NCBI GenBank assembly: GCA_973895155.1
Contig: OZ316899.1
Coordinates: 13,891,934 to 13,955,933, forward strand
DNA from: Marsupella aquatica
Lineage: Eukaryota > Plantae > Marchantiophyta
Length of the DNA: 64,000 nucleotides
Reading direction: 5' to 3'
The translations under genes were made by a program, and so were the position numbers. The first letter of the stretch is position 1. Every line of letters starts with the position of its first letter. Shown here piece after piece: positions 1 to 64,000 of this stretch. The notes below the pieces were generated by a model, which saw nothing but the letters and a program-made list of their open reading frames with translations, did no database searches and was not told the origin of the DNA.

Positions 1-18
1 ACAAAGCATTAGAAGCGG

Positions 19-150
19 CCGGCTCTAGTATTCGGCATGTTTGGGCGATTAATGTTTCATTATTTTGGGTTTGAACGCCCGGCGCTAGTATTCGGCATGA
101 TGCGTTTGTGATTGTTTTGCCTGTAGACTCCCGGCGCTAGTATTTGGCAT
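19..150. repeat. Three spaced copies of a ~21-bp motif CCGGC(G/T)CTAGTATT(C/T)GGCAT
   Basis: Copies at 19-39, 79-99 and 131-150; each is weakly palindromic. Confidence 0.8.
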
Positions 151-872
151 CGCATAATTATCAGTATTTTAGGAACAGATTTTTTTAAGTTTGCCACAAT
201 ACCAGGAGAAATGTGCTCCCAAAACAGGAAATTTTGCTGTTACCAGTTCTTGTTATAGTTTTCTGTTTGCTGTTTACTGCCTTTTGTAAACACCTCATCC
301 CACCCAGGCCCAGCATTATTGTTCAAAATGGATGAATTAACTTGAATTGTCAAACTGAATATTGTGAAACCAAATTCCAAAAGGGCAGCCTAGAAGGAGA
401 CGAGAAGGCGCGCTTGAATTAAACAAAAAACAAAAAGAAATGTATATATAGGTAGATTGCAATTCAATCTTTATATTGCATAACTAAGCCGATAGACGAA
501 CTCTTGGTAAGGGAAGATAGTGCCATGTCACCTACCTAGAAACCCACACTTGTCTGCTCGAGTGATCTCTCCTGACCAGACTGAGTTGGTGCACACAACC
601 GGCCAAAGCCCAATCCAATCCTAACAAACATCCTATATTGTGATGCTGCAAAGGTTGTTTTATGGAGCATTCCAGACACAAAGCTGTGTGCTCTACCTCA
701 CCGCCTTGGAGATATATAGAGGCAAACAACGCATCACTGGTGCAATCGAAGCTCACTTCTTGTGTGTGTATATATATTAATTATATATATTATGTGTGTA
801 ATTGACGACAACAAAGCAACTCTGAAATCATGTACAAGCCATATATCCCGTGTCCAGTATGGCCATAGCCAG

Positions 873-3045
873 TCAATCGTCTTGAGAGGACTTCTCCAAA
901 TTCCGCCACTTGTCTTTGAGATCGACCTGTGCCACAAGCCACAAGAGTAAATCGATGGGTCGTCATTGCATTCCGTGGATTGAAACATGGTATTGCAAAT
1001 TAATATGACCAAAGCTTACCTCTGTTTGACCTTTCAAAATATCCAAGCTTGCTTTACGGATGATATTCCACTTGCCTTTCCCAAACCTGTTGTTAGAAAT
1101 TCAATGAGAATGAATGTTCCTTGACAAGAACATGATTAGCCCATAGTAGGTAATACATCTTGGCCGAAAGAATACACAAATAGTCTATCACTCACTATGT
1201 GATGAAAAGCACAACAGGATAATCAATATGAGTGGAACGCGGAGCATGAGTGCAGGATGTCTCCATACTCACCTGTTTACTCCACTTCTGAGGCACCTTC
1301 CTCTTCCTCGGTCCACCTTCTATTTTGTCTGCATTCATGTTTCGTCGTGTTGCAGTTCGATTTTCCAGTTGGGTCAACGAATTGGGTTGGCTGCATTGTG
1401 GCTGTTTCAGGTTCGGCAAGTCGGACGGACTTGTGTTTTTGGGTGTCCTGTGTGGAAGCTGGAGGTGGACTGCTCGGGGCGGATGCATCAAAAATCCATT
1501 TTCTCTGCAAATTTAGGGCGGACATGATGCGCATATCAGGTTTCATGTCTTCTTTGCCTGTGCTGTTGTGCGAGGTGGTGGGAGGAGTTCTGGCCTACAC
1601 GTCACAATTGAAACAATTTGGTTTTAGTACAGAATGGAACACTTGTCTCCCGTCACCACACACCTATGCCGACCAGCATATTTCATCATTCTGGCTAGGG
1701 CGATTGTGAATTGAAGAATGAAAAATAGAGTGTATGACAAATGAAAGATTTAGGGTCCTTTCACTTGTGATTTTGTAGTAGTTTAAGTACGTAGGAGTTA
1801 ATTGACCATTTTGGATAGTATGTACTAACACGTACTCGATGGTCCGGACAGATGAATAGGAATAATGATATGGCTAGTAAGATCCTATTGTTACTTTACC
1901 TCTAGAAGAAGTTTGACTTGATGGAGTTGGCTGTCAAGGAGATCAAACTTGTGGTTGAAACTCGTTGCCATCCTGTTATTCTTGTCCGCCCGTAGCAGGT
2001 TCTCTTTTTCCAAGGCTCCTACGAGGAGTGAGCATGGACAACATGTGTCCACTCCGGGTGAAGCAACAGCAGGTGTGGCAATTTGGGGGAGGATCGCATT
2101 GTTCACATCACCTTCCACTCCACCACCGTCGCTGCCAGCGTCTGCCGGTGTTTGAGTCCGGATTCCGTGCGGGGTCAACACCAAAAAACCAATCGAGTAT
2201 TGTGGAGACTGGCACCGTTCACCTGCATCCCCACCTTGCATGTCACCCAACTCCCCGTCCAGACCCGCATCATTCACAGTGGCCGCCTCTTCCGTTATGT
2301 CTTGCTCCAACTCCTTCACAGCCGAATCTATCGGGGGGTTTAGGGTGATCTATACCCTTTCATCGTTGCATGAAGCATCTCAAGCCAGGGATGACAAAGA
2401 CACGACGCAAGGGGTGTGCCCACTTAGCATGACTTGGAGATGCGATGAGAAATGGCAAGTGTAGGACGACATCTTACCGTCCACGAATTGCTTATGAGCT
2501 AAGCCAAGTGATTCACGGAGCTTGTCGCCAAAAGTTTTGCCCCAATCATGTCTGGCCGACTGTTCCACTTGCTTTATGTTGCAAGAATACGCCTCGCCCT
2601 TTGCTGGCCAAATATGAATAGTTGCGAATTGGAATGCCAACCTTTCTCAGAGGACAGTGTGCTTGCAATCTGTCAACTTGTAAGAACCATTTGTGGCCCT
2701 TCTAGCCTTGTACGTCGTGGAAGTGTAATTAGTCACTTTAGCGTCTAATGGCGCCCCCCCCCCTCCAGTCGGAAAGTCTTCCGAATATTTTCCATGCTCA
2801 AATCAATTGGGTGACCTCTGACAGAGGTCTTTGATTTTTTGTGGTCATAGTTCTGTATGAACTGTATCATATCCGAGTCCGGATAACTTTTTGTATCCCA
2901 GCAAACCTCCACCACAAAGTCGGCAAGTCCGGTCTACTGGAGATATTCCGCGTGTTGCGGCTCGCTGATCTTGTGCACCCAATCCTGTAAGGCCCAATTG
3001 AAGGATGGCCCCCTCACCCCACCTTCAATTTTTGAGACATCTCAT
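873..3045 (-). pseudogene. Spliced gene: N-terminal Transposase_32/PMD-like domain + C-terminal TRF-like (telobox) Myb domain, disrupted
   Basis: Exons ending at 1273, 1086-1020 and 926-873 are joined by GT-AG introns. With one 1-bp frameshift near 1292 they give RRWTEEEEGA(L)RSGVNR/FGKGKWNIIRKASLDILKGQTE/VDLKDKWRNLEKSSQDD*; VDLKDKWRNL is the telobox signature. Upstream 2813-2425 reads HPIDLSMENIRKTFRLEG..CKHTVL*ERLAFQFATIHI..DWGKTFGDKLRESL..HFSSHLQVML, alignable to the ORF at 45577-46050. The 5' end is approximate. Confidence 0.75.
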
Positions 3046-3329
3046 GTTGTTTTCCGGAGGTCACCTTCTCGAGAACCATATCCTGCCTATCAAGTGACTG
3101 GCACTACAAGTGACCAGAGTGTCAAGGAACACTATGAGTACTAAGGAACACTAAGACGATCAGCTAGCAAAGCAGTGATCACGGAAAGACTTGTTGACAA
3201 TCCTCGCTTTGGTTGTGATTGGGTTCGGTCCTCCCTGCCTGAGAAAATGGAGGGATTGCAAAAGTCACGCATGGGGGCTCGATCGGTTTGTTTGAAGGAT
3301 GAGAATCCTCAGTCTTCAATTTTGCCGGA

Positions 3330-3510
3330 CAGGCAGACTCGGACTGGCGCATGGAGTCGGGATAATTTTTGGGTGGCTTGGATGCGAGTTTATGGTTTAG
3401 GGCAGGAAACGGCAGTCCATAATTCACAAAATTGTACTCTCAAAATATATTCCCTGTAGTTCTGTTGAACTTGTGTAGTATGTATTATTGTATAGGAGTG
3501 GGGCCGGAGG
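3330..3510. repeat. Diverged dispersed repeat (second copy ~7145-7345)
   Basis: Shared blocks GACTCGGACTGG, TTTATGGTTTAGGGC.GG and GTTGAAC..AGTATGTA occur in the same order in both copies. Confidence 0.6.
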
Positions 3511-4116
3511 AGTGCGGTCATTTGACGACTCGCACTACAAGTGACCAGAAAGTGAAGACATCCTCAGTGGCGGCGGCGGCCGCCGGGAAGGTATTTCTAT
3601 TTACCACGATTGACAATATCGATGCATTTTTATGTCAAAATCCGTACGACTTGTGATATGGCTGCCCGTAGCCCGCGGCCATTGCCCAACACTAGAACTA
3701 ATCTAATCACAATTAAAAGGGCCTTACCAGGATTACTTGGGCCCAACAGGGCAGGGGTTTGAATCCTGCCTGGCACAGTTCTCCTTTGAAACAAACCCCA
3801 TCCAAAAATGGGGTTCATTCATCAAAGTGACACTTAGTAAAAATTTACATCCACATTCTTTCACCGGCAGCCAACAAGGATGGTCACGGGCAAGGAGCGT
3901 GCGAGGCCTCGATATTGTCATTTGCGCTGAATGTTTTTCTGGGGTACCTTGGAGCACGCACTGACGCAAATCCCTGACTTCGTGCATTGTCGAATATGTG
4001 GTCAAATAGCAATGGGCATCATCATGAATCCTCCTTGGGTAAGATTCTCGTCTGCGATAGGAATTAGTATCATTCAAAATTTAGTGGATCTGTGACAAAC
4101 CTAACAGCAATAATTC

Positions 4117-5492
4117 AAGGTATATGCTTATGTTCAGATCTGCCCCAATCAACCCCCTTTGACAATTTCTTACATATAATTCTTGGGAAGAGCAGTATAG
4201 GGGGAGACTTTATCACGGTGAACTCTAATTTTCTATTATATGAGCCCGTGGTCTCGTCCGTGGTATGCTGCAATTATGTCGAGATAAGAGTGGGCCCACA
4301 ATCCACTCATGATAAGATCAAATGACACCGGACGTAGTCGTGGATACTTTTGTGTTTGAAGACAAAACTAGTATGGTCTTCAAACATTTAGGGGTCTCCA
4401 TTTGTCTGAAGTTTAGAGGTAATAAAATTGGGCTGCTATCTCCATAATGTTCCTATATAGTTGCTTTGTTGAGAATCTTTATCAGTGCATTCCACTAGAG
4501 ACAAATCTATGTTTGGATCTCACTCACAGAAAATGCCCTGGCGGATCTCTTTCACACCAATTAATTTGCTAAATCGGCACACTTGCATTCAGAAATTATT
4601 TCAAAATGTTTCCAATCTTTATGCCGCAAGACCATTATGACAGCCAAGAATCCAAACACCTGTAAAATTCTCCAAAATCCTTGAAGTGTTTAGGGTTTAG
4701 GGTTTAATGTTTGAATCTGAGTTGCCTTTTGCTTCCATTACGAGCAATTGAACTAAGACACTTTGCATTATGTACTCTCAACAAAGTGTATTGTATTCAC
4801 TAGAATAAACATATCAACAACAATTGATGACAACATCAAATTCTTACAAACTTTCTTATAGGCTTTCCCATCAGTTATCCTAAACCCACGTGCAATTGCG
4901 TCTTGCTTTTGGGCACGCTCTATCTTGTAGTGATAAAATGTCCACTTCAAATAGATCCCCTCTATGCCAGAGATGCACAATGACATCAAAATCTCCAACA
5001 TTGATAGTGCTAAGTGTACCTCACACCACTACAATGTCATCTAGATTGCATGCAAACTCTACCAAAAAGAGACTGAGTTTCCCAATAACCCTCAATACAA
5101 TAGATTCCCCCAAACCTCATGACCAACAGAAGTCATCATGACAGAATTTGAAACAATGAACATTTGGACCAAGTTATATGAGGCTAATTCAATAATGAAA
5201 CATCTGAAGACATAACATGTATTGTCTTCACATCATTTCTGAAATCCTTGATCGTCATCGTCAAGGCACGACCGACCCTAAATGAAGCATTTGACGGTTT
5301 GGTCAAGTCGCTTGCACCCACGGACAGGTTTAGGTAGACTGCAATTGCAATACACGGCATGTCATGAACCATAAACATATCAAAGGGGGTCGATTGGGGC
5401 ACGTTCGAACATAGGGGGTCGATTGGGGCAGATTTGAACATAGGGGGTCGAGCAGGAAACAGTCCAAAGGGGGTTGATTGAGCATATACCTC
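4117..5492. mobile_element. Non-autonomous Mutator-like (MULE) TIR element
   Basis: Perfect 9-bp TSD CAATAATTC (4108-4116, 5493-5501); termini AAGGTATATGCT / AGCATATACCTC; subterminal inverted block TGTTCAGATCTGCCCCAATCAACCCCCT vs tandem copies of AGGGGGTCGATTGGGGCA at ~5383-5450. Confidence 0.85.
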
Positions 5493-8400
5493 CAATAATT
5501 CCAGTCTTGTAGAGAGAAAATTACGGGATTATTGTGTTGTACATTCATCTATTCATGTATTTCAGAGTGGGTCTTGAAAGGTTCACAGTAAGTTGTTGTT
5601 CTCCCCGATGGTAGGTGTACAATCACTGAATCACGCATCCACTATTCCACTGGTTATGGTGGGTCCGTGGGTGCAGTACGTCGTTAATGAACCCTATACA
5701 GTACAGGCGCCAGCCCATTGAATCGCAAGGGATCCTCATCAATCATGGACGAGGACATCATGAAGTCATCAACCAGGCCCGTGACCGAGAGGGTCGGTCA
5801 CAAAGGCTCAACTAAATTGTAAAATGATTACTGTAAGGAAGAAAATCATGTTTGACATGTGGCCAGTGTGCCATTTCTTATATTCCCAGTGTCCTACACT
5901 TGGTAGCATTCGCTAGAATCTAAAATGGCAAGAAAATCATATTTGAGATGTGCCCAGTGTCCCTAAATGGTGCATGAGACTTGCATTACTTTGCAAGTAT
6001 CATGCACGTAACACATCAATAAAATATTATTTACCTTGTATTTGTTATGGTTTTTCCAAACATTCAAACTAAATGAATGATCACAGGAATGATCTTTACC
6101 TTGTACTCCTTAAGTTTTCCCCACAGAAAAAGAATGAAATGAAATTTGGTATGCTCTCTTACATGAATGGAGATAATTGCTCGACCATATGTATTTGGAA
6201 CAAAATTTTGAAAGAATAATCTAGTATCCTGGAAACATAAATTGAAGTTGCACTGGATTAAGAAGTTTACACATTATTTTGCATATAAAGTCATGATTAA
6301 TTGAAAGATTCTGGAAAATTCAAGTTCTTGGTCTAAACCCTAAATCCAGCCATGCTCATCCATTACCGTCAAACAATACACTCCCATTGGTGACATAGGT
6401 TTAGGGTTTGATAGTTGTTCTTAATTTTCCGTTCATCCTATTGTGACCCTCGCAAACTCTTTTCGATGACAGGCCAGGTTAATGTCACACCTTATCTACA
6501 TTATTATTTGATAATAATGTTGCCCTTAATTGCCCTTAAATAATTCAATGTTAAACAACATTCAACATAACACAAGGCAATGCAAGAAACACATTCGAAC
6601 CTCCTGGATGAAAAGTCGTTCAAGAGTTGCACTTCCTAGTGCTTCACCAGCTTGAAGCTTCCCTCCTCGTTTTTATTGTCTTCTTTCGTTTATCATGCGC
6701 CCAGATTAGAAACATCAACTCTTAATTACTTTGGCACTGAAGATGTTGAAACCGATAATACTATCGTGGTTTTCTTTGTATTTACAAATCCGTCAGGGTT
6801 TCATATATAAAGAATATAAGTTTAACAAAGTAACCAGGGTGGGAATATACAAAAACCATGGCATGTTTTTAAATACAACAAAAATGATGGCAACGTTGTA
6901 AATTAGAACATGTTCAGTGGCAATGTACTGTAGTTAAAACAGACAGGGCAGTTAAATAAACGGTAGCAAAAGGGACCGCAGCAGACGTCCATGACAAACG
7001 CAATATTGCACACCTAAGTCCAGCGATGGCAAGAAGCTCTAACTTTTGACCCCTGCGTTGAAGTGAACATTATTGGCAGATTGGCTGGCCCTTAACCCCC
7101 TGGCCGGGAACCTCAATTCAACCTGAATACTAAAACAACCCTGGCGGACTCGGACTGGTGTGCCGACTCAGATAGTTATTATCCAGGGGTTTAGGACTTT
7201 AGGGTACAAATCGTGCAGAACCCCATGAATTTATGGTTTAGGGCGGGGAAATAGCAGTATATGATGCACGGAATAGCATTCTCGAGATGCACAAAATCCC
7301 GTTGAACCACAGGGAGTATGTACTCTGTAGAGTGTAGAAGGAGGCCAGAGTTGGGGCCGGTCCGGCCAGAGGAGAATATTTGTAAGTGGAGGAGTGATTA
7401 TTGACCGTTGGCTGAACTCCTGTAGAACTTTAAGTTCAGCTTTGTGGTGGGGGCCGAAAAAGGACTCTAAACTTCTTTTTTTGTCTGTGTATACGTTCCT
7501 CGCACACTATTCTGCGTATACTACTTGAAAAATAGTAGTTGCCCACTTGAACACTCGTTAGTTCTTGTTAGGCATAGAACTACACAGTATACTATCATCA
7601 ATGGCTCCCTCTATCTTTATTCTCTCCAACTTACTTTCAATGTGTTTGTTTTTTCCTTCTTTCTTCTTTCTCTTTTTTTCTTTTCTTTTTTCCCATGGGT
7701 GAAATGGGTCACCTGTGACACTGTTTCCAAGGGGCTTCATAAGAGGGGTGACTCTTTTTAAGGGACCTGTTTTTGTGTGGGAGCGTTCCATGTCTTTGTT
7801 TTATCGGTTTTTTTTAATTTAATTCTTTTTTTATTTCTTTTTCCTTTGGGTGAAATGGGTCACCTGGAAGAGGGACAACTCTTTTGAAGGGTCTAAAAAA
7901 GAGGGGAGGAATACAAAAGTAGTGGAAGAATAATTGTTAATAAATTAAACCAGTATGTGGGTCTAGTTGTGAGTTGTTAGTAACATTATTGAGCTTTAAA
8001 TTTCCAATCACTTTTTTGTCAATTTGGACTCTTCCAAAAGGAAAGTTGTTACGGACCCCATTAGAGGTCCCTTCCAAAATTCCTGGCACCAGAGCGTTGT
8101 CCTGAGGATAAGCAAAAAGGTGGGAAAGGTCTTGAGAAACACGCTGGGTGTATGGCTGCTTGAGATAGTAGATGGTTACCAACAAGACAACTCTAAGCAA
8201 CAAGACTTCTAATCAACCAAGCATCACAAAATTATCCACCTCATCCATAGGCAAAGCAAAGTAACTCATCCATTTACAAAATTGAGGACAACTTCTCCTC
8301 AATAATCAATAACTATAGATTTTTCTAAGTCAAAAGTAGGTCTCTATCAAGACCCTCCTAGCAAGTAACACCAAGTAGTATGTATAAGATTGCATCTCAA

Positions 8401-9441
8401 CCCCTCCAACAAGTCTATGAAAAACAAGGCTTCAAAATAGCCTATCTACTCTTGTCCTACACCATCATAACAACTTCAAGAACTTCAACTCTCAAGCAAG
8501 CAAAGCCTCAACCATGGAGAAAGCTCATCCCCTTCCATACTCCTTACTTATCATCCTTCAATGTTTCCTTCTCCCAAACTGAGTGGAAAATTGACCAGCG
8601 CTTCCGCACAAGAGTGAAGCCAATAATTTCCACCTTACTTTCAATGTTCTAGATATTGGGTAAGGATTTCAACAAAGGTGCCCCTTCCAAGCTACACAGA
8701 CCCCCAAGGCAAGACAAATCCACACCGGTGGGTGAATGAACAAGTCAATTACCAAGGCAGCTGCACTCAAGGTTAGGCAACACACCTCCAAGCACACATA
8801 AGCCCAATTCATTCACATCTACTTCCCCAGGTCCCTCTTCCATCAAAGAAACTACCTCCCAACTCTCAACTAGGCCCTTCAAACATTAGGCACCTAGAAG
8901 AGAGGAGCTATAGCTCTTTTACTCACAATCATGGCAATATCTCTCTTCCCCACCTCCAAGCTCTCAACTCTGAGAAAGTGAGAATGAAGAATGATCTCCA
9001 CCTTCCCTCCAAGCTCTCCCTTAAGCCCCTGACCTGCCTCCCCCATCAGAATTTGCAACTTCCTCCTCCAGCCCACTTCACACCAACCAAGCACTTGGCA
9101 GCAATTTACTAGCAGCCCAACAACTGCCCGCCACCTCTCCACCATAAATCGGGCACTAAATCCAAGTGAATGTTGAGCAAATAGGGACCAGACAACAGCA
9201 AAACCATTGACCAATCTCAATCCAACCTGAACTCAAGCTCCAACCACCCTCCAAGCCTCCCCAACACTTGTCAAGGCCTAACTTGCAGTCCAACTAGCTT
9301 TTGCCACCTCTATGAACTCAACCACCTGGTTAACCTCCTCAAATAGTAGCCCACCACCAAGGCAAGGCTTGACCTTGTCTCCTAGCTTGAGTTGTCATAC
9401 TCAAGCTTGAGCTTCACCCTTAGCCATGCCAACACCAACAC

Positions 9442-9690
9442 TTGTCTCCCCTTCATTTGCTTGCAAACCGGAAACTACCACCTTACCGGTTTAACAACTC
9501 TTTTAACTTTAGTAAGAAGGGGTGGCCATTAGTGCCACACCACAACCCTCCTCTTCACCTACCCAAGATTGTCTTGCACTCCAAAGCTCGAGCCCTATCT
9601 CTTGCACATGCCACCTAACAATTGTCTCCCCTTCATTTGCTTGCAAACCGAAAACTGCCACCTTACCGGTTTAACTAGCATTTTAACTTG
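9442..9690. repeat. ~70-bp direct duplication at 180-bp spacing within CpG-depleted decayed TE DNA
   Basis: TTGTCTCCCCTTCATTTGCTTGCAAACCG..CCTTACCGGTTTAAC at ~9442 and ~9622. Confidence 0.75.
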
Positions 9691-10970
9691 AGTAGATCTA
9701 AGTGAATAGGAGGTAGCCAACAAGTCATATTTGATCCTCTCCTTTGAACTTCAAACCCAAGCTTGCCACCTCCCTAGCTAAGTACTTAACCGTGGTTAAA
9801 TTACTCTAAATAATCCTATTTTCTCCAAAAGTTCTAAGAATAAGCTTTGTACATAATTAGTGGATAAATAAATACCCATTACTAAGCTAGTAAGCAAAAA
9901 TATGGAGTGGCTCTATCTTCTTTGCCTTTGGATCTTAAATTCCCGTTGATGATCCCATTGGCCAAACTAATCTTGCCAATTTGCTCCAATTTTTTGTTAC
10001 TAAAAATAGTAACAAATGCAAAAACTTTTCTATTATTAGCCCATTTTGGTCAACTTAACTTTAGTAAAAAAAGGAAGAAACATGGAATCCAACCATGTAG
10101 TACCTACCAACTACCTCCTTATTGGTTCTACATTACACTTGTATCACCTTTATTTACTTGTCCATCCAAAATTATGCAAAGGTTGCATGTTTTTAATCTT
10201 TTTCTTTCTCTTCTTTTGCACAAGCTAAACATGAGGATTTCTCCCTTAGGAAGAAAACCTCATGACAGCGTGCCACGTCAACAACAATTACAACAAACAA
10301 GACTTGTCCGTTTTGTGAATCAAATTTGCAGTTTTCAATCATGTTTGCCTCAACTTGGCTGTAAATTTTGGGGTTTGGGGTTTAGGGTTTAGAAATTTTA
10401 GAGTGAAAAAGGGATGTAAAAATTTATAAATGCAAAGAGCAAGACGGGTAAAACTGTCACTATGTAACCGTTTTAGTTACATGTCCAATTTTAAAAATTA
10501 AATCATGCAATAAATAATGACTAATAACTAACTTGATAACTTCCTTGTTAAAGGATAATTGGCACATGGAGTAAGATTTTCAACCTTTGCAATTTACGCA
10601 AACTATGGTCGGAACTTGAACTCAGTGAATTGATACTATTCATTTGATCAGACATTGATCTGGTTTCAAATGTACTTGTCGAGGACTGACTATTAACTCT
10701 CTTAGCTTGAGAATTTGGTTGGTTGCATGTAGCAAAAAAGTCTGATTTTGACATCTGCTTGTGATAACCATGTTGTCGACTTTGGCCTGGAAAGCAAAGC
10801 ATTCCTGTGACAGTTGAAAAAATGTCAAACTGCTCAGGCCATGGCTGAATGGGTCCAAAATGATTTCTTGAGAAAATCTAATCTAAACAATGCAAGCTGT
10901 GAAAATCTATCAATCATATTTGTCGAACACAACATGGCTACTAGCATCCCTTCCTAATCTTCCTAATCAG

Positions 10971-11034
<64 letters not shown>

Positions 11035-11036
<2 letters not shown>

Positions 11037-12200
11037 AGAGGAACATGGAAGACTAATGATGACAACCCTCGGAAACTAAATGGGATGTGGATATAAGTCT
11101 GGACTTTGTCATATGAGAGGGCATGACCCCCATAACACTTCAATCCTAATACATCAATATTGGTTTACATAAACCTGGGCTATCGGAGTAGACCCAACAA
11201 ACCTAGGCGCCCACGTTTGGCCCTGGAAAATACCCTAAAAACGCCGCCAAAGCAACGGCACTGCCATTTCTTGAGTCGGTTGTTTGTGCCCAGTGGCTCC
11301 TGAATTACATTCTAAGCCATACGAAAACACCACACACTGAGGTCTGTGACGTTGCATTATACACTGTAGCAAGCTCGTGCCAGCTCTGGCAAGGATCAGC
11401 TTCAACCTGCTGCAGCTCGTAAGGACAACCTGTTCACAGATCGTGAAGGAGGAAAGGTGTCGACTGTGCAGGATTCAGTAGAATCCAATGGGTGATAAAA
11501 ATAAACAGGTACAATGTGTGACTATGTATGGGAAAATGTTCATATCTAATACTTTCTGAAATACGAAATTGCTCATACTGTCATCGCTCCAATAAAATAG
11601 ATGCTTAGGATGAAGTGACTAATCTATCCCTAGCCCATGTCTCCCCGTAGCCGTCCGGACAATGCTACAGAAACATGGGACATGAGATTTTGTTTTTACC
11701 ACATTATTTCTACCCTGTGACGGGGGCTGAATGAAGGCGCAGGGGATGTGGATCACTTCAGTCAAGTGATCCCTAGGGACAGAGTATGGCCCATGCTCAA
11801 TGTCTCTGACTAGACATTGGAGTAAGCCGTCACTCATCGAAAAATCGCATGTGTAAATGGGTACACTGGATTTAATTCTAATGATAATGAGAAGCTACGA
11901 ATGATCCAGTGATTTACGGGTATGGTGAATGTAGATGGTTATGATATCTCTGAGTGATGATTCTATGGTTTAACATCTACCAGTGTACATTTATTAAATT
12001 GAACAGCGATTGGCATATAAGAAATTATGAGTATACTATTACCATCTATATGATATGTGTATGGATATGAGTATAAGTATGGGCGATGCACGCAACTGAA
12101 GAATAAATTGTGGATTTCGGAATGCTATGTCGTCAGTAACAATCGGTCCTGAGTTATATCAGGGTGTGATACTATGTGTATGGACACAAGTTTCTATCGA
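11035..12200 (+). repeat. Upstream pseudo-LTR (1166 bp)
   Basis: Near-identical to 17551-18716; two substitutions spotted by eye (TCTAATACTT/TCTAATGCTT and AGCGATTGGC/AGCGATCGGC). Bounded by CT tracts at 10975-11034 and 12201-12211. Confidence 0.95.
11623..11783 (+). ncRNA. Conserved multi-stem RNA structure, candidate ribozyme (copy A)
   Basis: Five stems whose pairing is preserved by compensatory changes in the diverged copy at 19401-19563; invariant ATGTCTCCCCGT, ACAGAAACAT and GTGACGGGGGCTGAATGA. Confidence 0.75.
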
Positions 12201-13827
12201 TCTCTCTCTCTTGACCCACTTTCCCAGCTGGCCCTGGAAAAACCGATTGTCACTAACTGCTATATGCATTATTGGACCACAGAGTGTCTGGATCACTGAG
12301 CTCAGGCAACTTGGGTACGAGGAACGCCTCCCCAAACCTGCCCATATTGGCATTCAAGCCATCATGTCGACGATCGAATCAACTGTATTACATGAGTTTA
12401 TCCAAACTTTTGATTCCGCACTGATTGCCAAGGCAAATGAAGGTCCGCAAATCTATCTCTTGAGTACTTTGGGCATCTAGGAGTTTTGTGTCATCGCTGA
12501 CCTTGATGCTCGTAAACTGGGAGACCAAGCTTTGCAACAACTCAAGGACTACTCGGAATCCCTCCGTCATATGTTGGAGCAGGATAATAAGAAATACTCA
12601 GCTGCTGAGGAAACTGCCAACAAGATTGCTACGGCTATTCACCGGCCATATCAGGCCCCAAGTAGTACACCAATACCACCTCCGGCAGCAATGGCTACAC
12701 AGCTACAGAACAATCCATTATTCAGAATGCACTTCTATCGGGCTGAGGAGATACCCATGTTGCAAAGACACATCTCATTGGTTGATTCTTCACAGAAGGC
12801 ATCTATGAGTCATTTATCAGGTGGAGACCAGTACATTCCTACGTTCCCTCTTAGGAATTATGAGTGGGAGTTGTCACGCAACGACGGACAAGCATGGGCT
12901 GTTCCGAATCTCAACATGCTTGCACCCATCACACTGGATATGTGGAAACAATGGGCCACCATATCTGATGCAGAAATACAGACATGCAGAGAACACGCAC
13001 TGGTTGCCGATTCCCCATCCAAACGGTATCTTGGGAATAGTGCGTGGCCCATGAAGAACTTCGCGGCCGGGAAATACAGCTGTGCTGAACCTGCTCTGGT
13101 TCGTGTAAGGCTCGACCTTAACACTAAGTCTCCACGGGAGGAATCCCATCCATCGAAGATGTGGAATTGGCACCGGCCTTTTTTAAAATGTGATTGTATG
13201 TCTTCGCGGGATAAGAAAAACTCATGTGATTCCAAGATGCTATGGTTTGACCATGGAATATGGTATATGCTTACACATATGGACCTGTTTTTTGAAGCTG
13301 AAGGAATGCCCGGAAAAATGATGTCTCTGCTTGTGTTTTTAAGCACCGATGCCAAGCCATCAGTACTGGATCACATCACTTTTATGTTCATCCGGGAGAT
13401 GATGATCAACGCCTGCCTGGGGCTCTACAATAATCCACTGGCACCCGTGCTACCCGAATGTGGCCGTGGACATTGTGTCCAGATGATTGAACGGCTTATT
13501 AAGCCACCAGAATTCTCTGATGCTATCACTGAGGATAGTAGATCGGGCGCCAAGAGAAGATGGGACCTCAATGATACTCCTGTCCGTAATACTGAGCCTC
13601 AGCGGAGGTCTCTCTTCCGAAATCAGACACCAGCCGGTACACCTAATTATGGCACGGGGTATGGGCGTGGATACAACAATCACAATTCTGCCCCAGCGCC
13701 TGGACAAAATTCCTATGGACGTGGACGCAATCGTGGAGGTCGGAACCACCACCAATACAATGGTGGACCTCGCAACAATAACTATTCTCCACTCCAACGT
13801 CGAAACATCAATTTCGACCAACGATAG
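12127..13827 (+). pseudogene. PLE ORF1, unknown protein (~520-560 aa) with Cys/His cluster and RG/N-rich tail; one in-frame TAG at 12478-12480
   Basis: ORFs 12127-12480 and 12532-13827 share a frame, and homology to 20287-21823 spans the stop (WITELRQLGY/WSRELLSLGY; WNWHRPFLKCDC/WNWHRPFLRCSC; WFDHGIWY/WFDHAIWY). Start codon uncertain. Confidence 0.8.
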
Positions 13828-14964
13828 AGGCTATACCGGCAATTACACTGCATGACATAATATATGCTGCTCGGATCATATGACGTATACTTGGGATACC
13901 TAGACATGCACTCCATCTTCTGAATCATTGAAAATAGATCTGTTTTGATGATGCATTTTCATACCATTTTTGCGGGTCTTACATACACCGGGAGCACAGA
14001 ACCCGTATGTACCCGGGCTTGGATCCGGATGATTTATGGCGAGGTCTCACTTGGAGACTAGATCACAAACTATCCTTAGTCTGGACAAAAGCAGTGGTTC
14101 ACTGTCTAGTCAACAATGTAATACGTCCATGCCAATTTAATAGTTTGACCACGGCTATAGGTTTATGAATGCTCATGCATCACAATGATCTTGCATATTT
14201 TGTATGGTTCGGATTTTGGAAACATCAACAGGGCAAAACTGCTTTTGTTGGTAGATGTTGATATGTTTGGGCAATACTGCTGATAGATACACATGCTACT
14301 GATGAACTTGAGTTATATATGACACGACACGAATCATGATCCTGTTTAGGATAGCTTAATGCATGTTGATGCCCGATAGGACCTTTCTTGCTTGGCTGTA
14401 TGATATGACTTTTTAGTGTCTGGCGGGGCTTATAATGTTAACCATTCACATGATATCCTAAATGGTCTACGTCTTTCCTTGACTGCACACATACTACCTT
14501 GAGATTATGCACAGCATCTCACTGAGGTTCTTGAAGTATGGGCAGCACTAATGGGATATATCTTACCTTGGGATAATGCACGTTATCCCACTGAGGTCCT
14601 GAAAGATATGTAGTCAATCATCATGGGTTTCGGTTGTGTTTATAAGCTTGGACGTCACCACTCTTTACTTTTACTTGATCCACAAATATCCATTAACTAC
14701 TGTGGACTGGAATACTATGTCATGGCTATCGCAGACTTGACTTTACTCTCGGAATGTTCTGAGTGGAATATTTTTCAGTTGACGGCATTGCATCAATCGT
14801 CTCGACTCAGATCTTATAATACAGTGATCCTAGTACCTGCAAGCGAACACATCATTTACGGATACAAGATACCAATTTGCCACTACCAACTGTTCCCGAC
14901 AAATGATACCTGTTAAACACCACTTTACATGCGGATGAGACTGCGCTGATCTATTTTATTTGCA

Positions 14965-17190
14965 ATGGAAGATACTCCTACTCCTATACAGGAGAACCGC
15001 AATGACGACTCCATGATGGATCCAACACAAAATGAATCACCACAGAGGGTCATGATCACACTTCCGCATGGACGTTGGTCCATTACACGTACCAAAGACC
15101 GAAAGATCATTGGTTATATACATCTCACATACGTGAATCGGGGTTTTGAATGGATTCGGGTGAAATCCATTTTTCATGAATTTCTTTGGTCACACAAACT
15201 TGAGGATGCTGCTACTGCCTTGGATGATATTATATTTGGGTGGAGACACCTACCACCTATTTCTACCATGGTCTACCTACCAAGGGCGGTATTTTGCGAC
15301 TTCACTATCACTGAAGCCGAAGATACTGTGAGACCATGTGACTGTGGGCAACGACGTTTTTGACCTTTTGTGGATAATTTAACTGCTCTCGATGGCACAC
15401 AAGCACATGTCAGAACAGCTGATCTAAACATCATACATAGCAAGATACTTCGAGACATGTTAAGATGTGGACTCAACCACATTCCTATGCAACCCACTGA
15501 GCTTGCGGAGATTATTCAGGAGGTGGATAGGGCATGGCACAAGACTGTTGGGCTACTTGATATCGACCCACATATGCGAGAAGTTGGGACCACTTGGATT
15601 ACATCACAAGTGGACAAACAACTTCGTGCGGGTGCACGGAACAACACAGGCGGACATCGTATATCCACAAGATATTTACTACCGGCCAATGCGGTAGATG
15701 AGTTGAGATACCTCTCAGAGAGGTTTTTTATGGCTGGCTTAGATAAAGCCAACAACAACATTTCCATAATTTGCATTCAACATCTCCGACAAATGGCATT
15801 AGCCAGATTGAGGGAACCAGACTTCACTACTATCCCTACATCGACTGAACAAACTATGATAAACCTGCAACAGTCAATCGAATCACTAATTCCCGAAATC
15901 AGATTTCGGCCGCTTGGATTACCATATCTTATGGCTACCTACAAACTCCACAAACAGAAATATCGATGGATCACCAGTGCATCAAATTGCATCTTCTCTG
16001 GTTTGGCTAGCTTGATCACACAGGTACTCAAGCTGCTACTGAATGAAATACGAGACTGGTGTGGGAAGCAGACTCATGCTATTTACCTGATTACTGGCAA
16101 ACGATTTAACTTCTTATGGATGATTGAATCCATGTTTGAATTTGTCCTCAACCTTCCGACAAATATCCACAGCATGTTTGTTGCTGACATAACACGGTGC
16201 TACGAAATGATCCCACTCACGGGTGATGATAATCTCCCAGAGGCTTTGGAATACATTGTCAAGAAGGCTTTTCGACATCACAAGGGTCAGGCTAAATCAC
16301 ACAACGTGTGGGTACACTTTGATACCTCTAACAGGATGGCTGATAAAGCACGATGGCATTCACGAATACCAGGCAAAACGTGTTGGATCGAGGTCACACA
16401 AGCACGCTTCATTCAGCTACAAAACTGGTTGATTCATAATTGCTACATTCGACTTGGTGACGCGACATGGCGACAACATACCGGAATACCAATGGGATTT
16501 TCATGCTCACCTCTGTGGTGTAATCTCTACTTTGTGGCATACGAAATCCGGTTCATGCTCAGGTTGGCAAGACTCCAACGTTATGATTTGATGGAGCTAT
16601 TTCAATCTACATTTCGGTACATCGACGATTTCTGTACCCTCAACAACACACAAATACAAGAGTTTCTACAGCCTGATCATCCGCGTAACGAAGAATCACC
16701 GTTCTGGATTTATCCACTACAGATTGTGGAAATCAAGGCCGAACTTGACAAATATGTGGAAAATAATGAATTTTGGGGCACCAAAGGACACTTCCTAAAT
16801 GTCCTAGTGGAGATCGTGGACACACAGACGGGAGAACACACTACGACCAAATACGATAAGCGCCGATGTCTACCGTTTCCCTTCCAACAATATATCCAGT
16901 TCAAATCTAACCGACCAGTGCAACAGGCATACAATATCACAATTTCGCAAATGTTGCCCATTCTATATATGGCCAACTCCCCTGTCTTAGCTATGGCGGA
17001 ACTAGACAGGCTTGCACAGACTCTTTGCGCTAATGGATTTGCCATTCATCGAATATTCAGGTTAATGCTCAGATTTTGTACTGAACAACTACTACCTGGC
17101 ATTAGACTTGACATTTCGGCAGTGATCTACATGCTCCGACAGCGAGCTTTTAATGATGCCAATGCCAGAGTCCGGCAATCCATACAATGA
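14965..17190 (+). pseudogene. PLE ORF2: CxC linker + Penelope-type reverse transcriptase; one in-frame TGA at 15361-15363
   Basis: ORFs 14965-15363 and 15370-17190 are in frame. RPCDC..HVRTADL..LRDMLRCGLNHIP resembles the Naiad/Chlamys CxC linker; RT motifs DKANNN, YKLHK..YRWI, VADITRCYEMIP, GIPMGFSCSPLWCNLY, FRYIDD, HFLNV, YDKR. Confidence 0.9.
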
Positions 17191-17429
17191 TACACGAATC
17201 ATGGATTAGAGACAATAGCCCGCCACTAGTCAATGACCACCGATGATGTACACGCACAATGGGATGCATTTCTCGCATCGATAACGATACCATTTGGGCC
17301 CAAGCAAGTTTTTTTGTCACGTTTGATTCAAGGGAGTAGCTGTTTGATATCTTTAAAGATCCAGATCTACAATGTTTTTCAGATTTTCCATGGAGAGAAA
17401 GAGAGCGAATGTTATCTGCTTTATTTGGA

Positions 17430-17474
17430 GAGTATGGTATGCACTCCCTCCTGGGGTGAGTGCATACCATACTC
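17430..17474. other. Perfect 17-bp-stem hairpin
   Basis: GAGTATGGTATGCACTC (17430-17446) / GAGTGCATACCATACTC (17458-17474); a second imperfect hairpin follows at ~17484-17523. Confidence 0.9.
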
Positions 17475-17516
17475 ATCCCGGGAGGGAGCTCCATACCATG
17501 GGTATATGGTGGTGGG

Positions 17517-17550
<34 letters not shown>

Positions 17551-17552
<2 letters not shown>

Positions 17553-18716
17553 AGAGGAACATGGAAGACTAATGATGACAACCCTCGGAAACTAAATGGG
17601 ATGTGGATATAAGTCTGGACTTTGTCATATGAGAGGGCATGACCCCCATAACACTTCAATCCTAATACATCAATATTGGTTTACATAAACCTGGGCTATC
17701 GGAGTAGACCCAACAAACCTAGGCGCCCACGTTTGGCCCTGGAAAATACCCTAAAAACGCCGCCAAAGCAACGGCACTGCCATTTCTTGAGTCGGTTGTT
17801 TGTGCCCAGTGGCTCCTGAATTACATTCTAAGCCATACGAAAACACCACACACTGAGGTCTGTGACGTTGCATTATACACTGTAGCAAGCTCGTGCCAGC
17901 TCTGGCAAGGATCAGCTTCAACCTGCTGCAGCTCGTAAGGACAACCTGTTCACAGATCGTGAAGGAGGAAAGGTGTCGACTGTGCAGGATTCAGTAGAAT
18001 CCAATGGGTGATAAAAATAAACAGGTACAATGTGTGACTATGTATGGGAAAATGTTCATATCTAATGCTTTCTGAAATACGAAATTGCTCATACTGTCAT
18101 CGCTCCAATAAAATAGATGCTTAGGATGAAGTGACTAATCTATCCCTAGCCCATGTCTCCCCGTAGCCGTCCGGACAATGCTACAGAAACATGGGACATG
18201 AGATTTTGTTTTTACCACATTATTTCTACCCTGTGACGGGGGCTGAATGAAGGCGCAGGGGATGTGGATCACTTCAGTCAAGTGATCCCTAGGGACAGAG
18301 TATGGCCCATGCTCAATGTCTCTGACTAGACATTGGAGTAAGCCGTCACTCATCGAAAAATCGCATGTGTAAATGGGTACACTGGATTTAATTCTAATGA
18401 TAATGAGAAGCTACGAATGATCCAGTGATTTACGGGTATGGTGAATGTAGATGGTTATGATATCTCTGAGTGATGATTCTATGGTTTAACATCTACCAGT
18501 GTACATTTATTAAATTGAACAGCGATCGGCATATAAGAAATTATGAGTATACTATTACCATCTATATGATATGTGTATGGATATGAGTATAAGTATGGGC
18601 GATGCACGCAACTGAAGAATAAATTGTGGATTTCGGAATGCTATGTCGTCAGTAACAATCGGTCCTGAGTTATATCAGGGTGTGATACTATGTGTATGGA
18701 CACAAGTTTCTATCGA
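17551..18716 (+). repeat. Downstream pseudo-LTR (1166 bp)
   Basis: Direct copy of 11035-12200; bounded by CT tracts at 17519-17550 and 18717-18729. Confidence 0.95.
18139..18299 (+). ncRNA. Same RNA structure (copy B, in downstream pseudo-LTR)
   Basis: Identical to 11623-11783. Confidence 0.75.
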
Positions 18717-19400
18717 TCTCTCTCTCTCTTTACAAGATGACCCATTCAATAATCAATCTGTCTCTCAGTTCAATTGCACCTTGTACCCCAACTCTGTATA
18801 ATTTTATTCATACCCACAATAAGTACTAAATCACAAAAACACATATAGTCAGGAGAAATATCTACGTATGTAGTCACCGCATTCAAGATAATACATCCAC
18901 ACCACCTATCCAGATCCACCCTAAATCTAACGGCTACCGCAGGCTTAAAAAAACTAAACCTAAAAAAACTTTTCTCCCCTCTTACGTAAGATGCCCTACC
19001 TACACACTTTTACCATTATATAAAGCATGCTCACCACAGGCTCTGACGCATAGTTCCTCCTGAAACATTCCTTTTTGCATGGTACTTCCCCCCTCTACGT
19101 AAAGCATTCTCCTGAAACATCTTCAACCTCCAGGTTGAATGACTGGCTCATATTCAGTTTATCTCTTCTCACTGTCACCCTATTCTTTTGTCTCTTACTG
19201 GTGGCACTCTGCCCCACTCTGTTCTTTCGTCCTTTACCACTAGCTCTTTTTTCTTAGCCCTATAGAATTACTTTCTGAGCAATCCAGTGCACACTCTTGT
19301 AAAGATTCCTGACCATAGCTAATGGCGCGAGCTGAATAGGTACCATTCTTAGCATATTGACTCCTTTGCTGTTATATTTTCATGAATAACTTAGTCTAGC

Positions 19401-19563
19401 CCATAACTGATATATGTCTCCCCGTTACCGCCTGGGCATCCTGGTAACAGAAACATATAGCATGAATTTGTCAGTTACTTGGCTTGATTCACCCTGGTGA
19501 CGGGGGCTGAATGACGAACCTAGGGCTTGCAATGTAGTCATGTCAACTACATGTCAGTTATGG
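19401..19563 (+). ncRNA. Same RNA structure, diverged subfamily (copy C)
   Basis: Closing stem CCATAACTGA/TCAGTTATGG; TATATGT/ACATATA; GTTACC/GGTAAC; CCCTGG/CTAGGG; ATGTAGT/ACTACAT; same invariant loops as copy A. Confidence 0.75.
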
Positions 19564-20286
19564 TTGATGGTCTACTTCTGTCTGTAAGACAAACAGATTG
19601 GATGCACCGATAGTCCATGCATAAAGCTCTGCTTAGAGCTGGATGCTAGTTATAATAAGCTTTATATGTGTTGTATACTGACCCTGCTAACTATCAATTT
19701 TTTTCTTGTTCTTAACAATGCAGCAATTCGCTTCTGTCCACACCACTAGTATCTCCAAAAATTATTTCTTGCTGACTTGATAACAAAATTCTTCCTACTA
19801 TACCCCTGGTTTTGAGATCTTTCTACCTATTAATACTTTGTAAAAAGGTTTTTTTGTTATTTCTAACACTTGTTATTTCTGTCACTAGTTTTCTGTCACT
19901 AGTTATCTTGGTCTCTTGTTTTACTCTGTCTTTCATGCAGCAGACCCTGCTACTGCGCTTTGACTATGCTAACTGTATACACATTATGCTAGTGGATGGA
20001 TCATTTCATGAGTATTAATTTCTCTCTCGTCAGACCTTTTCATTTCTTTGGACTTTACCATGTGTCACCGGCAGTATATGAAGTTTTTTAACTTGGACTA
20101 TAAAGGTGTAATGTATATATATCTAAGACTCCTCCCAGACCCTACTGTAGGACCATGACATGCGATAGGTGTGGACAAAGTAATATCTTGATGTGGCCTT
20201 GATTGGGTGTTTTTTTGCTACTTTATTAACATCTCTCTCTAACTTTATTCCACTCCTCTGATTGGATTCGGAGGACCGCTATCAAG

Positions 20287-21823
20287 ATGATTACTAATCC
20301 CACACATCGATGTTCTGTCTGCTCACAAAAACGCTGGTCACGGGAACTCTTGTCTCTAGGATATGATAATGACCTTCCACGCCCATGTAACATGGCACTC
20401 CAAGCAACACTGGCTTCTATTCGCCAAACTGAAATCCATACTGCCATCCAGACACATGATCGGGAAGTAATGAATCGCGGGGAGGACGAAGCACCAGGTC
20501 AGTTACTTCTGCATGTTTTAGGGATCAATGAATGGTTTATTGTTTACCAGGCGGCCGGCTGTATCAGCACTGAGGCTACTATGACCAAACTCGATTCCCT
20601 CATTAGCTCTCTAGACAGTTTCGAATACATTGATGAAGACAAACTAGAAACATCCCGCATCACTAGTCGTAAGTTAGCACGCATGCTCGCCTATACACCG
20701 AATGTTCCGACCACAAACGATAGTCGTTCTTCTTCACCTGCGGCTGATGTTGCTTCAAAGCTTCGCGAAAACCCGCTACTCAATACCGCTTGGCTATCGG
20801 AGGAGGAATGCATTGCCTTTGACGAGGCGATCGATGGGGTACAAACATCACAGAAGGAACTGGACGATTCCAAACAGGACGGGGAGCCGTTTATTCCCAA
20901 CAATCCCCCACGTTTTCTCGAATGGGAATCGGCTCGTCAACAATCTGGCACCTATCTCACTCGGTATGTGGAAGTCTTGGGCTTCACTGTCTACTGAAGA
21001 GATCAAAGTCTGCAAAGAGCACGCCCTCCGCAGCTTCTCTTGGATTGAAACCTCCCCCAATATATCAACTAATTGGCCCATGACTATATTTGGCGCTCCC
21101 AAGTACAAATGTACCATGGCGGCTGGAGCTAAGATTCGTGGTAACTTCGTTACCAATTCCTCCCGTTCCTCATAGGAACACAAAACAAAACTCTGGAACT
21201 GGCACCGACCTTTCCTTCGCTGCTCCTGCAACTCTACGTCTAAAGGTGGCTGCACTGGCCAGATCATATGGTTCGATCATGCTATATGGTACATTGCTAA
21301 TCATCTTGAGCTATTCTTTGCTGTGTCATCTACACAGGCGCGACTCATTCTTATGATGAGCTTCTTAGGAGGCGAAGCACGTCGGGTGGTATTGGATCAG
21401 GTCGCATTCTTTTTTACTAGGCAACTTCTACTAGAAGCAGCTGGTGAGCAACTTCGGGATCCCTCGGCACAGCTACTTGCCAATCATGGGGAAGCTAAAG
21501 GTGCTCGTATCATCGAAATGCTCATCAAACCGGGAGAATTTTCGGAGCAAGATCCTACGCCCAAACGTAAATGGAATCTAAATGGGAATTCCCCATTCGT
21601 AGAATCTGCTAATCGTAAGGGCTTCTATGCGAACCAAACTCCCCAACGTGGACGTGGACGCGGCAACTATTCATGGCAACCCAACACTCCCCAATCAGCA
21701 CCTGGAGCACGGCCGCGATTCCAGAACAACAAAGTTCCCAACAAAGCACCAACCAGCAATACGGGATCTTCCATCGGGCAATCACCCCTGCCACGCCGCA
21801 ACATGAACTTCAACGATGTTTAA
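20287..21823 (+). pseudogene. ORF1 homolog (one frameshift ~20940, one TAG at 21173-21175)
   Basis: ORFs 20287-20997, 20702-21175 and 21323-21823 piece together into a protein collinear with 12127-13827. Confidence 0.8.
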
Positions 21824-21992
21824 ACATAGTCGCTTTAGCATACCATCGAATTGGTCATAAATACTAATACTGGAGCATAAATCTTCCTTGCTTTGTTTTC
21901 GATAGCATGAATTTGCACCAGCTTTGATGAAACTGCGCTTCTTATCCCTGGGATTACTATGCTTTGCCTAAATTTGAACCAATTCATTTGTT

Positions 21993-22493
21993 ATGCTACA
22001 CATCGGAAGTCCACGCAATCACCTAATTATATCTTCCTTTACGGCATTATCTAACACACATGTATGCTTATCTACATTCCCAAAAGACCGACACCTTCTC
22101 CAACTTCCGCATGGCCGACGTACAATAACATGCAGTCGGGATCGTTCTTCTCTACAATTTATCCATCTGTTATACACAAGCAGATCCTTCGAATGGCTAC
22201 CTCTTCGATTGATTTTTGCGGAGTGTCTTGAACTGTGCCAACTGAAGACACTCATTCCTGCACTCGATGGTATATGTTTTGGATGGAAATACATGGATGC
22301 TGTATCTACACTTTGTTATCATCCATCTATGGTATTCTGCAACTTCAGCATTTCCTCCTTAACTACGGATCGCGAAACGTGCGCTTGTCAGTTTAACATA
22401 TTTAAAACCTTCTTAGATCCATTGACTAGCAATGAATTCCATTTAGTGGATACACCTTGTTCTAGCCATGTGCGAACGACTAACCTCGACTAA
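21993..22493 (+). pseudogene. N-terminal fragment of PLE ORF2 (CxC linker), RT deleted
   Basis: LPHGRRTITCSRDR..FIHLLYTSRSFEW..FGWKY..VFCNFSI..CAC..HVRTTNL aligns with 14965-15430. Confidence 0.85.
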
Positions 22494-23590
22494 TTTATTT
22501 GCAGGCGACTCTTAACATGTATATTTAAATGATAATTTAGATATTCAGATTTTCCAAAATTTCCAGAATTTATTCTAATTTTCATTTTGGGCAGATGCGA
22601 GGCAAGCTGACAAACAAATGGCCCAAAAATGATTCCAAGCTCTTTTCTCTGCATACTTTCCTCACAAAAATACCCTATACTCTGTCCCCCCAACCAGGTT
22701 TAGTTTTTGCAGAGGCAAGGGTAGTTTGGGTACATAATACCTTTGAGAATGTTATCCATGATGACATCCTATAAACTCCTGGTTTTTCATGAATACTTGA
22801 AAAATGTCATCAGCCATATCTGAAAGACGACTTTCATCCGCAAAATCGAGTGTAGAATATTTCAACAGTTTACTTTAACACATCTACTACTATAGAAGCC
22901 GTGTAAAATGGTTCAGCCTTTGTGACCGACCGCTTCGGTCACGGGCCTGGTATTTGAGAGGTTTGCAAAGGAAATTCTTGCAACAGTAGTGTTGTTGTTC
23001 ACAATACTGCCCTACGGTAGCAATACAATAATGTTGTATCCACTAACAAGGGTGGCTGGGTGGGGGCCGGTTTATGGTCCTTATTCTTAGTATAATTATA
23101 ATAATGGCACTCCTTTATCCTTTTGGTCGGCCCATTGAATAGGGGCGATGGACCGTCTTTCCAAATAAGGGCAAGCGAATGAATCTGAGAAGGGTAATTA
23201 ATGCTAGGTTGCATTGATTAGTCCTAAGCTGCCACCTGACAGGCACAGTTATGTAATGTCTGGCTCAAGCTGCATTTCCCATTACCAGGTCCGCGGCGCG
23301 GTTGTGGGGAGTCTCACTTGGCCTGGCAGGGTCTCATCAGGCTCCATATTATTATTGTATTTTGTGGTGAAATCTTGGCACGAGACAGACCGACCCCGCC
23401 CCCCATCAACCATGGGCGACGACATGTAACTAAAATAAACCAATGAGGGCCAATCGAAAGCTACTATACCTGGCGGGCCTATTGTATTCAGTTAGTAAAG
23501 CCTGTACATTGTGAGGGTATAAAAGAAAGGATGTAGAGGATTGGGGGGGGGAGCAGAGATGACCAACAAAATAAGGGTTTGGTATAGACT

Positions 23591-23745
23591 GAGGGAATGG
23601 TTGAGTCTGCCATAGCTCCCGAATGACAAGCTAGTTGGAGGTATGAAGGGAATTGTGGTTGGGCCTGCCATAGCTCTCGGATGACAAGCTAGTCGGGGTG
23701 TAAAGGGAATGGTTCTGTCTGCCATTGCTCTCGGATGACAAGTTG
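23591..23745. repeat. Three tandem ~56-bp repeats upstream of the helicase gene
   Basis: AGGGAAT..GGTT...CTGCCAT.GCTC.CG.ATGACAAG.T at ~23591, 23646 and 23702. Confidence 0.85.
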
Positions 23746-23870
23746 GCGCCCTCCTCAGTCTCATCCAAGAAAAAGTGGTCGTGGGTGCGATATTATCATG
23801 CTCGGTTGGAGCTTAATGATATTTTTGGCCACCCTATACCCAACCCGGTCATTCGCTCGCAGACATTACG

Positions 23871-26800
23871 ATGACGTTCCCATGTGATGGGTGTCCTGGG
23901 TTTGAGTTTGTTACTATTTCTCAAAGAGCTGCTCATAGGAGAGTAGTTCATCAGTCGATTTGCAGTGCCATCAAGGCCGATGGCACGAGATCTTCAGTCC
24001 GCATATCTGTAGCTTGTGATTGGCCGTGCCCTCACCGTTCTTGCTTGTCTCGCTTCCGTCGACCGAACCGCTTGCGGAACCATTATGCCAGAGAACACAT
24101 CCAAGGTACAACCCATAGTCGTGCATCGGTCCCAACAGGCGATTTGGGTGATTCAGTTCCCAGTAATGAAAGTCCCCCGGTGGCGACAATCTCGGAATTT
24201 GTGGACTCCCCAGAGGTGTTAAGTCAAGCAGATTTGTCTGTGGTGAAGTATGAGGGCATGGCATTGCTCTTGTGCATTACCTGCAATGTGATCCTGGACG
24301 GTTCCAACGTGAGGATGGTTTGCAGGCATGTCTGGAAGGATTTCGCGCCCCTCCGTAGAAATGGGGGACAAAGCTTATGGGGCCGACAAGATGAGCAACA
24401 GCTGTCACAGGCCATTGCAAGGATGCAATTAACCCCCCCAATGCAGTATGGGATCATTGCATTCGGGGATTAGTCTCCCCAGTCCCCGGTATTGTTGTTC
24501 GTAGAGGCTACTCGTGCCCCTTTTGCACTACCTACCACAGCGCAAGTAAGAAGACTATGCGTAATCACACGATACGAGTGCATCCCAAAGCTACCGACGT
24601 GACCATGTGTCACAGTAGTAGTGTTCAATGTCTTGTTCAAGGTGCCGGGAAGAAGTACTTTGCAGTCCGATGTCCAGACGACCAAGCCCGAGGTAGCACG
24701 CAAAGCCTGAAGTCTGCGCTGTCCAAGGCAATTCTTGAGATGGAGCTGACGCTCCCTGCACAGAACAATCCTCCCCCTCGAGAGCTATCCGCGTGGCTGC
24801 AAGCCACTAGATGGGTGAATGTTGCGACAGGACTCATACCAGAGAATTCAATGTACAATGATATCAGTGGTCCGATGCGTTTGGCTCGCTGGGAAGGTTT
24901 CCCATATGCATGGGTCCCGGATGTTGTGCTCTCATATGCCACGCTGGTGCAAAAAGTCTTGGTCGAGGCGGATTTCAGAGTGAGGACATTGGTTGTGAGC
25001 CCTGACTCCCCACAAGGATTCACCGAGTTCCTCCAGGAGTCCATGATAGAGAAGTATTGCTCAGTCATGACAAATTTCCTGTCCGCTTTATTGCTCTCTG
25101 CATGTGATCCTCTAGGCTCCCATGTGCTCCTTGTTGTGAAGGCTCCCGACTGCTTGAAGGTCCTTCTCCAAGCCCTAAAGATCCAGTTGGAGTCCCTTCC
25201 AGAGGGTCCCATAGACCCGGACCACTTTGACTACACTATCCTACACGACCTGTTGCTCGGTTTGTGGATCCCCCCACATCGGATGAAAGTGGTAGCCCAA
25301 AAATTGACGGACAATTTTTTTGCAGTTTTTGATCCTGTCCTCGCTCAAAGCGTGTGCACTCTCCACTGGTTATGCATGGAAGGAATCCACAGATATCACC
25401 CCAATGCTGTCAATGATGAAATTCTGGTGCTGAGCGGCAATCAAAATGGAGTTATGTTGCACTCTTTGGAATCGAGCGACAGCCGATGACCTGGATGTCA
25501 ACAATGCAAGAGCAATTATGGTATACGTGGAAGATAAACCCAGGCTAATAGAGACACCATTCAACTACATTTCTTCTTGGCAGACCCTTATGTGCTCGCT
25601 CATCGGCGAAAAGCCTAAAAGGCCGGATCTCATTGCATCAAAGCCCGGTTACACCGAATGCAAAGTGAGCGGTTATCCGATCACACTGGACGGCTATAGA
25701 GAAATGGTGATGGAGGTGATTAGTGAATGCACCGTCCTCACACAGGAACAAGTTCTTCTGGGTCTGGACACGGATTGGTTGGAGCGACTATTGGAACCCG
25801 GGGGCAGCGTAATTGTGGACAAGCTCACCAAAGAAAGAAACCCGTTCCACGAGCACATGCACGATTTGCACCAGCATCTGTTCTCCAATGACATGAGATC
25901 ATCACATTTTGTCCATCACTACGACAAGAACGGCATCCAGATGTGGAAGAAGAAGGCCCTGCGCGAATGGCTGGCTGCCACCGATAGATTGAGCGACCGA
26001 CTCACTTGGCTGCTGCATTTTACATCGGGTCAGCCAGCTAGGGCAGCGGAGTACGGCAGTTTCTTGATCCGCAACACCACAACCAACCAACGGACGTTCC
26101 TGTGGGCAGAAGGGACCTTGGTGATACACCTAACATATAACCAAATGTGTGGTTGAAGACGCTTGAAGCACATCATCCGGTTCTATGTCTGAGGGTAACC
26201 TTCCTCCAGTACCTTAGCATGGTGAGGCCTGTGCAGGTGTTTGTTGCGAGTCAATTGTGGGGTGGAGAGGAAGCAGCGGTGTACGCGGATTGTTGGTTTG
26301 TTGCAACCGGAAAAAGGCGTTTAACACGGCATGTGAGTGCAGGTGTGGAGAGGGAGTTCCTAAAATGATTTAAGGCCCCGTTTGGGATTAGGCCTCATCG
26401 GCACATTATAACCTTCTTTTCCGAGCCCATTCGGTTCTAGCTGCAAATATCGTTGGCTAATGACTGGCTGGATGCATCCGTAGGCCACTCGGTGTCCACC
26501 GCTGGCCTAACTATGCACAGAATAGCCAGGATTTGAGAGTTGTGGATCGACATGAGTGGAGGAACTTTAGGTTTGTCACAAAGAAGCTTCACCGTCTACT
26601 GAGGCTGCCGACAGACCTTAGGCGACACCTGGAGGCCAAGGCCGAGCCTGAGCCTAAGCCTAAGCCTGAGCTGCGTCCGGGCGGTCCGGCCCCACCTAGG
26701 TGTGGAAGTTGAGTTTTCTCCGCCCTCAAAGCGAATCCGGATCCTTCACAGATGTGATGATGGATCAAACACCGATCACGGTGACAAACTAGAGGGCCTG

Positions 26801-28618
26801 GACGCTGCTGCAATGTATGAAGCACGGATTGCAATTTGCAGCCTTGGTCATAGGGATTGGAAGTTGCATGAGCAAGCAATTGCAGTCGCTACAGTGGTGG
26901 ACAACATGCAGAATTTTGTAGCCATCCTACCCATGGGTTCCGGGAAATCGGCCGTTTTCATGGCAGCCGCTCGGAGTAGCGGAAGGACGGTGGTTGTCGT
27001 CGTTCCTCTGTATGATTGTGTTGATCCACACTCAGATGGCGGAGTGCAGGACCGCAGGCTTTGAATGTTTGGAGTTCAGGGTGAGCTGTATCCCTATGGC
27101 AGAGGTGCCTCCGCTCGTGTTTGTCCCTGTCGAGATTGCCATCCAAGAGAGTTTCCAAAGTTGGGCCAAACAACTTATTTGTGCCGGAAAATTGCATTCA
27201 ATCATCATAGACGAGGTGCATACGGTGTTGTGTCCCTACCATCATCAGTCCATGGCGCAGCTTCTTTGGCTTTCCCGACTGCATTGTCAGCTGATTGGAT
27301 TGATGGCCTCTCTACCACCCCGCAAGGAAGCGGCGTTATGGGGGAAGTTGGGAAGTCCATGGAAGGTGATTCGGGCCTGTACAACACAACCCAACCTCGA
27401 GTATAGAGTTGAGGAGGATGAGGCCAGGCTGGATTTGAAAATCGTGGAACTTGTACGCAATTGGGTGGCCGCCGCCAGCACAGATGACAGATCCCTGGTA
27501 TACACTATGACGAAGAATGAAGCTGTGGATTTGGATCAAACTCTGCAACAACATCATGTCCAAAGTTGCTTCTTAACCTCGGACATCGTGAAGGCAGATA
27601 GACTTAGCAAGCTACGAAGTTGGGAGGTGGGCACGCCTAAAGTCATGGTGGCGACCTCAGTGATTTCCTGCGGATATAACTATCCCAGCATTCGCTTGGT
27701 CGTGCATCGGGGAGGCTTTTATGGGTTGGAAGAGTACCACCAAGAGTCGGGCAGATGTGGACGGGACAGCCGGCCCGGAGTGTGCGTGGTGTTTTTGCAC
27801 AAGTACTATCGTGCTTGGGCGTTGTCCGCGCCATCCGTGCAAATTGAAGGAGTCAACAAGGAGAGCATGAAGATTGCGCACCAATGGATCGCGAACAGTA
27901 CCATTGGCGGCGATACAACCTTCACCTTGAGATGGACGGGAAGGCACAAGTTTCTGCCCTTCTTCCCGGCAGCTTGGCATGCGATGTGTGCCTGGAAGCC
28001 GCGGCTACCACGCCAAGCCAAAGTGGAGGCAATCACCCAAGACACCACTCGCACACAAGGCCAGATGGAGCAGCTGTTCAGGATGTATATATTCCGAGAC
28101 CGGAGAGCATAAGGATAGAGGCAAACATGCAGAAGGATATCATCAATCTCAAGTATGTTTGCCAGCATGGGGGTGATGGGAGGCGATGTCTCTTGTGTTG
28201 GGAGGACTCGCATAGCCCTGCAAATCATGGAATAAGGGAGTGTGGCGTAATGAGAGGGTTATGCCTGCGGTGTGTATCCAATCGCCATCGGGTTTCCAAC
28301 TGTAATGTGAAGGGTCAAGAACGTCATTATAATGCTTGCTTCAAGTGCTTCTTTCCGTTTGATAAAATTGACCAAACCCAGGTGCACAAGGGGGAATCCG
28401 GGAGCAGCACCTACAACGATCTGTCCGGAGAGAGGATATGAATTCTAATGTGGCATGCATATAGGAATGACGTCTCGCGCAGACGATTCAGGCAGCTATT
28501 TCCTGACATGCCATTGGATGACAGTAAATTTGAGCCTTGGCTACTTTCAAAGGACGTGGAGAGAATGCTAAACAATTTTGTGCGAGTGGCGGGAGCTATG
28601 ATGAGGATGAAACCATGA
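23871..28618 (+). pseudogene. Zinc finger + tyrosine-recombinase-like + RecQ-family SF2 helicase + Cys-rich C-terminus (fungal telomere-linked-helicase-like), multiply frameshifted
   Basis: C2H2 fingers (CDGC..H...H; CPHRSC..H....H); LHFTSGQPARAAE..RN; GIRPHRHII..DASVGHSVSTAG/NYA (26390-26520); helicase motifs LPMGSGKS, VVVVPL, IIIDEVH, VMVATS..G, YHQESGRCGRD; RQC-like Cys (LACDVC). No introns needed. Confidence 0.8.
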
Positions 28619-28959
28619 TCGGAAGCATGAAGAGAGCTTGCTCTATCCTTGTTGCCGACCAGAGACTCATGTTGAATGCAAAACAAGCTACAGTTTAGTA
28701 CACATAAGGATGTCTTCCCGCCCTGGGAATTTGATAGGGCGTTGCCAGCTGATGAAGGCGATACACTGACCATTCACAGCCCGGCCTGCCCCCCCAGACT
28801 CTCAGTAACCAGGAAATTGTGGAAATCGGCAAACAAACCTAACCGTGGCAACCATGCCCCCACGCGAGTGTTGCATAGGGTTTAGTGGGCGGGGTAGTCG
28901 TAACCCATGCTAAACCCACAACCGTTCATGCTTGTGGCCCGTCTCAACCTTTGCCTCCT

Positions 28960-28993
<34 letters not shown>
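28960..28993. repeat. (TAC)11 microsatellite
   Basis: Direct reading. Confidence 0.95.
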
Positions 28994-29450
28994 GACTAGG
29001 GCGTCTGAAACTTATGCTTTAGGATTATAGTTTGGCACCCGGTATATCACTGGCGTGGGCCGCCCGGGTCGGGTTTACTCTCCTCATTTTGTTCCTCATC
29101 ACAGGCTTTCACAGAGATACAGACACTTGCAAAATTCTCTTCATTGTAACTACATGGTTGGAAAACAAGTTGTGTAACCAAATGTTGAACTATCTGATTA
29201 TCGTATTGGGTGTGAACATTGAAAATAGCAACTAATGGTAGAAAAGCCTATAGGTACCGATCTCCTGGCATCCCGAAAACGATTGTAACTGCAATGTTTA
29301 CGAAATGAAGCAGAATTAAAATGGCAGGATTTTTGATAGTCGAAACACTAATACCTGCGGCCCGAGCAAAGCCAGCAGTGTAATCTCAACCTAATCCTAG
29401 CCAGTGTCCCCCTGGACACCGTCGCTTCCACCTTCCGTGAATCCCGCTTG

Positions 29451-31830
29451 CTAGTCCCTCCCAAACTCTATCCAATGACCCCGCAAGCGATCATTGTCCT
29501 CCCGGAGGACCCAGATCTGGTGGTTCAAGGAGTTAAACTCCCGCTGCATGATGTCGACCTCCTCCGCCGCGTCCTGAGAGGCGTCCTCCAAGTCGTGGAC
29601 GTTACTCTTCAGCATGTCCGTTAGGTGGTCTTGCTCGGTGACCTCTCTCCTGAGGCGATCAACCTCGGTCTCGAGAGTGTCGACCCCTATTGTGGCTTCT
29701 TCCTTGATCATGTCCGTCCGCCATTTGTGCTCCCGACCCTCTAGTTTGTAGATCTGGGTCCGAAGCCAAGCTATCTCCGCATCCTTGGCCGCGGTCGTGA
29801 TGAATGACAAAGCCACATACTCATTTATTTTGTCATTGGCCTCTTTAAAATATGCTTGGATCGCCTTGGTAGTCTCAGTGTAGCGTTGGTTTTCCGCATC
29901 CTCCCTTTGACATTGGGAAGTCTTGTACTCGTCTTTGGTCATAGTGGAGATGTCCGTCATGAGCGAACCCATCTCGCGGCAGACATTCTTGGTTACGTTC
30001 CCCAGCAAGGCGATGAGAAACTTTCCCGCAATTGACTATGGATCCTGACAAGGAACTTGGCCCTGCAAATCTTGCATTGGTCGACGTGAGAAACCGGCCT
30101 GCTCCAGGGTCATGTCAACCAGGGAAGAGTGCTTGGCTTCGAGGGCCGGATCTGGATCCATGGTTGTTATAAAATCCCAAATCCCCATGATTGCGGCTAT
30201 GACCTGGCCCTGGGCATCCATGGCCCCAATCGCCTCATGCGCCTGTGGAGGAGGTGCGACCAAGTCGGCCACCGGGTTTGGGCTCACGTTATCCGACATG
30301 TCTACCAGGCTCCTTGCTTTGGGCTGGGGCCATTGGTCGGACGGGAAGATTTCCGTCACATTGCACCCTAAACCCCCTCGATCGAATCGGGCATACCAAT
30401 GGAGGATGATCTTGATGTGGCTGGCCATATGTGCCTTGCCCCCAATGTGGAAGGTATTCTATAGCTGGACCATCTCCTTGTGGAACCTCCTCGCGAAGTA
30501 GGAAGCCCACCTCCTTGGCCTGTAATTCTCCACTTGAATTACCTGTGCAGCGGAGATGTCTCGTTGCGGCTCCATCAGGTGGATGGCGTATCTCTGGAAC
30601 TCCAGGCGCTCCGCAATCTCCGGCCTGAGGCACGTCCGGATGAGGAAGCTGTTGTTGACATGCCCATCTGGTGGAAAATTGGAGGAGTGATACCTTGCCC
30701 CCTTTCCTCCCGGGGCACGGGACTCCACCTTGTCCATGCCTTCGAGTAAGCAAAAGATCCTCCGCAATCTATTTTCGGATAAGGACATCAGGCGTCCTTC
30801 CACTCTTGTATTTTCTTGCATTGCGTTGTAGTTGGTGATGAAGTGTGCAAAGTCCTTAGTGTAGTAGCGGCTCGTGTTCCAGGGCAGGGTCACAAGGTGC
30901 TCAAATCCCTGTGCCCGGATGTAGGCGTCATGTGCGGGATGGAGGATCTTCCGGTGGAGGTTTTCTCCCATCCTATGCAGCGTCAACCGGGCTACCTCCA
31001 TGGGTAAGTGGGCCGATGATGCCGTCGGCTCCTTCCTCTTGCGGTTCCGGTTTTGGCTTTCAGAATGATCAGTCGGGTGTGATAATCCGGAATCCCAATC
31101 CTCCCTACTATCTGATCGGGCGGGCTGTGTGGGCAAGGTGACAGCCGTTGGTGTAGATGTCTGGCAAGCCTGGCCCCGCGTCTGGTCTACCTGGGCCGCC
31201 GCTACTTGGATTTGTGCTTGGGTGGGTTGGCGAGAGGGTTGTCTGTCGAGAGGAATGGACTCCTTGTCAGAACTCAGGTTTGGTAGCTCAACTGGTGGTG
31301 GTGTTGCCCTGGGCAGCGTCGCCCGTTGTTGTTGCTGTTGTTGTTGGCCACTACTCAAGGGTAACATTGGGGCTGGTGGCAGCGATGCCACTACTAGTAC
31401 TGGAACCATGGCCGCGGCTACATTCCGGGTTGCAGCTGCCATCACTGTGATGACGCTCCAACTCCCGACACCATAAGTCCCTTGTGCCCTCGCTGATGGA
31501 ACCGATCACAGGCATGTGATCAATGTGGTGGCGGGTCAAATCAATCGTCCCCTGAAGTAGTTCTGAAGATGTGGTCCTGGACCGAAGGAAAGCTTCCCAA
31601 TTGTCTAGGCACTTACTTCCGTCAAAGAACAGTTTGTGTTGTGTATATCTCTGCTCAAAGGAGAGGTTGGAGATCTTTGTTGCAATGTTTGTTAGCGACA
31701 CCACGGATGGCTCGTCCCAACTCTTTCTGGATTTCCCACTTCCGAGGCTAGCATTGCGGCAATGTGACTTCCCTGGGAGACAAAAGGAATTCCTGAACTA
31801 GATGGCCGTGCTGGACATGGGGAAGCTCGA
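29451..31830 (-). pseudogene. Transposase_32/PMD-like domain + coiled-coil ORF, homolog of the gene at 44522-47185
   Basis: LHRMGENLHRKILHP..GFEHLVTLPW..VESRAPGGKGA..PEIAERLEFQRYA..WASYFA matches 45460-45960; C-terminal coiled coil (EDNDRLR vs ADNDRLR). Confidence 0.8.
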
Positions 31831-32268
31831 CGAGTGCAATTCCGCCACAATCGTTAGCAATATGATTGATAAAACGCGTGAGTTTGTGGAGCTGCTAATG
31901 CAAGCATTTTTGCAGAAGGACAAGAGAGCTTTTTGCGAAATGGCAAGAATATAAGAAAGAGCAGTGGGAAGTGGCTCGCTCCTTCGATACCCTTATGTGT
32001 CCTTCCCAAACCTTCGCTCAGGCCTAAAAGAACAAGCAACCGTACCCAATCATGATTTAATAAAACCTCCGCTCCGCAGGTCCCAGTCCAAGCGTGAGTG
32101 GATCGGTCCCAGTCCCCGGCGTGAGTGGATCCTGCGATTCATGAGCAGTCATGTGTGTACGACAATGAAAAGGCATGAATTATAATTGAGATTGTTGGAT
32201 TCATACAGGAGTAGATGGTGGAACACGAATAGGGTAATGTCCTGGTTATTGGAGGGCATTATGAGATA

Positions 32269-32590
32269 CTAGCCCCATGCCCGCGCATTGCACGAAACAT
32301 TTTGAGGTGAGTGCAAGATGTTGAGGAGAGACATAGAATCCAAGGCGAGGGCTGGAGGGCAAGATGTCCAGGAGAGGAAAGATGTTGAGGTGAGAAAAGG
32401 TGTCAACGGGAGAAAAAGAAATGGAAGTGAGAAAAAGATGTAGAGGAGAGAAAAGATGGCAAGGTGAAAAAAATGCGAACACAATGAACCAATGTTGCGG
32501 GTTTAGGGAAAGATGTTGCGGTGAGGTAAAGGACACCAAAAAATGTTGGTTCATTGCCCAAAAGATGTTGAGAGGAGACAAAGATGGCAA
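32269..32590 (-). mobile_element. Helitron 3' end with subterminal ~18-19-bp tandem repeats
   Basis: Minus strand reads CGTGCAATGCGCGGGCATGGGGCTAG|T (hairpin + CTAG); AAGATGTTGAGG-type repeats are shared with 34330-34540. Confidence 0.7.
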
Positions 32591-34295
32591 GGTTTAGGGT
32601 AAGTTGTAAAGCAAACACAGAAAATGTAGGCAAATTCGTTCCATATGCATTGCAAAAAAAGATGTTGCATAAAAAAATGTCACTACATAAAATACGATGT
32701 TATGCAAGGGATATCATGGAGAAAATATGTCAATCATTACGTAAAAGAAAGTATGCCATAAATCAACTTTTATTAAAATGAAAATGAAAATTATTAATAC
32801 TTATTTTAAATACTGCTATTAAAAAGATGATACAGAAATGTACAAGATTATTCTGCTTTTTTCCACTTCCCTTTTTCTCACACCTTTTAACTCTTCCACT
32901 TCCCTTAGTTTACCCTGCTGGCCAAGTTCTTGCTACTCTCCCTCTCATCTTTGCATAGTGCTTTATAATTATTTGTGTTTTCTTTGTTTTCCCATTGTGT
33001 CTTTCTTTTTGAAATTGTTCTCCATTTACTCAATTTTTGTCTATTTTTCTCTATATTCCCCCTTCCCCCCCTTTTTTTCCTCTCGGCCAATTTCCTGTCC
33101 ACCTTCCCCCTCATCTTAGTTTGCGTAGTTCCAAATTATTATAATATTATTGTACCCTGGTACTCCCAATGGGAGAACAAAAAAGGACAATCTGGTACCA
33201 GCCATAATTATTGTACTTTCTAGTACAATACAACTATTCTAGAATAAAGTGCTGAGGATGTCAGGTGTGTGTCAGTGTGCGGCATATCAGGGCTTCCACC
33301 GCCCTTTCAAGAGAGGAAGGTATGCATCTGCCCTGCATAGGGCTAAATACCTCAAGTACCTCTCGTTTTCACGATCAACGGTGACGCAAAGACCTCAAAA
33401 AAGATCAATGGCCAGGGATGATTCCCGCCAAGGCTGCATTTCATAAGGGGACGAAGGACAAAATCTGGCGGGATCCTGTACTATAGTTGTAGAAGAAAGA
33501 TTCTCATAATGCAAGTAACTAGGACAGTTAATGTATGTAAAAACTTGAGTGACTTTTAGGTAACAAACAAGAAAAAGTGAATCTCTGAATAAAAAGTCCA
33601 AGCAAAAGGGCCTGCAATCGGGTAAAGGCATGAAAGAAGTTTAAAACAATTCTTGTACAAATTGGGTTTTACCTTTCCTATTTTTGTGATACTTCACATA
33701 ATGCCCTCCTCGAAAGAAGGGAGGCTGTATGGGAAATTAACGCACTCGAAAATAGAAAGAAAAATTACCCAAAAGGAGGATTCTCTTCCCTTTGGTAGTC
33801 TGGTTATGAAATGATAAAAAAAATTGTCACGCATGTCATCATTTTAATAATCATACATAACATAGCATACTCTTTTCTATACAAATCCCTCTTTCTATGC
33901 GCATATGTTATGATGGGGTCATGGAGCTCATTTTTTAATGTAAATAGAAATCATTGACAAAAACCATGCATGATTACCATTTGACATATATCATATCATC
34001 GTATCTTCCTATCTTACTATAAAAGTGCCAACTGAAGTCTAGTTTTAAGAAACTAGGCCTAGGCCATCATGTGCATGGGAAAAACTCATATGTCAACTGG
34101 TACATGCAAGTTTTTTTGTGATAATTTCTAAGAAATCTTATTTATAAACCGCCCACTACAAAGTGTTAGCTACAGATGGGGCCTAGGTTTCTAGATCGAG
34201 TGAAGAAGCCCCTAGACCGTAACTCCATGGCTCATCAATGATGTGGATGGGAAAATGATAATCATGCATGCTTTTTGTAGTGATTTCTATTTACA

Positions 34296-35162
34296 CTAGC
34301 TAGCCCAATGCCCTTGCGTTGCACGAAAGATGTCAATGTGATAAAACAAGGTCGAGGTGACAAAAGATGTCGAGGGGAGGAGGGAAAAGATATTGAGGAG
34401 AAAAAAGATGTTAAGGAGAGAAAAAAATGTTGAGATGAAAAAAGATGTTGAGGTGATAAAAGATATCAAGATGAGAAAAGATGTTGAGGTGAGGAAAGAT
34501 ATCTAGGAGAGAACCTTAAAGATATTAAGGCGATAAAAGATGTCTAGTTAATAAACTCATTGTCATTGTTGTGGCCATTTTTATGTGTGGGGCCATTCAT
34601 TTGTGTCCTTGGTCAATATGGTTATTGCAAAACGCATTAGGATTTAGTGTTAAATAATGTAAGTTGGAAGAAATTCCTCATAGAGAGAATAGAAAAACTA
34701 AGAAATTAATTTAGTTCTCCCCTCAATAGCCTTTTTTCCACTTTCCTATGAATTATGTCTTTTGAACTGAAACCTCTAATTTGTATTGTTCTTTTTCTAT
34801 ATGTTACTTTAATTGAATGCGACAAACATGTGTCCAAAAGTTATGCGAGTCTACTTAGATTTTCTTGTTAGATCCACCTATCCACTATAGCCACAGGTCA
34901 ACTCACATTGAATTTCCAGTCACTTTGATATTAGAATCCTTTTATGGATTTTAGTGCCATAGTCTAGGTGTGGGTGAAAGCGCATCCGTGTCCCAAGCTA
35001 GGAGAGAGTCTTTATTCTTCCTTGCACCCAATCTCATGGACAGGAATATCTAGGCCTTAAATCCAAGGGTCATATTAATGAGTTCCCTCCAAAACTGCAT
35101 TTTGTAAGCAACGATAAGTAAAAAAGGGCGGGATTGTATATTATAGTGAGTAGATAGCTAGA
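34296..35162 (-). mobile_element. Complete non-autonomous Helitron (867 bp)
   Basis: Minus strand A|TC...CGTGCAACGCAAGGG..CTAG|T with no TSD; the empty site TTCTATTTACA|TTAAAAAA is preserved in the inverted paralog at ~33931-33950. Confidence 0.85.
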
Positions 35163-36949
35163 TTAAAAAATGTACTCTATGGTCCCCCACCATAACATAT
35201 GTGCATAGAAAGAGGGATGTGCATAGAAAAGAGTATGGTTTGTTAAGGATAATTATTAAAATGATGACATGGATGATGTTTTATTTATTTATTTATTTCA
35301 TTAATCTCAAAGAATGTGAATAAGGACTATTTTTGGTGTCATTTATATTGTAATCCCTTCTATTCATGTTCAAAGAATGGGTAGTCAGGGCTAGCAGTCA
35401 TGAATTTTCCATCCAGAATATGAGCCATGGAGTTAGGGCTTCACTCTAGAAATCTAGGCCCCAACTCTAGCTTGCAGTTTGCGCTTTACAAGTAAGATAT
35501 ATGTATCTTTAAAGACAAGAGACCTGGCATTGGGTATTCCTAGCCTAAATGGTTTAATTAGGAAATTTCTCATTTATCCTAGGTAGAACAAAAAAAAGGT
35601 TTAATAGTTTAGGGTTTAGGGAGGTTGAATCACGTATTTTTTCCAGACTTTGTGTTTTTCTCCCACAACCTTGCAATAACAATGCAGTCGGGGACAACGA
35701 TATGTGGGGTGGGGGATGGGGACGAGAGAGAAAACCTACCCTGCCACACGACTTCTACCGGTACCTCTCCTCTCCACCCACAACTCATTTTTTCATTTTT
35801 TTCTCATTGATTTCTTGCTTCAACAACTTCTGCACTCTTCCCTGCCTAAAATTTGAACAAGTCCCGGATATCACTTCACTTGGTACAATGCACTCCTTTT
35901 GGACCACAAATTTTTGGAATTTCCGATTTAGGGGATAGGGTTTGGGGTTTAGGGTTTCAGGGGTGGTTTGCATGCAGCGCAAATTCGACCTCTCCTTCCT
36001 TCCCCCATCTCATTCTTTAAAGTTATTTTCTCGAAATGAAGTTGTTTTTGTTGCATTTTGACCACTTTTCTATCAGCAAGAATTCCCAAATGGAAACACT
36101 TTTAGAAATGACATCCCATCGCTTCCACTTTCAAACTTCAAAACGTTTTTATTCAATATATATATGTACTTTTGTGCCCTATCTATCTTCAACTTAAATA
36201 CTTAATCCGGCCAAAACTGAAAACAAAATCATCCCTTTACCTAATGAGATTTACTGGGAACAATTCCCTAACGATCGACCCCCTGAGGTCTATGAACGGT
36301 CCAGATCTGAAATTGAAATGTCTATCAACGGTCCAGACTGGGGAAAAGTAAGCAGGGGGTTGATTAAGCAAGCTTTTTCCAGAAGGGGGTCTACTAAGCA
36401 TATCTCTCATGCCTTAGCATTGGATTTATTTTATAGTTTACTCCCACCTTGGATCACCTAGAAATCAGTGTAACCGAAGGAGTCAAGCTAGACAATAAGT
36501 GATAATAATTGTGAGTGTACAAATTAACAACAACAAAGTTAATTTGTCAGACATGAATATTTAATAGGGTTTAGGGTTTACTCGTTGCATGTTAAAGGCA
36601 TTTGTATTATTTGAAGGAAGTATAATTAGTAATACTCTCCACCCTATACAGCTAAAATGAGTGGGTATAATTGTGAAGAATATCTATTCAGTTATTTTTC
36701 AAAAAGCTAAATTTCAATTTTCTCTTTGATGTCATGAGAGGGGGGAAGGTGTGTAGAATACCCTATCACCACCAGAAATAGGGTATAGTTGTTTCCAAAA
36801 ATGGGAATCAATCTTACCTTGTCAGATCTATCCATACACACGATGTAAAGTAAATGCCTTCCCAAGCTACAATTTAGGGTATGTATCGAAGTTTAGATCC
36901 ACCCTAAATCCACCCAAGATAGAAACTTGATTATAAATAACTAAATGTA

Positions 36950-37351
36950 TATTTTTCTTTCTCCCCTCTACATCTTTTCTCTCCTGGACATTTCTTAATT
37001 TGTCTCCTTGGTATCTTTTCTCACCTTGACCTTTTTTCCTCGCATGAACACCTTTTTATCACCTCCATATCTTATATATTTTTTATATCATCATCTTTCT
37101 CTCACCTTGACATCTTTATATCGCCATGACATCTTTATAATCACCACGACATGTTTCCTTCACCCTCGACCATTTTTCTCTCCTGAACTTCTTTGACTCG
37201 TCTTTGCTTCTTTCCTCACCTTGCCGTTGTTTCTCACCTCGACATCTTTTTCTCACCTCGACATCTTTTTCTCTCATCGATATCATTTTCCATCTTGACA
37301 ATCTTTTCCTCACATCAACATCTTTTGTGCAACTCACAGTCATCGGGCTAG
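36950..37351 (+). mobile_element. Helitron 3' part, same family
   Basis: CACCTCGACATCTTT tandem repeats ending TGTGCAACTCACAG..GGGCTAG|T. A further decayed copy lies at ~39200-39415. Confidence 0.65.
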
Positions 37352-37845
37352 TAGTATCCCTATAATGTGCTATGCCACCACGAGGTGTGGGGTGCCGTAT
37401 CCAGGTTACAGGCCAAGGAAAAGCATGAATGATATTTTTGCCGTCCAATTGATCACACTGTTCTTTTGTTGATTATTCATCTCTTGAAAATGAGAGTTTG
37501 CAGATATAAGAAAAACAAGCAGAAATAACAATCACAAAGGGTCTACAATATCGCTTTATTGCGCCCACACAATCCTGCAATCAGTAGTACATCATACAGA
37601 AAGCGAGTCCACCCGGGGAATAGATCCTGTACGTTAAAACAATCATCATGTAAAACTACAATAAGGGATCCCGCCAAATCCCTCTTGTCGCCCGTTTACA
37701 AAATGGGAAAAGGGAGGGTACATTGCTTTACCCTAAGAATGATGTATAGGAAAATGTAGGGACTCTTGGATCGGTTGAAAAGGTGCCCACAATATAAATA
37801 GTAGGATACGCAAAGTATATGTGACAAAGTGACATATATGTGCTA

Positions 37846-38903
37846 CACTTCTTTACAGTATTTAGCGTCACACACACACACACACACTAATTAGGGGTAG
37901 CTCTTGATTTGACACTATTTACCACCACCCTTAATTTTGGAAAATAAATTAATATATTGAAAAATATTGATAATAAGAGGTGACAATGTTATTAACCTAA
38001 ACTGCTCTCACTCCAAAGTTATCCTCGCTGCATTTTTAAAAATGATAAATCTGGGAAATTCATAAATCCAGGCAAACACGAGGGCAAACATTGATTTTTG
38101 ACATTGGCAAGGGACGCTAGATCTAGCTGAGGTGAACAGTTCTGTTGACAGACATGACATGTCTTATGCACAAAATTTAGGGTTTAGGGTTTGGCCCTAA
38201 ATGTCAATGGTTTGTAGTCTGAAAAATCAACTTAGTTACATCTGAGCTTCAGAATATCATAGCAAAGTTTCGCGCGAGTGAATTTTTAAGGGAGTCGAGT
38301 TGGCTTGACATTGATGCTACTGTTGAAGTGGCTCCTGATATTGATCAACCAGGTGAGGAGCCAGCTCAACCCTCTTCTCTTGGGTCTGGGGCTGTACGCC
38401 GTCTTGCAAGGATGACACACAGGGGACAGATTGTAGGAGATTGAAAAGATTGTTAGTTTGTAGCTTATGTGAGACAACATGTGCTATTCATAGTTGATGA
38501 TGGAAGTGAAGCAAACAGATCTTGTTTGCTCAATGTGGTTCAGGAACCCCAAACTGCAAATGTTAGGAGGAGTTATAAATATCTGAAGTTTGCTCAATAT
38601 TTGGGGTTTAGCATTTAGGGTTTAGGGTTTAGGGTACATGGAAGGAGTTATACGTTTCTGAAGTTCCCCCAATGTTTGAGTAGTAAAATTTGTAAACTGT
38701 AATAAAATATTGTGCGCATTTTTTAATTTCTTACAAGCAACTTTTAACTATTAACTTTAAATGTGTGTGACACTATTTGACTTGTGACCACAAGTCGTGT
38801 CACACCATATTATTGAGTGTCACACACCCTAATTACCGTCACTTACCTCAAACATCCCCTCACAGTAATTAGAGTGTGTGAGACTAAATACTGTAAAAGA
38901 GTG
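37846..38903. mobile_element. Non-autonomous TIR element, TA-flanked (Tc1/mariner-like MITE)
   Basis: TA|CACTTCTTTACAGTATTTAGCGTCACACAC ... GTGTGTGAGACTAAATACTGTAAAAGAGTG|TA. Confidence 0.6.
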
Positions 38904-41900
38904 TAGCTAGAGTACAAAGATGTTGGCTAAGCTATAGTCAATTCATAGAGTACTTTTTGGCATGGGTTTTCAATTGAATAGATTGACTTGAGATGAATTG
39001 AGGTTTTCACTCATTGAACAACTTTTGAAACCCTAAACCCTAAACGACAATTTTTTCTTGGCAATTGGTTTGATTGACAAAACTAATTTAGGGTTGAAAC
39101 CCTAAACCCGCAATGTTCCACAACCACAACACTTTCTCTTCAACAAACTCCCATTTTGAAACATTTTCTCCCGACGACACTTTTTGTCAATGACTTCCCT
39201 AAACGCTTCTTTGACTTTGACATCTTTTGCTCTCAATAATATTGGCATCATTTTCTATTCTCAACATGTTTTGCTCCCCTCGACATCTTTTGTTCACCTG
39301 GGCACCTTTTCTGTCTTGGAAATATTTTCTCTCCTCATCTTTTTTTGTTTGTCTCCTTGACACCTTTGCTCATTTGATTTTCTCCCTTACATCTTTCGTC
39401 AACCCACAGGCATGAGGCAAATTCATAGTGTAGACTAGATAGTATATGTTATAGGGTTTAGACCCTAAAACCCTATATATGCAGGATGGGGGTTAGGTTT
39501 TAGAGTTAGCGTTTAGCTTTGTGAGGTTGAGTTTTTGTGGTGGTAGGTGAGAGTTTAGGGTGTTGGCTATTTGGTGGTGTGTTATATTGAAAATTTTGAG
39601 AGGTTGACAGACGAACCGCCCTTCATAAAAAAAGATGGTTTTCATTCGATAGAGTTTATTGGAGATGCGGCCCATGAACTGTAACTGTAAAATACAAGGT
39701 ACACCCAAAACAAACTTCGAGGGTTGCAAAGCTGAAGTGACGCCCTGTTTTGCTTGGAATCCACATATGGAACTTGAGGGCGAGGTCCAGCAGCATGTTG
39801 TCGACACAGCAGCAGCATACAGAGATTTTGACAGGCAACAACATTGTTAATTGTATCCTTTGGGGAATTGTTTTGTCCGACCTCAAGTGTCAATATTAGG
39901 ACACTGAAAACATTAGTCTCATTCACCTATGTCACGGATCCAAATGATATTTTGAAACACATGGGGGGTCACATCAATCCGCTTCACAGTGACCTGACGG
40001 CAGACATCGCGAGACTCTTGTGCGCCTCTTTCATGACAGTCAGATTGAGGGCAAGTTTACACGGGTATTACTTAGGGTATACCATACAACCTAGAACCTG
40101 CCTACGCGAGGGTTGTGTCAGGGCACTATCATGACCTATGTCATATCATACATATGACGGATCTAAATTGTGTTTTGAAACACAGGGCGGTCACATCAAG
40201 CCTAAATTTGCTAATTGTCGGGTTCAGGACTATGGGAGTACAATGGGCGAGCCTCAATTCGTGTCAAGGGGATGGTTGGAGCTGGTTGGTTCCAATCATT
40301 TTCCGCACGAGGCTCGTGTAGGCTTGACTACCTAGCACTAGGCCCATCATTTTGACCTTATGAAACTGAAAGGTGTGTACTTGTACTCAATGTCACATTG
40401 ACTGCAATGGCGTGCATGTCAACCTTTGGCTCGTGTCTGTTGTGGCCACAATGATGGGTTGGCACCGGGTCACGGGATTCGGCTGGGATGAGCTGAGTTT
40501 GCTGCATGATGGAGGTTAAAGGTTTAAAGTCTCCTTTTGATCAATGCGCTTTTGATCTCTCCTTGAGCGCTTGGCAACCATTTTGGATCGTTGTGATTTT
40601 CCTAAACTTTCATGATGGCACCAGGGAGACGAGTGAAGAGCTCTTCGGCGTTGCACGCAGAGAAGAGTACTAGTGCATTACAGGCAGAGTCCGATAGTTT
40701 CAACTCTGGAGATGCTGCAAAAATGACAACCATTCCTCCTCTTAGCAACCAAACTGTGGTTATTCGTGACAAGACCAAGGACTAGGCACCTGCTGCGGAT
40801 GAGGTGGGGGAGGAAAAGAAAGAGAAACAAAAGAAGCCTTCAAAGGTAGCGGCGGAGCAACGAAAGAGGAACCGTCGGGAGGAATGGCGAAAGATGAGGC
40901 GTCATGAGAAAAAGGAGCATTTGGCAGAGTATTATGGACCTTTGAAGAAGAAACGAAGCTCAGAGAGAGGTCTGAAGGAATGGGAAGGGAAGAATTTCTG
41001 GATAGCGATAATGCGGACACCGACGAGTGGATGCCATCATCCTGGAATGATTGAGGCATTATTGAGTCAGCTGTTGGAGGTGTTTTTGGAGGTTTTTCTG
41101 GTGTGGATGCAATCATCGCATAGGAATTTGTTAGTTGATAGTGTGCATTCGTGTGTAGGTGCGAACCAAAAGTGCTTGCATTTTCCGCCTTAATGTTGTT
41201 TGCCTCGGAGGCTTGGGTTTTTCTGAGCATGGGAGGTTGGTTTCAGGGATGCCTACGCCAACATCAACCAGGATTCTTGTTAGGCACATATGTTTCCTAT
41301 GAACATCCCAAGCTCATCTTTATGTGTACAAGTGTCGAATGTTGTTTTTGTTTTGTTATGTAAATTGGATGTTGGTGCTCTTTCATTTGCAATCCCCCTG
41401 TTCCTTGCCCGTCCATCTTTGGTAGAGAAGAGCCTCTTTTCACTTGATTTTTTCTCCCTCTGCGTGTGGTATGGGAGGAGAGAGTATAGAGGAGCCTTTG
41501 TTCTCATGATGCCTTCTCCTATTGCGTGTGTTGGTGAAGGAGAGCGGCTTGCTCTCGAGTGCGGATGGACGGCCTGTGCAAAGTCCTCTGTCTATCATAC
41601 TCCTCCCTGACAACAAGACATGTAGAATTCTTGTATGCACAACAATGTACTAGGGACTGGTTAGGTGGCTTGTGCTTTTCAGATGGTCTTTGCTAAACGG
41701 ATTGTGGAAGTACTTGTTCAGCAAAGCAAAGCGGGCCATGTGCTCAATCTAGGCATTGATAAAATGGCTTAGGGTTTAGGGTTCCCCCTTGTGGTGTGGC
41801 TTTTTGTGGCTGGTCTCTCTCTAAAAAAAAATACTCATTCCGATGAAGTTAACAACGTACTTCAAGGAATCCCATGTGGACCTTAGCCCCTTTTCTTATG

Positions 41901-44413
41901 TTATGTCTCAAAAGGTTTAGGGTTTAGGGTTTCCAAAATTGGTGCTGAAGTGTCCGGAAGAAAACCCTTATCTAAAAAGCATTCAATTTCCCAAAAGTAC
42001 ACTATCAAAATTTAGGGTGGACTTTAATATTCCAGAGTTAGTGAAAGTATTGATTATTGAGGTCAATGAAGCTATGGGTTTAGAAACCCTTTGTATTATT
42101 TTGGCTGCAGCTGGGATCAACAAGAGGGCCATTCGTCTGGACGATTGCGAGATGATATGGTATGACATCCCAGTGCGAATCAGGTTTATGTTGCATTTCT
42201 TCGAGTGGTCGGGAGCCATAGGCACTCATCAAGGGAGAAGACTAGTCCGGATACATAATCTTGGCTTGGGTTTGCTGCTTCCTTGTGCTCCACCCCTTCG
42301 GCAATAATTTAAAGTACACCATACAACCTAGAATCTGCCTACGCGAGGGTCGAGTCGGGGGGGCACTATCTATCTATCTATCTATTCGCTATAATACACA
42401 ATCCCGCTTTTTTTTTTTTACTTATTGTCTGCTTACAAATTGCAGTTTTGGAGGGTACTTTATTATGACCCTTGAATTTAAAACTTAAATATTCCTGTCC
42501 ATGAGATCTGGTGAGAAGAATAATGGATGTGCTACTATAGCTTGGGGCAAACACGTGCTTCCACCCACACCTGGACTATGGCACTGATATCCATTAAATT
42601 GATTCCAATATGAAGAGTATTGGAAATTGAATGTGAGTGACATGTGGCTATAATGGGTAGGTGGGTCTAACAAGAAAATCTAAGTAGACCCCACATCACT
42701 TTTGGACACATGCTTACCCCATTCACCCCAAAGTAAACTTATAGGAAAGGGACAATACAAATTAGACTTTTTTGAGTTGAAAAGACATTATTTATAGGAA
42801 GTGGAAAAGAGGCTATTGAGGGGAGATTGAACTAAATTTCCTACTTTTTCTTACTCCCCCTGGGCCCTCACTCCTAGTAAATTAAGTGAACCCCCCTGAG
42901 ATCAAGCCTCCCCCTACTACCCCTTGTTAGAATTTTTTGGACTTTTCATATTTCCTTTGTTAGTTATAAATTTATGTTTTCACTGAATAATTTGAGCCCT
43001 TTGGATTCTTATAATTTAGTGAAAAAATGAATTTAAAACACCCTTCATTCATTAGTAAAAAAATTTGCCACCATACATCAAACGCATGATTGAAGTACTG
43101 AGAGTAGGGTTTTTATTAGTAGCATACTTATTGCCACTAGGATACAGCCTTGTGGCAATAACAAAAGTGTTATTGATGCCTTCCTCATATATGGAGGACT
43201 TTTGTTACTACCTATAATACTACCTATAATACTGGCTGGATAGCTAAGAGCTCCATTGCAATCCCCTCAGAAACACTGGAGCTAAGCAGGTGCTACACTA
43301 AGAGGCATGGAACCTATGCACATTGATAGGCAAAGAACAATACTCAAAACACTAATCATCAACTTCATGAATAGAATAATAATGTCCAGGCCCCAATACA
43401 GGCCAAAATATGTAATCAAGAAAGCCATAATATTGGACTCCTCAACTTCATCAGCACTCATTTTTGGACAGGATTCAGCCCCATTAACCTTGAAGCAAAG
43501 TTGTCAGGACCACAACCTGAAAACCTGGAAAACCCCACCCAAACCGGACCCAAACCCCCGCCTAAACCCCACCACAAAACCCCGCACAAAACAAACATTC
43601 AAAAGGGACCTTATAGTAGCAATATATTAAAACATTAATATAATGAGTACCAACTAAAGGTAGACATGTGGACCAATCATATACTGCCACGTGTTGCAAT
43701 AAATTACTACCCCCTTGCCTAAATATAATAAATGGGAGTTTCAAAAATACCTTGTTACTTAAAACCTATTCGACACTAAAAAACCCACCCTTATTATCTT
43801 CTAACTATCTTATAATAATTAGTTTGGGATGAATTAAAAATACCCTTGAAGCGTTCGCACGTCCTACCCCTATTATATAAGAATTTAGGATTCCGCGTCC
43901 GGAGTTATTTACTCCCTATGCAATATTTCTTTCAACTTACAATAACACGGAATCCTAAATTCTTTTTTGCAATAACCATATTGACCAAGCGCACAATGGC
44001 CCCCCAAACATGAAATGGCCACAACAATGAAATGGTCACAATGATAATTGATTGTGTGACGCTGCCGGTACGGCGGTTAATGAGTGATTCGGTCTAACTG
44101 CGCTCAGCACGCGCGTTAGGAGTGTCTTAGGCCGCTATTATTAGCATAACAACAGTATTTAAGTAATCATTATGGGTAGGACATCATTAGGCAATAAGGG
44201 GGAATTCAGGTTCGGACTGGCGACGGGTTGCTATTCGCACACCCGGGTTACGAGCGTGGAGGGGCCCCTCCCTCGGGTCCGTATAACGAACTTAAGGAAG
44301 TGGCCACTGACACGCGCTGACTCAGACTGGCGGAGTGGCCGGTACACCACAAGCGTGAGCGGTTCAGCCTATGGGCGTCGAGGAGATGTCGGGGAATCGG
44401 CAAGCCCTCAAGG

Positions 44414-44421
44414 TATAAAAA
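44414..44421 (+). promoter_or_regulatory. TATA box of the LTR-like element
   Basis: GGTATAAAAAGGG ~108 bp upstream of the ATG at 44522. Confidence 0.5.
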
Positions 44422-44521
44422 GGGAGCCGACCCTTTGGAGTGCACCAGTCCATCAGTCCACGCGCCAGCTTCGACCCCAGCTCTCTCGTTCGCTCTAAGT
44501 CGCCACTACTATCTCCTCTGA

Positions 44522-47185
44522 ATGTCGCACACGATCCTCTCCAGCTCGGCCATTCGATTCTGGACGCAGTTCCTATCTACCGGAAGGCACTTGGCCGACT
44601 CATTGAAACATGCCAACCCGCGCCGATACAAAATTGAACGCGAGTACGAGAGAGCCATCCGCCTAGCAGGACGACACCACTACCCGTCTTAGAGCGAGCT
44701 TTACCGACCAGCAGAGGTATCTGGGTACTTCTTCAACGGAGACAAATATATCGGTTTCTGGGAAGAATTGCTTCGGCTTCCGGACGAGGTCTTCAATATC
44801 CCGGGTACGATCAACTTGCAACAACATCACTTTGACCACATCCCTGCTCAGGTTCGGGCATCAACGAGTCCACCACTACCCGTTCGACAAGGTCGTCTGC
44901 ACTTGCTTCGAAGAACTTCTACCAGCACCTGCAGAGCTTCATGGGAACTAGACCCGCAACCACCGGCGCCAGCCCAGTGGACCCCATACCCGTACCCGTA
45001 CCAACGCAGACTCAGGCTCAGCTTCAGGCTCAGCTTCAAGCTCAGCTTCAGGCTCAGCTTCAAGCTCAGCTTCAGTCTCAGCCTCAGCTTAGCCAACCCC
45101 CACCGCCGATCGCCCCGCCAGCAGTACAAGTACGCTCCGTCATCAACGCTGTGGACCTTAGCGACGACGACGAGGCTACCCCACCCTTGCTCAGGCGGCC
45201 CAGAGGAGTAAACACTCAGGGGGCCGACATTGCATCCTCCCCTCCCCATGCTCGGACCCAAGGAGCAGCTCCAGCAGACAACACGGTGACCGTGGCCACC
45301 CCGGGACCAATACTAACGGCGGTAGTACTACCTATGCCCGATCGAGAGGATGGGGAGGTGTCACCTTCCCCGAGCCAGTCACGGGGGAAGAAGAGGAAGG
45401 AACCCGCCACTGCATCCGGGTTACCATTGGCCACGGTAGCCGTGGCCAAGGTAACAATGCACCGCATGGGGGAAAACGTGCATAAGAACATCCTCCATCC
45501 CAAGCATGCGGTGTACCTGAAGACTCAGGGATTCGAGCACCTCGCCGCTCTGCCCTGAAACACTTGCAGGTACTACGTGGAGGACATGACAGAATTCATC
45601 AAGAATTATGATGATACACGTCAGCATACTCGGCTGCGGGGAAGGAATATGTCCCTCACAGAAGAACGGCTCAGGATGATCTTCAGATTACCCGAAGGTG
45701 ACCATCAAGTCGAATCACGGGCTCCCGGGGGCAAGGGAGCCAAGTACCAATCCTCAAGTTTTCCCTCGGAAGGAGCAGTGGACAACGGGTTTGTGATGAG
45801 GACCTGCCTCATCCCCGAGATAGCTGAGCGACTGGAGTTCCAGAGGTACGCCCTCCACATGATGGAACCCCGGGGGAAGATCTCCGCCGCCCAGGTTATC
45901 CAGGTCAAGAACTATCGACCTAGGAAGTGGGCGTCGTACTTCGCTAAGAAATTCCATGAAGAGATGGAGCGGCGAAGGAAGACGCTGTACATTGGCGGGA
46001 AGGCATATTTCGCTAGCCACATCGAGATCATTCTTGAGTGGTACGCTTGGTTTGATCGACGAACCCTTCCCCGTGTCAACGTTACAAAGCTGGTCCCAGC
46101 TAGGTGGGTTTTTCCGGCCTTGGAGAGACGGCCCCAACCCGAGGCCCGAAGTCCAGCAGATACGCCAGCTTCACCCACCCCACCTCCACAAGTAGATGTA
46201 GTCGTAACCGAGGAGGTACCGGATGGGTCGGTTGTCGCAACCGTTGATGCGATCCAACAGGCCGGGCTAAGTACGGATGGGTCGGTACGGCGGAGGTCTT
46301 ACCCGAGCCCGGGTCTCCCAAAGACCCACCGGTGGCTATTCCAGAGAACCGGACATTGCTGCAGGAGGACACTCCAGCCCCTTCCAACATTACGTCCCCA
46401 GGGCTGGACGTCACTGCCCCGGCCCCCGCGCGTGTTGACGTCTACCCGTGCCCAACTCCGGACAAGCACAACCTGGACCACCCGGAACTCTTCGTACCGG
46501 GTACATTTCTGAACGGGCTTATGGGAGATTTCTCTCATCAAATTTCCCGGGATACCGGGGAGTTCATGGCCCGAAGGTAGCCTGTTTCTTCAATCAGGAG
46601 TTAGTTGCCGCAGTAAAGGCAGGTCGGGCCCAGTCAGAGGCCCTTCAGAGGATAGAGCGGTACCGGGTGGAGTCCGTCTACTTAAAGAACGAAGTTGCAG
46701 CTCAAGAGACTGAGCTTCTGCAACTACGACCCAAGGTTGTAGCCGCCGATGATTTGTTAGCAAAGGCGCACGCCCTTACCGCCCTAGCCGAGCAGGTCAA
46801 AGCTGGGAACGAGACCGAGATTGCACGACTCCGGAACCAGATTGACAGTTTGAAGAATCAAACCATCACCTGGCAGAAAGACCTGGAGGAGGCCGAGGAA
46901 CGGGCCCAGCGGGACACGGCGGAGATAGCCACGCTGCAGGCCAAGGTGGCGTGGCTCCAAACCAAGGCCGAGAAGTAGGACCAGCTGGTGGGTAAACTGA
47001 CGAGCGACGCCCAGCAGCTGGAGGAGGCATGTCAGGAGGCAGCAGAGGAGACGAACGCGGCGAGGCGAGAGAATGAATCTCTGCTGGACCAGGTCCAGCT
47101 CCTCAAGGCGGACAATGACAGGCTTCGAAGGCAGCGGGATGGCCGCTCCCATTCGGGCGGCTCTAGTAAGCGTGCCAGGCATTAG
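44522..47185 (+). pseudogene. LTR-borne ORF: Pro/Gln-rich region, (QAQL)n 12-bp repeat at ~45008-45090, basic NLS-like KKRK, Transposase_32/PMD-like domain, coiled coil
   Basis: ORFs 44768-45211, 44941-45558, 45577-46512, 46332-46580, 46448-46978 and 46988-47185 join through a few stops and frameshifts and are collinear with 29451-31830. The domain name comes from motif resemblance (EF..NY....T.L.G....L....L..IF.LP.G). Confidence 0.75.
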
Positions 47186-48105
47186 CAGCGGAGCAGGAAT
47201 AGATTAGGATTAGGACTAGCTTAGTCAGGCTCTTGGGACAGGCACCTGCCTTAGGTACAGCAGCGCTGCCATGCTGTCCAGCCTGCGTAGATTAGGATCT
47301 TCTAATAAGACACAGCCGTTTTCCGGCCTGACTGTCAACTTAGTTAGGACCTTAGTCAGTGAATCTTCGGTGAGAGGACACCCCGTCCCTCGGCCCTTAG
47401 TATTTAGTGCACCCCTCGGTAGAGGCAGGGGGTTTTTAGTCTCAGAGTTGGACATCCGTGGTATGTGCGGGGAGTCCCGGCCTCTGGGAGTGAAAGAGTA
47501 CCAAGGGGAGGGGGTAGGACTAAGCTCGTCGGGCGAGTGCGGAGCCGGGCTCCATTGTAGTATACTCTCTCGGCCTTGAACCTGTTCATTCCGGAGCTAT
47601 CGGGTCAACCAAGTGTACGCACATGTCCCCTATGTAGTAAAATCCTTTCCCATTATTTCCTTCGTGTAAATCAAGATTGTATGCTTGTGCGCGTGTATGT
47701 GTGTGTGAATCTCGTGTATAGGTGACAACGCCGGGCCGAACGCACTACCCGAATCGTGCACGAGGTGCAGCTTGCGGGGATGTAGTTGCGAGCACGGGTT
47801 GAGGACCTGTATCATGGAATCCGGATTGAAGGCGGACAACACGAAGGCTTAGAAGTCCTTAAGCCGGGGTCGATCCTGTTATCGACTAAGGTACATTCCG
47901 GCGGCGGAACACAAACCATACCTAGGAGATGTTTGTATCTAACAGTAGGCGCACTTAGCGCTAGTTTACATGAATTAGGTGCATTACGTGCTTCCCTCCC
48001 TGCCCGAACCCTCAGATTTACGAGGGATGTGCCCGTCTAAGCTGAAGTCTGAGTTAAGGCCGAAGCCGACGACGTGACAGATTGCAACAATAAAATGGCT
48101 GTAAT

Positions 48106-51100
48106 TGTTATAACCCAAGGTTAAGTCTACCATTAACCAAGGTTAAACCTCCACCTCTAGGCAGTTACACTAACATCCTTAGTAACTACCTCTTGTATAA
48201 AGTCTTTCCCTATGAATGAGAAGATTGGTCATTCTCCATGTTGTGGTGTTTCAACACGTTATTAGCACGAGGCTCTTGCCATTTTTTAAGGACATCCTAC
48301 ACGGTTGAACATATAGAGGATTGTGATTCGGGATCAATTTGGGGAGAATCGAGGTTGCAAATTAGAGCAAGGAAGGAACAATCAAAGTTGGAGAATTGGA
48401 AAGAATTGAATCTCAAGTTGATATACACCACAATTTCCATTTCTGAGACCCATAGTGACCAACCTAGAAACGGTTATAGGATCAGACAGTACAACATTCA
48501 ACATTCTGATTTGAGCAGATTCTGCCTGATAAGGAGAAATTAATCAAGCGGAAATGGAGATGGGAGTATAACTACCCACAATTCAATCAGATAAAGGCCC
48601 TCACTCAATTTCCCTATCGTCTTCTTTCTCCAAGATTGGAATTCAGAGAAAAATACACACATAACTTGCAATTTTATAATCCTCATTTGAGGCCTGGACC
48701 ACAAATTCCTATTGTTTAAACTGAACCATTGAGATCTGTACTCACGCTATGGCTACTAACACAATCGAAAAGCTACATTTCCAAGCACTAAAGATAGACG
48801 GATCCAACTATCTTTCATGGTCCTTAGACACTGAGGCACATCTGACCTCCAAAAACCTCCAGGAAGCAATTTTAACAGATAACGACCCCACCCTGCAACA
48901 GAAGGCCCAAGCTCTCATACTAATCAGACACCACCTAGCGGAGCCACTCAAATGGCAGTACATGAACGAGTGCAACCCACGCCTCCTATGGGACAAATTG
49001 CATTCCTGATTTGACCACACTCGCACAATTTTCCTTCCTGCAGCCAGACACGACTAGGCCAACCTCCGTGTGCAGGACCACAAGACCATAGCAGATTACA
49101 ACAGCGAATTGTTCTGAATCGTATCCCAATTGGCAATCTGTGGACAGTCGGTGGGAGATGAGGAACAAATCAAAAAAATGTTGTCAACATTCCATTCATC
49201 CAACCTTATCCTATCTACTCAGTACCGGAACATGCGTTTTACAAAGTACTCCGAACTAATCGCTCACATGTTATTGGCAGAGAAACATCAACTGCTACTG
49301 CTACAGAATACCAAAGTAAGGCCACCCGACACACTTCCACAGCAACCACAGGCTGAAACGCACTTCACAGTTCAGCCGAGAGCATATGACACCCCTTTCC
49401 GTGGGCGTGGAGGCAGAAGAGGAGGAGGTACCTTCCGAGGCCGGGGTAGCACCCCCTAGCGTGGGGGCAGGAGCAACAACACCTTTCGAGGAAGGGGCAG
49501 GGGACGACCCAATTACAACAGCAGAGACTCCGGAAACTATGGCAGGAGAGACTACAATAACCAGCAACGCGGGCGGAACAGAGACAGAGACAACTCAATG
49601 ACTTAAATGACAGATCTGAAAACCCCCTGACATGTAACCGCAGCGGTACCAAAGGCCATGTCAAAAGAGTATGCAGAGCCCCAGCTCATCTAGTTACATT
49701 ATATAAGAACAGCCTGGACAAACCTGAGGCCCATGGTACCTTTATGGATTCCATGGAGATACACCTGGTAACAGGCTCCTCCACACAGACTAACCTGGAT
49801 GACGACAGCTCTCGTGTGGTCGACAGCGGGACCTCCCACTCAATCCTGCGCAGAAAAGAATACTTCAAACAAATCACCCCCTCACATCGGAATGTCACAA
49901 CAATAACAGGACAGCAGCAGATCGAAGAGGGGTATGGCCCAGCCACGATTATTCTACCAAATGGAACAGCAATAAACATCAAAGTGGCCATATACGCTCC
50001 AAGAGCCACAAGAAACAATCAGAGCTTCAGAGATATCCGGGACAATGGCCTGCATGCTCATATGGACACAACAAATGCACAAGAAGTACTGCACATCATA
50101 GGCTATACCCCTAGAGGTACAGAGATTAAGGAGACTCTAACAGCATATCCAGCTAGCTTCTACATTACCAAAATACACAGCTTCCACATGGAAGTACAGG
50201 CCCATTACGGAAACCTGGCACAGAAGACTAGGCCACCCAGGTACAACGATGTTCCATAAAATCATCAAGGACACTAAAGGCATTCTACATACAGTCCACC
50301 CTACTGCCATGAAGGGATCATGTTTGCCATGCTCACAAGGCAAATTTATAACCAGACCGTCACCACAGACAACAGAAAACAGAATCCCAAATTTCCTCGA
50401 GAGGGTCCACGCGGATGTGTGCGGACCAATTGACCCACCCAACGGACCATAATTGATGCCTCCTCCAAGTGGTCACAGGTCTCCCTGCTCTCTACACGCA
50501 ACCTGGTTTTTGCCCGGATACTGGCTCACATCCTAAAGCTGAAGGCCCAATTTCCGGACCACCCTATCAAAATACTTTGGGTGGACAACGCCGGCAAATT
50601 TACCTCCAGAACATTTGACGACTTCTGTACGTTTGCCGGCATTGACACGCAGTACCCCGTCCCCTATGTTCACTTTCAAAATGGGATAGCAAAGTCCCTA
50701 ATCAAGCGACTACAAATGATCGCCCGCCCTATGCTCATGCAATCAAATTTACCTCCCTCCGCCTGGGGACACGCTATCCTACATGCAGCAGCGATGCTCC
50801 AGTATTGGCCATTGGCATTCAACACGAGCACGCCTCACCATTTAGCATATGGAACTATTCCCGACATCTCACACCTGCAAACCTTCGGCTGTCAAGTGCT
50901 AGTGCCTATCATGGGTCCTAAGCGGACCAAACTTGGCCCCCAACGGCAGAAAGGAATATACATAGGCTTTGACTCGACATCAATCATACGGTATCTCGAG
51001 CCCACAACAACAGACGTATTCAAAGCAAGATTTGCAGACTGCCACTTCTTCAAAAATGTTTTCCCTACACTGAGCGTTCTGACAGGACTAAATCAGAAGG

Positions 51101-54100
51101 CACTAATAGAAGTGCAATGGCAAATACAGTCCAACTTCTGGAATGACCCAAGAACGGCACAAACAGATACAAAAGTACAAAGGACTCTCCACCTGCTGCG
51201 GATGATGGAACAACTCCCAGACTCTTTTGCAGATGCAGCGAAGGTGACAAGGTCCCACATACCCGCTGCAAATACACCCTCAAGAATTGATATAACAACA
51301 AAGCAGGCAACTGAACCGGCCCCAAGAGCAAAGCGTGGTCGACCACCAGGATCGATTGATAAACAACCACGCCAACGAAGGCCAGTCAACAATATTCAAC
51401 AAACTCCCACCGATTCAGTAATTAACCCTTCACAAACTGTAAGGCTTGATGATAATGAAGAGACGGCCATACACTATAATATAAGTGGGAAGATCTGGGA
51501 TAGAACACAGATAAAACCAGACAAAATTTTTGCTTTTCAAATCTCACAAGAAATGCTTAATGAGACCCCTGATCCCCAAACAATAAAGGAAACACAGAGT
51601 CAACCAGATTGGCCTAAGTGGGAGGCGGCCATACACTCAGAACTTGATTCATTAATTTTGCGCCAAGTTTTTGGCCCCATTACACCAGTTACACAAGATA
51701 TCCACCTGACAGGCTACAAGTGGACATTCACTAAAAAGCGAAATGCTATGGGAGAATTTGTCAGATATAAGGCACGGTTGGTTGCTAGAGGATTTACTCA
51801 GATACCAGGGAGAGATTATGATTTAACTTATTCCCCAATAATGGATATAATTACTTACAGATACCTCATAGCCTCCGCGTTGAGGCATAAACTATCCATG
51901 CATCAACTGGACATAGTGACTGCCTATCTCTATGGAAAACTGGACAAGTCTATCCACATGAAAGCCCCCACAGAATTAATACAAAGGGTCCAATACCACT
52001 GTAAGGGGGAGCAGTCCAAAACAAGACCACATAAGCCACCGGAAGGAGGTTTCGGGCATACAGACCAGGATACACTCCGGTCCACATCACAAGCCATTAT
52101 AATGAAAACCACTTCCAGGATAGAACCGGATAAGAGGGCTCTATTAGCCAAAACCCGGTTCTCTGTCCAAGTGCTCCGCTCCATGTATGGGCTTAAACAA
52201 AGCGGCAGGACCTGGTACAAACGCTTTCAAACATAAATGTTAGCAATGGGTTTCAAGAATTCAGACATCACCCCATGCCTCTTTATGAAAAGAGAAAGCC
52301 ATGAATTCATTATTGTGGCCATCTACGTAGATGACCTTAATCTGTTTGGCACCAGCAAAATAACACTTGAAACAATTAAACTGCTCAAACGTGTATTCAA
52401 AATGAGAGATTTGGGGCAGACTACTTTCTGTCTCGGACTGCAGTTTGATTATTTACCTGATGGCATTCTCTTACATCAAACAACATACACGAAAAGAATA
52501 CTGAAACAATTTAACATGGATAAGGCCAAAGCAGTAACCTCTCCAATGGACCTGCCATCACTGGACCAGCATAAAGACATTTTTCATAAGAGAGAGGAGA
52601 ACGAGCCACTTCTTAGCTCTGAGAAGCCCTACCTATCTACAATAGGGGCCCTCATGTTCTTGGCTAAACAGACTTGTCCAGACATAGCGTTTGTAGTGAG
52701 CCTTCTAGCTCGACACAGCTCACAACCAACCATCAGGCATTGGAATGGTCTGAAAAGAATTTTCCGTTACCTAATTGGTACGGTGGACATGGGCCTGCAT
52801 TTCCTTACACAAATAGATGGCATACTAACCGGCTATGCAGATGCTGGTTACCTTTCTGACCCTACAGATGCTAAATCACAGACAGGATATATTTTTATGA
52901 TTGGCTCAACAGCGATGTCTTGGAAAAGTACCAAGCAAACTCTTACCACCACACCATTGAATCATTCCAAAATTATTGCTCTATACGAAGCCAGCCGTGA
53001 GTGCATCTGGCTTCGAAACGTGATCAGTCACATCTCAGAGCATACAGGTATGCCAAAACTCACATCTCCAACAATTATTTTTGAGGACAATTGCCCCTGC
53101 GTCGAACAAATCGCCACTGGATTTATTAAAGGAGACAAAACCAAGCATATCGCCCCCAAATTTTTCTTTACTCACGAACAATTGGAAGATACAATTACTG
53201 TATAGTGGATTCCTAGCCAACAAAACTGTGCCGACCTACTAACCAAAGCATTGCCCCCATCTATCCATAGTGAACTAACAAAGTCCATAGGCATGTGGAG
53301 ATTATCTTCCTTTATACAGAGTTCACTCTAACGTGAAGCAAAACAAGTAAACGACATGCCCAGGGGGAGATTGATACGACTGTACCTGGGAGAACAAGCT
53401 ATTAGCATCATGAAGAGGCTACCCATTGTCAAATCTTTCGCAGCCAATGACAAATCGCAGTGAATCTACAAAGTTGTTTTGCACCCAACTGCAACAAGCA
53501 AAACCAGTGAGAGACTAACCTGATCAAGACAACCACGAGCGCAAGCCAACGATGGCGTCGAGGGACAACGACTTCCCCTCATTCCTCAGAATTTCAAGCT
53601 CACCTACACGGATCAGTTCCGGAGCACATCACAACAACAAAATGTCAACGCGATCAGTTGCAGACACAGAGTCACCGGTCCATACAAACATCCATAGGAG
53701 CGCAAATGGAAATCTTACTGGACCTGAGCACATGGTTACACAACGATCACACACCCATCAATCTTCGACGCAGATCTTCTTCCCAACATTTGCTCCTCTA
53801 CTCCGTCTTTCCCTAAACGATGAACCTCACAAACTTCCTTTTTCCTCGCAACGACTATTGCTCATTCTTCTTCGACACTTCCTTCATCGAATGCGGCTAA
53901 CCTTACGAACGACCTCATCCAACTGAGTAGTTTAGGTCACACTAGTTGACACTACTTACACTTAACATTACAACATTTTGAATAAGGCGGGATGGTAACA
54001 CTCTTTCCTCCCAAAAGAAAGTAGGGGAGGTTTTAATCAGGTTACATCCCCCCCATTTCTTTTCTCCAATAGGCCATACCTTAGAAACACAACACTTTCA

Positions 54101-54315
54101 CTTCATACATGGTAGACTTGTTGGTTGCACCATAAGATGTTTCCATGGTGCACCCAAGGGGGAGTGTTATAACCCAAGGTTAAGTCTACCATTAACCAAG
54201 GTTAAACCTCCACCTCTAGGTAGTTACACTAACATCCTTAGTAACTACCTCTTGTATAAAGTCTTTCCCTATGAATGAGAAGATTGGTCATTCTCCATGT
54301 TGTGGTGTTTCAACA
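48106..54315 (+). mobile_element. Full-length Ty1/Copia LTR retrotransposon, Bianca-like lineage
   Basis: 151-bp LTRs at 48106-48256 and 54165-54315 (TG..CA, one mismatch seen); TSD GTAAT; PBS CGTTATTAGCACGA at 48257-48270; PPT AAGGGGGAG at 54156-54164. Confidence 0.95.
48749..53330 (+). pseudogene. Copia gag-pol (Gag, protease, integrase, RT, RNase H) with stops and frameshifts
   Basis: ALKIDGSNYLSWSLD..HL (Bianca-type Gag), DSGTSHSIL, HADVCGPI, KLGPQRQKGIYIGFDS, YKARLVARGFTQIPG, YGLKQSGR, IYVDD, YADAGYLSDP, FEDN, TKHIAPKFF. Confidence 0.95.
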
Positions 54316-57129
54316 GTAATGACAATTGTGCAGCACACAGGCAATGGGTTTACATAATACAAATCAAACATTATAAAAAATTGTATTATCCTGCCTAAAT
54401 TTAAGCTCACATCACATCTTTTGTCGGTTCAATATCGTTTTTCTCACCTTGACATCTTTTATCACCTTGGCAAGTTTTTCTCATCTAAGCATGTTTTAAT
54501 CACCTCGACATCTTTTGTGCAACGCACGGGCATCAGGCTATATGAAACCCTAAACACAGATCTAAATTGTTTTTTGAAACACAGGGCGTTCACATCCTGT
54601 GAAAGAACATGGTGGAAAATCACTCATTACAAAATATAGTATAGTACTCTTGTACACCTCGTTCATCGCAGTCGGATTGAGAGCAAGTTTAGGGTATGAT
54701 GGAACCAGATCGGGGTGTGGCCGGCCTGAGGGTCTAGGTGAAAGTGATATGATGCCATGATTATTAGAGCGCGGTGAGCGAGTGGCTGCTTTTGCCCGTG
54801 GACATAGACGCTCGGAAAATACAATAATGATTGGAAAATTCAACCGTGGCACATTTAGAATGGCTTTTGCCTCCTAATTTTGCTCAACTGTCAAGGGGAG
54901 GTTGTTGTTGTACTCTGTAATGTGAGCTAGTGCCATCTGTTCTTTTCTCTACAAGAATGTCATGTAGAAAAAAATGGCAAAAGCAATTCCACAAAAGCTG
55001 TAAGGCTTAGTGCTTGGTGGTTACCTTAGTCTGTTAATCTTGAAACCGGACCGGAAACTCACTTGCCCAACAGGGCTTGGTTAGGTGGAATGCGGCGGTC
55101 ACACTGGCGGCCAATTGCAATTTGAGCACTACATTCTGCCGGACGGAAGAAAAGCAAACAGCCTTTGAAGTTTATGGTTTTGGGGTGTCGCATCAAACGG
55201 CGACCATCGTCGACGTTTAGGGTTTAGGGTGCATCAAAGTTTAGGAGAGACCCAAATTAATAATAGAAATAAGTAACATAGCGGGAGAGACCGAACAACC
55301 ACCTGGATTGTGCAGCTATGTACGCGTTGTACGGGAAAAATACCTCGTTGTTTTCAAGGCTCCCTCCATTCTCCCCAATTGGTACAGACACATTCACGGA
55401 TTGCACGACATTAATTCCATCTTTTATCATTGCATCCAACACACATACATACATACATACATACATACCATGAACAACCACTGCCTTCACCACTATTTCC
55501 CAATTGTGTGAGGGTGAGGAGGATTTGGCCAATTTGGTCACCATTTAGTAGCATGCAACTAGCAGTGCCCATCGCCGACGCTCTGCCTTTGCATGACCTC
55601 ATTTGTCTTGCAGAATTGCATATGTAGGTGTAATAAACCCTCAATAAAAAATATTAAATGTAAGGTGCATTTAGGTCCTTACATACCTTATCTGGCCTTA
55701 TTGTAGAGGAAACTTTGAGTATATTGGGTGCTTCACATATTACTCGTAGCTGCTCAAGTAGGTGTGCTGAAAGTTGGGAAACCAAATGAACTTAATTTTC
55801 CTCATAAATATTCTTTTATGTTTAGTTCCCGCGAGAAGGGTGTGAAGCAAGCAACAAAATGACTCATCAACCAAGGAAACAACTGCCACTGGGGAAATGG
55901 CTTTAAGACTAGCCCAAATCTTTGTTTTTTTACAGAGCATTGCTCATGTTAATGAGATTGTTGTTGCGGAGCTAACAAAAATGAAACTTTGCGGAATCCT
56001 GCTTTCCAGAGAGGACATCTCTTGTTACACAAATATACTAGTTTTGACTAATTTTATTGCTACATAGCTACTTGGCAACTTTTGGGGGGAAAGACCCACT
56101 TATTTAATTTTAGTTTTGCCCTGGAGTGTGGGGATTCTTACTTTTGTTCTGCGGTTTTGGGTTTTAGTTCTCAGCTCAGTGGCGGCCAACTCCATACAAA
56201 GGAAATGATTTTAACACCCTGCGGAGAAGCAAATGTCTCCGGAGGGCTGTTTGAGTGAACCATGTCATGCCGGGGTGAGTGGTTCAGAGTTCTTTTCAAT
56301 GTCGGTGGACAATCAACCATGGAGTGCGTGGGTGGTTGTGATGTTTGTCCACTTTCGGCCATTGAGTGCCCTAAAATCCCGCCACCACTTGATAGAAAGT
56401 AAACGACCCAAAGATCGGCTCCCGTAATTTTTACGGGAGCTCCCGTACCATGTGGCTTACGGGAGGGCCATAATGAGTTATGGCCTAGGTTTGAGACGCC
56501 CTAATGGGTTAGGGTTGTGATTACTATTGCAAGGAAAGTGGGCATTTAGGGTTTAGCAGACTGGATGCAAAACCGCAATGACTTTTTTTGACCCGTTTAG
56601 TATCGTGCCTGTAAGTGTTCAGGAGTTGCTCACTCGCTCTGAACGTCCATTTTGCCAAAAAAAATTGACGACTTCCGGATTCTCTGTTACCTTGTGCGGA
56701 CATTATCTTTGCCGCCTCACTCTAGCTGCACAAAAGCGTTGCGTTGATGCAGTCGCCATGTCTACTCCTCATAATCTGGTGTCTTGCTGTTGACTATGAG
56801 AATGAACTCCCAGGTTAAGTTGAGCAGCATCGTCGTGGTTCTTCGCCAATGACAGACATGAATTTTTTTATTTAGGCATGTGCCGTCCATACCTGGGGAA
56901 GGTTGGTTCAATTGCGTGTTGATTTGATTATGGGAGCTGACAACAGTCAATGGAGGGAGTACGTAAAGTACGTACGCAAGGCACGCGCACATCGCCAAGC
57001 AGCACCCGGCTGCCATTGGTTGAATGGAGCTTTCAAAGCTCCAGATCAGTACCGACCATGATTGGAGAGATTGATGCTGGTGTTGGACTGGTACTGGGTC
57101 ACGGGGCTGAGAGACCGACCAAGTCTTTA

Positions 57130-57210
57130 GTGTTGTGTTGTGTTGTGTTGTGTTGTGTTTTATTTTATTTTATTTTATTTTATTTTGTTGAGTTGTGTTG
57201 TGTTGTGTTG
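57130..57210. repeat. Compound pentanucleotide microsatellite (GTGTT)n(TTTTA)n(GTTGT)n
   Basis: Direct reading. Confidence 0.9.
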
Positions 57211-58019
57211 TCGACGGCGAATACATCCAGAGGCGGGACACTAGAATCGAAGAGATGATAGTACGCCCGGGTTTACGGTGTTGTTGCTAGTTTAGGGTAA
57301 GCCTGGAATAGGCCTGGATGGATAATCCTGGTTGCCGTCTAGAATTGCCGGTCAAACTCGTGCAAGAACGTGGGTTCCACGCCCACACAACCAAGTCAAT
57401 TTGTCCTTCCCAATTCCTTCGAAGAGTTAGTGGAGTCGGCGCTTAGTGTTCTCGCGCATGTGTCATCTCTTCAATTCCGGTCTTGTGCCTCTTCACCATG
57501 GGGTAGGCAAATGCGAATGTCATGTGTGTGACATGATGCTCGCAATGGTATGAAATAGGGAAGTGTACCAAGCATGGCATTTTTGGGTTGGGGACGTCTC
57601 TTTGAGGGACTCATCCCAAACAATTTCACTCACAAGTGAGTAAAAAAATGTTGCAGTTGATTCAGGTTACAGGAGGTGGCCGAGATGAAGGCTGCAAAAG
57701 GAGAAATTTTGGACACCGTTATACAAGAATGGGAGGCCCGAGTTTGATGAAGGTGCTGATGCCTAAACTTCCTCCCGGTGATGTTAATCAATTATTAGTC
57801 CATTCCAATGTTGGGGTTGTTATGTTGTGGTGTTTGTTTAGGCCTCCAGGTGCTTTTGGTCTGCGGCGGCGAGACGACATATGCCCTTCCCACTGATTTT
57901 TTCCGAGTCTTCTTTCTTGGTAGGCCGACCGTAAACCGCTCCAGCCCTCTCTGCCGTTCAGTTTGTTTTGGTTTGAGCGTGTCCTACCATGATAGCATCC
58001 CCAAAATCCCCCTCCGACC

Positions 58020-58405
58020 ATCCTTGCTATCATCGGCGAATGATATGATACATAGCTTGGAAACAGCTCCAACTACATTGACATTGTGACTAGAATGTAT
58101 CTCGTCCAATAGTTTCTTGTAAAGAAAACCCACTGTATTCTCTTCGCTCCCCTACATTCTGCCCTAAGAGCACTTAGTTCTTACCTATGTTTGTTCAACT
58201 GTCCGCAGACCAGAGTGTAACCAGAAGGAAATCCAAAAATTCTGTTTGCTTTAGGTGGCCCTTCAAAGTCGTCCCACTTTTCTATCTTAGCTAGCATCCG
58301 TTGTTCAATTTGGTCGGTTCTACCTGGCCGCAAGTTGAACACCTCTGACACTACCCGCTTGTCCAATATGAATTCTTGGCAGCAGATATAAGTGACTTTT
58401 CTGAC
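58020..58405 (-). pseudogene. Fragment paralogous to the ORF at 62574-63320
   Basis: RVVSEVFNLRPGRTDQIEQRMLAKIEKWDDFEGPPKAN vs RVVSEVFGLRQGQTNKIEQRVVAKIEKWDNFEGPPKAN. Confidence 0.8.
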
Positions 58406-61400
58406 TTGTTGTCTGCTCTTTCATCATTGGTTCTTGATCCTCCAGCAATTGGTAGTTTAGCGTGATGAAAAATGACCCATTTCTCCACAATTCCAGCATA
58501 TTGCTTCCACTTTATTGGAATTGGATCTTGAAGGATTTCTTCTTAATAATTTCACTTCAAAGTTAAGTATATCAGGTTCTTCATTAAAGGTAGCCATAGG
58601 TTTGAATTTCTCTATCCAGGCTTTGACATCTTCTTTCTTTCCTTTGAATTTTTCACCCTTAATTTTGGATTGTTTTGCCATTGTTAGAACAAAGGCAATA
58701 CAGTAAAATGTTCATGTGTAAAAGCCAGCTAAATCAACGGAAGAATTTATATTTCTCTCATATAGATAGAGAGGTTAAGTGGGAGATACTGTCCCTCTTT
58801 TCATAAGTTGAACTTCAATCTGATTACACAATTCCTTGATGATTCATAATTGTTTACCATGTCCTTCCTCGGTGTCTGCACATGGATAAGTTGTGGATTC
58901 CACTCTGGGAAAAGACGGTGTCTCTTCGTGATGAAATACACAACTTAAATCTAATTTGTGTGAAAGGTCACTTTTGAAAGGTTATTGTAACCTGTCATTT
59001 TCTTTTGGCATGAATCTTGATTAGAGTCACATGACTTTGCGGATGGATTGCTAAATCAAATCTTGAATACTCGATCTGGTTAATCAAGTCACATGTAATT
59101 CTCCTATAATTCAACACTCTCAACTTTCCTTTCAACTTGATGCCTCATGCATCATTTTGGAAATGTTATCCATGAGAGATGTGTACGGCATCCCTTCATA
59201 ATTTCACTTCCTTCAATTCTTCTTTGGCACCCTTTGCCGTTCTTCCTAGTATCAAAAGAGACTTGAATTAGGAAGATAACTTCCTCACAAGAGGGGCCTC
59301 TCTTGCAATGGTTCCTCTTCCCCTGACTGATATACATTCTCTTCCGTCTGGCATTATCGTCCTTCTTTCTTCCAATCTCTTGGTCTCAGGTTGCTCCCCG
59401 GCAGCGGCGCCAAAATGTAGAGTAGGGTTTAAGGAAATACGAACTACTTTCCTCTTAAACAACCAGAATTTGTTCCCGTTAAGAGCTTGTGAGACCTAAA
59501 AGATTGTATTAATATACTTTGAGATAGTTAAGCTAACCTATCTCAGATTTTAAGCCTTTACCGACATGCTTAGGTCAGGTGGAAGGAGTTTTTAATACAT
59601 CCTCAGGTATTGTGATGTTTGCATCATCAACAGTGCAATAATCAATTCTAAAACTATAACAAAACAACCAAAAGCCGGAGGCGTAAAGAGAGGATTAGGC
59701 GAGCCTTAAATGTCTCATCTCCTCTCGTCACTTAGCAATCTATGACTAAGTTAGGCACGATTAAGAGTCAATAGAGAGTCTGACTAAATTAGGCTGATGC
59801 CTAAAGCTAATCCTTAAAGCCAACCATCTAAGAATTTGTAAAAGATGTATATAAGATAGCCCGTATTAACTTTCTGACCTATGTCAACGCAAAGGTGGTA
59901 CTGATTACTCCGAACTAACTTATTCTTCTATTCAATCCTTCAGATTGCTCTTTTAGGACTACGCAATTTGTGAGTTCTCGTATGGTGCTTCTTCCACTAA
60001 TACTTAATAAGCCATAAGTATTCCATAGTCAACATGAATCTTTAGACCTTTGCATGATCTCAGGCATGCATTTCCAGTCAGCCTAAAGGTTAACTATGAC
60101 ATTGCTAGTCACTTTCCATAGATTTTCTAGCAAGAATGGTCACACACTAATGTCCAAACACAAAGCATAGATCACCAAAATTATGAATCTATTACTTCTC
60201 TTCAAAGAAGGAGACTTTCACAAGTGAAATGCAAGTCTGAGTAAAATGGTGGAAACTTTCCCTCTTATACTTAGGGACAAGTCTCCTCTAAACAAAGGTT
60301 GAAGAGGTATGCCTCTTCAATTCCTAACCTAAGTGTAAAAGTAAAAAGTAATGCTAAAGTCTGAAACTAGACTATGAGATAAAGTGCTCAGCAAAAATTC
60401 AAAGTCTAATTCTTCCTATACTAAGTTTTATAGGGCTTCAAACACGAAACCGGATCAAAAACCGGGTGGGAAACCGGATGGGAAGCCGGTTCAACTTCCG
60501 GATGGAATAACTTTTTACTCTTCAGGAGTTGAAGTGTCAGGCTTCACCGATGTGGAGTCTACTGCTGGATTAATGGAGTTGAGAGGGTTTGGCATGAAAG
60601 TGATACCTCCAAAGGTAGTAGTAAAATAGGAAGCAAGTAGTACATTTCTTGGTTTCAAAGTGAAAGGTTTTGCAAAAATGAGGTCTTGAGATAATGTCCA
60701 TTGGTATAAGTAAAATGTAGGAGTGCCAGAGTAATAAGAATTTGACTATCGATTCTCTCCATCTTCCAATGAATGGGTATATCTTTTCATAGTATCTTTT
60801 CATACTTATCCAACCATTTTGATTGGTTAAGGTCTTTAGCCATGGATCATGCTTCCTATTGGTCCAAAGTCAGACATCTTGAAGGTCAAATGGTGTGGAA
60901 ACAACACTTCAAAATCTTCATTCCATTATTTGTCCGGAAGTCTCGGATATCTCTTGGTTACACCGGTTGGAGTCTCATAATATTAAGTGGGTCATTTCGA
61001 GTCCATTTTCAGACTTCTTTATATATATATTAATCGCATCGGAAAGAGCTTTCCAACACACTTTACAGATCTTGATTTGGATAAATGGTTTGAGAGTTAT
61101 AGTAATTTTTCTACCGGATGGTATGTCCAAACCGGATCAAAAATCGGCTCAAAAACCGGATGGAAACCGGTTCAAATTCCGGATGGAATAACTCCTCAAT
61201 TTCCATCACTTAGTTGGTGTAATTTTTTCCATGAACTACTGGAAGGTGGGGTAACACAACCTTGATAAAAGATTGAGCTACTTGTTGCTGAAATGCACTG
61301 ATTAATTCACCTTAGAATTAGCTGTCTAACTCAAATTGTGAAAAGTTGGACCTCAATTCCAAAGTTAAACCTTTGCTTGAGGGGTTGAAGTAGATCTCTC

Positions 61401-61629
61401 CTCGCTATCAGATTTTCCCAATACCAATCCATTTATGATTTTATTTCTCTTTCACTATTGAGTCGGATGAGGGACCATAACATCTTTATATGCACCTTGG
61501 CATGATTCAAGCTTAATATACTCACAGATGCTTAAATAGTCATTCAAGGTCCTCAACATGGTCATTGAAAACTATTTTTTTCACATAAGATAACTTTTCT
61601 ATCCTTAAGGGCTTAACCCCTCTATTACA
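58405..61629 (-). mobile_element. Truncated Ty3/Gypsy (Athila-like) element: ~2.2-kb 5' LTR (61629-59416), PBS, gag remnant
   Basis: PBS TGGCGCCGCTGCCGGGGA (59412-59395, tRNA-Asp type) lies 3 nt from the LTR end; LTR termini TGTAGAGTAGGGTTTAAG / CTTAACCCCTCTATTACA; zinc knuckle CWNCGEMGHFSSR at ~58460-58500. Confidence 0.8.
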
Positions 61630-62428
61630 TGGGGCGTGACTTCCAGTGCGTTGGAGGAATCCTCATCCTCATACGGTCAGCATTGTTTGACCTACCTACT
61701 ATGCCATTATGATGATAGTTGCCATTAAACATGTTGGTAATAATGACCATAGTGGGTGTCCTAACCCTAAAGCTCAATACAAATTATTCATCCTTTCTCA
61801 GGTGTGTTTTATGTAGGATAATGTACGGCGGTGAATGCCGCAACGTGCCGGGCGCTTAACCAAAACATCCGTCGCCGGCCCAGTCCTTGGCCAAAAAAAA
61901 GAGCTCACACGATCAACCAAACTCCCACAAAAGAGTTTTCATTTTTGTTTCTTGTACTGCAAAAACAATAAAATGGGTAGCACCACACAACAACACACGG
62001 TCGAGGGGTGGGTGTACCAGTGTTTAGGGTTGTCCAGGAGGCCAGTCGTGGCAAAGTGTGAAGTGACCAAGGCGTTCAATTTTTAGAGTCTTCCTCTAAT
62101 CAATCCACGGGGCAACTTGTTGCTACTCGTGAGGCGCAAGAGCCGGAAGGGCTATAGCTAGCAAGAAATAGCCGAGAGATTAGGGTAAACCGCGACTTTG
62201 GGGAGCTCCAAACCCTAAAGCTCCGCATATATCCAACTCGATTTTGTGGGGTAAACCACTTATCGATCTGTTGGAAGAGTTGTTGTTTGGCGATGGACAA
62301 CTGCAAAGCATGAAGCAAAGCAGCATGTATTGTTGCATGGAGCATGACTGGTATCACACAATGCCATTGTCGAAATGTTTACGGTTGTCGGAGTTGAGGA
62401 CTCATAATGTCCAGTAACAATAATAATA

Positions 62429-63698
62429 ATGAAGACAAACATGGCTCGTGCCGCGGCTGCAACAACAGCGGGGAAGAAACGGGAAGCAGAGAGCACTGAA
62501 GTGGGGTCGTCGGAACAGCATGGGAAGAAGACGAGGATGACATCAAACCAAAGTCTAGCGCAAAAGGCGGGGTGTGGTAGGAGGGTTCGGGATTCACAAA
62601 GCGGACCAGGTTGACAAGTGTGAAGCCGAGGTCATTGCATCGACAACGCCCAAAAACCTGGAGTGGAATGAGTGGATTGATGCGGTACCCGACAAGCAGT
62701 GGCTTTTGTTTCCTCGGGAGGAGGACGATGTGTTCAAGGCATTATGTACAGATAAGCGTGACCCCAGTTTAATGAACAATTCAGGGTTAGAAGATTTTAT
62801 CAGATTACCCTGGCTACAAAACAATGCAAGCCAGCGGGAGTTGATGGAGTTCATAGGTAATTGGGATCCTGCCAAAAAAGTGACTCATGTCTATGGCCGG
62901 GAATTTGTATTGAACATGCGGGTAGTGTCAGAGGTGTTCGGCTTACGGCAAGGTCAAACTAACAAAATTGAACAACGGGTGGTGGCTAAGATAGAAAAGT
63001 GGGACAACTTTGAAGGGCCACCAAAAGCGAACGGGTTCCTTCAAACTCAGTGCACCAACAAGCAGTTTTTGGAATTGTTGGATTTCCTTAGGGTTACATT
63101 GTGGTTTACCAACAGTCGAACTGAGATAGGTAAGAACCAGGTGCTCTTAGGATAGAATGTAGGTGCGGTTAGAGATTACCGTGGGTTTCTTTATAGGAAA
63201 GTGTTGGACGAGTTAAATTCTAACCGCAAGGTTATAGCGGATGGAGCTCTTTCGAGAGCTGTTTCCAAGCTATCATATCATTTGCCGATGATATGCAAGT
63301 ATGCTCGGAGGGAGATTTTGGGAATAGGTGGTATGGTAGATGAGATAGCAGCCAGCAGATCGCAGACTGCACTAGCTGAGCAAGAGGAGAATACATCTTC
63401 TCCGTTGGTAGCAACAAGCGCCAAGGATTTTAAGAAGCCACTCCTGGAGGTGCTTAGTCCAGATGACTGGGTGCCCGAGAAAGAATTGTGTCCAAGTGGT
63501 AGTTCACCAATGCAAGCTGAAGTGGATGAACCTGTTAGTCGGCGATGTACAAGGGCAAATAAACAGGGGCATGGGCTCAAAGCCAAAGCGAGAGGTGCAA
63601 GAAGAGGCGGCGTTGCTAAGGCAAGTTCCAGGTCACCGATCGATTATGATATCAAGAATTGCACCGGTGAGACGTCAAATGAGGACTTTGGGATATAG
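62429..63698 (+). pseudogene. Transposase_32/PMD-like domain ORF (frameshift ~62590, TAG at 63153-63155), probably continuing past 63698
   Basis: GLEDFIRLPW..LMEFIGNWD..THVYGREFVLNMRVVSEVFGL..G..C..LELLDFLR..SYHL follows the same motif series as 45520-46050. Confidence 0.65.
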
Positions 63699-64000
63699 GG
63701 AATAAAGGTGCAGAACCAAAGGTGGAGTCCGGCAACGGCATTCAGCCATGTTCGAGCCGACGCTGCAAGAGCCCACTTTTCCTACTAGTGGTAAGGGGTC
63801 CAAAGAAGCGTACCAGGAGTGTTTAGGGTGCCGCTGTGAATTTGGAGGGAGAATGCCAGGGGGTCCATGGCAAGCCAAAATGAAGGTTCCAAACAAGCAC
63901 GTCGAGTTTCCGGCAAGGGTCCGGGATGAGGAGCGAGTAGTTTGTGCAATTCATACCATCCAACCCTCATCGATGGAATACCTTAGGATCGCCAAATTTG

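Follow-up and report, generated by a model that had tools for sequence, protein, structure and literature searches.

Penelope-like elements that lack an endonuclease are as a rule bound to telomeres; the exception on record is PLE-X. Craig et al. 2021 (PMC8557442) described these EN-minus 'PLE-X' families of the Chlamys type in Chara braunii and Selaginella, with BlastP matches in mosses. [quoted passage not shown] In Chara, PLE-X occurs genome-wide, and the question of how an endonuclease-less element spreads inside chromosomes was left open in that work (PMC8557442).

The 64,000-nucleotide stretch of Marsupella aquatica DNA analysed here (the window) contains a Penelope-like element at 11003-18727, bounded by two long direct repeats and directly followed by a decayed relative at 18728-22493. 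The best explanation, which we consider well supported as a whole, includes its identification as a defective EN-minus Penelope-like retrotransposon belonging to the Chlamys/'PLE-X' lineage; the N-terminal extension of PLE-X is the ORF1 found here. New with respect to the published families are the bryophyte hosts, the (CT)n at all junctions, an acceptor-like motif before the reverse transcriptase (RT) and an ORF1 core without a known match. The features are as follows, all on the forward strand.

10974-11034, + strand: (TC)30 microsatellite marking the 5' junction, where the target tract upstream runs into the (CT)16 at the head of the 5' repeat
11003-12211, + strand: 5' pseudo-LTR, a 5'-truncated upstream partial copy of the last 1209 bp of the element, ending in ATCGA(TC)6
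12127-13827, + strand: ORF1, about 566 codons (~1.7 kb), interrupted in frame by TAG at 12478-12480; it leads from an N-terminal GY..LP motif through a long helix and a Cys/His core to an RGG-rich tail
12212-18727, + strand: full-length element unit of 6516 bp, delimited by repeat spacing and junction sequences
12913-13515, + strand: ORF1 core domain of 201 aa, WN..RPF.KCxC-x9-C..WFDH..W, with a confident AlphaFold model
13828-14964, + strand: non-coding spacer of 1137 nt between ORF1 and RT (112-356 nt in relatives)
14945-14972, + strand: putative branch-point/polypyrimidine/AG-like motif, CTGATCTATTTTATTTGCAATGGAAG, matching the conserved acceptor-like motif before the RT in relatives
14965-17190, + strand: RT ORF of 741 codons, interrupted in frame by TGA at 15361-15363, carrying an N-terminal Y..R..EW domain, GLDKA, GIPMGFSCSPLWCN and FRYIDD
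17519-17550, + strand: internal (CT)16, with GGTGGTGGGAG just before it; start point of the pseudo-LTR
17519-18727, + strand: 3' pseudo-LTR, the true 3' end of the unit
18728-20241, + strand: probable 5' pseudo-LTR of an older sister element, ending in ACA(TC)6
20230-21823, + strand: decayed ORF1 of the sister element, in frame pieces 20230-20994, 20678-21172 and 21176-21820
21978-22493, + strand: N-terminal RT fragment of the sister element, with TCAC as its CxC (41% identity)

The repeats, 1209 bp each, are 99.835% identical and differ by two transitions, at 11551/18067 and 12011/18527, close enough to the figure of about 2 in 1166 in the initial annotation. Their spacing of 6516 equals the length of the full unit. 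A partial copy of the 3' end of this unit, 1209 bp long, lies ahead of it. This 5' repeat adjoins the 5' end of the unit, as for pseudo-LTRs arising from partial tandem copies, and the arrangement is alike in L001, L004, L005 and L007, while the left edge of the element is blurred by the (TC)30 tract. Two long direct repeats flanking a coding part could also be read as true LTRs of an LTR- or DIRS-type element, a reading that carries next to no weight and is refuted by the affiliation of the RT, which is Penelope-type with CxC. No integrase, protease, RNase H or tyrosine recombinase was found, and no polypurine tract or primer-binding site is present where the 5' repeat adjoins the unit. In every lineage this repeat begins at an internal (CT)n.

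Each of the two ORFs holds one in-frame stop, at positions where relatives have ordinary residues, and the copy is defective; the initial annotation was silent on both stops. The recent transposition that it proposed keeps the near-identity of the repeats as its sole basis and has to be set against a copy that is broken. The interior of the element lies at single-contig depth and so gives no evidence for many young copies.

The RT is homologous to those of PLEs with an N-terminal endonuclease and shares their CxC (PCDC, 15337-15345) and H..T.DL linker (HVRTADL, 15406-15426), with the TGA sitting between the two, so the assignment to the Naiad/Chlamys type stands. GLDKA occurs in all members and contains the DK without a conserved third residue that is a Chlamys trait. 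The predicted absence of an endonuclease was borne out as well: Pfam detected no GIY-YIG domain, whether in the ORFs or in the ten largest of the remaining open segments of the two strands, and a profile derived from genuine Penelope proteins with an N-terminal GIY-YIG gave a best E value of 0.92 in six-frame translations of 12 related loci and of window 10.8-23 kb. Pfam does find the domain in the positive controls L026, L029 and L031. Alignment of these EN+ proteins to the window RT spans the Y..R..EW domain that precedes CxC, CxC itself, the linker and the RT to its end; the endonuclease part alone is therefore missing here. None of the 174 clusters of the RT family (~40% identity, 680-790 aa) contains GIY-YIG.

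With the EN+ Chlamys/Naiad elements, the window copy has in common the RT core, an IFD-type region, CxC, the linker and the domain just before CxC, together with an insertion bias towards microsatellites and pseudo-LTRs. It differs from them by the absence of the ~250 aa bearing GIY-YIG, by the additional ORF1, and by a (CT)n microsatellite where theirs are (CA)n, (C)n or (TA)n.

The layout of repeat, ORF1, RT and repeat is also found in Ceratodon purpureus, Riccia sorocarpa and metagenome contigs, and its recurrence there and in the sister copy confirms it as a family trait. In copies from Ceratodon and Riccia, the 3' end is (CT)n and the pseudo-LTR begins at an internal (CT)n, while L001 shares the layout and a CT-rich 3' end only. 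The RT profile search returned 326 representatives at E<=1e-30, including the S. moellendorffii protein EFJ12422.1 (E 1.7e-133) and C. braunii models. The ORF1 HMM matches N-terminal parts of gene models from Chara braunii and Selaginella moellendorffii. A quick tree with EN+ relatives as its root, built without a curated PLE and TERT reference set or the consensus sequences of Craig, shows a clade with 100% SH-aLRT support that joins the window RT with Riccia, Ceratodon, Selaginella and Chara against GIY-YIG-bearing outgroups.

The initial annotation had read the locus as an undescribed Penelope architecture, distinct from all known clades. That reading draws on the stop between ORF1 and RT in every genomic copy examined, on the canonical hammerhead that was not found, on insertion in (CT)n rather than 28S rDNA, and on a lineage just 30-43% identical to anything in databases. 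However, the RT and ORF1 are homologous to proteins of Selaginella and Chara, the source species of the published PLE-X families, whose genomic copies have equally stop-separated frames; CxC, the lack of GIY-YIG, the CxC..C extension and the genome-wide spread in Chara were already reported by Craig et al. 2021 (PMC8557442). Grouping of the RT with a family of this layout that had already been described is also the outcome which the initial annotation had itself named as refuting its reading. The proposal of a new architecture accordingly fails, and we give it only a very small chance.

As a member of the Chlamys/'PLE-X' lineage, the element agrees with PLE-X1_sTam and the type 3 element of Chara braunii in its CxC, H..T.DL linker, DK motif and missing GIY-YIG, as well as in an upstream protein part with CxC..C, in pseudo-LTRs and in a streptophyte host. 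The differences concern hosts, with a bryophyte here and no more than BlastP hints in mosses in the published work; junctions, which are (CT)n here and not a fixed 28S rDNA site; and the upstream part, which reads as a stop-terminated ORF1 and not as an intron-joined extension. The CxC-x9-C of the window falls just outside the published x1-8 (CxC-x7/8-C in its relatives), and the spacer of this copy measures 1.1 kb. No canonical hammerhead was detected in the window by Rfam or a CUGANGA..GAAA motif scan, in which the Selaginella locus was equally negative and hence provided no positive control; a conserved block holds hammerhead-like parts in non-canonical order. None of these findings overturns the published PLE-X picture. 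They extend a PLE-X-type lineage to liverworts and mosses, where it is widespread and apparently recently mobile, and it is abundant in some metagenomes.

A separate upstream ORF1 was correctly recognized in the initial annotation. Its sole in-frame ATG, at 12127, lies inside the 5' repeat. In Selaginella and Chara genomic DNA, the ORF1 and RT frames are likewise kept apart, by a stop and 140-240 nt. The motif preceding the RT resembles a branch point, pyrimidines and CAG in most of 14 copies, and its position coincides with an annotated intron end in Selaginella. Judged from these sequence signals, translation of the RT probably proceeds from a spliced RNA whose acceptor is the conserved one just upstream. 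Translation from an unspliced bicistronic RNA, by reinitiation or by internal or non-AUG initiation, is a possible but less probable route: in the window, in the sister and in L004, L010, L013 and L014, the conserved R(I/V)L.....GR motif has an in-frame ATG ahead of it, the conserved C-terminal motif of ORF1 reaches right to its stop, and no conserved in-frame donor was found. Against it stand the acceptor-like look of the motif before the conserved N-terminal residues of the RT, and the fact that in L001, L005b (intact, from Ceratodon), L009, L012 and L015 the first ATG comes only after such residues. The two frames never overlap in a conserved relative phase, which excludes frameshifting. 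Across all genomic copies, what was published as an N-terminal extension takes the form of an ORF1 with its own stop, and a conserved signal resembling an acceptor precedes the RT.

ORF1 evolves with a dN of 0.12-0.15 and saturated dS. The model of its core reaches a pLDDT of 87.8, and residues W84, C93, C95, W111, D113, H114, W117 and R161 are near-invariant. Three Cys followed by W-F-D-H on a beta-beta-alpha stretch are kept in most ORF1 sequences from Chara to bryophytes. A structure search returned no PDB or viral match for this fold, which makes the core, confidently predicted and without a known relative, a defined target for biochemistry. On present analysis, ORF1 is most likely an RNA-binding partner of the gag or L1-ORF1p kind. 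It would work like LINE-1 ORF1p and other non-LTR ORF1 proteins, in which a long helix, a folded core that binds nucleic acid and a basic tail are likewise encoded ahead of the RT ORF; neither in sequence nor in fold was a similarity to them found, and ORF1 is not a member of that group.

The 3' terminus of the element, the internal start point of the pseudo-LTR and the target all contain (CT)n, and every junction sequence is (CT)n, which suggests integration by microsatellite microhomology. Reading the junctions in this manner, the 3' end of the RNA (...CUCUCU) would anneal at a (CT)n microsatellite whose (GA)n strand offers a free 3'-OH, priming reverse transcription there. On reaching the 5' end of the RNA, the RT would jump onto the 3' end of a second RNA, and synthesis would stop once the internal (CU)n tract has been copied and its cDNA base-pairs with the half of the target microsatellite that lies upstream, thereby producing a pseudo-LTR of fixed length. 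Here the target would have been the (CT)n heading the pseudo-LTR of an older relative, and the copy was probably made from an already broken template with proteins supplied in trans. The (CT)n shared by 3' end, pseudo-LTR start and targets turns this into a concrete, testable model. Athena and Coprina offer a working analogy, as their 3' ends carry short repeats complementary to the priming DNA end. They too lack an endonuclease, and the Athena ORF1 has a coiled coil; they nevertheless belong to another RT clade without CxC and sit on telomeric overhangs at chromosome ends only, in contrast to the (CT)n junctions found here and to a Riccia copy located mid-chromosome, at 26.9 of 45.9 Mb.

The same insertion away from chromosome ends would fit a further role for ORF1, in which its core, as a new Zn-dependent nuclease fold, replaced GIY-YIG and either nicks (CT)n/(GA)n DNA itself or captures free 3' ends there. 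The confident model and the conserved three Cys and W-F-D-H speak for this idea, and a core without a known fold match excludes no function. Yet no nuclease family matched ORF1 by Pfam, PDB or structure search, its coiled coil and RGG tail fit an RNA chaperone better, and the D-H pair lies at a helix start whereas HNH has it at a strand end. We regard this reading as a speculation from motif and as improbable; if true, it would explain how endonuclease-less Penelope elements spread inside chromosomes from Chara to bryophytes. The RNA-binding role remains the preferred one.

No TTTAGGG arrays were seen adjoining the element. Short TTTAGGG motifs and a telomere-linked-helicase-like gene are present in the window, and this particular copy may lie in a subtelomeric setting.

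The strongly diverged sister described in the initial annotation is real, at 37% (ORF1) and 41% (RT) amino acid identity, although it is partial and decayed: its RT body is missing, and its ORF1 has one frameshift and one stop. Block 19414-19514 of the probable sister repeat is 72% identical to, and collinear with, 11637-11734 of the main repeat.

The main element is bounded by two direct repeats, identified by self-comparison, that are two transitions apart over 1209 bp. The 5′ repeat terminates in ATCGA(TC)6 and adjoins TGACCCAC... at 12212, and the 3′ repeat terminates likewise, with unrelated DNA adjoining. These junctions, at 12212 and 18727, define a unit with part of its 3′ end duplicated directly upstream, the same pseudo-LTR arrangement found in Penelope-like elements. 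The near-identical pseudo-LTRs of the initial annotation thus stand, with two differences, and their length is corrected from 1166 to 1209 bp. The features of the element and of its older, decayed sister, which lies directly 3′ of it, are as follows (window positions).

10974-11034: (TC)30 tract, within which the 5′ repeat starts
11003-12211: 5′ repeat (pseudo-LTR), 1209 bp
12212-18727: element unit, 6516 bp, from the repeat junctions
12127-13827: ORF1, single frame, with TAG at 12478-80
14945-14972: acceptor-like motif
14965-17190: RT ORF, with TGA at 15361-63, immediately past PCDCGQRRF
17519-17550: internal (CT)16, start point of the 3′ repeat
17519-18727: 3′ repeat (pseudo-LTR), 1209 bp
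18728-20241: sister (decayed 5′ half), repeat-like segment
20230-21823: sister, ORF1 pieces
21978-22493: sister, RT N-terminus

Among assembled contigs, the interior of the main element is represented by one contig at about one quarter of the depth of the repeat, which gives no sign of many identical copies. Both in-frame stops align to ordinary residues in relatives and are therefore nonsense mutations; they were entered as X in the alignments, in which the ORF1 and RT frames of this copy were handled separately. Two differences in 2 × 1209 bp of repeat predict roughly three substitutions in the 3.9 kb of coding sequence. Two nonsense changes among so few are unlikely, so this copy probably derives from a defective template, unless its repeats have been homogenised. 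The sole in-frame ATG of ORF1 lies within the 5′ repeat (12127), and the counterpart of the sister's ORF1 start, an ATG at 12264 (region 12264-12300), is out of frame with the main ORF1 and may count as a third lesion if translation does not begin at 12127. At 1137 nt, the spacer between ORF1 and RT (13828-14964) is longer than its counterparts in relatives (112-356 nt). A 42-nt imperfect direct repeat (14495-14536 / 14564-14605) lies within it, contig depth over it is somewhat raised in run X2, and it possibly harbors a small nested insertion.

The succession of repeats, ORF1 and RT is a family trait, as the initial annotation had proposed, since it recurs in several relatives and the sister preserves its 5′ half. 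RT homologues form at least 174 clusters at about 40% identity, of 680-790 aa each, and the closest named relatives of ORF1 are liverwort sequences (Calypogeia fissa and Riccia). The informative loci are listed below; the copies in Ceratodon purpureus and Riccia sorocarpa are near-intact.

L001, metagenome contig: repeats 100% identical; ORF1 of 581 aa; RT of 694 aa
L004, eukaryotic contig of 1.18 Mb: repeat-ORF1-RT-repeat
L005, Ceratodon purpureus: tandem pair of copies; intact ORF1 of 581 aa; repeats 99.9% identical
L007, Riccia sorocarpa, at 26.9 of 45.9 Mb: repeats 99.1% identical
L011-L016, metagenome contigs: ORF1 followed by RT
L026 193-2958, L029 536-3460 and L031 576-3422: intact single-ORF Penelope elements with N-terminal GIY-YIG, Naiad/Chlamys type

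On the L001 contig, Pfam assigns Replitron_HUH to a short gene (9000-9230) about 1.4 kb past the 3′ repeat of the intact element.

The window element lacks a GIY-YIG domain, in agreement with the initial annotation. Pfam returned a weak RVT_1 match and nothing else for the window RT, and no match for ORF1 or the other open segments on both strands; PDB and Pfam sequence searches of ORF1 and RT likewise gave only a weak RVT_1 match. Nor was GIY-YIG found in eight homologues of full length or in ten long relatives. As positive controls, L026, L029 and L031, metagenome loci found with the RT profile, encode single proteins of 921-974 aa with an N-terminal GIY-YIG and an RT, and were detected by the Pfam GIY-YIG model at 31.6, 18.4 and 20.1 bits, respectively. 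A profile of their endonuclease domains, searched in six frames against 10.8-23 kb of the window and 12 related loci, reached a best E of only 0.92. These endonuclease-bearing (EN+) proteins have in common with the window family the pre-CxC domain (Y..R..EW), the CxC, the H..T.D linker and the RT; compared with them, the window family is without the first ~250 residues, which bear the GIY-YIG, and nothing else is missing. The possibility that the N-terminal 100 aa of the RT represent a decayed GIY-YIG was rejected, as this stretch aligns to the EN+ segment between GIY-YIG and CxC.

Families termed PLE-X, which possess the CxC, lack the GIY-YIG endonuclease and carry an N-terminal extension with a CxCX1-8C motif, reported as probably set apart by an intron, have been placed within Chlamys (Craig et al. 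2021, PMC8557442). They occur genome-wide in Chara braunii, are 28S-rDNA-specific in Selaginella and have BlastP matches in mosses (PMC8557442). An exhaustive search with an RT-alignment profile recovered 5107 proteins, 326 of them at E ≤ 1e-30; its long matches were gene models of C. braunii together with EFJ12422.1 of S. moellendorffii, and one more representative covers 13 proteins of S. moellendorffii. The ORF1 HMM, whose core motif is WN..RPF..CxC-x7-9-C..W(F/W)DH, matched the N-terminal parts of the C. braunii and S. moellendorffii models. In genomic DNA of Selaginella and Chara, too, a stop closes ORF1, 140-176 nt ahead of the point at which the RT frame opens, and the gene models span this gap via an annotated intron; one layout can thus be read either as "two ORFs" or as an "intron-separated extension". 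With RT and ORF1 both matching models from PLE-X host species, and with the same stop-separated frames, the architecture can no longer be considered undescribed, as the initial annotation had it. Judged by sequence comparison, the layout is that already described as PLE-X, the link running through the Selaginella and Chara proteins. An RT tree was computed by maximum likelihood with 44 non-outgroup rows and, as root, the three EN+ proteins. It yielded one clade (SH-aLRT 100%) containing 43 of these rows, none with GIY-YIG, and placed the window RT within a 17-row bryophyte group (97), beside three run-assembly contigs (99).

Regarding RT expression, programmed frameshifting from ORF1 was ruled out: the two frames overlap in only two copies, by chance, and their relative phase is variable. 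In L001, Ceratodon copy b, Selaginella, L012 and L015, the first in-frame ATG comes only after the conserved N-terminal RT motif R(I/V)L.....GR. Ahead of this motif, most of 14 copies carry CTGAT, CTGAC or CTAAC followed by pyrimidines and (T)GTRCAG (window; L001 3135-3155; L005 7050-7070; L009 ~8170-8194; L010, from C. braunii, ~7985-8010). This signal is conserved from Chara to bryophytes just 5′ of the first conserved RT residues, matches the position of the annotated Selaginella acceptor and probably constitutes a branch point and 3′ splice site. The predicted acceptor falls near 14970 in the window and near 7068 in L005. A search for a conserved in-frame donor found none.

Modelling ORF1 at full length gave a poor result (pLDDT 53.8), with fold matches to coiled coils only. 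The model of a 201-aa core (12913-13515), built from 24 sequences, was good, with a pLDDT of 87.8 and a pTM of 0.87; its fold found nothing convincing with Foldseek on PDB (best E 3.1), a best Z of 3.6 in VIA, a best E of 1.2 in BFVD and no match in ESM Atlas. By analogy with other retroelement ORF1 proteins, the long helix, Cys/His core and RGG tail suggest an RNA-binding partner, with a nuclease role as a less likely alternative. A dN of 0.12-0.15 between ORF1 pairs against saturated dS indicates purifying selection.

The 3′ ends are CT-rich in the window, L001, Ceratodon and Riccia, and the pseudo-LTR starts at an internal (CT)n after a GGTGG..GGG motif in the window, Ceratodon and Riccia (that of L001 is lost at the contig end); L004 has T-runs at both positions. 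These features would fit a route in which a (GA)n 3′-OH primes synthesis, the enzyme jumps onto a second RNA template, and 5′ joining occurs where internal (CU)n cDNA meets the target microsatellite. The target of the main element appears to have been the (CT)n heading the sister's own repeat.

One block (11600-11790, also 18116-18306; sister 19377-19570) is the only stretch conserved between main and sister pseudo-LTRs, at 72% over ~100 nt. It contains ATGTC|TCCCCGT, a GUAGC/GCUAC hairpin, AGAAACATGG and ACGGGGGCTGAATGA, hammerhead-like parts with helix-I-like pairing in non-canonical order. Rfam, applied to the window together with ten related loci but without a positive control, placed a hammerhead in none of the elements, and a sense-strand CUGANGA..GAAA scan, also without a positive control, gave nothing usable. 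The sole Rfam match, a type III hammerhead at L010 1545-1600 (-), scored 42.7 bits versus a gathering score of 48.5 and falls outside the Chara element, in antisense orientation ~3.7 kb upstream of its PLE-X-like ORF1.

The window contains 13 short (TTTAGGG)2-3 motifs, nearly all on the + strand, against 0.02 expected by chance (3389, 4689, 7230, 10374, 35608, 35941, 38176, 38614-38634, 39031(-), 41768, 41916, 55216); none adjoins the Penelope element. Together with a telomere-linked-helicase-like gene in the window, these dimers and trimers imply that the main copy may reside in subtelomeric-type DNA. Helicase_C ORFs (23871-28618) lie directly past the breakpoint of the sister RT, and the sister may have lost its 3′ half to this gene or to the insertion of the gene. 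Further downstream, pieces of a Ty1/copia-type polyprotein (49744-53205) comprise Pol_BBD, SH3_retrovirus and RVT_2, with at least one interruption.

Follow-up and report, generated by a model that had tools for sequence, protein, structure and literature searches.

A covarying, hammerhead-like RNA domain in the pseudo-LTRs of liverwort Penelope-like elements

The pseudo-LTRs of a Penelope-like element (PLE) in the liverwort Marsupella aquatica carry a folded RNA domain whose helices covary and whose unpaired letters are those of the hammerhead core: GUC^U, GAAA and CUGA-NN-GA. In all 12 copies that we collected, the three core blocks follow one another in the order S, G, C (H17 at 11641, GAAA at 11670 and CUGA at 11727 in the first copy), which, as read from the sequence, is the order of a non-circular, type-SGC permutation. 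The domain is probably a self-cleaving hammerhead variant, with predicted cuts after C11641, C18157 and C19418.

Host element and copies of the domain

The window, which is the whole 64,000-nt stretch of M. aquatica DNA analysed here, contains the host element at positions 11003-18727 of the + strand, on which all features given below also lie. Its two pseudo-LTRs (11003-12211 and 17519-18727) are 1209 bp each and 99.8% identical, and the unit measures 6516 bp. Between them lie ORF1 (12532-13827), a CxC region (14965-15363) and an RT ORF (15370-17190). The RT gave a weak RVT_1 match, a CxC motif was seen at 14965-15363 as well as in a consensus built from 28 homologues, (CT)n was present at the element junctions, and no GIY-YIG domain was found in the element by Pfam. 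The host is a plant-type, endonuclease-free PLE with a CxC motif. It combines the features of Chlamys/Naiad-type PLEs, namely a PLE-type RT with an upstream CxC, pseudo-LTRs, microsatellite junctions and no canonical hammerhead, and its closest relatives are in liverworts rather than among animal Naiad elements. Naiad and Chlamys were indeed reported to be without canonical hammerheads (Craig et al. 2021, PMC8557442), as an earlier note on this DNA had stated. The pseudo-LTRs, where the present motif is located, are also the site of hammerheads in other PLEs.

Three copies of the domain were found in the window. Copy A (11623-11783) lies in the 5' pseudo-LTR and comprises the whole folded domain (the P1 clamp, stem III, P3, P4, P5 and P6). 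Copy B (18139-18299; predicted cleavage after C18157) lies in the 3' pseudo-LTR and is identical to copy A in sequence because both are inside the pseudo-LTR pair. Copy C (19401-19563) lies in the leader of another element family, which is truncated, with predicted cleavage after C19418, GAAA starting at 19450 and CUGAAUGA at 19507-19514. The 18-mer GTGACGGGGGCTGAATGA occurred exactly three times in the window, against 0.08 expected. Nine further copies were found in the liverwort Calypogeia fissa, where they adjoin homologous ORF1 and RT genes, and the set used for covariation thus comprised 11 distinct sequences from 12 copies in two genomes. Domain length was about 120-160 nt, 160 nt being the full architecture. 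Families A and C share 77% identity in the motif, against only 26-41% in their proteins. The strand of the motif was that of the ORFs in every case, and read contigs from two organisms piled up on exactly these motif blocks and had divergent flanks. None of the RNA runs contained the stretch, and the contigs, in which RNA ends cannot be seen, had no ends at the predicted site.

Fold and covariation

In copy A, the domain is closed directly beside stem III by P1, in which 11623-11633 pair with 11773-11783 (8 of 9 pairs compensatory over the 11 sequences). The 5' strand of stem III (11634-11640, its last letter being U16.1) runs into C17 at 11641, and cleavage is predicted 3' of this C. GUC was invariant in 11/11 sequences, and five of the seven stem III pairs were compensatory. 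The following stem I 5' strand, UCCCCGU (11642-11648, positions 1.1-1.7), forms a pseudoknot with ACGGGGG at 11720-11726, a pairing first suggested in the earlier note and borne out here: all 7 bp were 100% paired, pair 1.6-2.6 being AU in seven sequences, GC in three and GU in one, and pair 1.1-2.1 UG in nine and UA in two, with CCCC/GGGG invariant. Hairpin P3 (11649-11666) pairs 11649-11651 with 11664-11666 and consists across copies of 3-4 bp, which covary, and a 10-15-nt loop. This loop holds the self-complementary GUCCGGAC (11653-11660) in copy A and was self-complementary over at least 6 nt in 10/11 copies (shuffled mean 2.8; 0/5000 shuffles).

Block G (11667-11679) consists of ACA, made up of the 3' strand of stem II and a spacer A, followed by G12 A13 A14 (11670-11672) and the stem III 3' strand ACAUGGG (11673-11679); CAGAAAC was found in 9/11 copies and UAGAAAC in one family, with its partner compensating. 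A variable hairpin, P4 (11684-11710; 5/5 pairs compensatory), links block G to block C, which occupies the loop of hairpin P5 (11713-11744; 11713-11719 paired with 11738-11744, 7/8 pairs compensatory) and consists of the stem I 3' strand ACGGGGG (11720-11726), CUGA-AU-GA (11727-11734) and the stem II 5' strand AGG (11735-11737). P5 abuts stem I with 0 nt between them in 10/11 copies. The last hairpin, P6 (11750-11772), is peripheral, has a loop close to RRUCA, was 85% paired with 7/7 pairs compensatory, and is missing from one C. fissa copy.

Stem II had escaped the earlier note, which saw no obvious one. Two base pairs can form behind an (A/C)·A mismatch, the inner being CG in nine sequences, UA in one and UG in one, and the outer AU in seven, GU in one and unpaired in three, including both window families, where it is G·A or A·A. 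A canonical type-SGC stem II was tried and rejected, the segment after CUGAnGA and the segment before GAAA forming 2 bp and not 4-6 bp. A longer P3 closed by G1.6-C (pair 26-50) was likewise rejected, being broken in 5/11 copies, and the failure of this alternative closing pair favours a four-way junction.

Copies A and C are related by 17 compensatory pairs. Across the 11 distinct sequences, 92.9% of cells were paired in the full 160-nt architecture, compared to 34-44% with the partners slid, and 31/36 helix pairs changed in compensatory fashion on both sides, which 0/500 shuffles reached; the pair counts for the nested helices were taken from alignments fitted to the model. The covariance model for the alignment was built without stems I and II, which were 97% paired, against 41-56% for slid partners, and each of which shows change from G-C to A-U; their covariation comprises few events (two pairs), and 5/500 shuffles reach it. 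The covarying structure that the earlier note had drawn from two families was recovered at the coordinates given there, stem by stem and loop by loop, and its covariation held in the larger alignment with the nine C. fissa copies. Two of its details did not survive. Its loops are not strictly invariant, since GUGAC gives way to GGAC or AAU and the two inner letters of CUGAAUGA are AC and UA as well as AU, and its second long-range pairing, UGAC with GUCA, was lost in C. fissa and clashes with the covarying stem I, to which its A and C belong.

Hammerhead core and competing explanations

The core positions C3 U4 G5 A6 .. G8 A9, G12 A13 A14, A15.1-U16.1 and C17 each stood beside the correct helix in the 11 distinct copies. 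GAA was invariant, stem III opened with a U-A pair in 11/11 and position 17 was C in 11/11. CUGA..GA lies directly 3' of stem I and was kept in 10/11, the remaining copy having CCGA. The N7 place held two letters rather than one in every copy (AU in eight, AC in one and UA in one, plus the CCGA copy), and these two were the only core letters to vary freely. Of the features that mark a hammerhead, G12 A13 A14, A15.1-U16.1, a non-G at 17 and a stem I were found, as were two that mark type SGC, the S-G-C order and a helix flanking block C, here P5, by which stems I and II are connected at their outer ends. The linker of about 3 nt and the stem II of about 5 bp belonging to type SGC were absent from these copies, P3 standing in the linker's place and stem II having 2 bp.

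Three departures from the consensus core bear on catalysis: the two N7 letters, the (A/C)·A spacer that sets A9/G12 apart from stem II, and the 2-bp stem II, all of which usually make for slower hammerheads. Hammerheads with stem II deleted, studied by Long and Uhlenbeck in 1994, are said to retain some activity. A natural hammerhead with an insertion after A6 (A6a) cleaves, slowly (Perreault et al. 2011, PMC3088659); in the liverwort RNA the insertion is fixed in every copy.

Since such departures would be expected to weaken catalysis, the domain might instead be a structured RNA that does not cut, serving as a binding, packaging or dimerisation signal for ORF1/RT, hammerhead-like by descent or convergence, with the P3 kissing loop and the P1 clamp as its working parts. 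The self-complementary loop is typical of dimerisation signals, and the large peripheral P1, P4 and P6 would be superfluous for a minimal ribozyme. In the same direction, the hammerhead of an Anolis PLE needed the element's protein in order to cut, and insertion in vitro could proceed without that hammerhead (PMC11167929), a result that leaves the biological role of PLE hammerheads itself unsettled. A pure binding site would, however, leave unexplained why the catalytic letters, A15.1-U16.1 and the non-G at 17 are invariant while the N7 letters drift, and we regard a non-cutting RNA as an unlikely, if still credible, explanation. Of a telomerase-RNA-like element that binds RT, which the earlier note had offered as one possibility, we found nothing in favour.

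We consider it very improbable that the domain is a new self-cleaving class merely resembling the hammerhead, with a cut elsewhere or other catalytic letters in a pseudoknotted four-way-junction fold. Such a class would be in keeping with the unusual junction topology, with the outcome of the Rfam search and with letters that are conserved although they lie beyond the hammerhead core, among them CCCC/GGGG in stem I, which never varies, and RRUCA in the loop of P6. The window, two copies and 32 related loci were compared with Rfam 15 and matched no family, whether the gathering score or E up to 10 was applied, copies A and C returning only chance-level miRNA and snoRNA matches at E up to 10. 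This blank is nonetheless expected, because Rfam models cannot see a non-circular permutation, and the hammerhead core accounts one for one for the conserved single-stranded letters. Of the two halves of the earlier interpretation, the permuted-hammerhead reading fits, given the S-G-C order, the helix closing block C, the core letters conserved in 11 variants and the covarying stems, and the novel-class half is unsupported because the core is that of the hammerhead.

A DNA-level signal or a recently exchanged block without RNA function, such as a pseudo-LTR promoter with a palindromic protein site or a product of inter-family recombination, can hardly explain the domain: PLE pseudo-LTRs do contain an internal promoter, 6-bp palindromes also suit a dimeric DNA-binding protein and exchange could account for the high identity of families A and C, but the two-sided changes with pairing kept, the G·U intermediates, which are sensible only in RNA, and the fixed orientation relative to the ORFs all speak against it.

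The motif was absent from the RT-based metagenome loci L001-L039 by pattern, descriptor and three covariance models; the one SGC-like descriptor match, at L025 1890-1953, lacked stem II and was taken as chance. Neither a copy nor a hammerhead was found in the ERZ25073694 contigs, a Ceratodon locus, Riccia sorocarpa or R. fluitans, and relatives of similar RT identity without a detectable copy occur in Riccia, at a Ceratodon locus and among metagenome contigs, which counts against the hammerhead reading. Pattern scans of viral and prokaryote genome collections gave only chance matches, a spurious 72-aa ORF over the motif used as bait for more copies gave zero candidates, and Logan contigs with close RT/ORF1 fragments (L040, L041, L089-L091) were without the motif or too short.

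Related ribozymes, proposed action and significance

Type-SGC (HRIMA-1) ribozymes, which have the non-circular order, have so far come only from metatranscriptomes (Eckert et al. 2023, PMC10085705). They share with the liverwort RNA a stem III hairpin within which the stem I 5' strand and GAAA lie, a block C in the loop of the helix that joins stems I and II, unusually conserved stem I letters, stems I and II that form, in our model of the liverwort RNA, as pseudoknots, and, from block G to block C, a linker of 0-44 nt or an optional hairpin, here P4 (PMC10085705). Their stem II has 5-6 bp and their linker between stems I and II about 3 nt, whereas the liverwort RNA has 2 bp behind an (A/C)·A mismatch and hairpin P3, and differs further in its predicted linker-free four-way junction, two-letter N7, extra helices P1 and P6 and length of 120-160 nt. 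Type-SGC RNAs are also linked to hairpin ribozymes and have proven cleavage, while the liverwort motif belongs to a plant nuclear retroelement and its cleavage is predicted.

Canonical PLE hammerheads (Cervera and de la Pena 2014, PMC4209133; Lunse et al. 2017) likewise sit in both pseudo-LTRs, have been proposed to process more-than-unit transcripts and yield circular templates, and have a palindromic loop suggesting action as dimers. They are type I, circular permutations, canonical type I in Selaginella PLEs and often minimal with a tiny palindromic helix III, in contrast to the stable 6-7 bp stem III, the palindrome in P3 and the non-circular order seen here. Hammerheads with a stem I/II pseudoknot (Perreault et al. 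2011, PMC3088659) share a base-paired device that keeps stems I and II parallel, there a loop-tail pseudoknot and here, by our model, a four-way junction in which the two stems meet by their distal ends. Plant retrozymes (Cervera et al. 2016, PMC4918200) are also repeats of plant genomes, have a hammerhead in each of their flanking repeats and putatively yield circular RNA templates, but are small and non-autonomous, with type III hammerheads and LTR-type partners, whereas the liverwort PLE is autonomous, has two ORFs and carries a permuted motif.

We propose that the pseudo-LTRs of liverwort PLEs with a CxC motif and no endonuclease carry a hammerhead in S-G-C order. Stem III would be a hairpin whose 'loop' holds the GUC^U site, the stem I 5' strand, hairpin P3 and GAAA, and the loop of P5 would offer the stem I 3' strand and CUGA-NN-GA. 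Pairing of the two would give the 7-bp stem I and, behind the mismatch, the 2-bp stem II, so that stem I, P3, stem II and P5 would meet in a four-way junction with zero linker nucleotides. This junction would tie stems I and II side by side, the job done in ordinary hammerheads by loop-loop contacts or pseudoknots. Cleavage at the predicted site of each pseudo-LTR copy would free an RNA of unit length, 6516 nt, whose ends would refold alike, held by an 18-bp clamp of P1 plus stem III, and whose religation could yield a circle serving as template for more-than-unit-length reverse transcription. Two copies of the self-complementary P3 loop may kiss and thereby control or enable cutting. It is a tentative proposal that all of these parts belong together as the working ribozyme of a PLE branch from which hammerheads were reported missing: a core, encoded in a plant nuclear genome, whose stems I and II are held in place by a four-way junction, a unit-length RNA cut and religated into circles, and a palindromic kissing loop coupling the pseudo-LTR copies.

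Should the RNA prove not to cleave, it would still be a retroelement RNA domain of 120-160 nt that covaries strongly and has a loop likely to serve in dimerisation. Non-circular ribozyme permutations are known from one paper, in anonymous metatranscriptome RNAs (Eckert et al. 2023, PMC10085705), and the same block order is now seen in a defined host, autonomous liverwort PLEs, and thereby gains a genome, a set of neighbouring genes and a function that can be tested. A hammerhead form invisible to descriptor searches may be present in at least one plant lineage of the Naiad/Chlamys kind. If our reading is true, no non-circularly permuted ribozyme before this one would have had a genomic host and a biological role that are known. 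The hammerhead architecture would also be new, and its perfect four-way junction, its stem II of 2 bp and its two letters at N7 would widen the tolerance of the hammerhead core.

Penelope-like elements carrying the RNA block

Reading 11400-12100, 17950-18500 and 19200-19750 of the window revealed a candidate folded RNA block exactly as described in the earlier note, with three + strand occurrences: copy A (11623-11783), copy B (18139-18299) and copy C (19401-19563). The window has three occurrences of the 18-mer GTGACGGGGGCTGAATGA, compared to 0.08 expected. Window self-comparison placed copies A and B in the two arms (11003-12211 and 17519-18727, spacing 6516 bp) of a 1209-bp direct repeat with 99.8% identity, as in the pseudo-LTRs of a Penelope-like element (PLE). 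The arms enclose a 431-aa ORF1 (12532-13827), a short CDC-motif frame (14965-15363) and a 606-aa RT frame with a weak RVT_1 match (15370-17190).

Copy C stands at the head of a second, truncated element whose ORF1 and CxC-region homologues (20632-21814 and 22089-22388) share 26-41% protein identity with the copy-A element. The RNA block is far better kept than these adjoining genes, since copies A and C are 77% identical. Within 22400-26200, no RT homologue was present after 22388 and several unassigned ORFs (23871-26156) occupied the space downstream of the CxC region, suggesting that the copy-C element is truncated or interrupted. Downstream of it is a 372-aa RecQ-like frame (Atlas) with a Helicase_C domain (26994-28112). 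A separate Copia-type LTR retrotransposon (48106-54315), unrelated to the block, has 99% identical direct repeats (48106-48256 and 54165-54315) and ORFs with RVT_2, retroviral SH3-like and Pol_BBD domains.

Relatives in liverworts and other genomes

Two checks proposed in the earlier note, comparison with Rfam and a covariance-model search from the two block variants, separated the block from existing families and extended it to a second liverwort. No Rfam 15 family reached gathering score anywhere in the window, and the two variants gave nothing beyond chance-level miRNA/snoRNA matches at E values up to 10. Both variants folded somewhat better than shuffled sequences (z = -2.8 and -2.6). HMMER searching with ORF1 led to liverwort proteins of Calypogeia fissa, Riccia sorocarpa and R. 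fluitans, and three C. fissa loci (L092, L093 and L096) contained nine further block copies, with scores of 29-66 bits under the two-sequence model and 81-107 bits under a six-sequence model (R2). All nine share their strand with ORF1/CxC/RT homologues of 35-50% identity to the window genes, and the L096 copies at 8458 and 17462 flank an element as pseudo-LTRs. L096 (1368-21116) holds five copies, representing four or more sequence families, in one orientation within 21 kb, resembling nested or tandem PLE arrays. In three of the four copies of L092 and L093, the word GGCTAGCA (L092 3175-3185 and 10797-10806; L093 1157-1166) immediately precedes helix P1; the fourth has GCAGCTAG.

The R. fluitans and R. 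sorocarpa relatives have units of ~5.2 kb with pseudo-LTRs (L095 8222-9337 and 13405-14526; L094 13777-14076 and 19047-19346) ending in (CT)n. Neither a block copy nor any Rfam hammerhead was found in these Riccia loci, which may therefore have leader RNA of a third kind. Metagenomes are rich in RT homologues of ~43% identity, which a moss also has; the block was absent, by pattern, descriptor and covariance model, from 39 metagenome loci, two contigs of ENA assembly ERZ25073694 and one Ceratodon locus. A site..CUGAnGA..GAAA arrangement with identical spacings of 161 and 144 nt is common to two metagenome loci that encode distant PLE-like RTs (L010 541-846 and L015 66-371); it may represent a type III hammerhead carrying long inserts, or a coincidence within homologous DNA.

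Public contigs of four runs from two organisms, aligned to 17900-19800, showed a depth maximum on 18156-18283 and alignment ends at 18143-18149, 18196-18198 and 18220. Many diverged families of the two organisms thus have in common just the stem III and P5 hairpins. Most copies in the public contigs of two organisms have A at 18255, converting the P5 U·G pair to U-A, and G at 19498, limiting the over-long stem I possible in copy C alone.

A covarying fold with a hammerhead core

Fold statistics were drawn from 11 distinct sequences from two genomes only. The full architecture (helices P1, stem III, P3, P4, P5 and P6) was 92.9% paired compared to 34-44% with partners slid, and 31 of 36 pairs changed on both sides, a count reached by 0 of 500 shuffles, in alignments fitted to the nested helices, which favours the statistics of those helices. 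Between copies A and C, 17 pairs changed on both sides, in keeping with the pairing-preserving stem changes reported in the earlier note. The pseudoknot helices, stems I and II, were written by hand outside the covariance model and together were 97% paired compared to 41-56% slid. Stem I, the previously noted pairing of UCCCCGU with ACGGGGG, was 100% paired, with G-C (three copies), G·U (one) or A-U (seven) at position 1.6-2.6 and U·G or U-A at 1.1-2.1. Stem II is formed by (A/C), G and N directly after CUGA-NN-GA, and N, C and A directly before GAAA. Nine copies retain its G-C pair, and the two pseudo-LTR copies of one family have A-U and G·U instead. Eight copies form U-A or U·G at the next pair, and no copy pairs the adjacent (A/C)·A position. 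This pattern of pairing implies that stem I, P3, stem II and P5 come together at a four-way junction, the corners of which have zero unpaired letters in 10 of 11 copies. A longer P3, closed by G1.6 with the C of stem II, failed in 5 of 11 copies.

The invariant single-stranded letters are GUC and U on either side of the predicted cut point; GAA, after which the A-U pair opens stem III; and CUGA..GA directly 3' of stem I. Judged from sequence, these are the hammerhead core, position for position. Only the two letters at the N7 place drift (AU, AC, UA), and hammerheads accept any base at N7. One copy, with U4 changed to C, is probably decayed. The blocks run in the order site, GAAA, CUGAnGA, which is not a circular permutation. 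The earlier note had recognized hammerhead-like parts in an unusual order, as borne out here, and had seen no obvious stem II, where we find a putative one of 2 bp.

The same order was described as 'type SGC' in metatranscriptome RNAs, with cleavage shown (Eckert et al. 2023, PMC10085705), the only paper on type-SGC or permuted hammerheads that a full-text literature search yielded; no paper linking hammerheads, liverworts and PLEs was found among those searched. In the alignment of that study, as in the liverwort block, stem III is a hairpin that encloses GAAA and the 5' strand of stem I. The linker after it has an optional hairpin corresponding to P4, and the CUGAnGA block lies inside a helix corresponding to P5. 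In contrast to type SGC, with its 5-6-bp stem II and ~3-nt joint between stems I and II, the liverwort block has a 2-bp stem II, a hairpin in the joint, a doubled N7 and an (A/C)·A layer between stem II and the A9·G12 pair. One natural hammerhead in which A6 is followed by an insertion does cleave, but slowly (PMC3088659). In ordinary hammerheads, loop contacts or a pseudoknot must keep stems I and II parallel (PMC4209133, PMC3088659); the inferred geometry of the four-way junction would do so covalently. Naiad and most Chlamys elements were reported to lack canonical hammerheads, even by relaxed descriptors (Craig et al. 2021, PMC8557442), in agreement with the background given in the earlier note.

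The structure is almost certainly real and hammerhead-derived, and the block is best filed as a variant hammerhead of type-SGC order in liverwort PLEs, a candidate ribozyme. Self-cleavage at the predicted site, 3' of C17 (C11641, C18157 and C19418 in copies A, B and C), seems somewhat probable. In an Anolis PLE, hammerhead cutting depended on the presence of the element's protein and left no read ends, and the hammerhead was dispensable for in vitro insertion (PMC11167929).

Possible loop contacts and proposed working in the element

The P3 loop carries a self-complementary word of 6-10 letters in 10 of 11 copies (GUCCGGAC, GCCUGGGC, UGUCUGGACA, CCCGGG, CCUAGG, CUCCGGAG), a count that overstates independence because related copies share words. 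Composition-preserving shuffles gave a mean of 2.8 such loops in 11 and never reached 10 in 5000 trials, and the words differ by changes that preserve self-pairing. Two copies, such as the pseudo-LTR pair on a single transcript, may therefore form a kissing contact. Dimer action by way of a palindromic loop has been put forward for PLE hammerheads (PMC4209133).

A transcript through both pseudo-LTRs would carry two motifs, each of which could cut after C17 to release a 6516-nt RNA with the 5' strands of P1 and stem III at its 3' end and the remaining fold at its 5' end. Pairing of P1 and stem III (18 bp) could then juxtapose the ends so that they religate into a circle, and such a circle would account for longer-than-unit copies, in line with proposals for other PLEs (PMC4209133). 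Unit junctions lie in (CT)n tracts (10975-11035, 17519-17551 and 18717-18729), not at the predicted cut. These tracts mark the start of each element unit and the element 3' end, so that the head-to-tail junction is a microsatellite rather than the predicted ribozyme cut, which is compatible with microsatellite priming on a circular or multimeric template.
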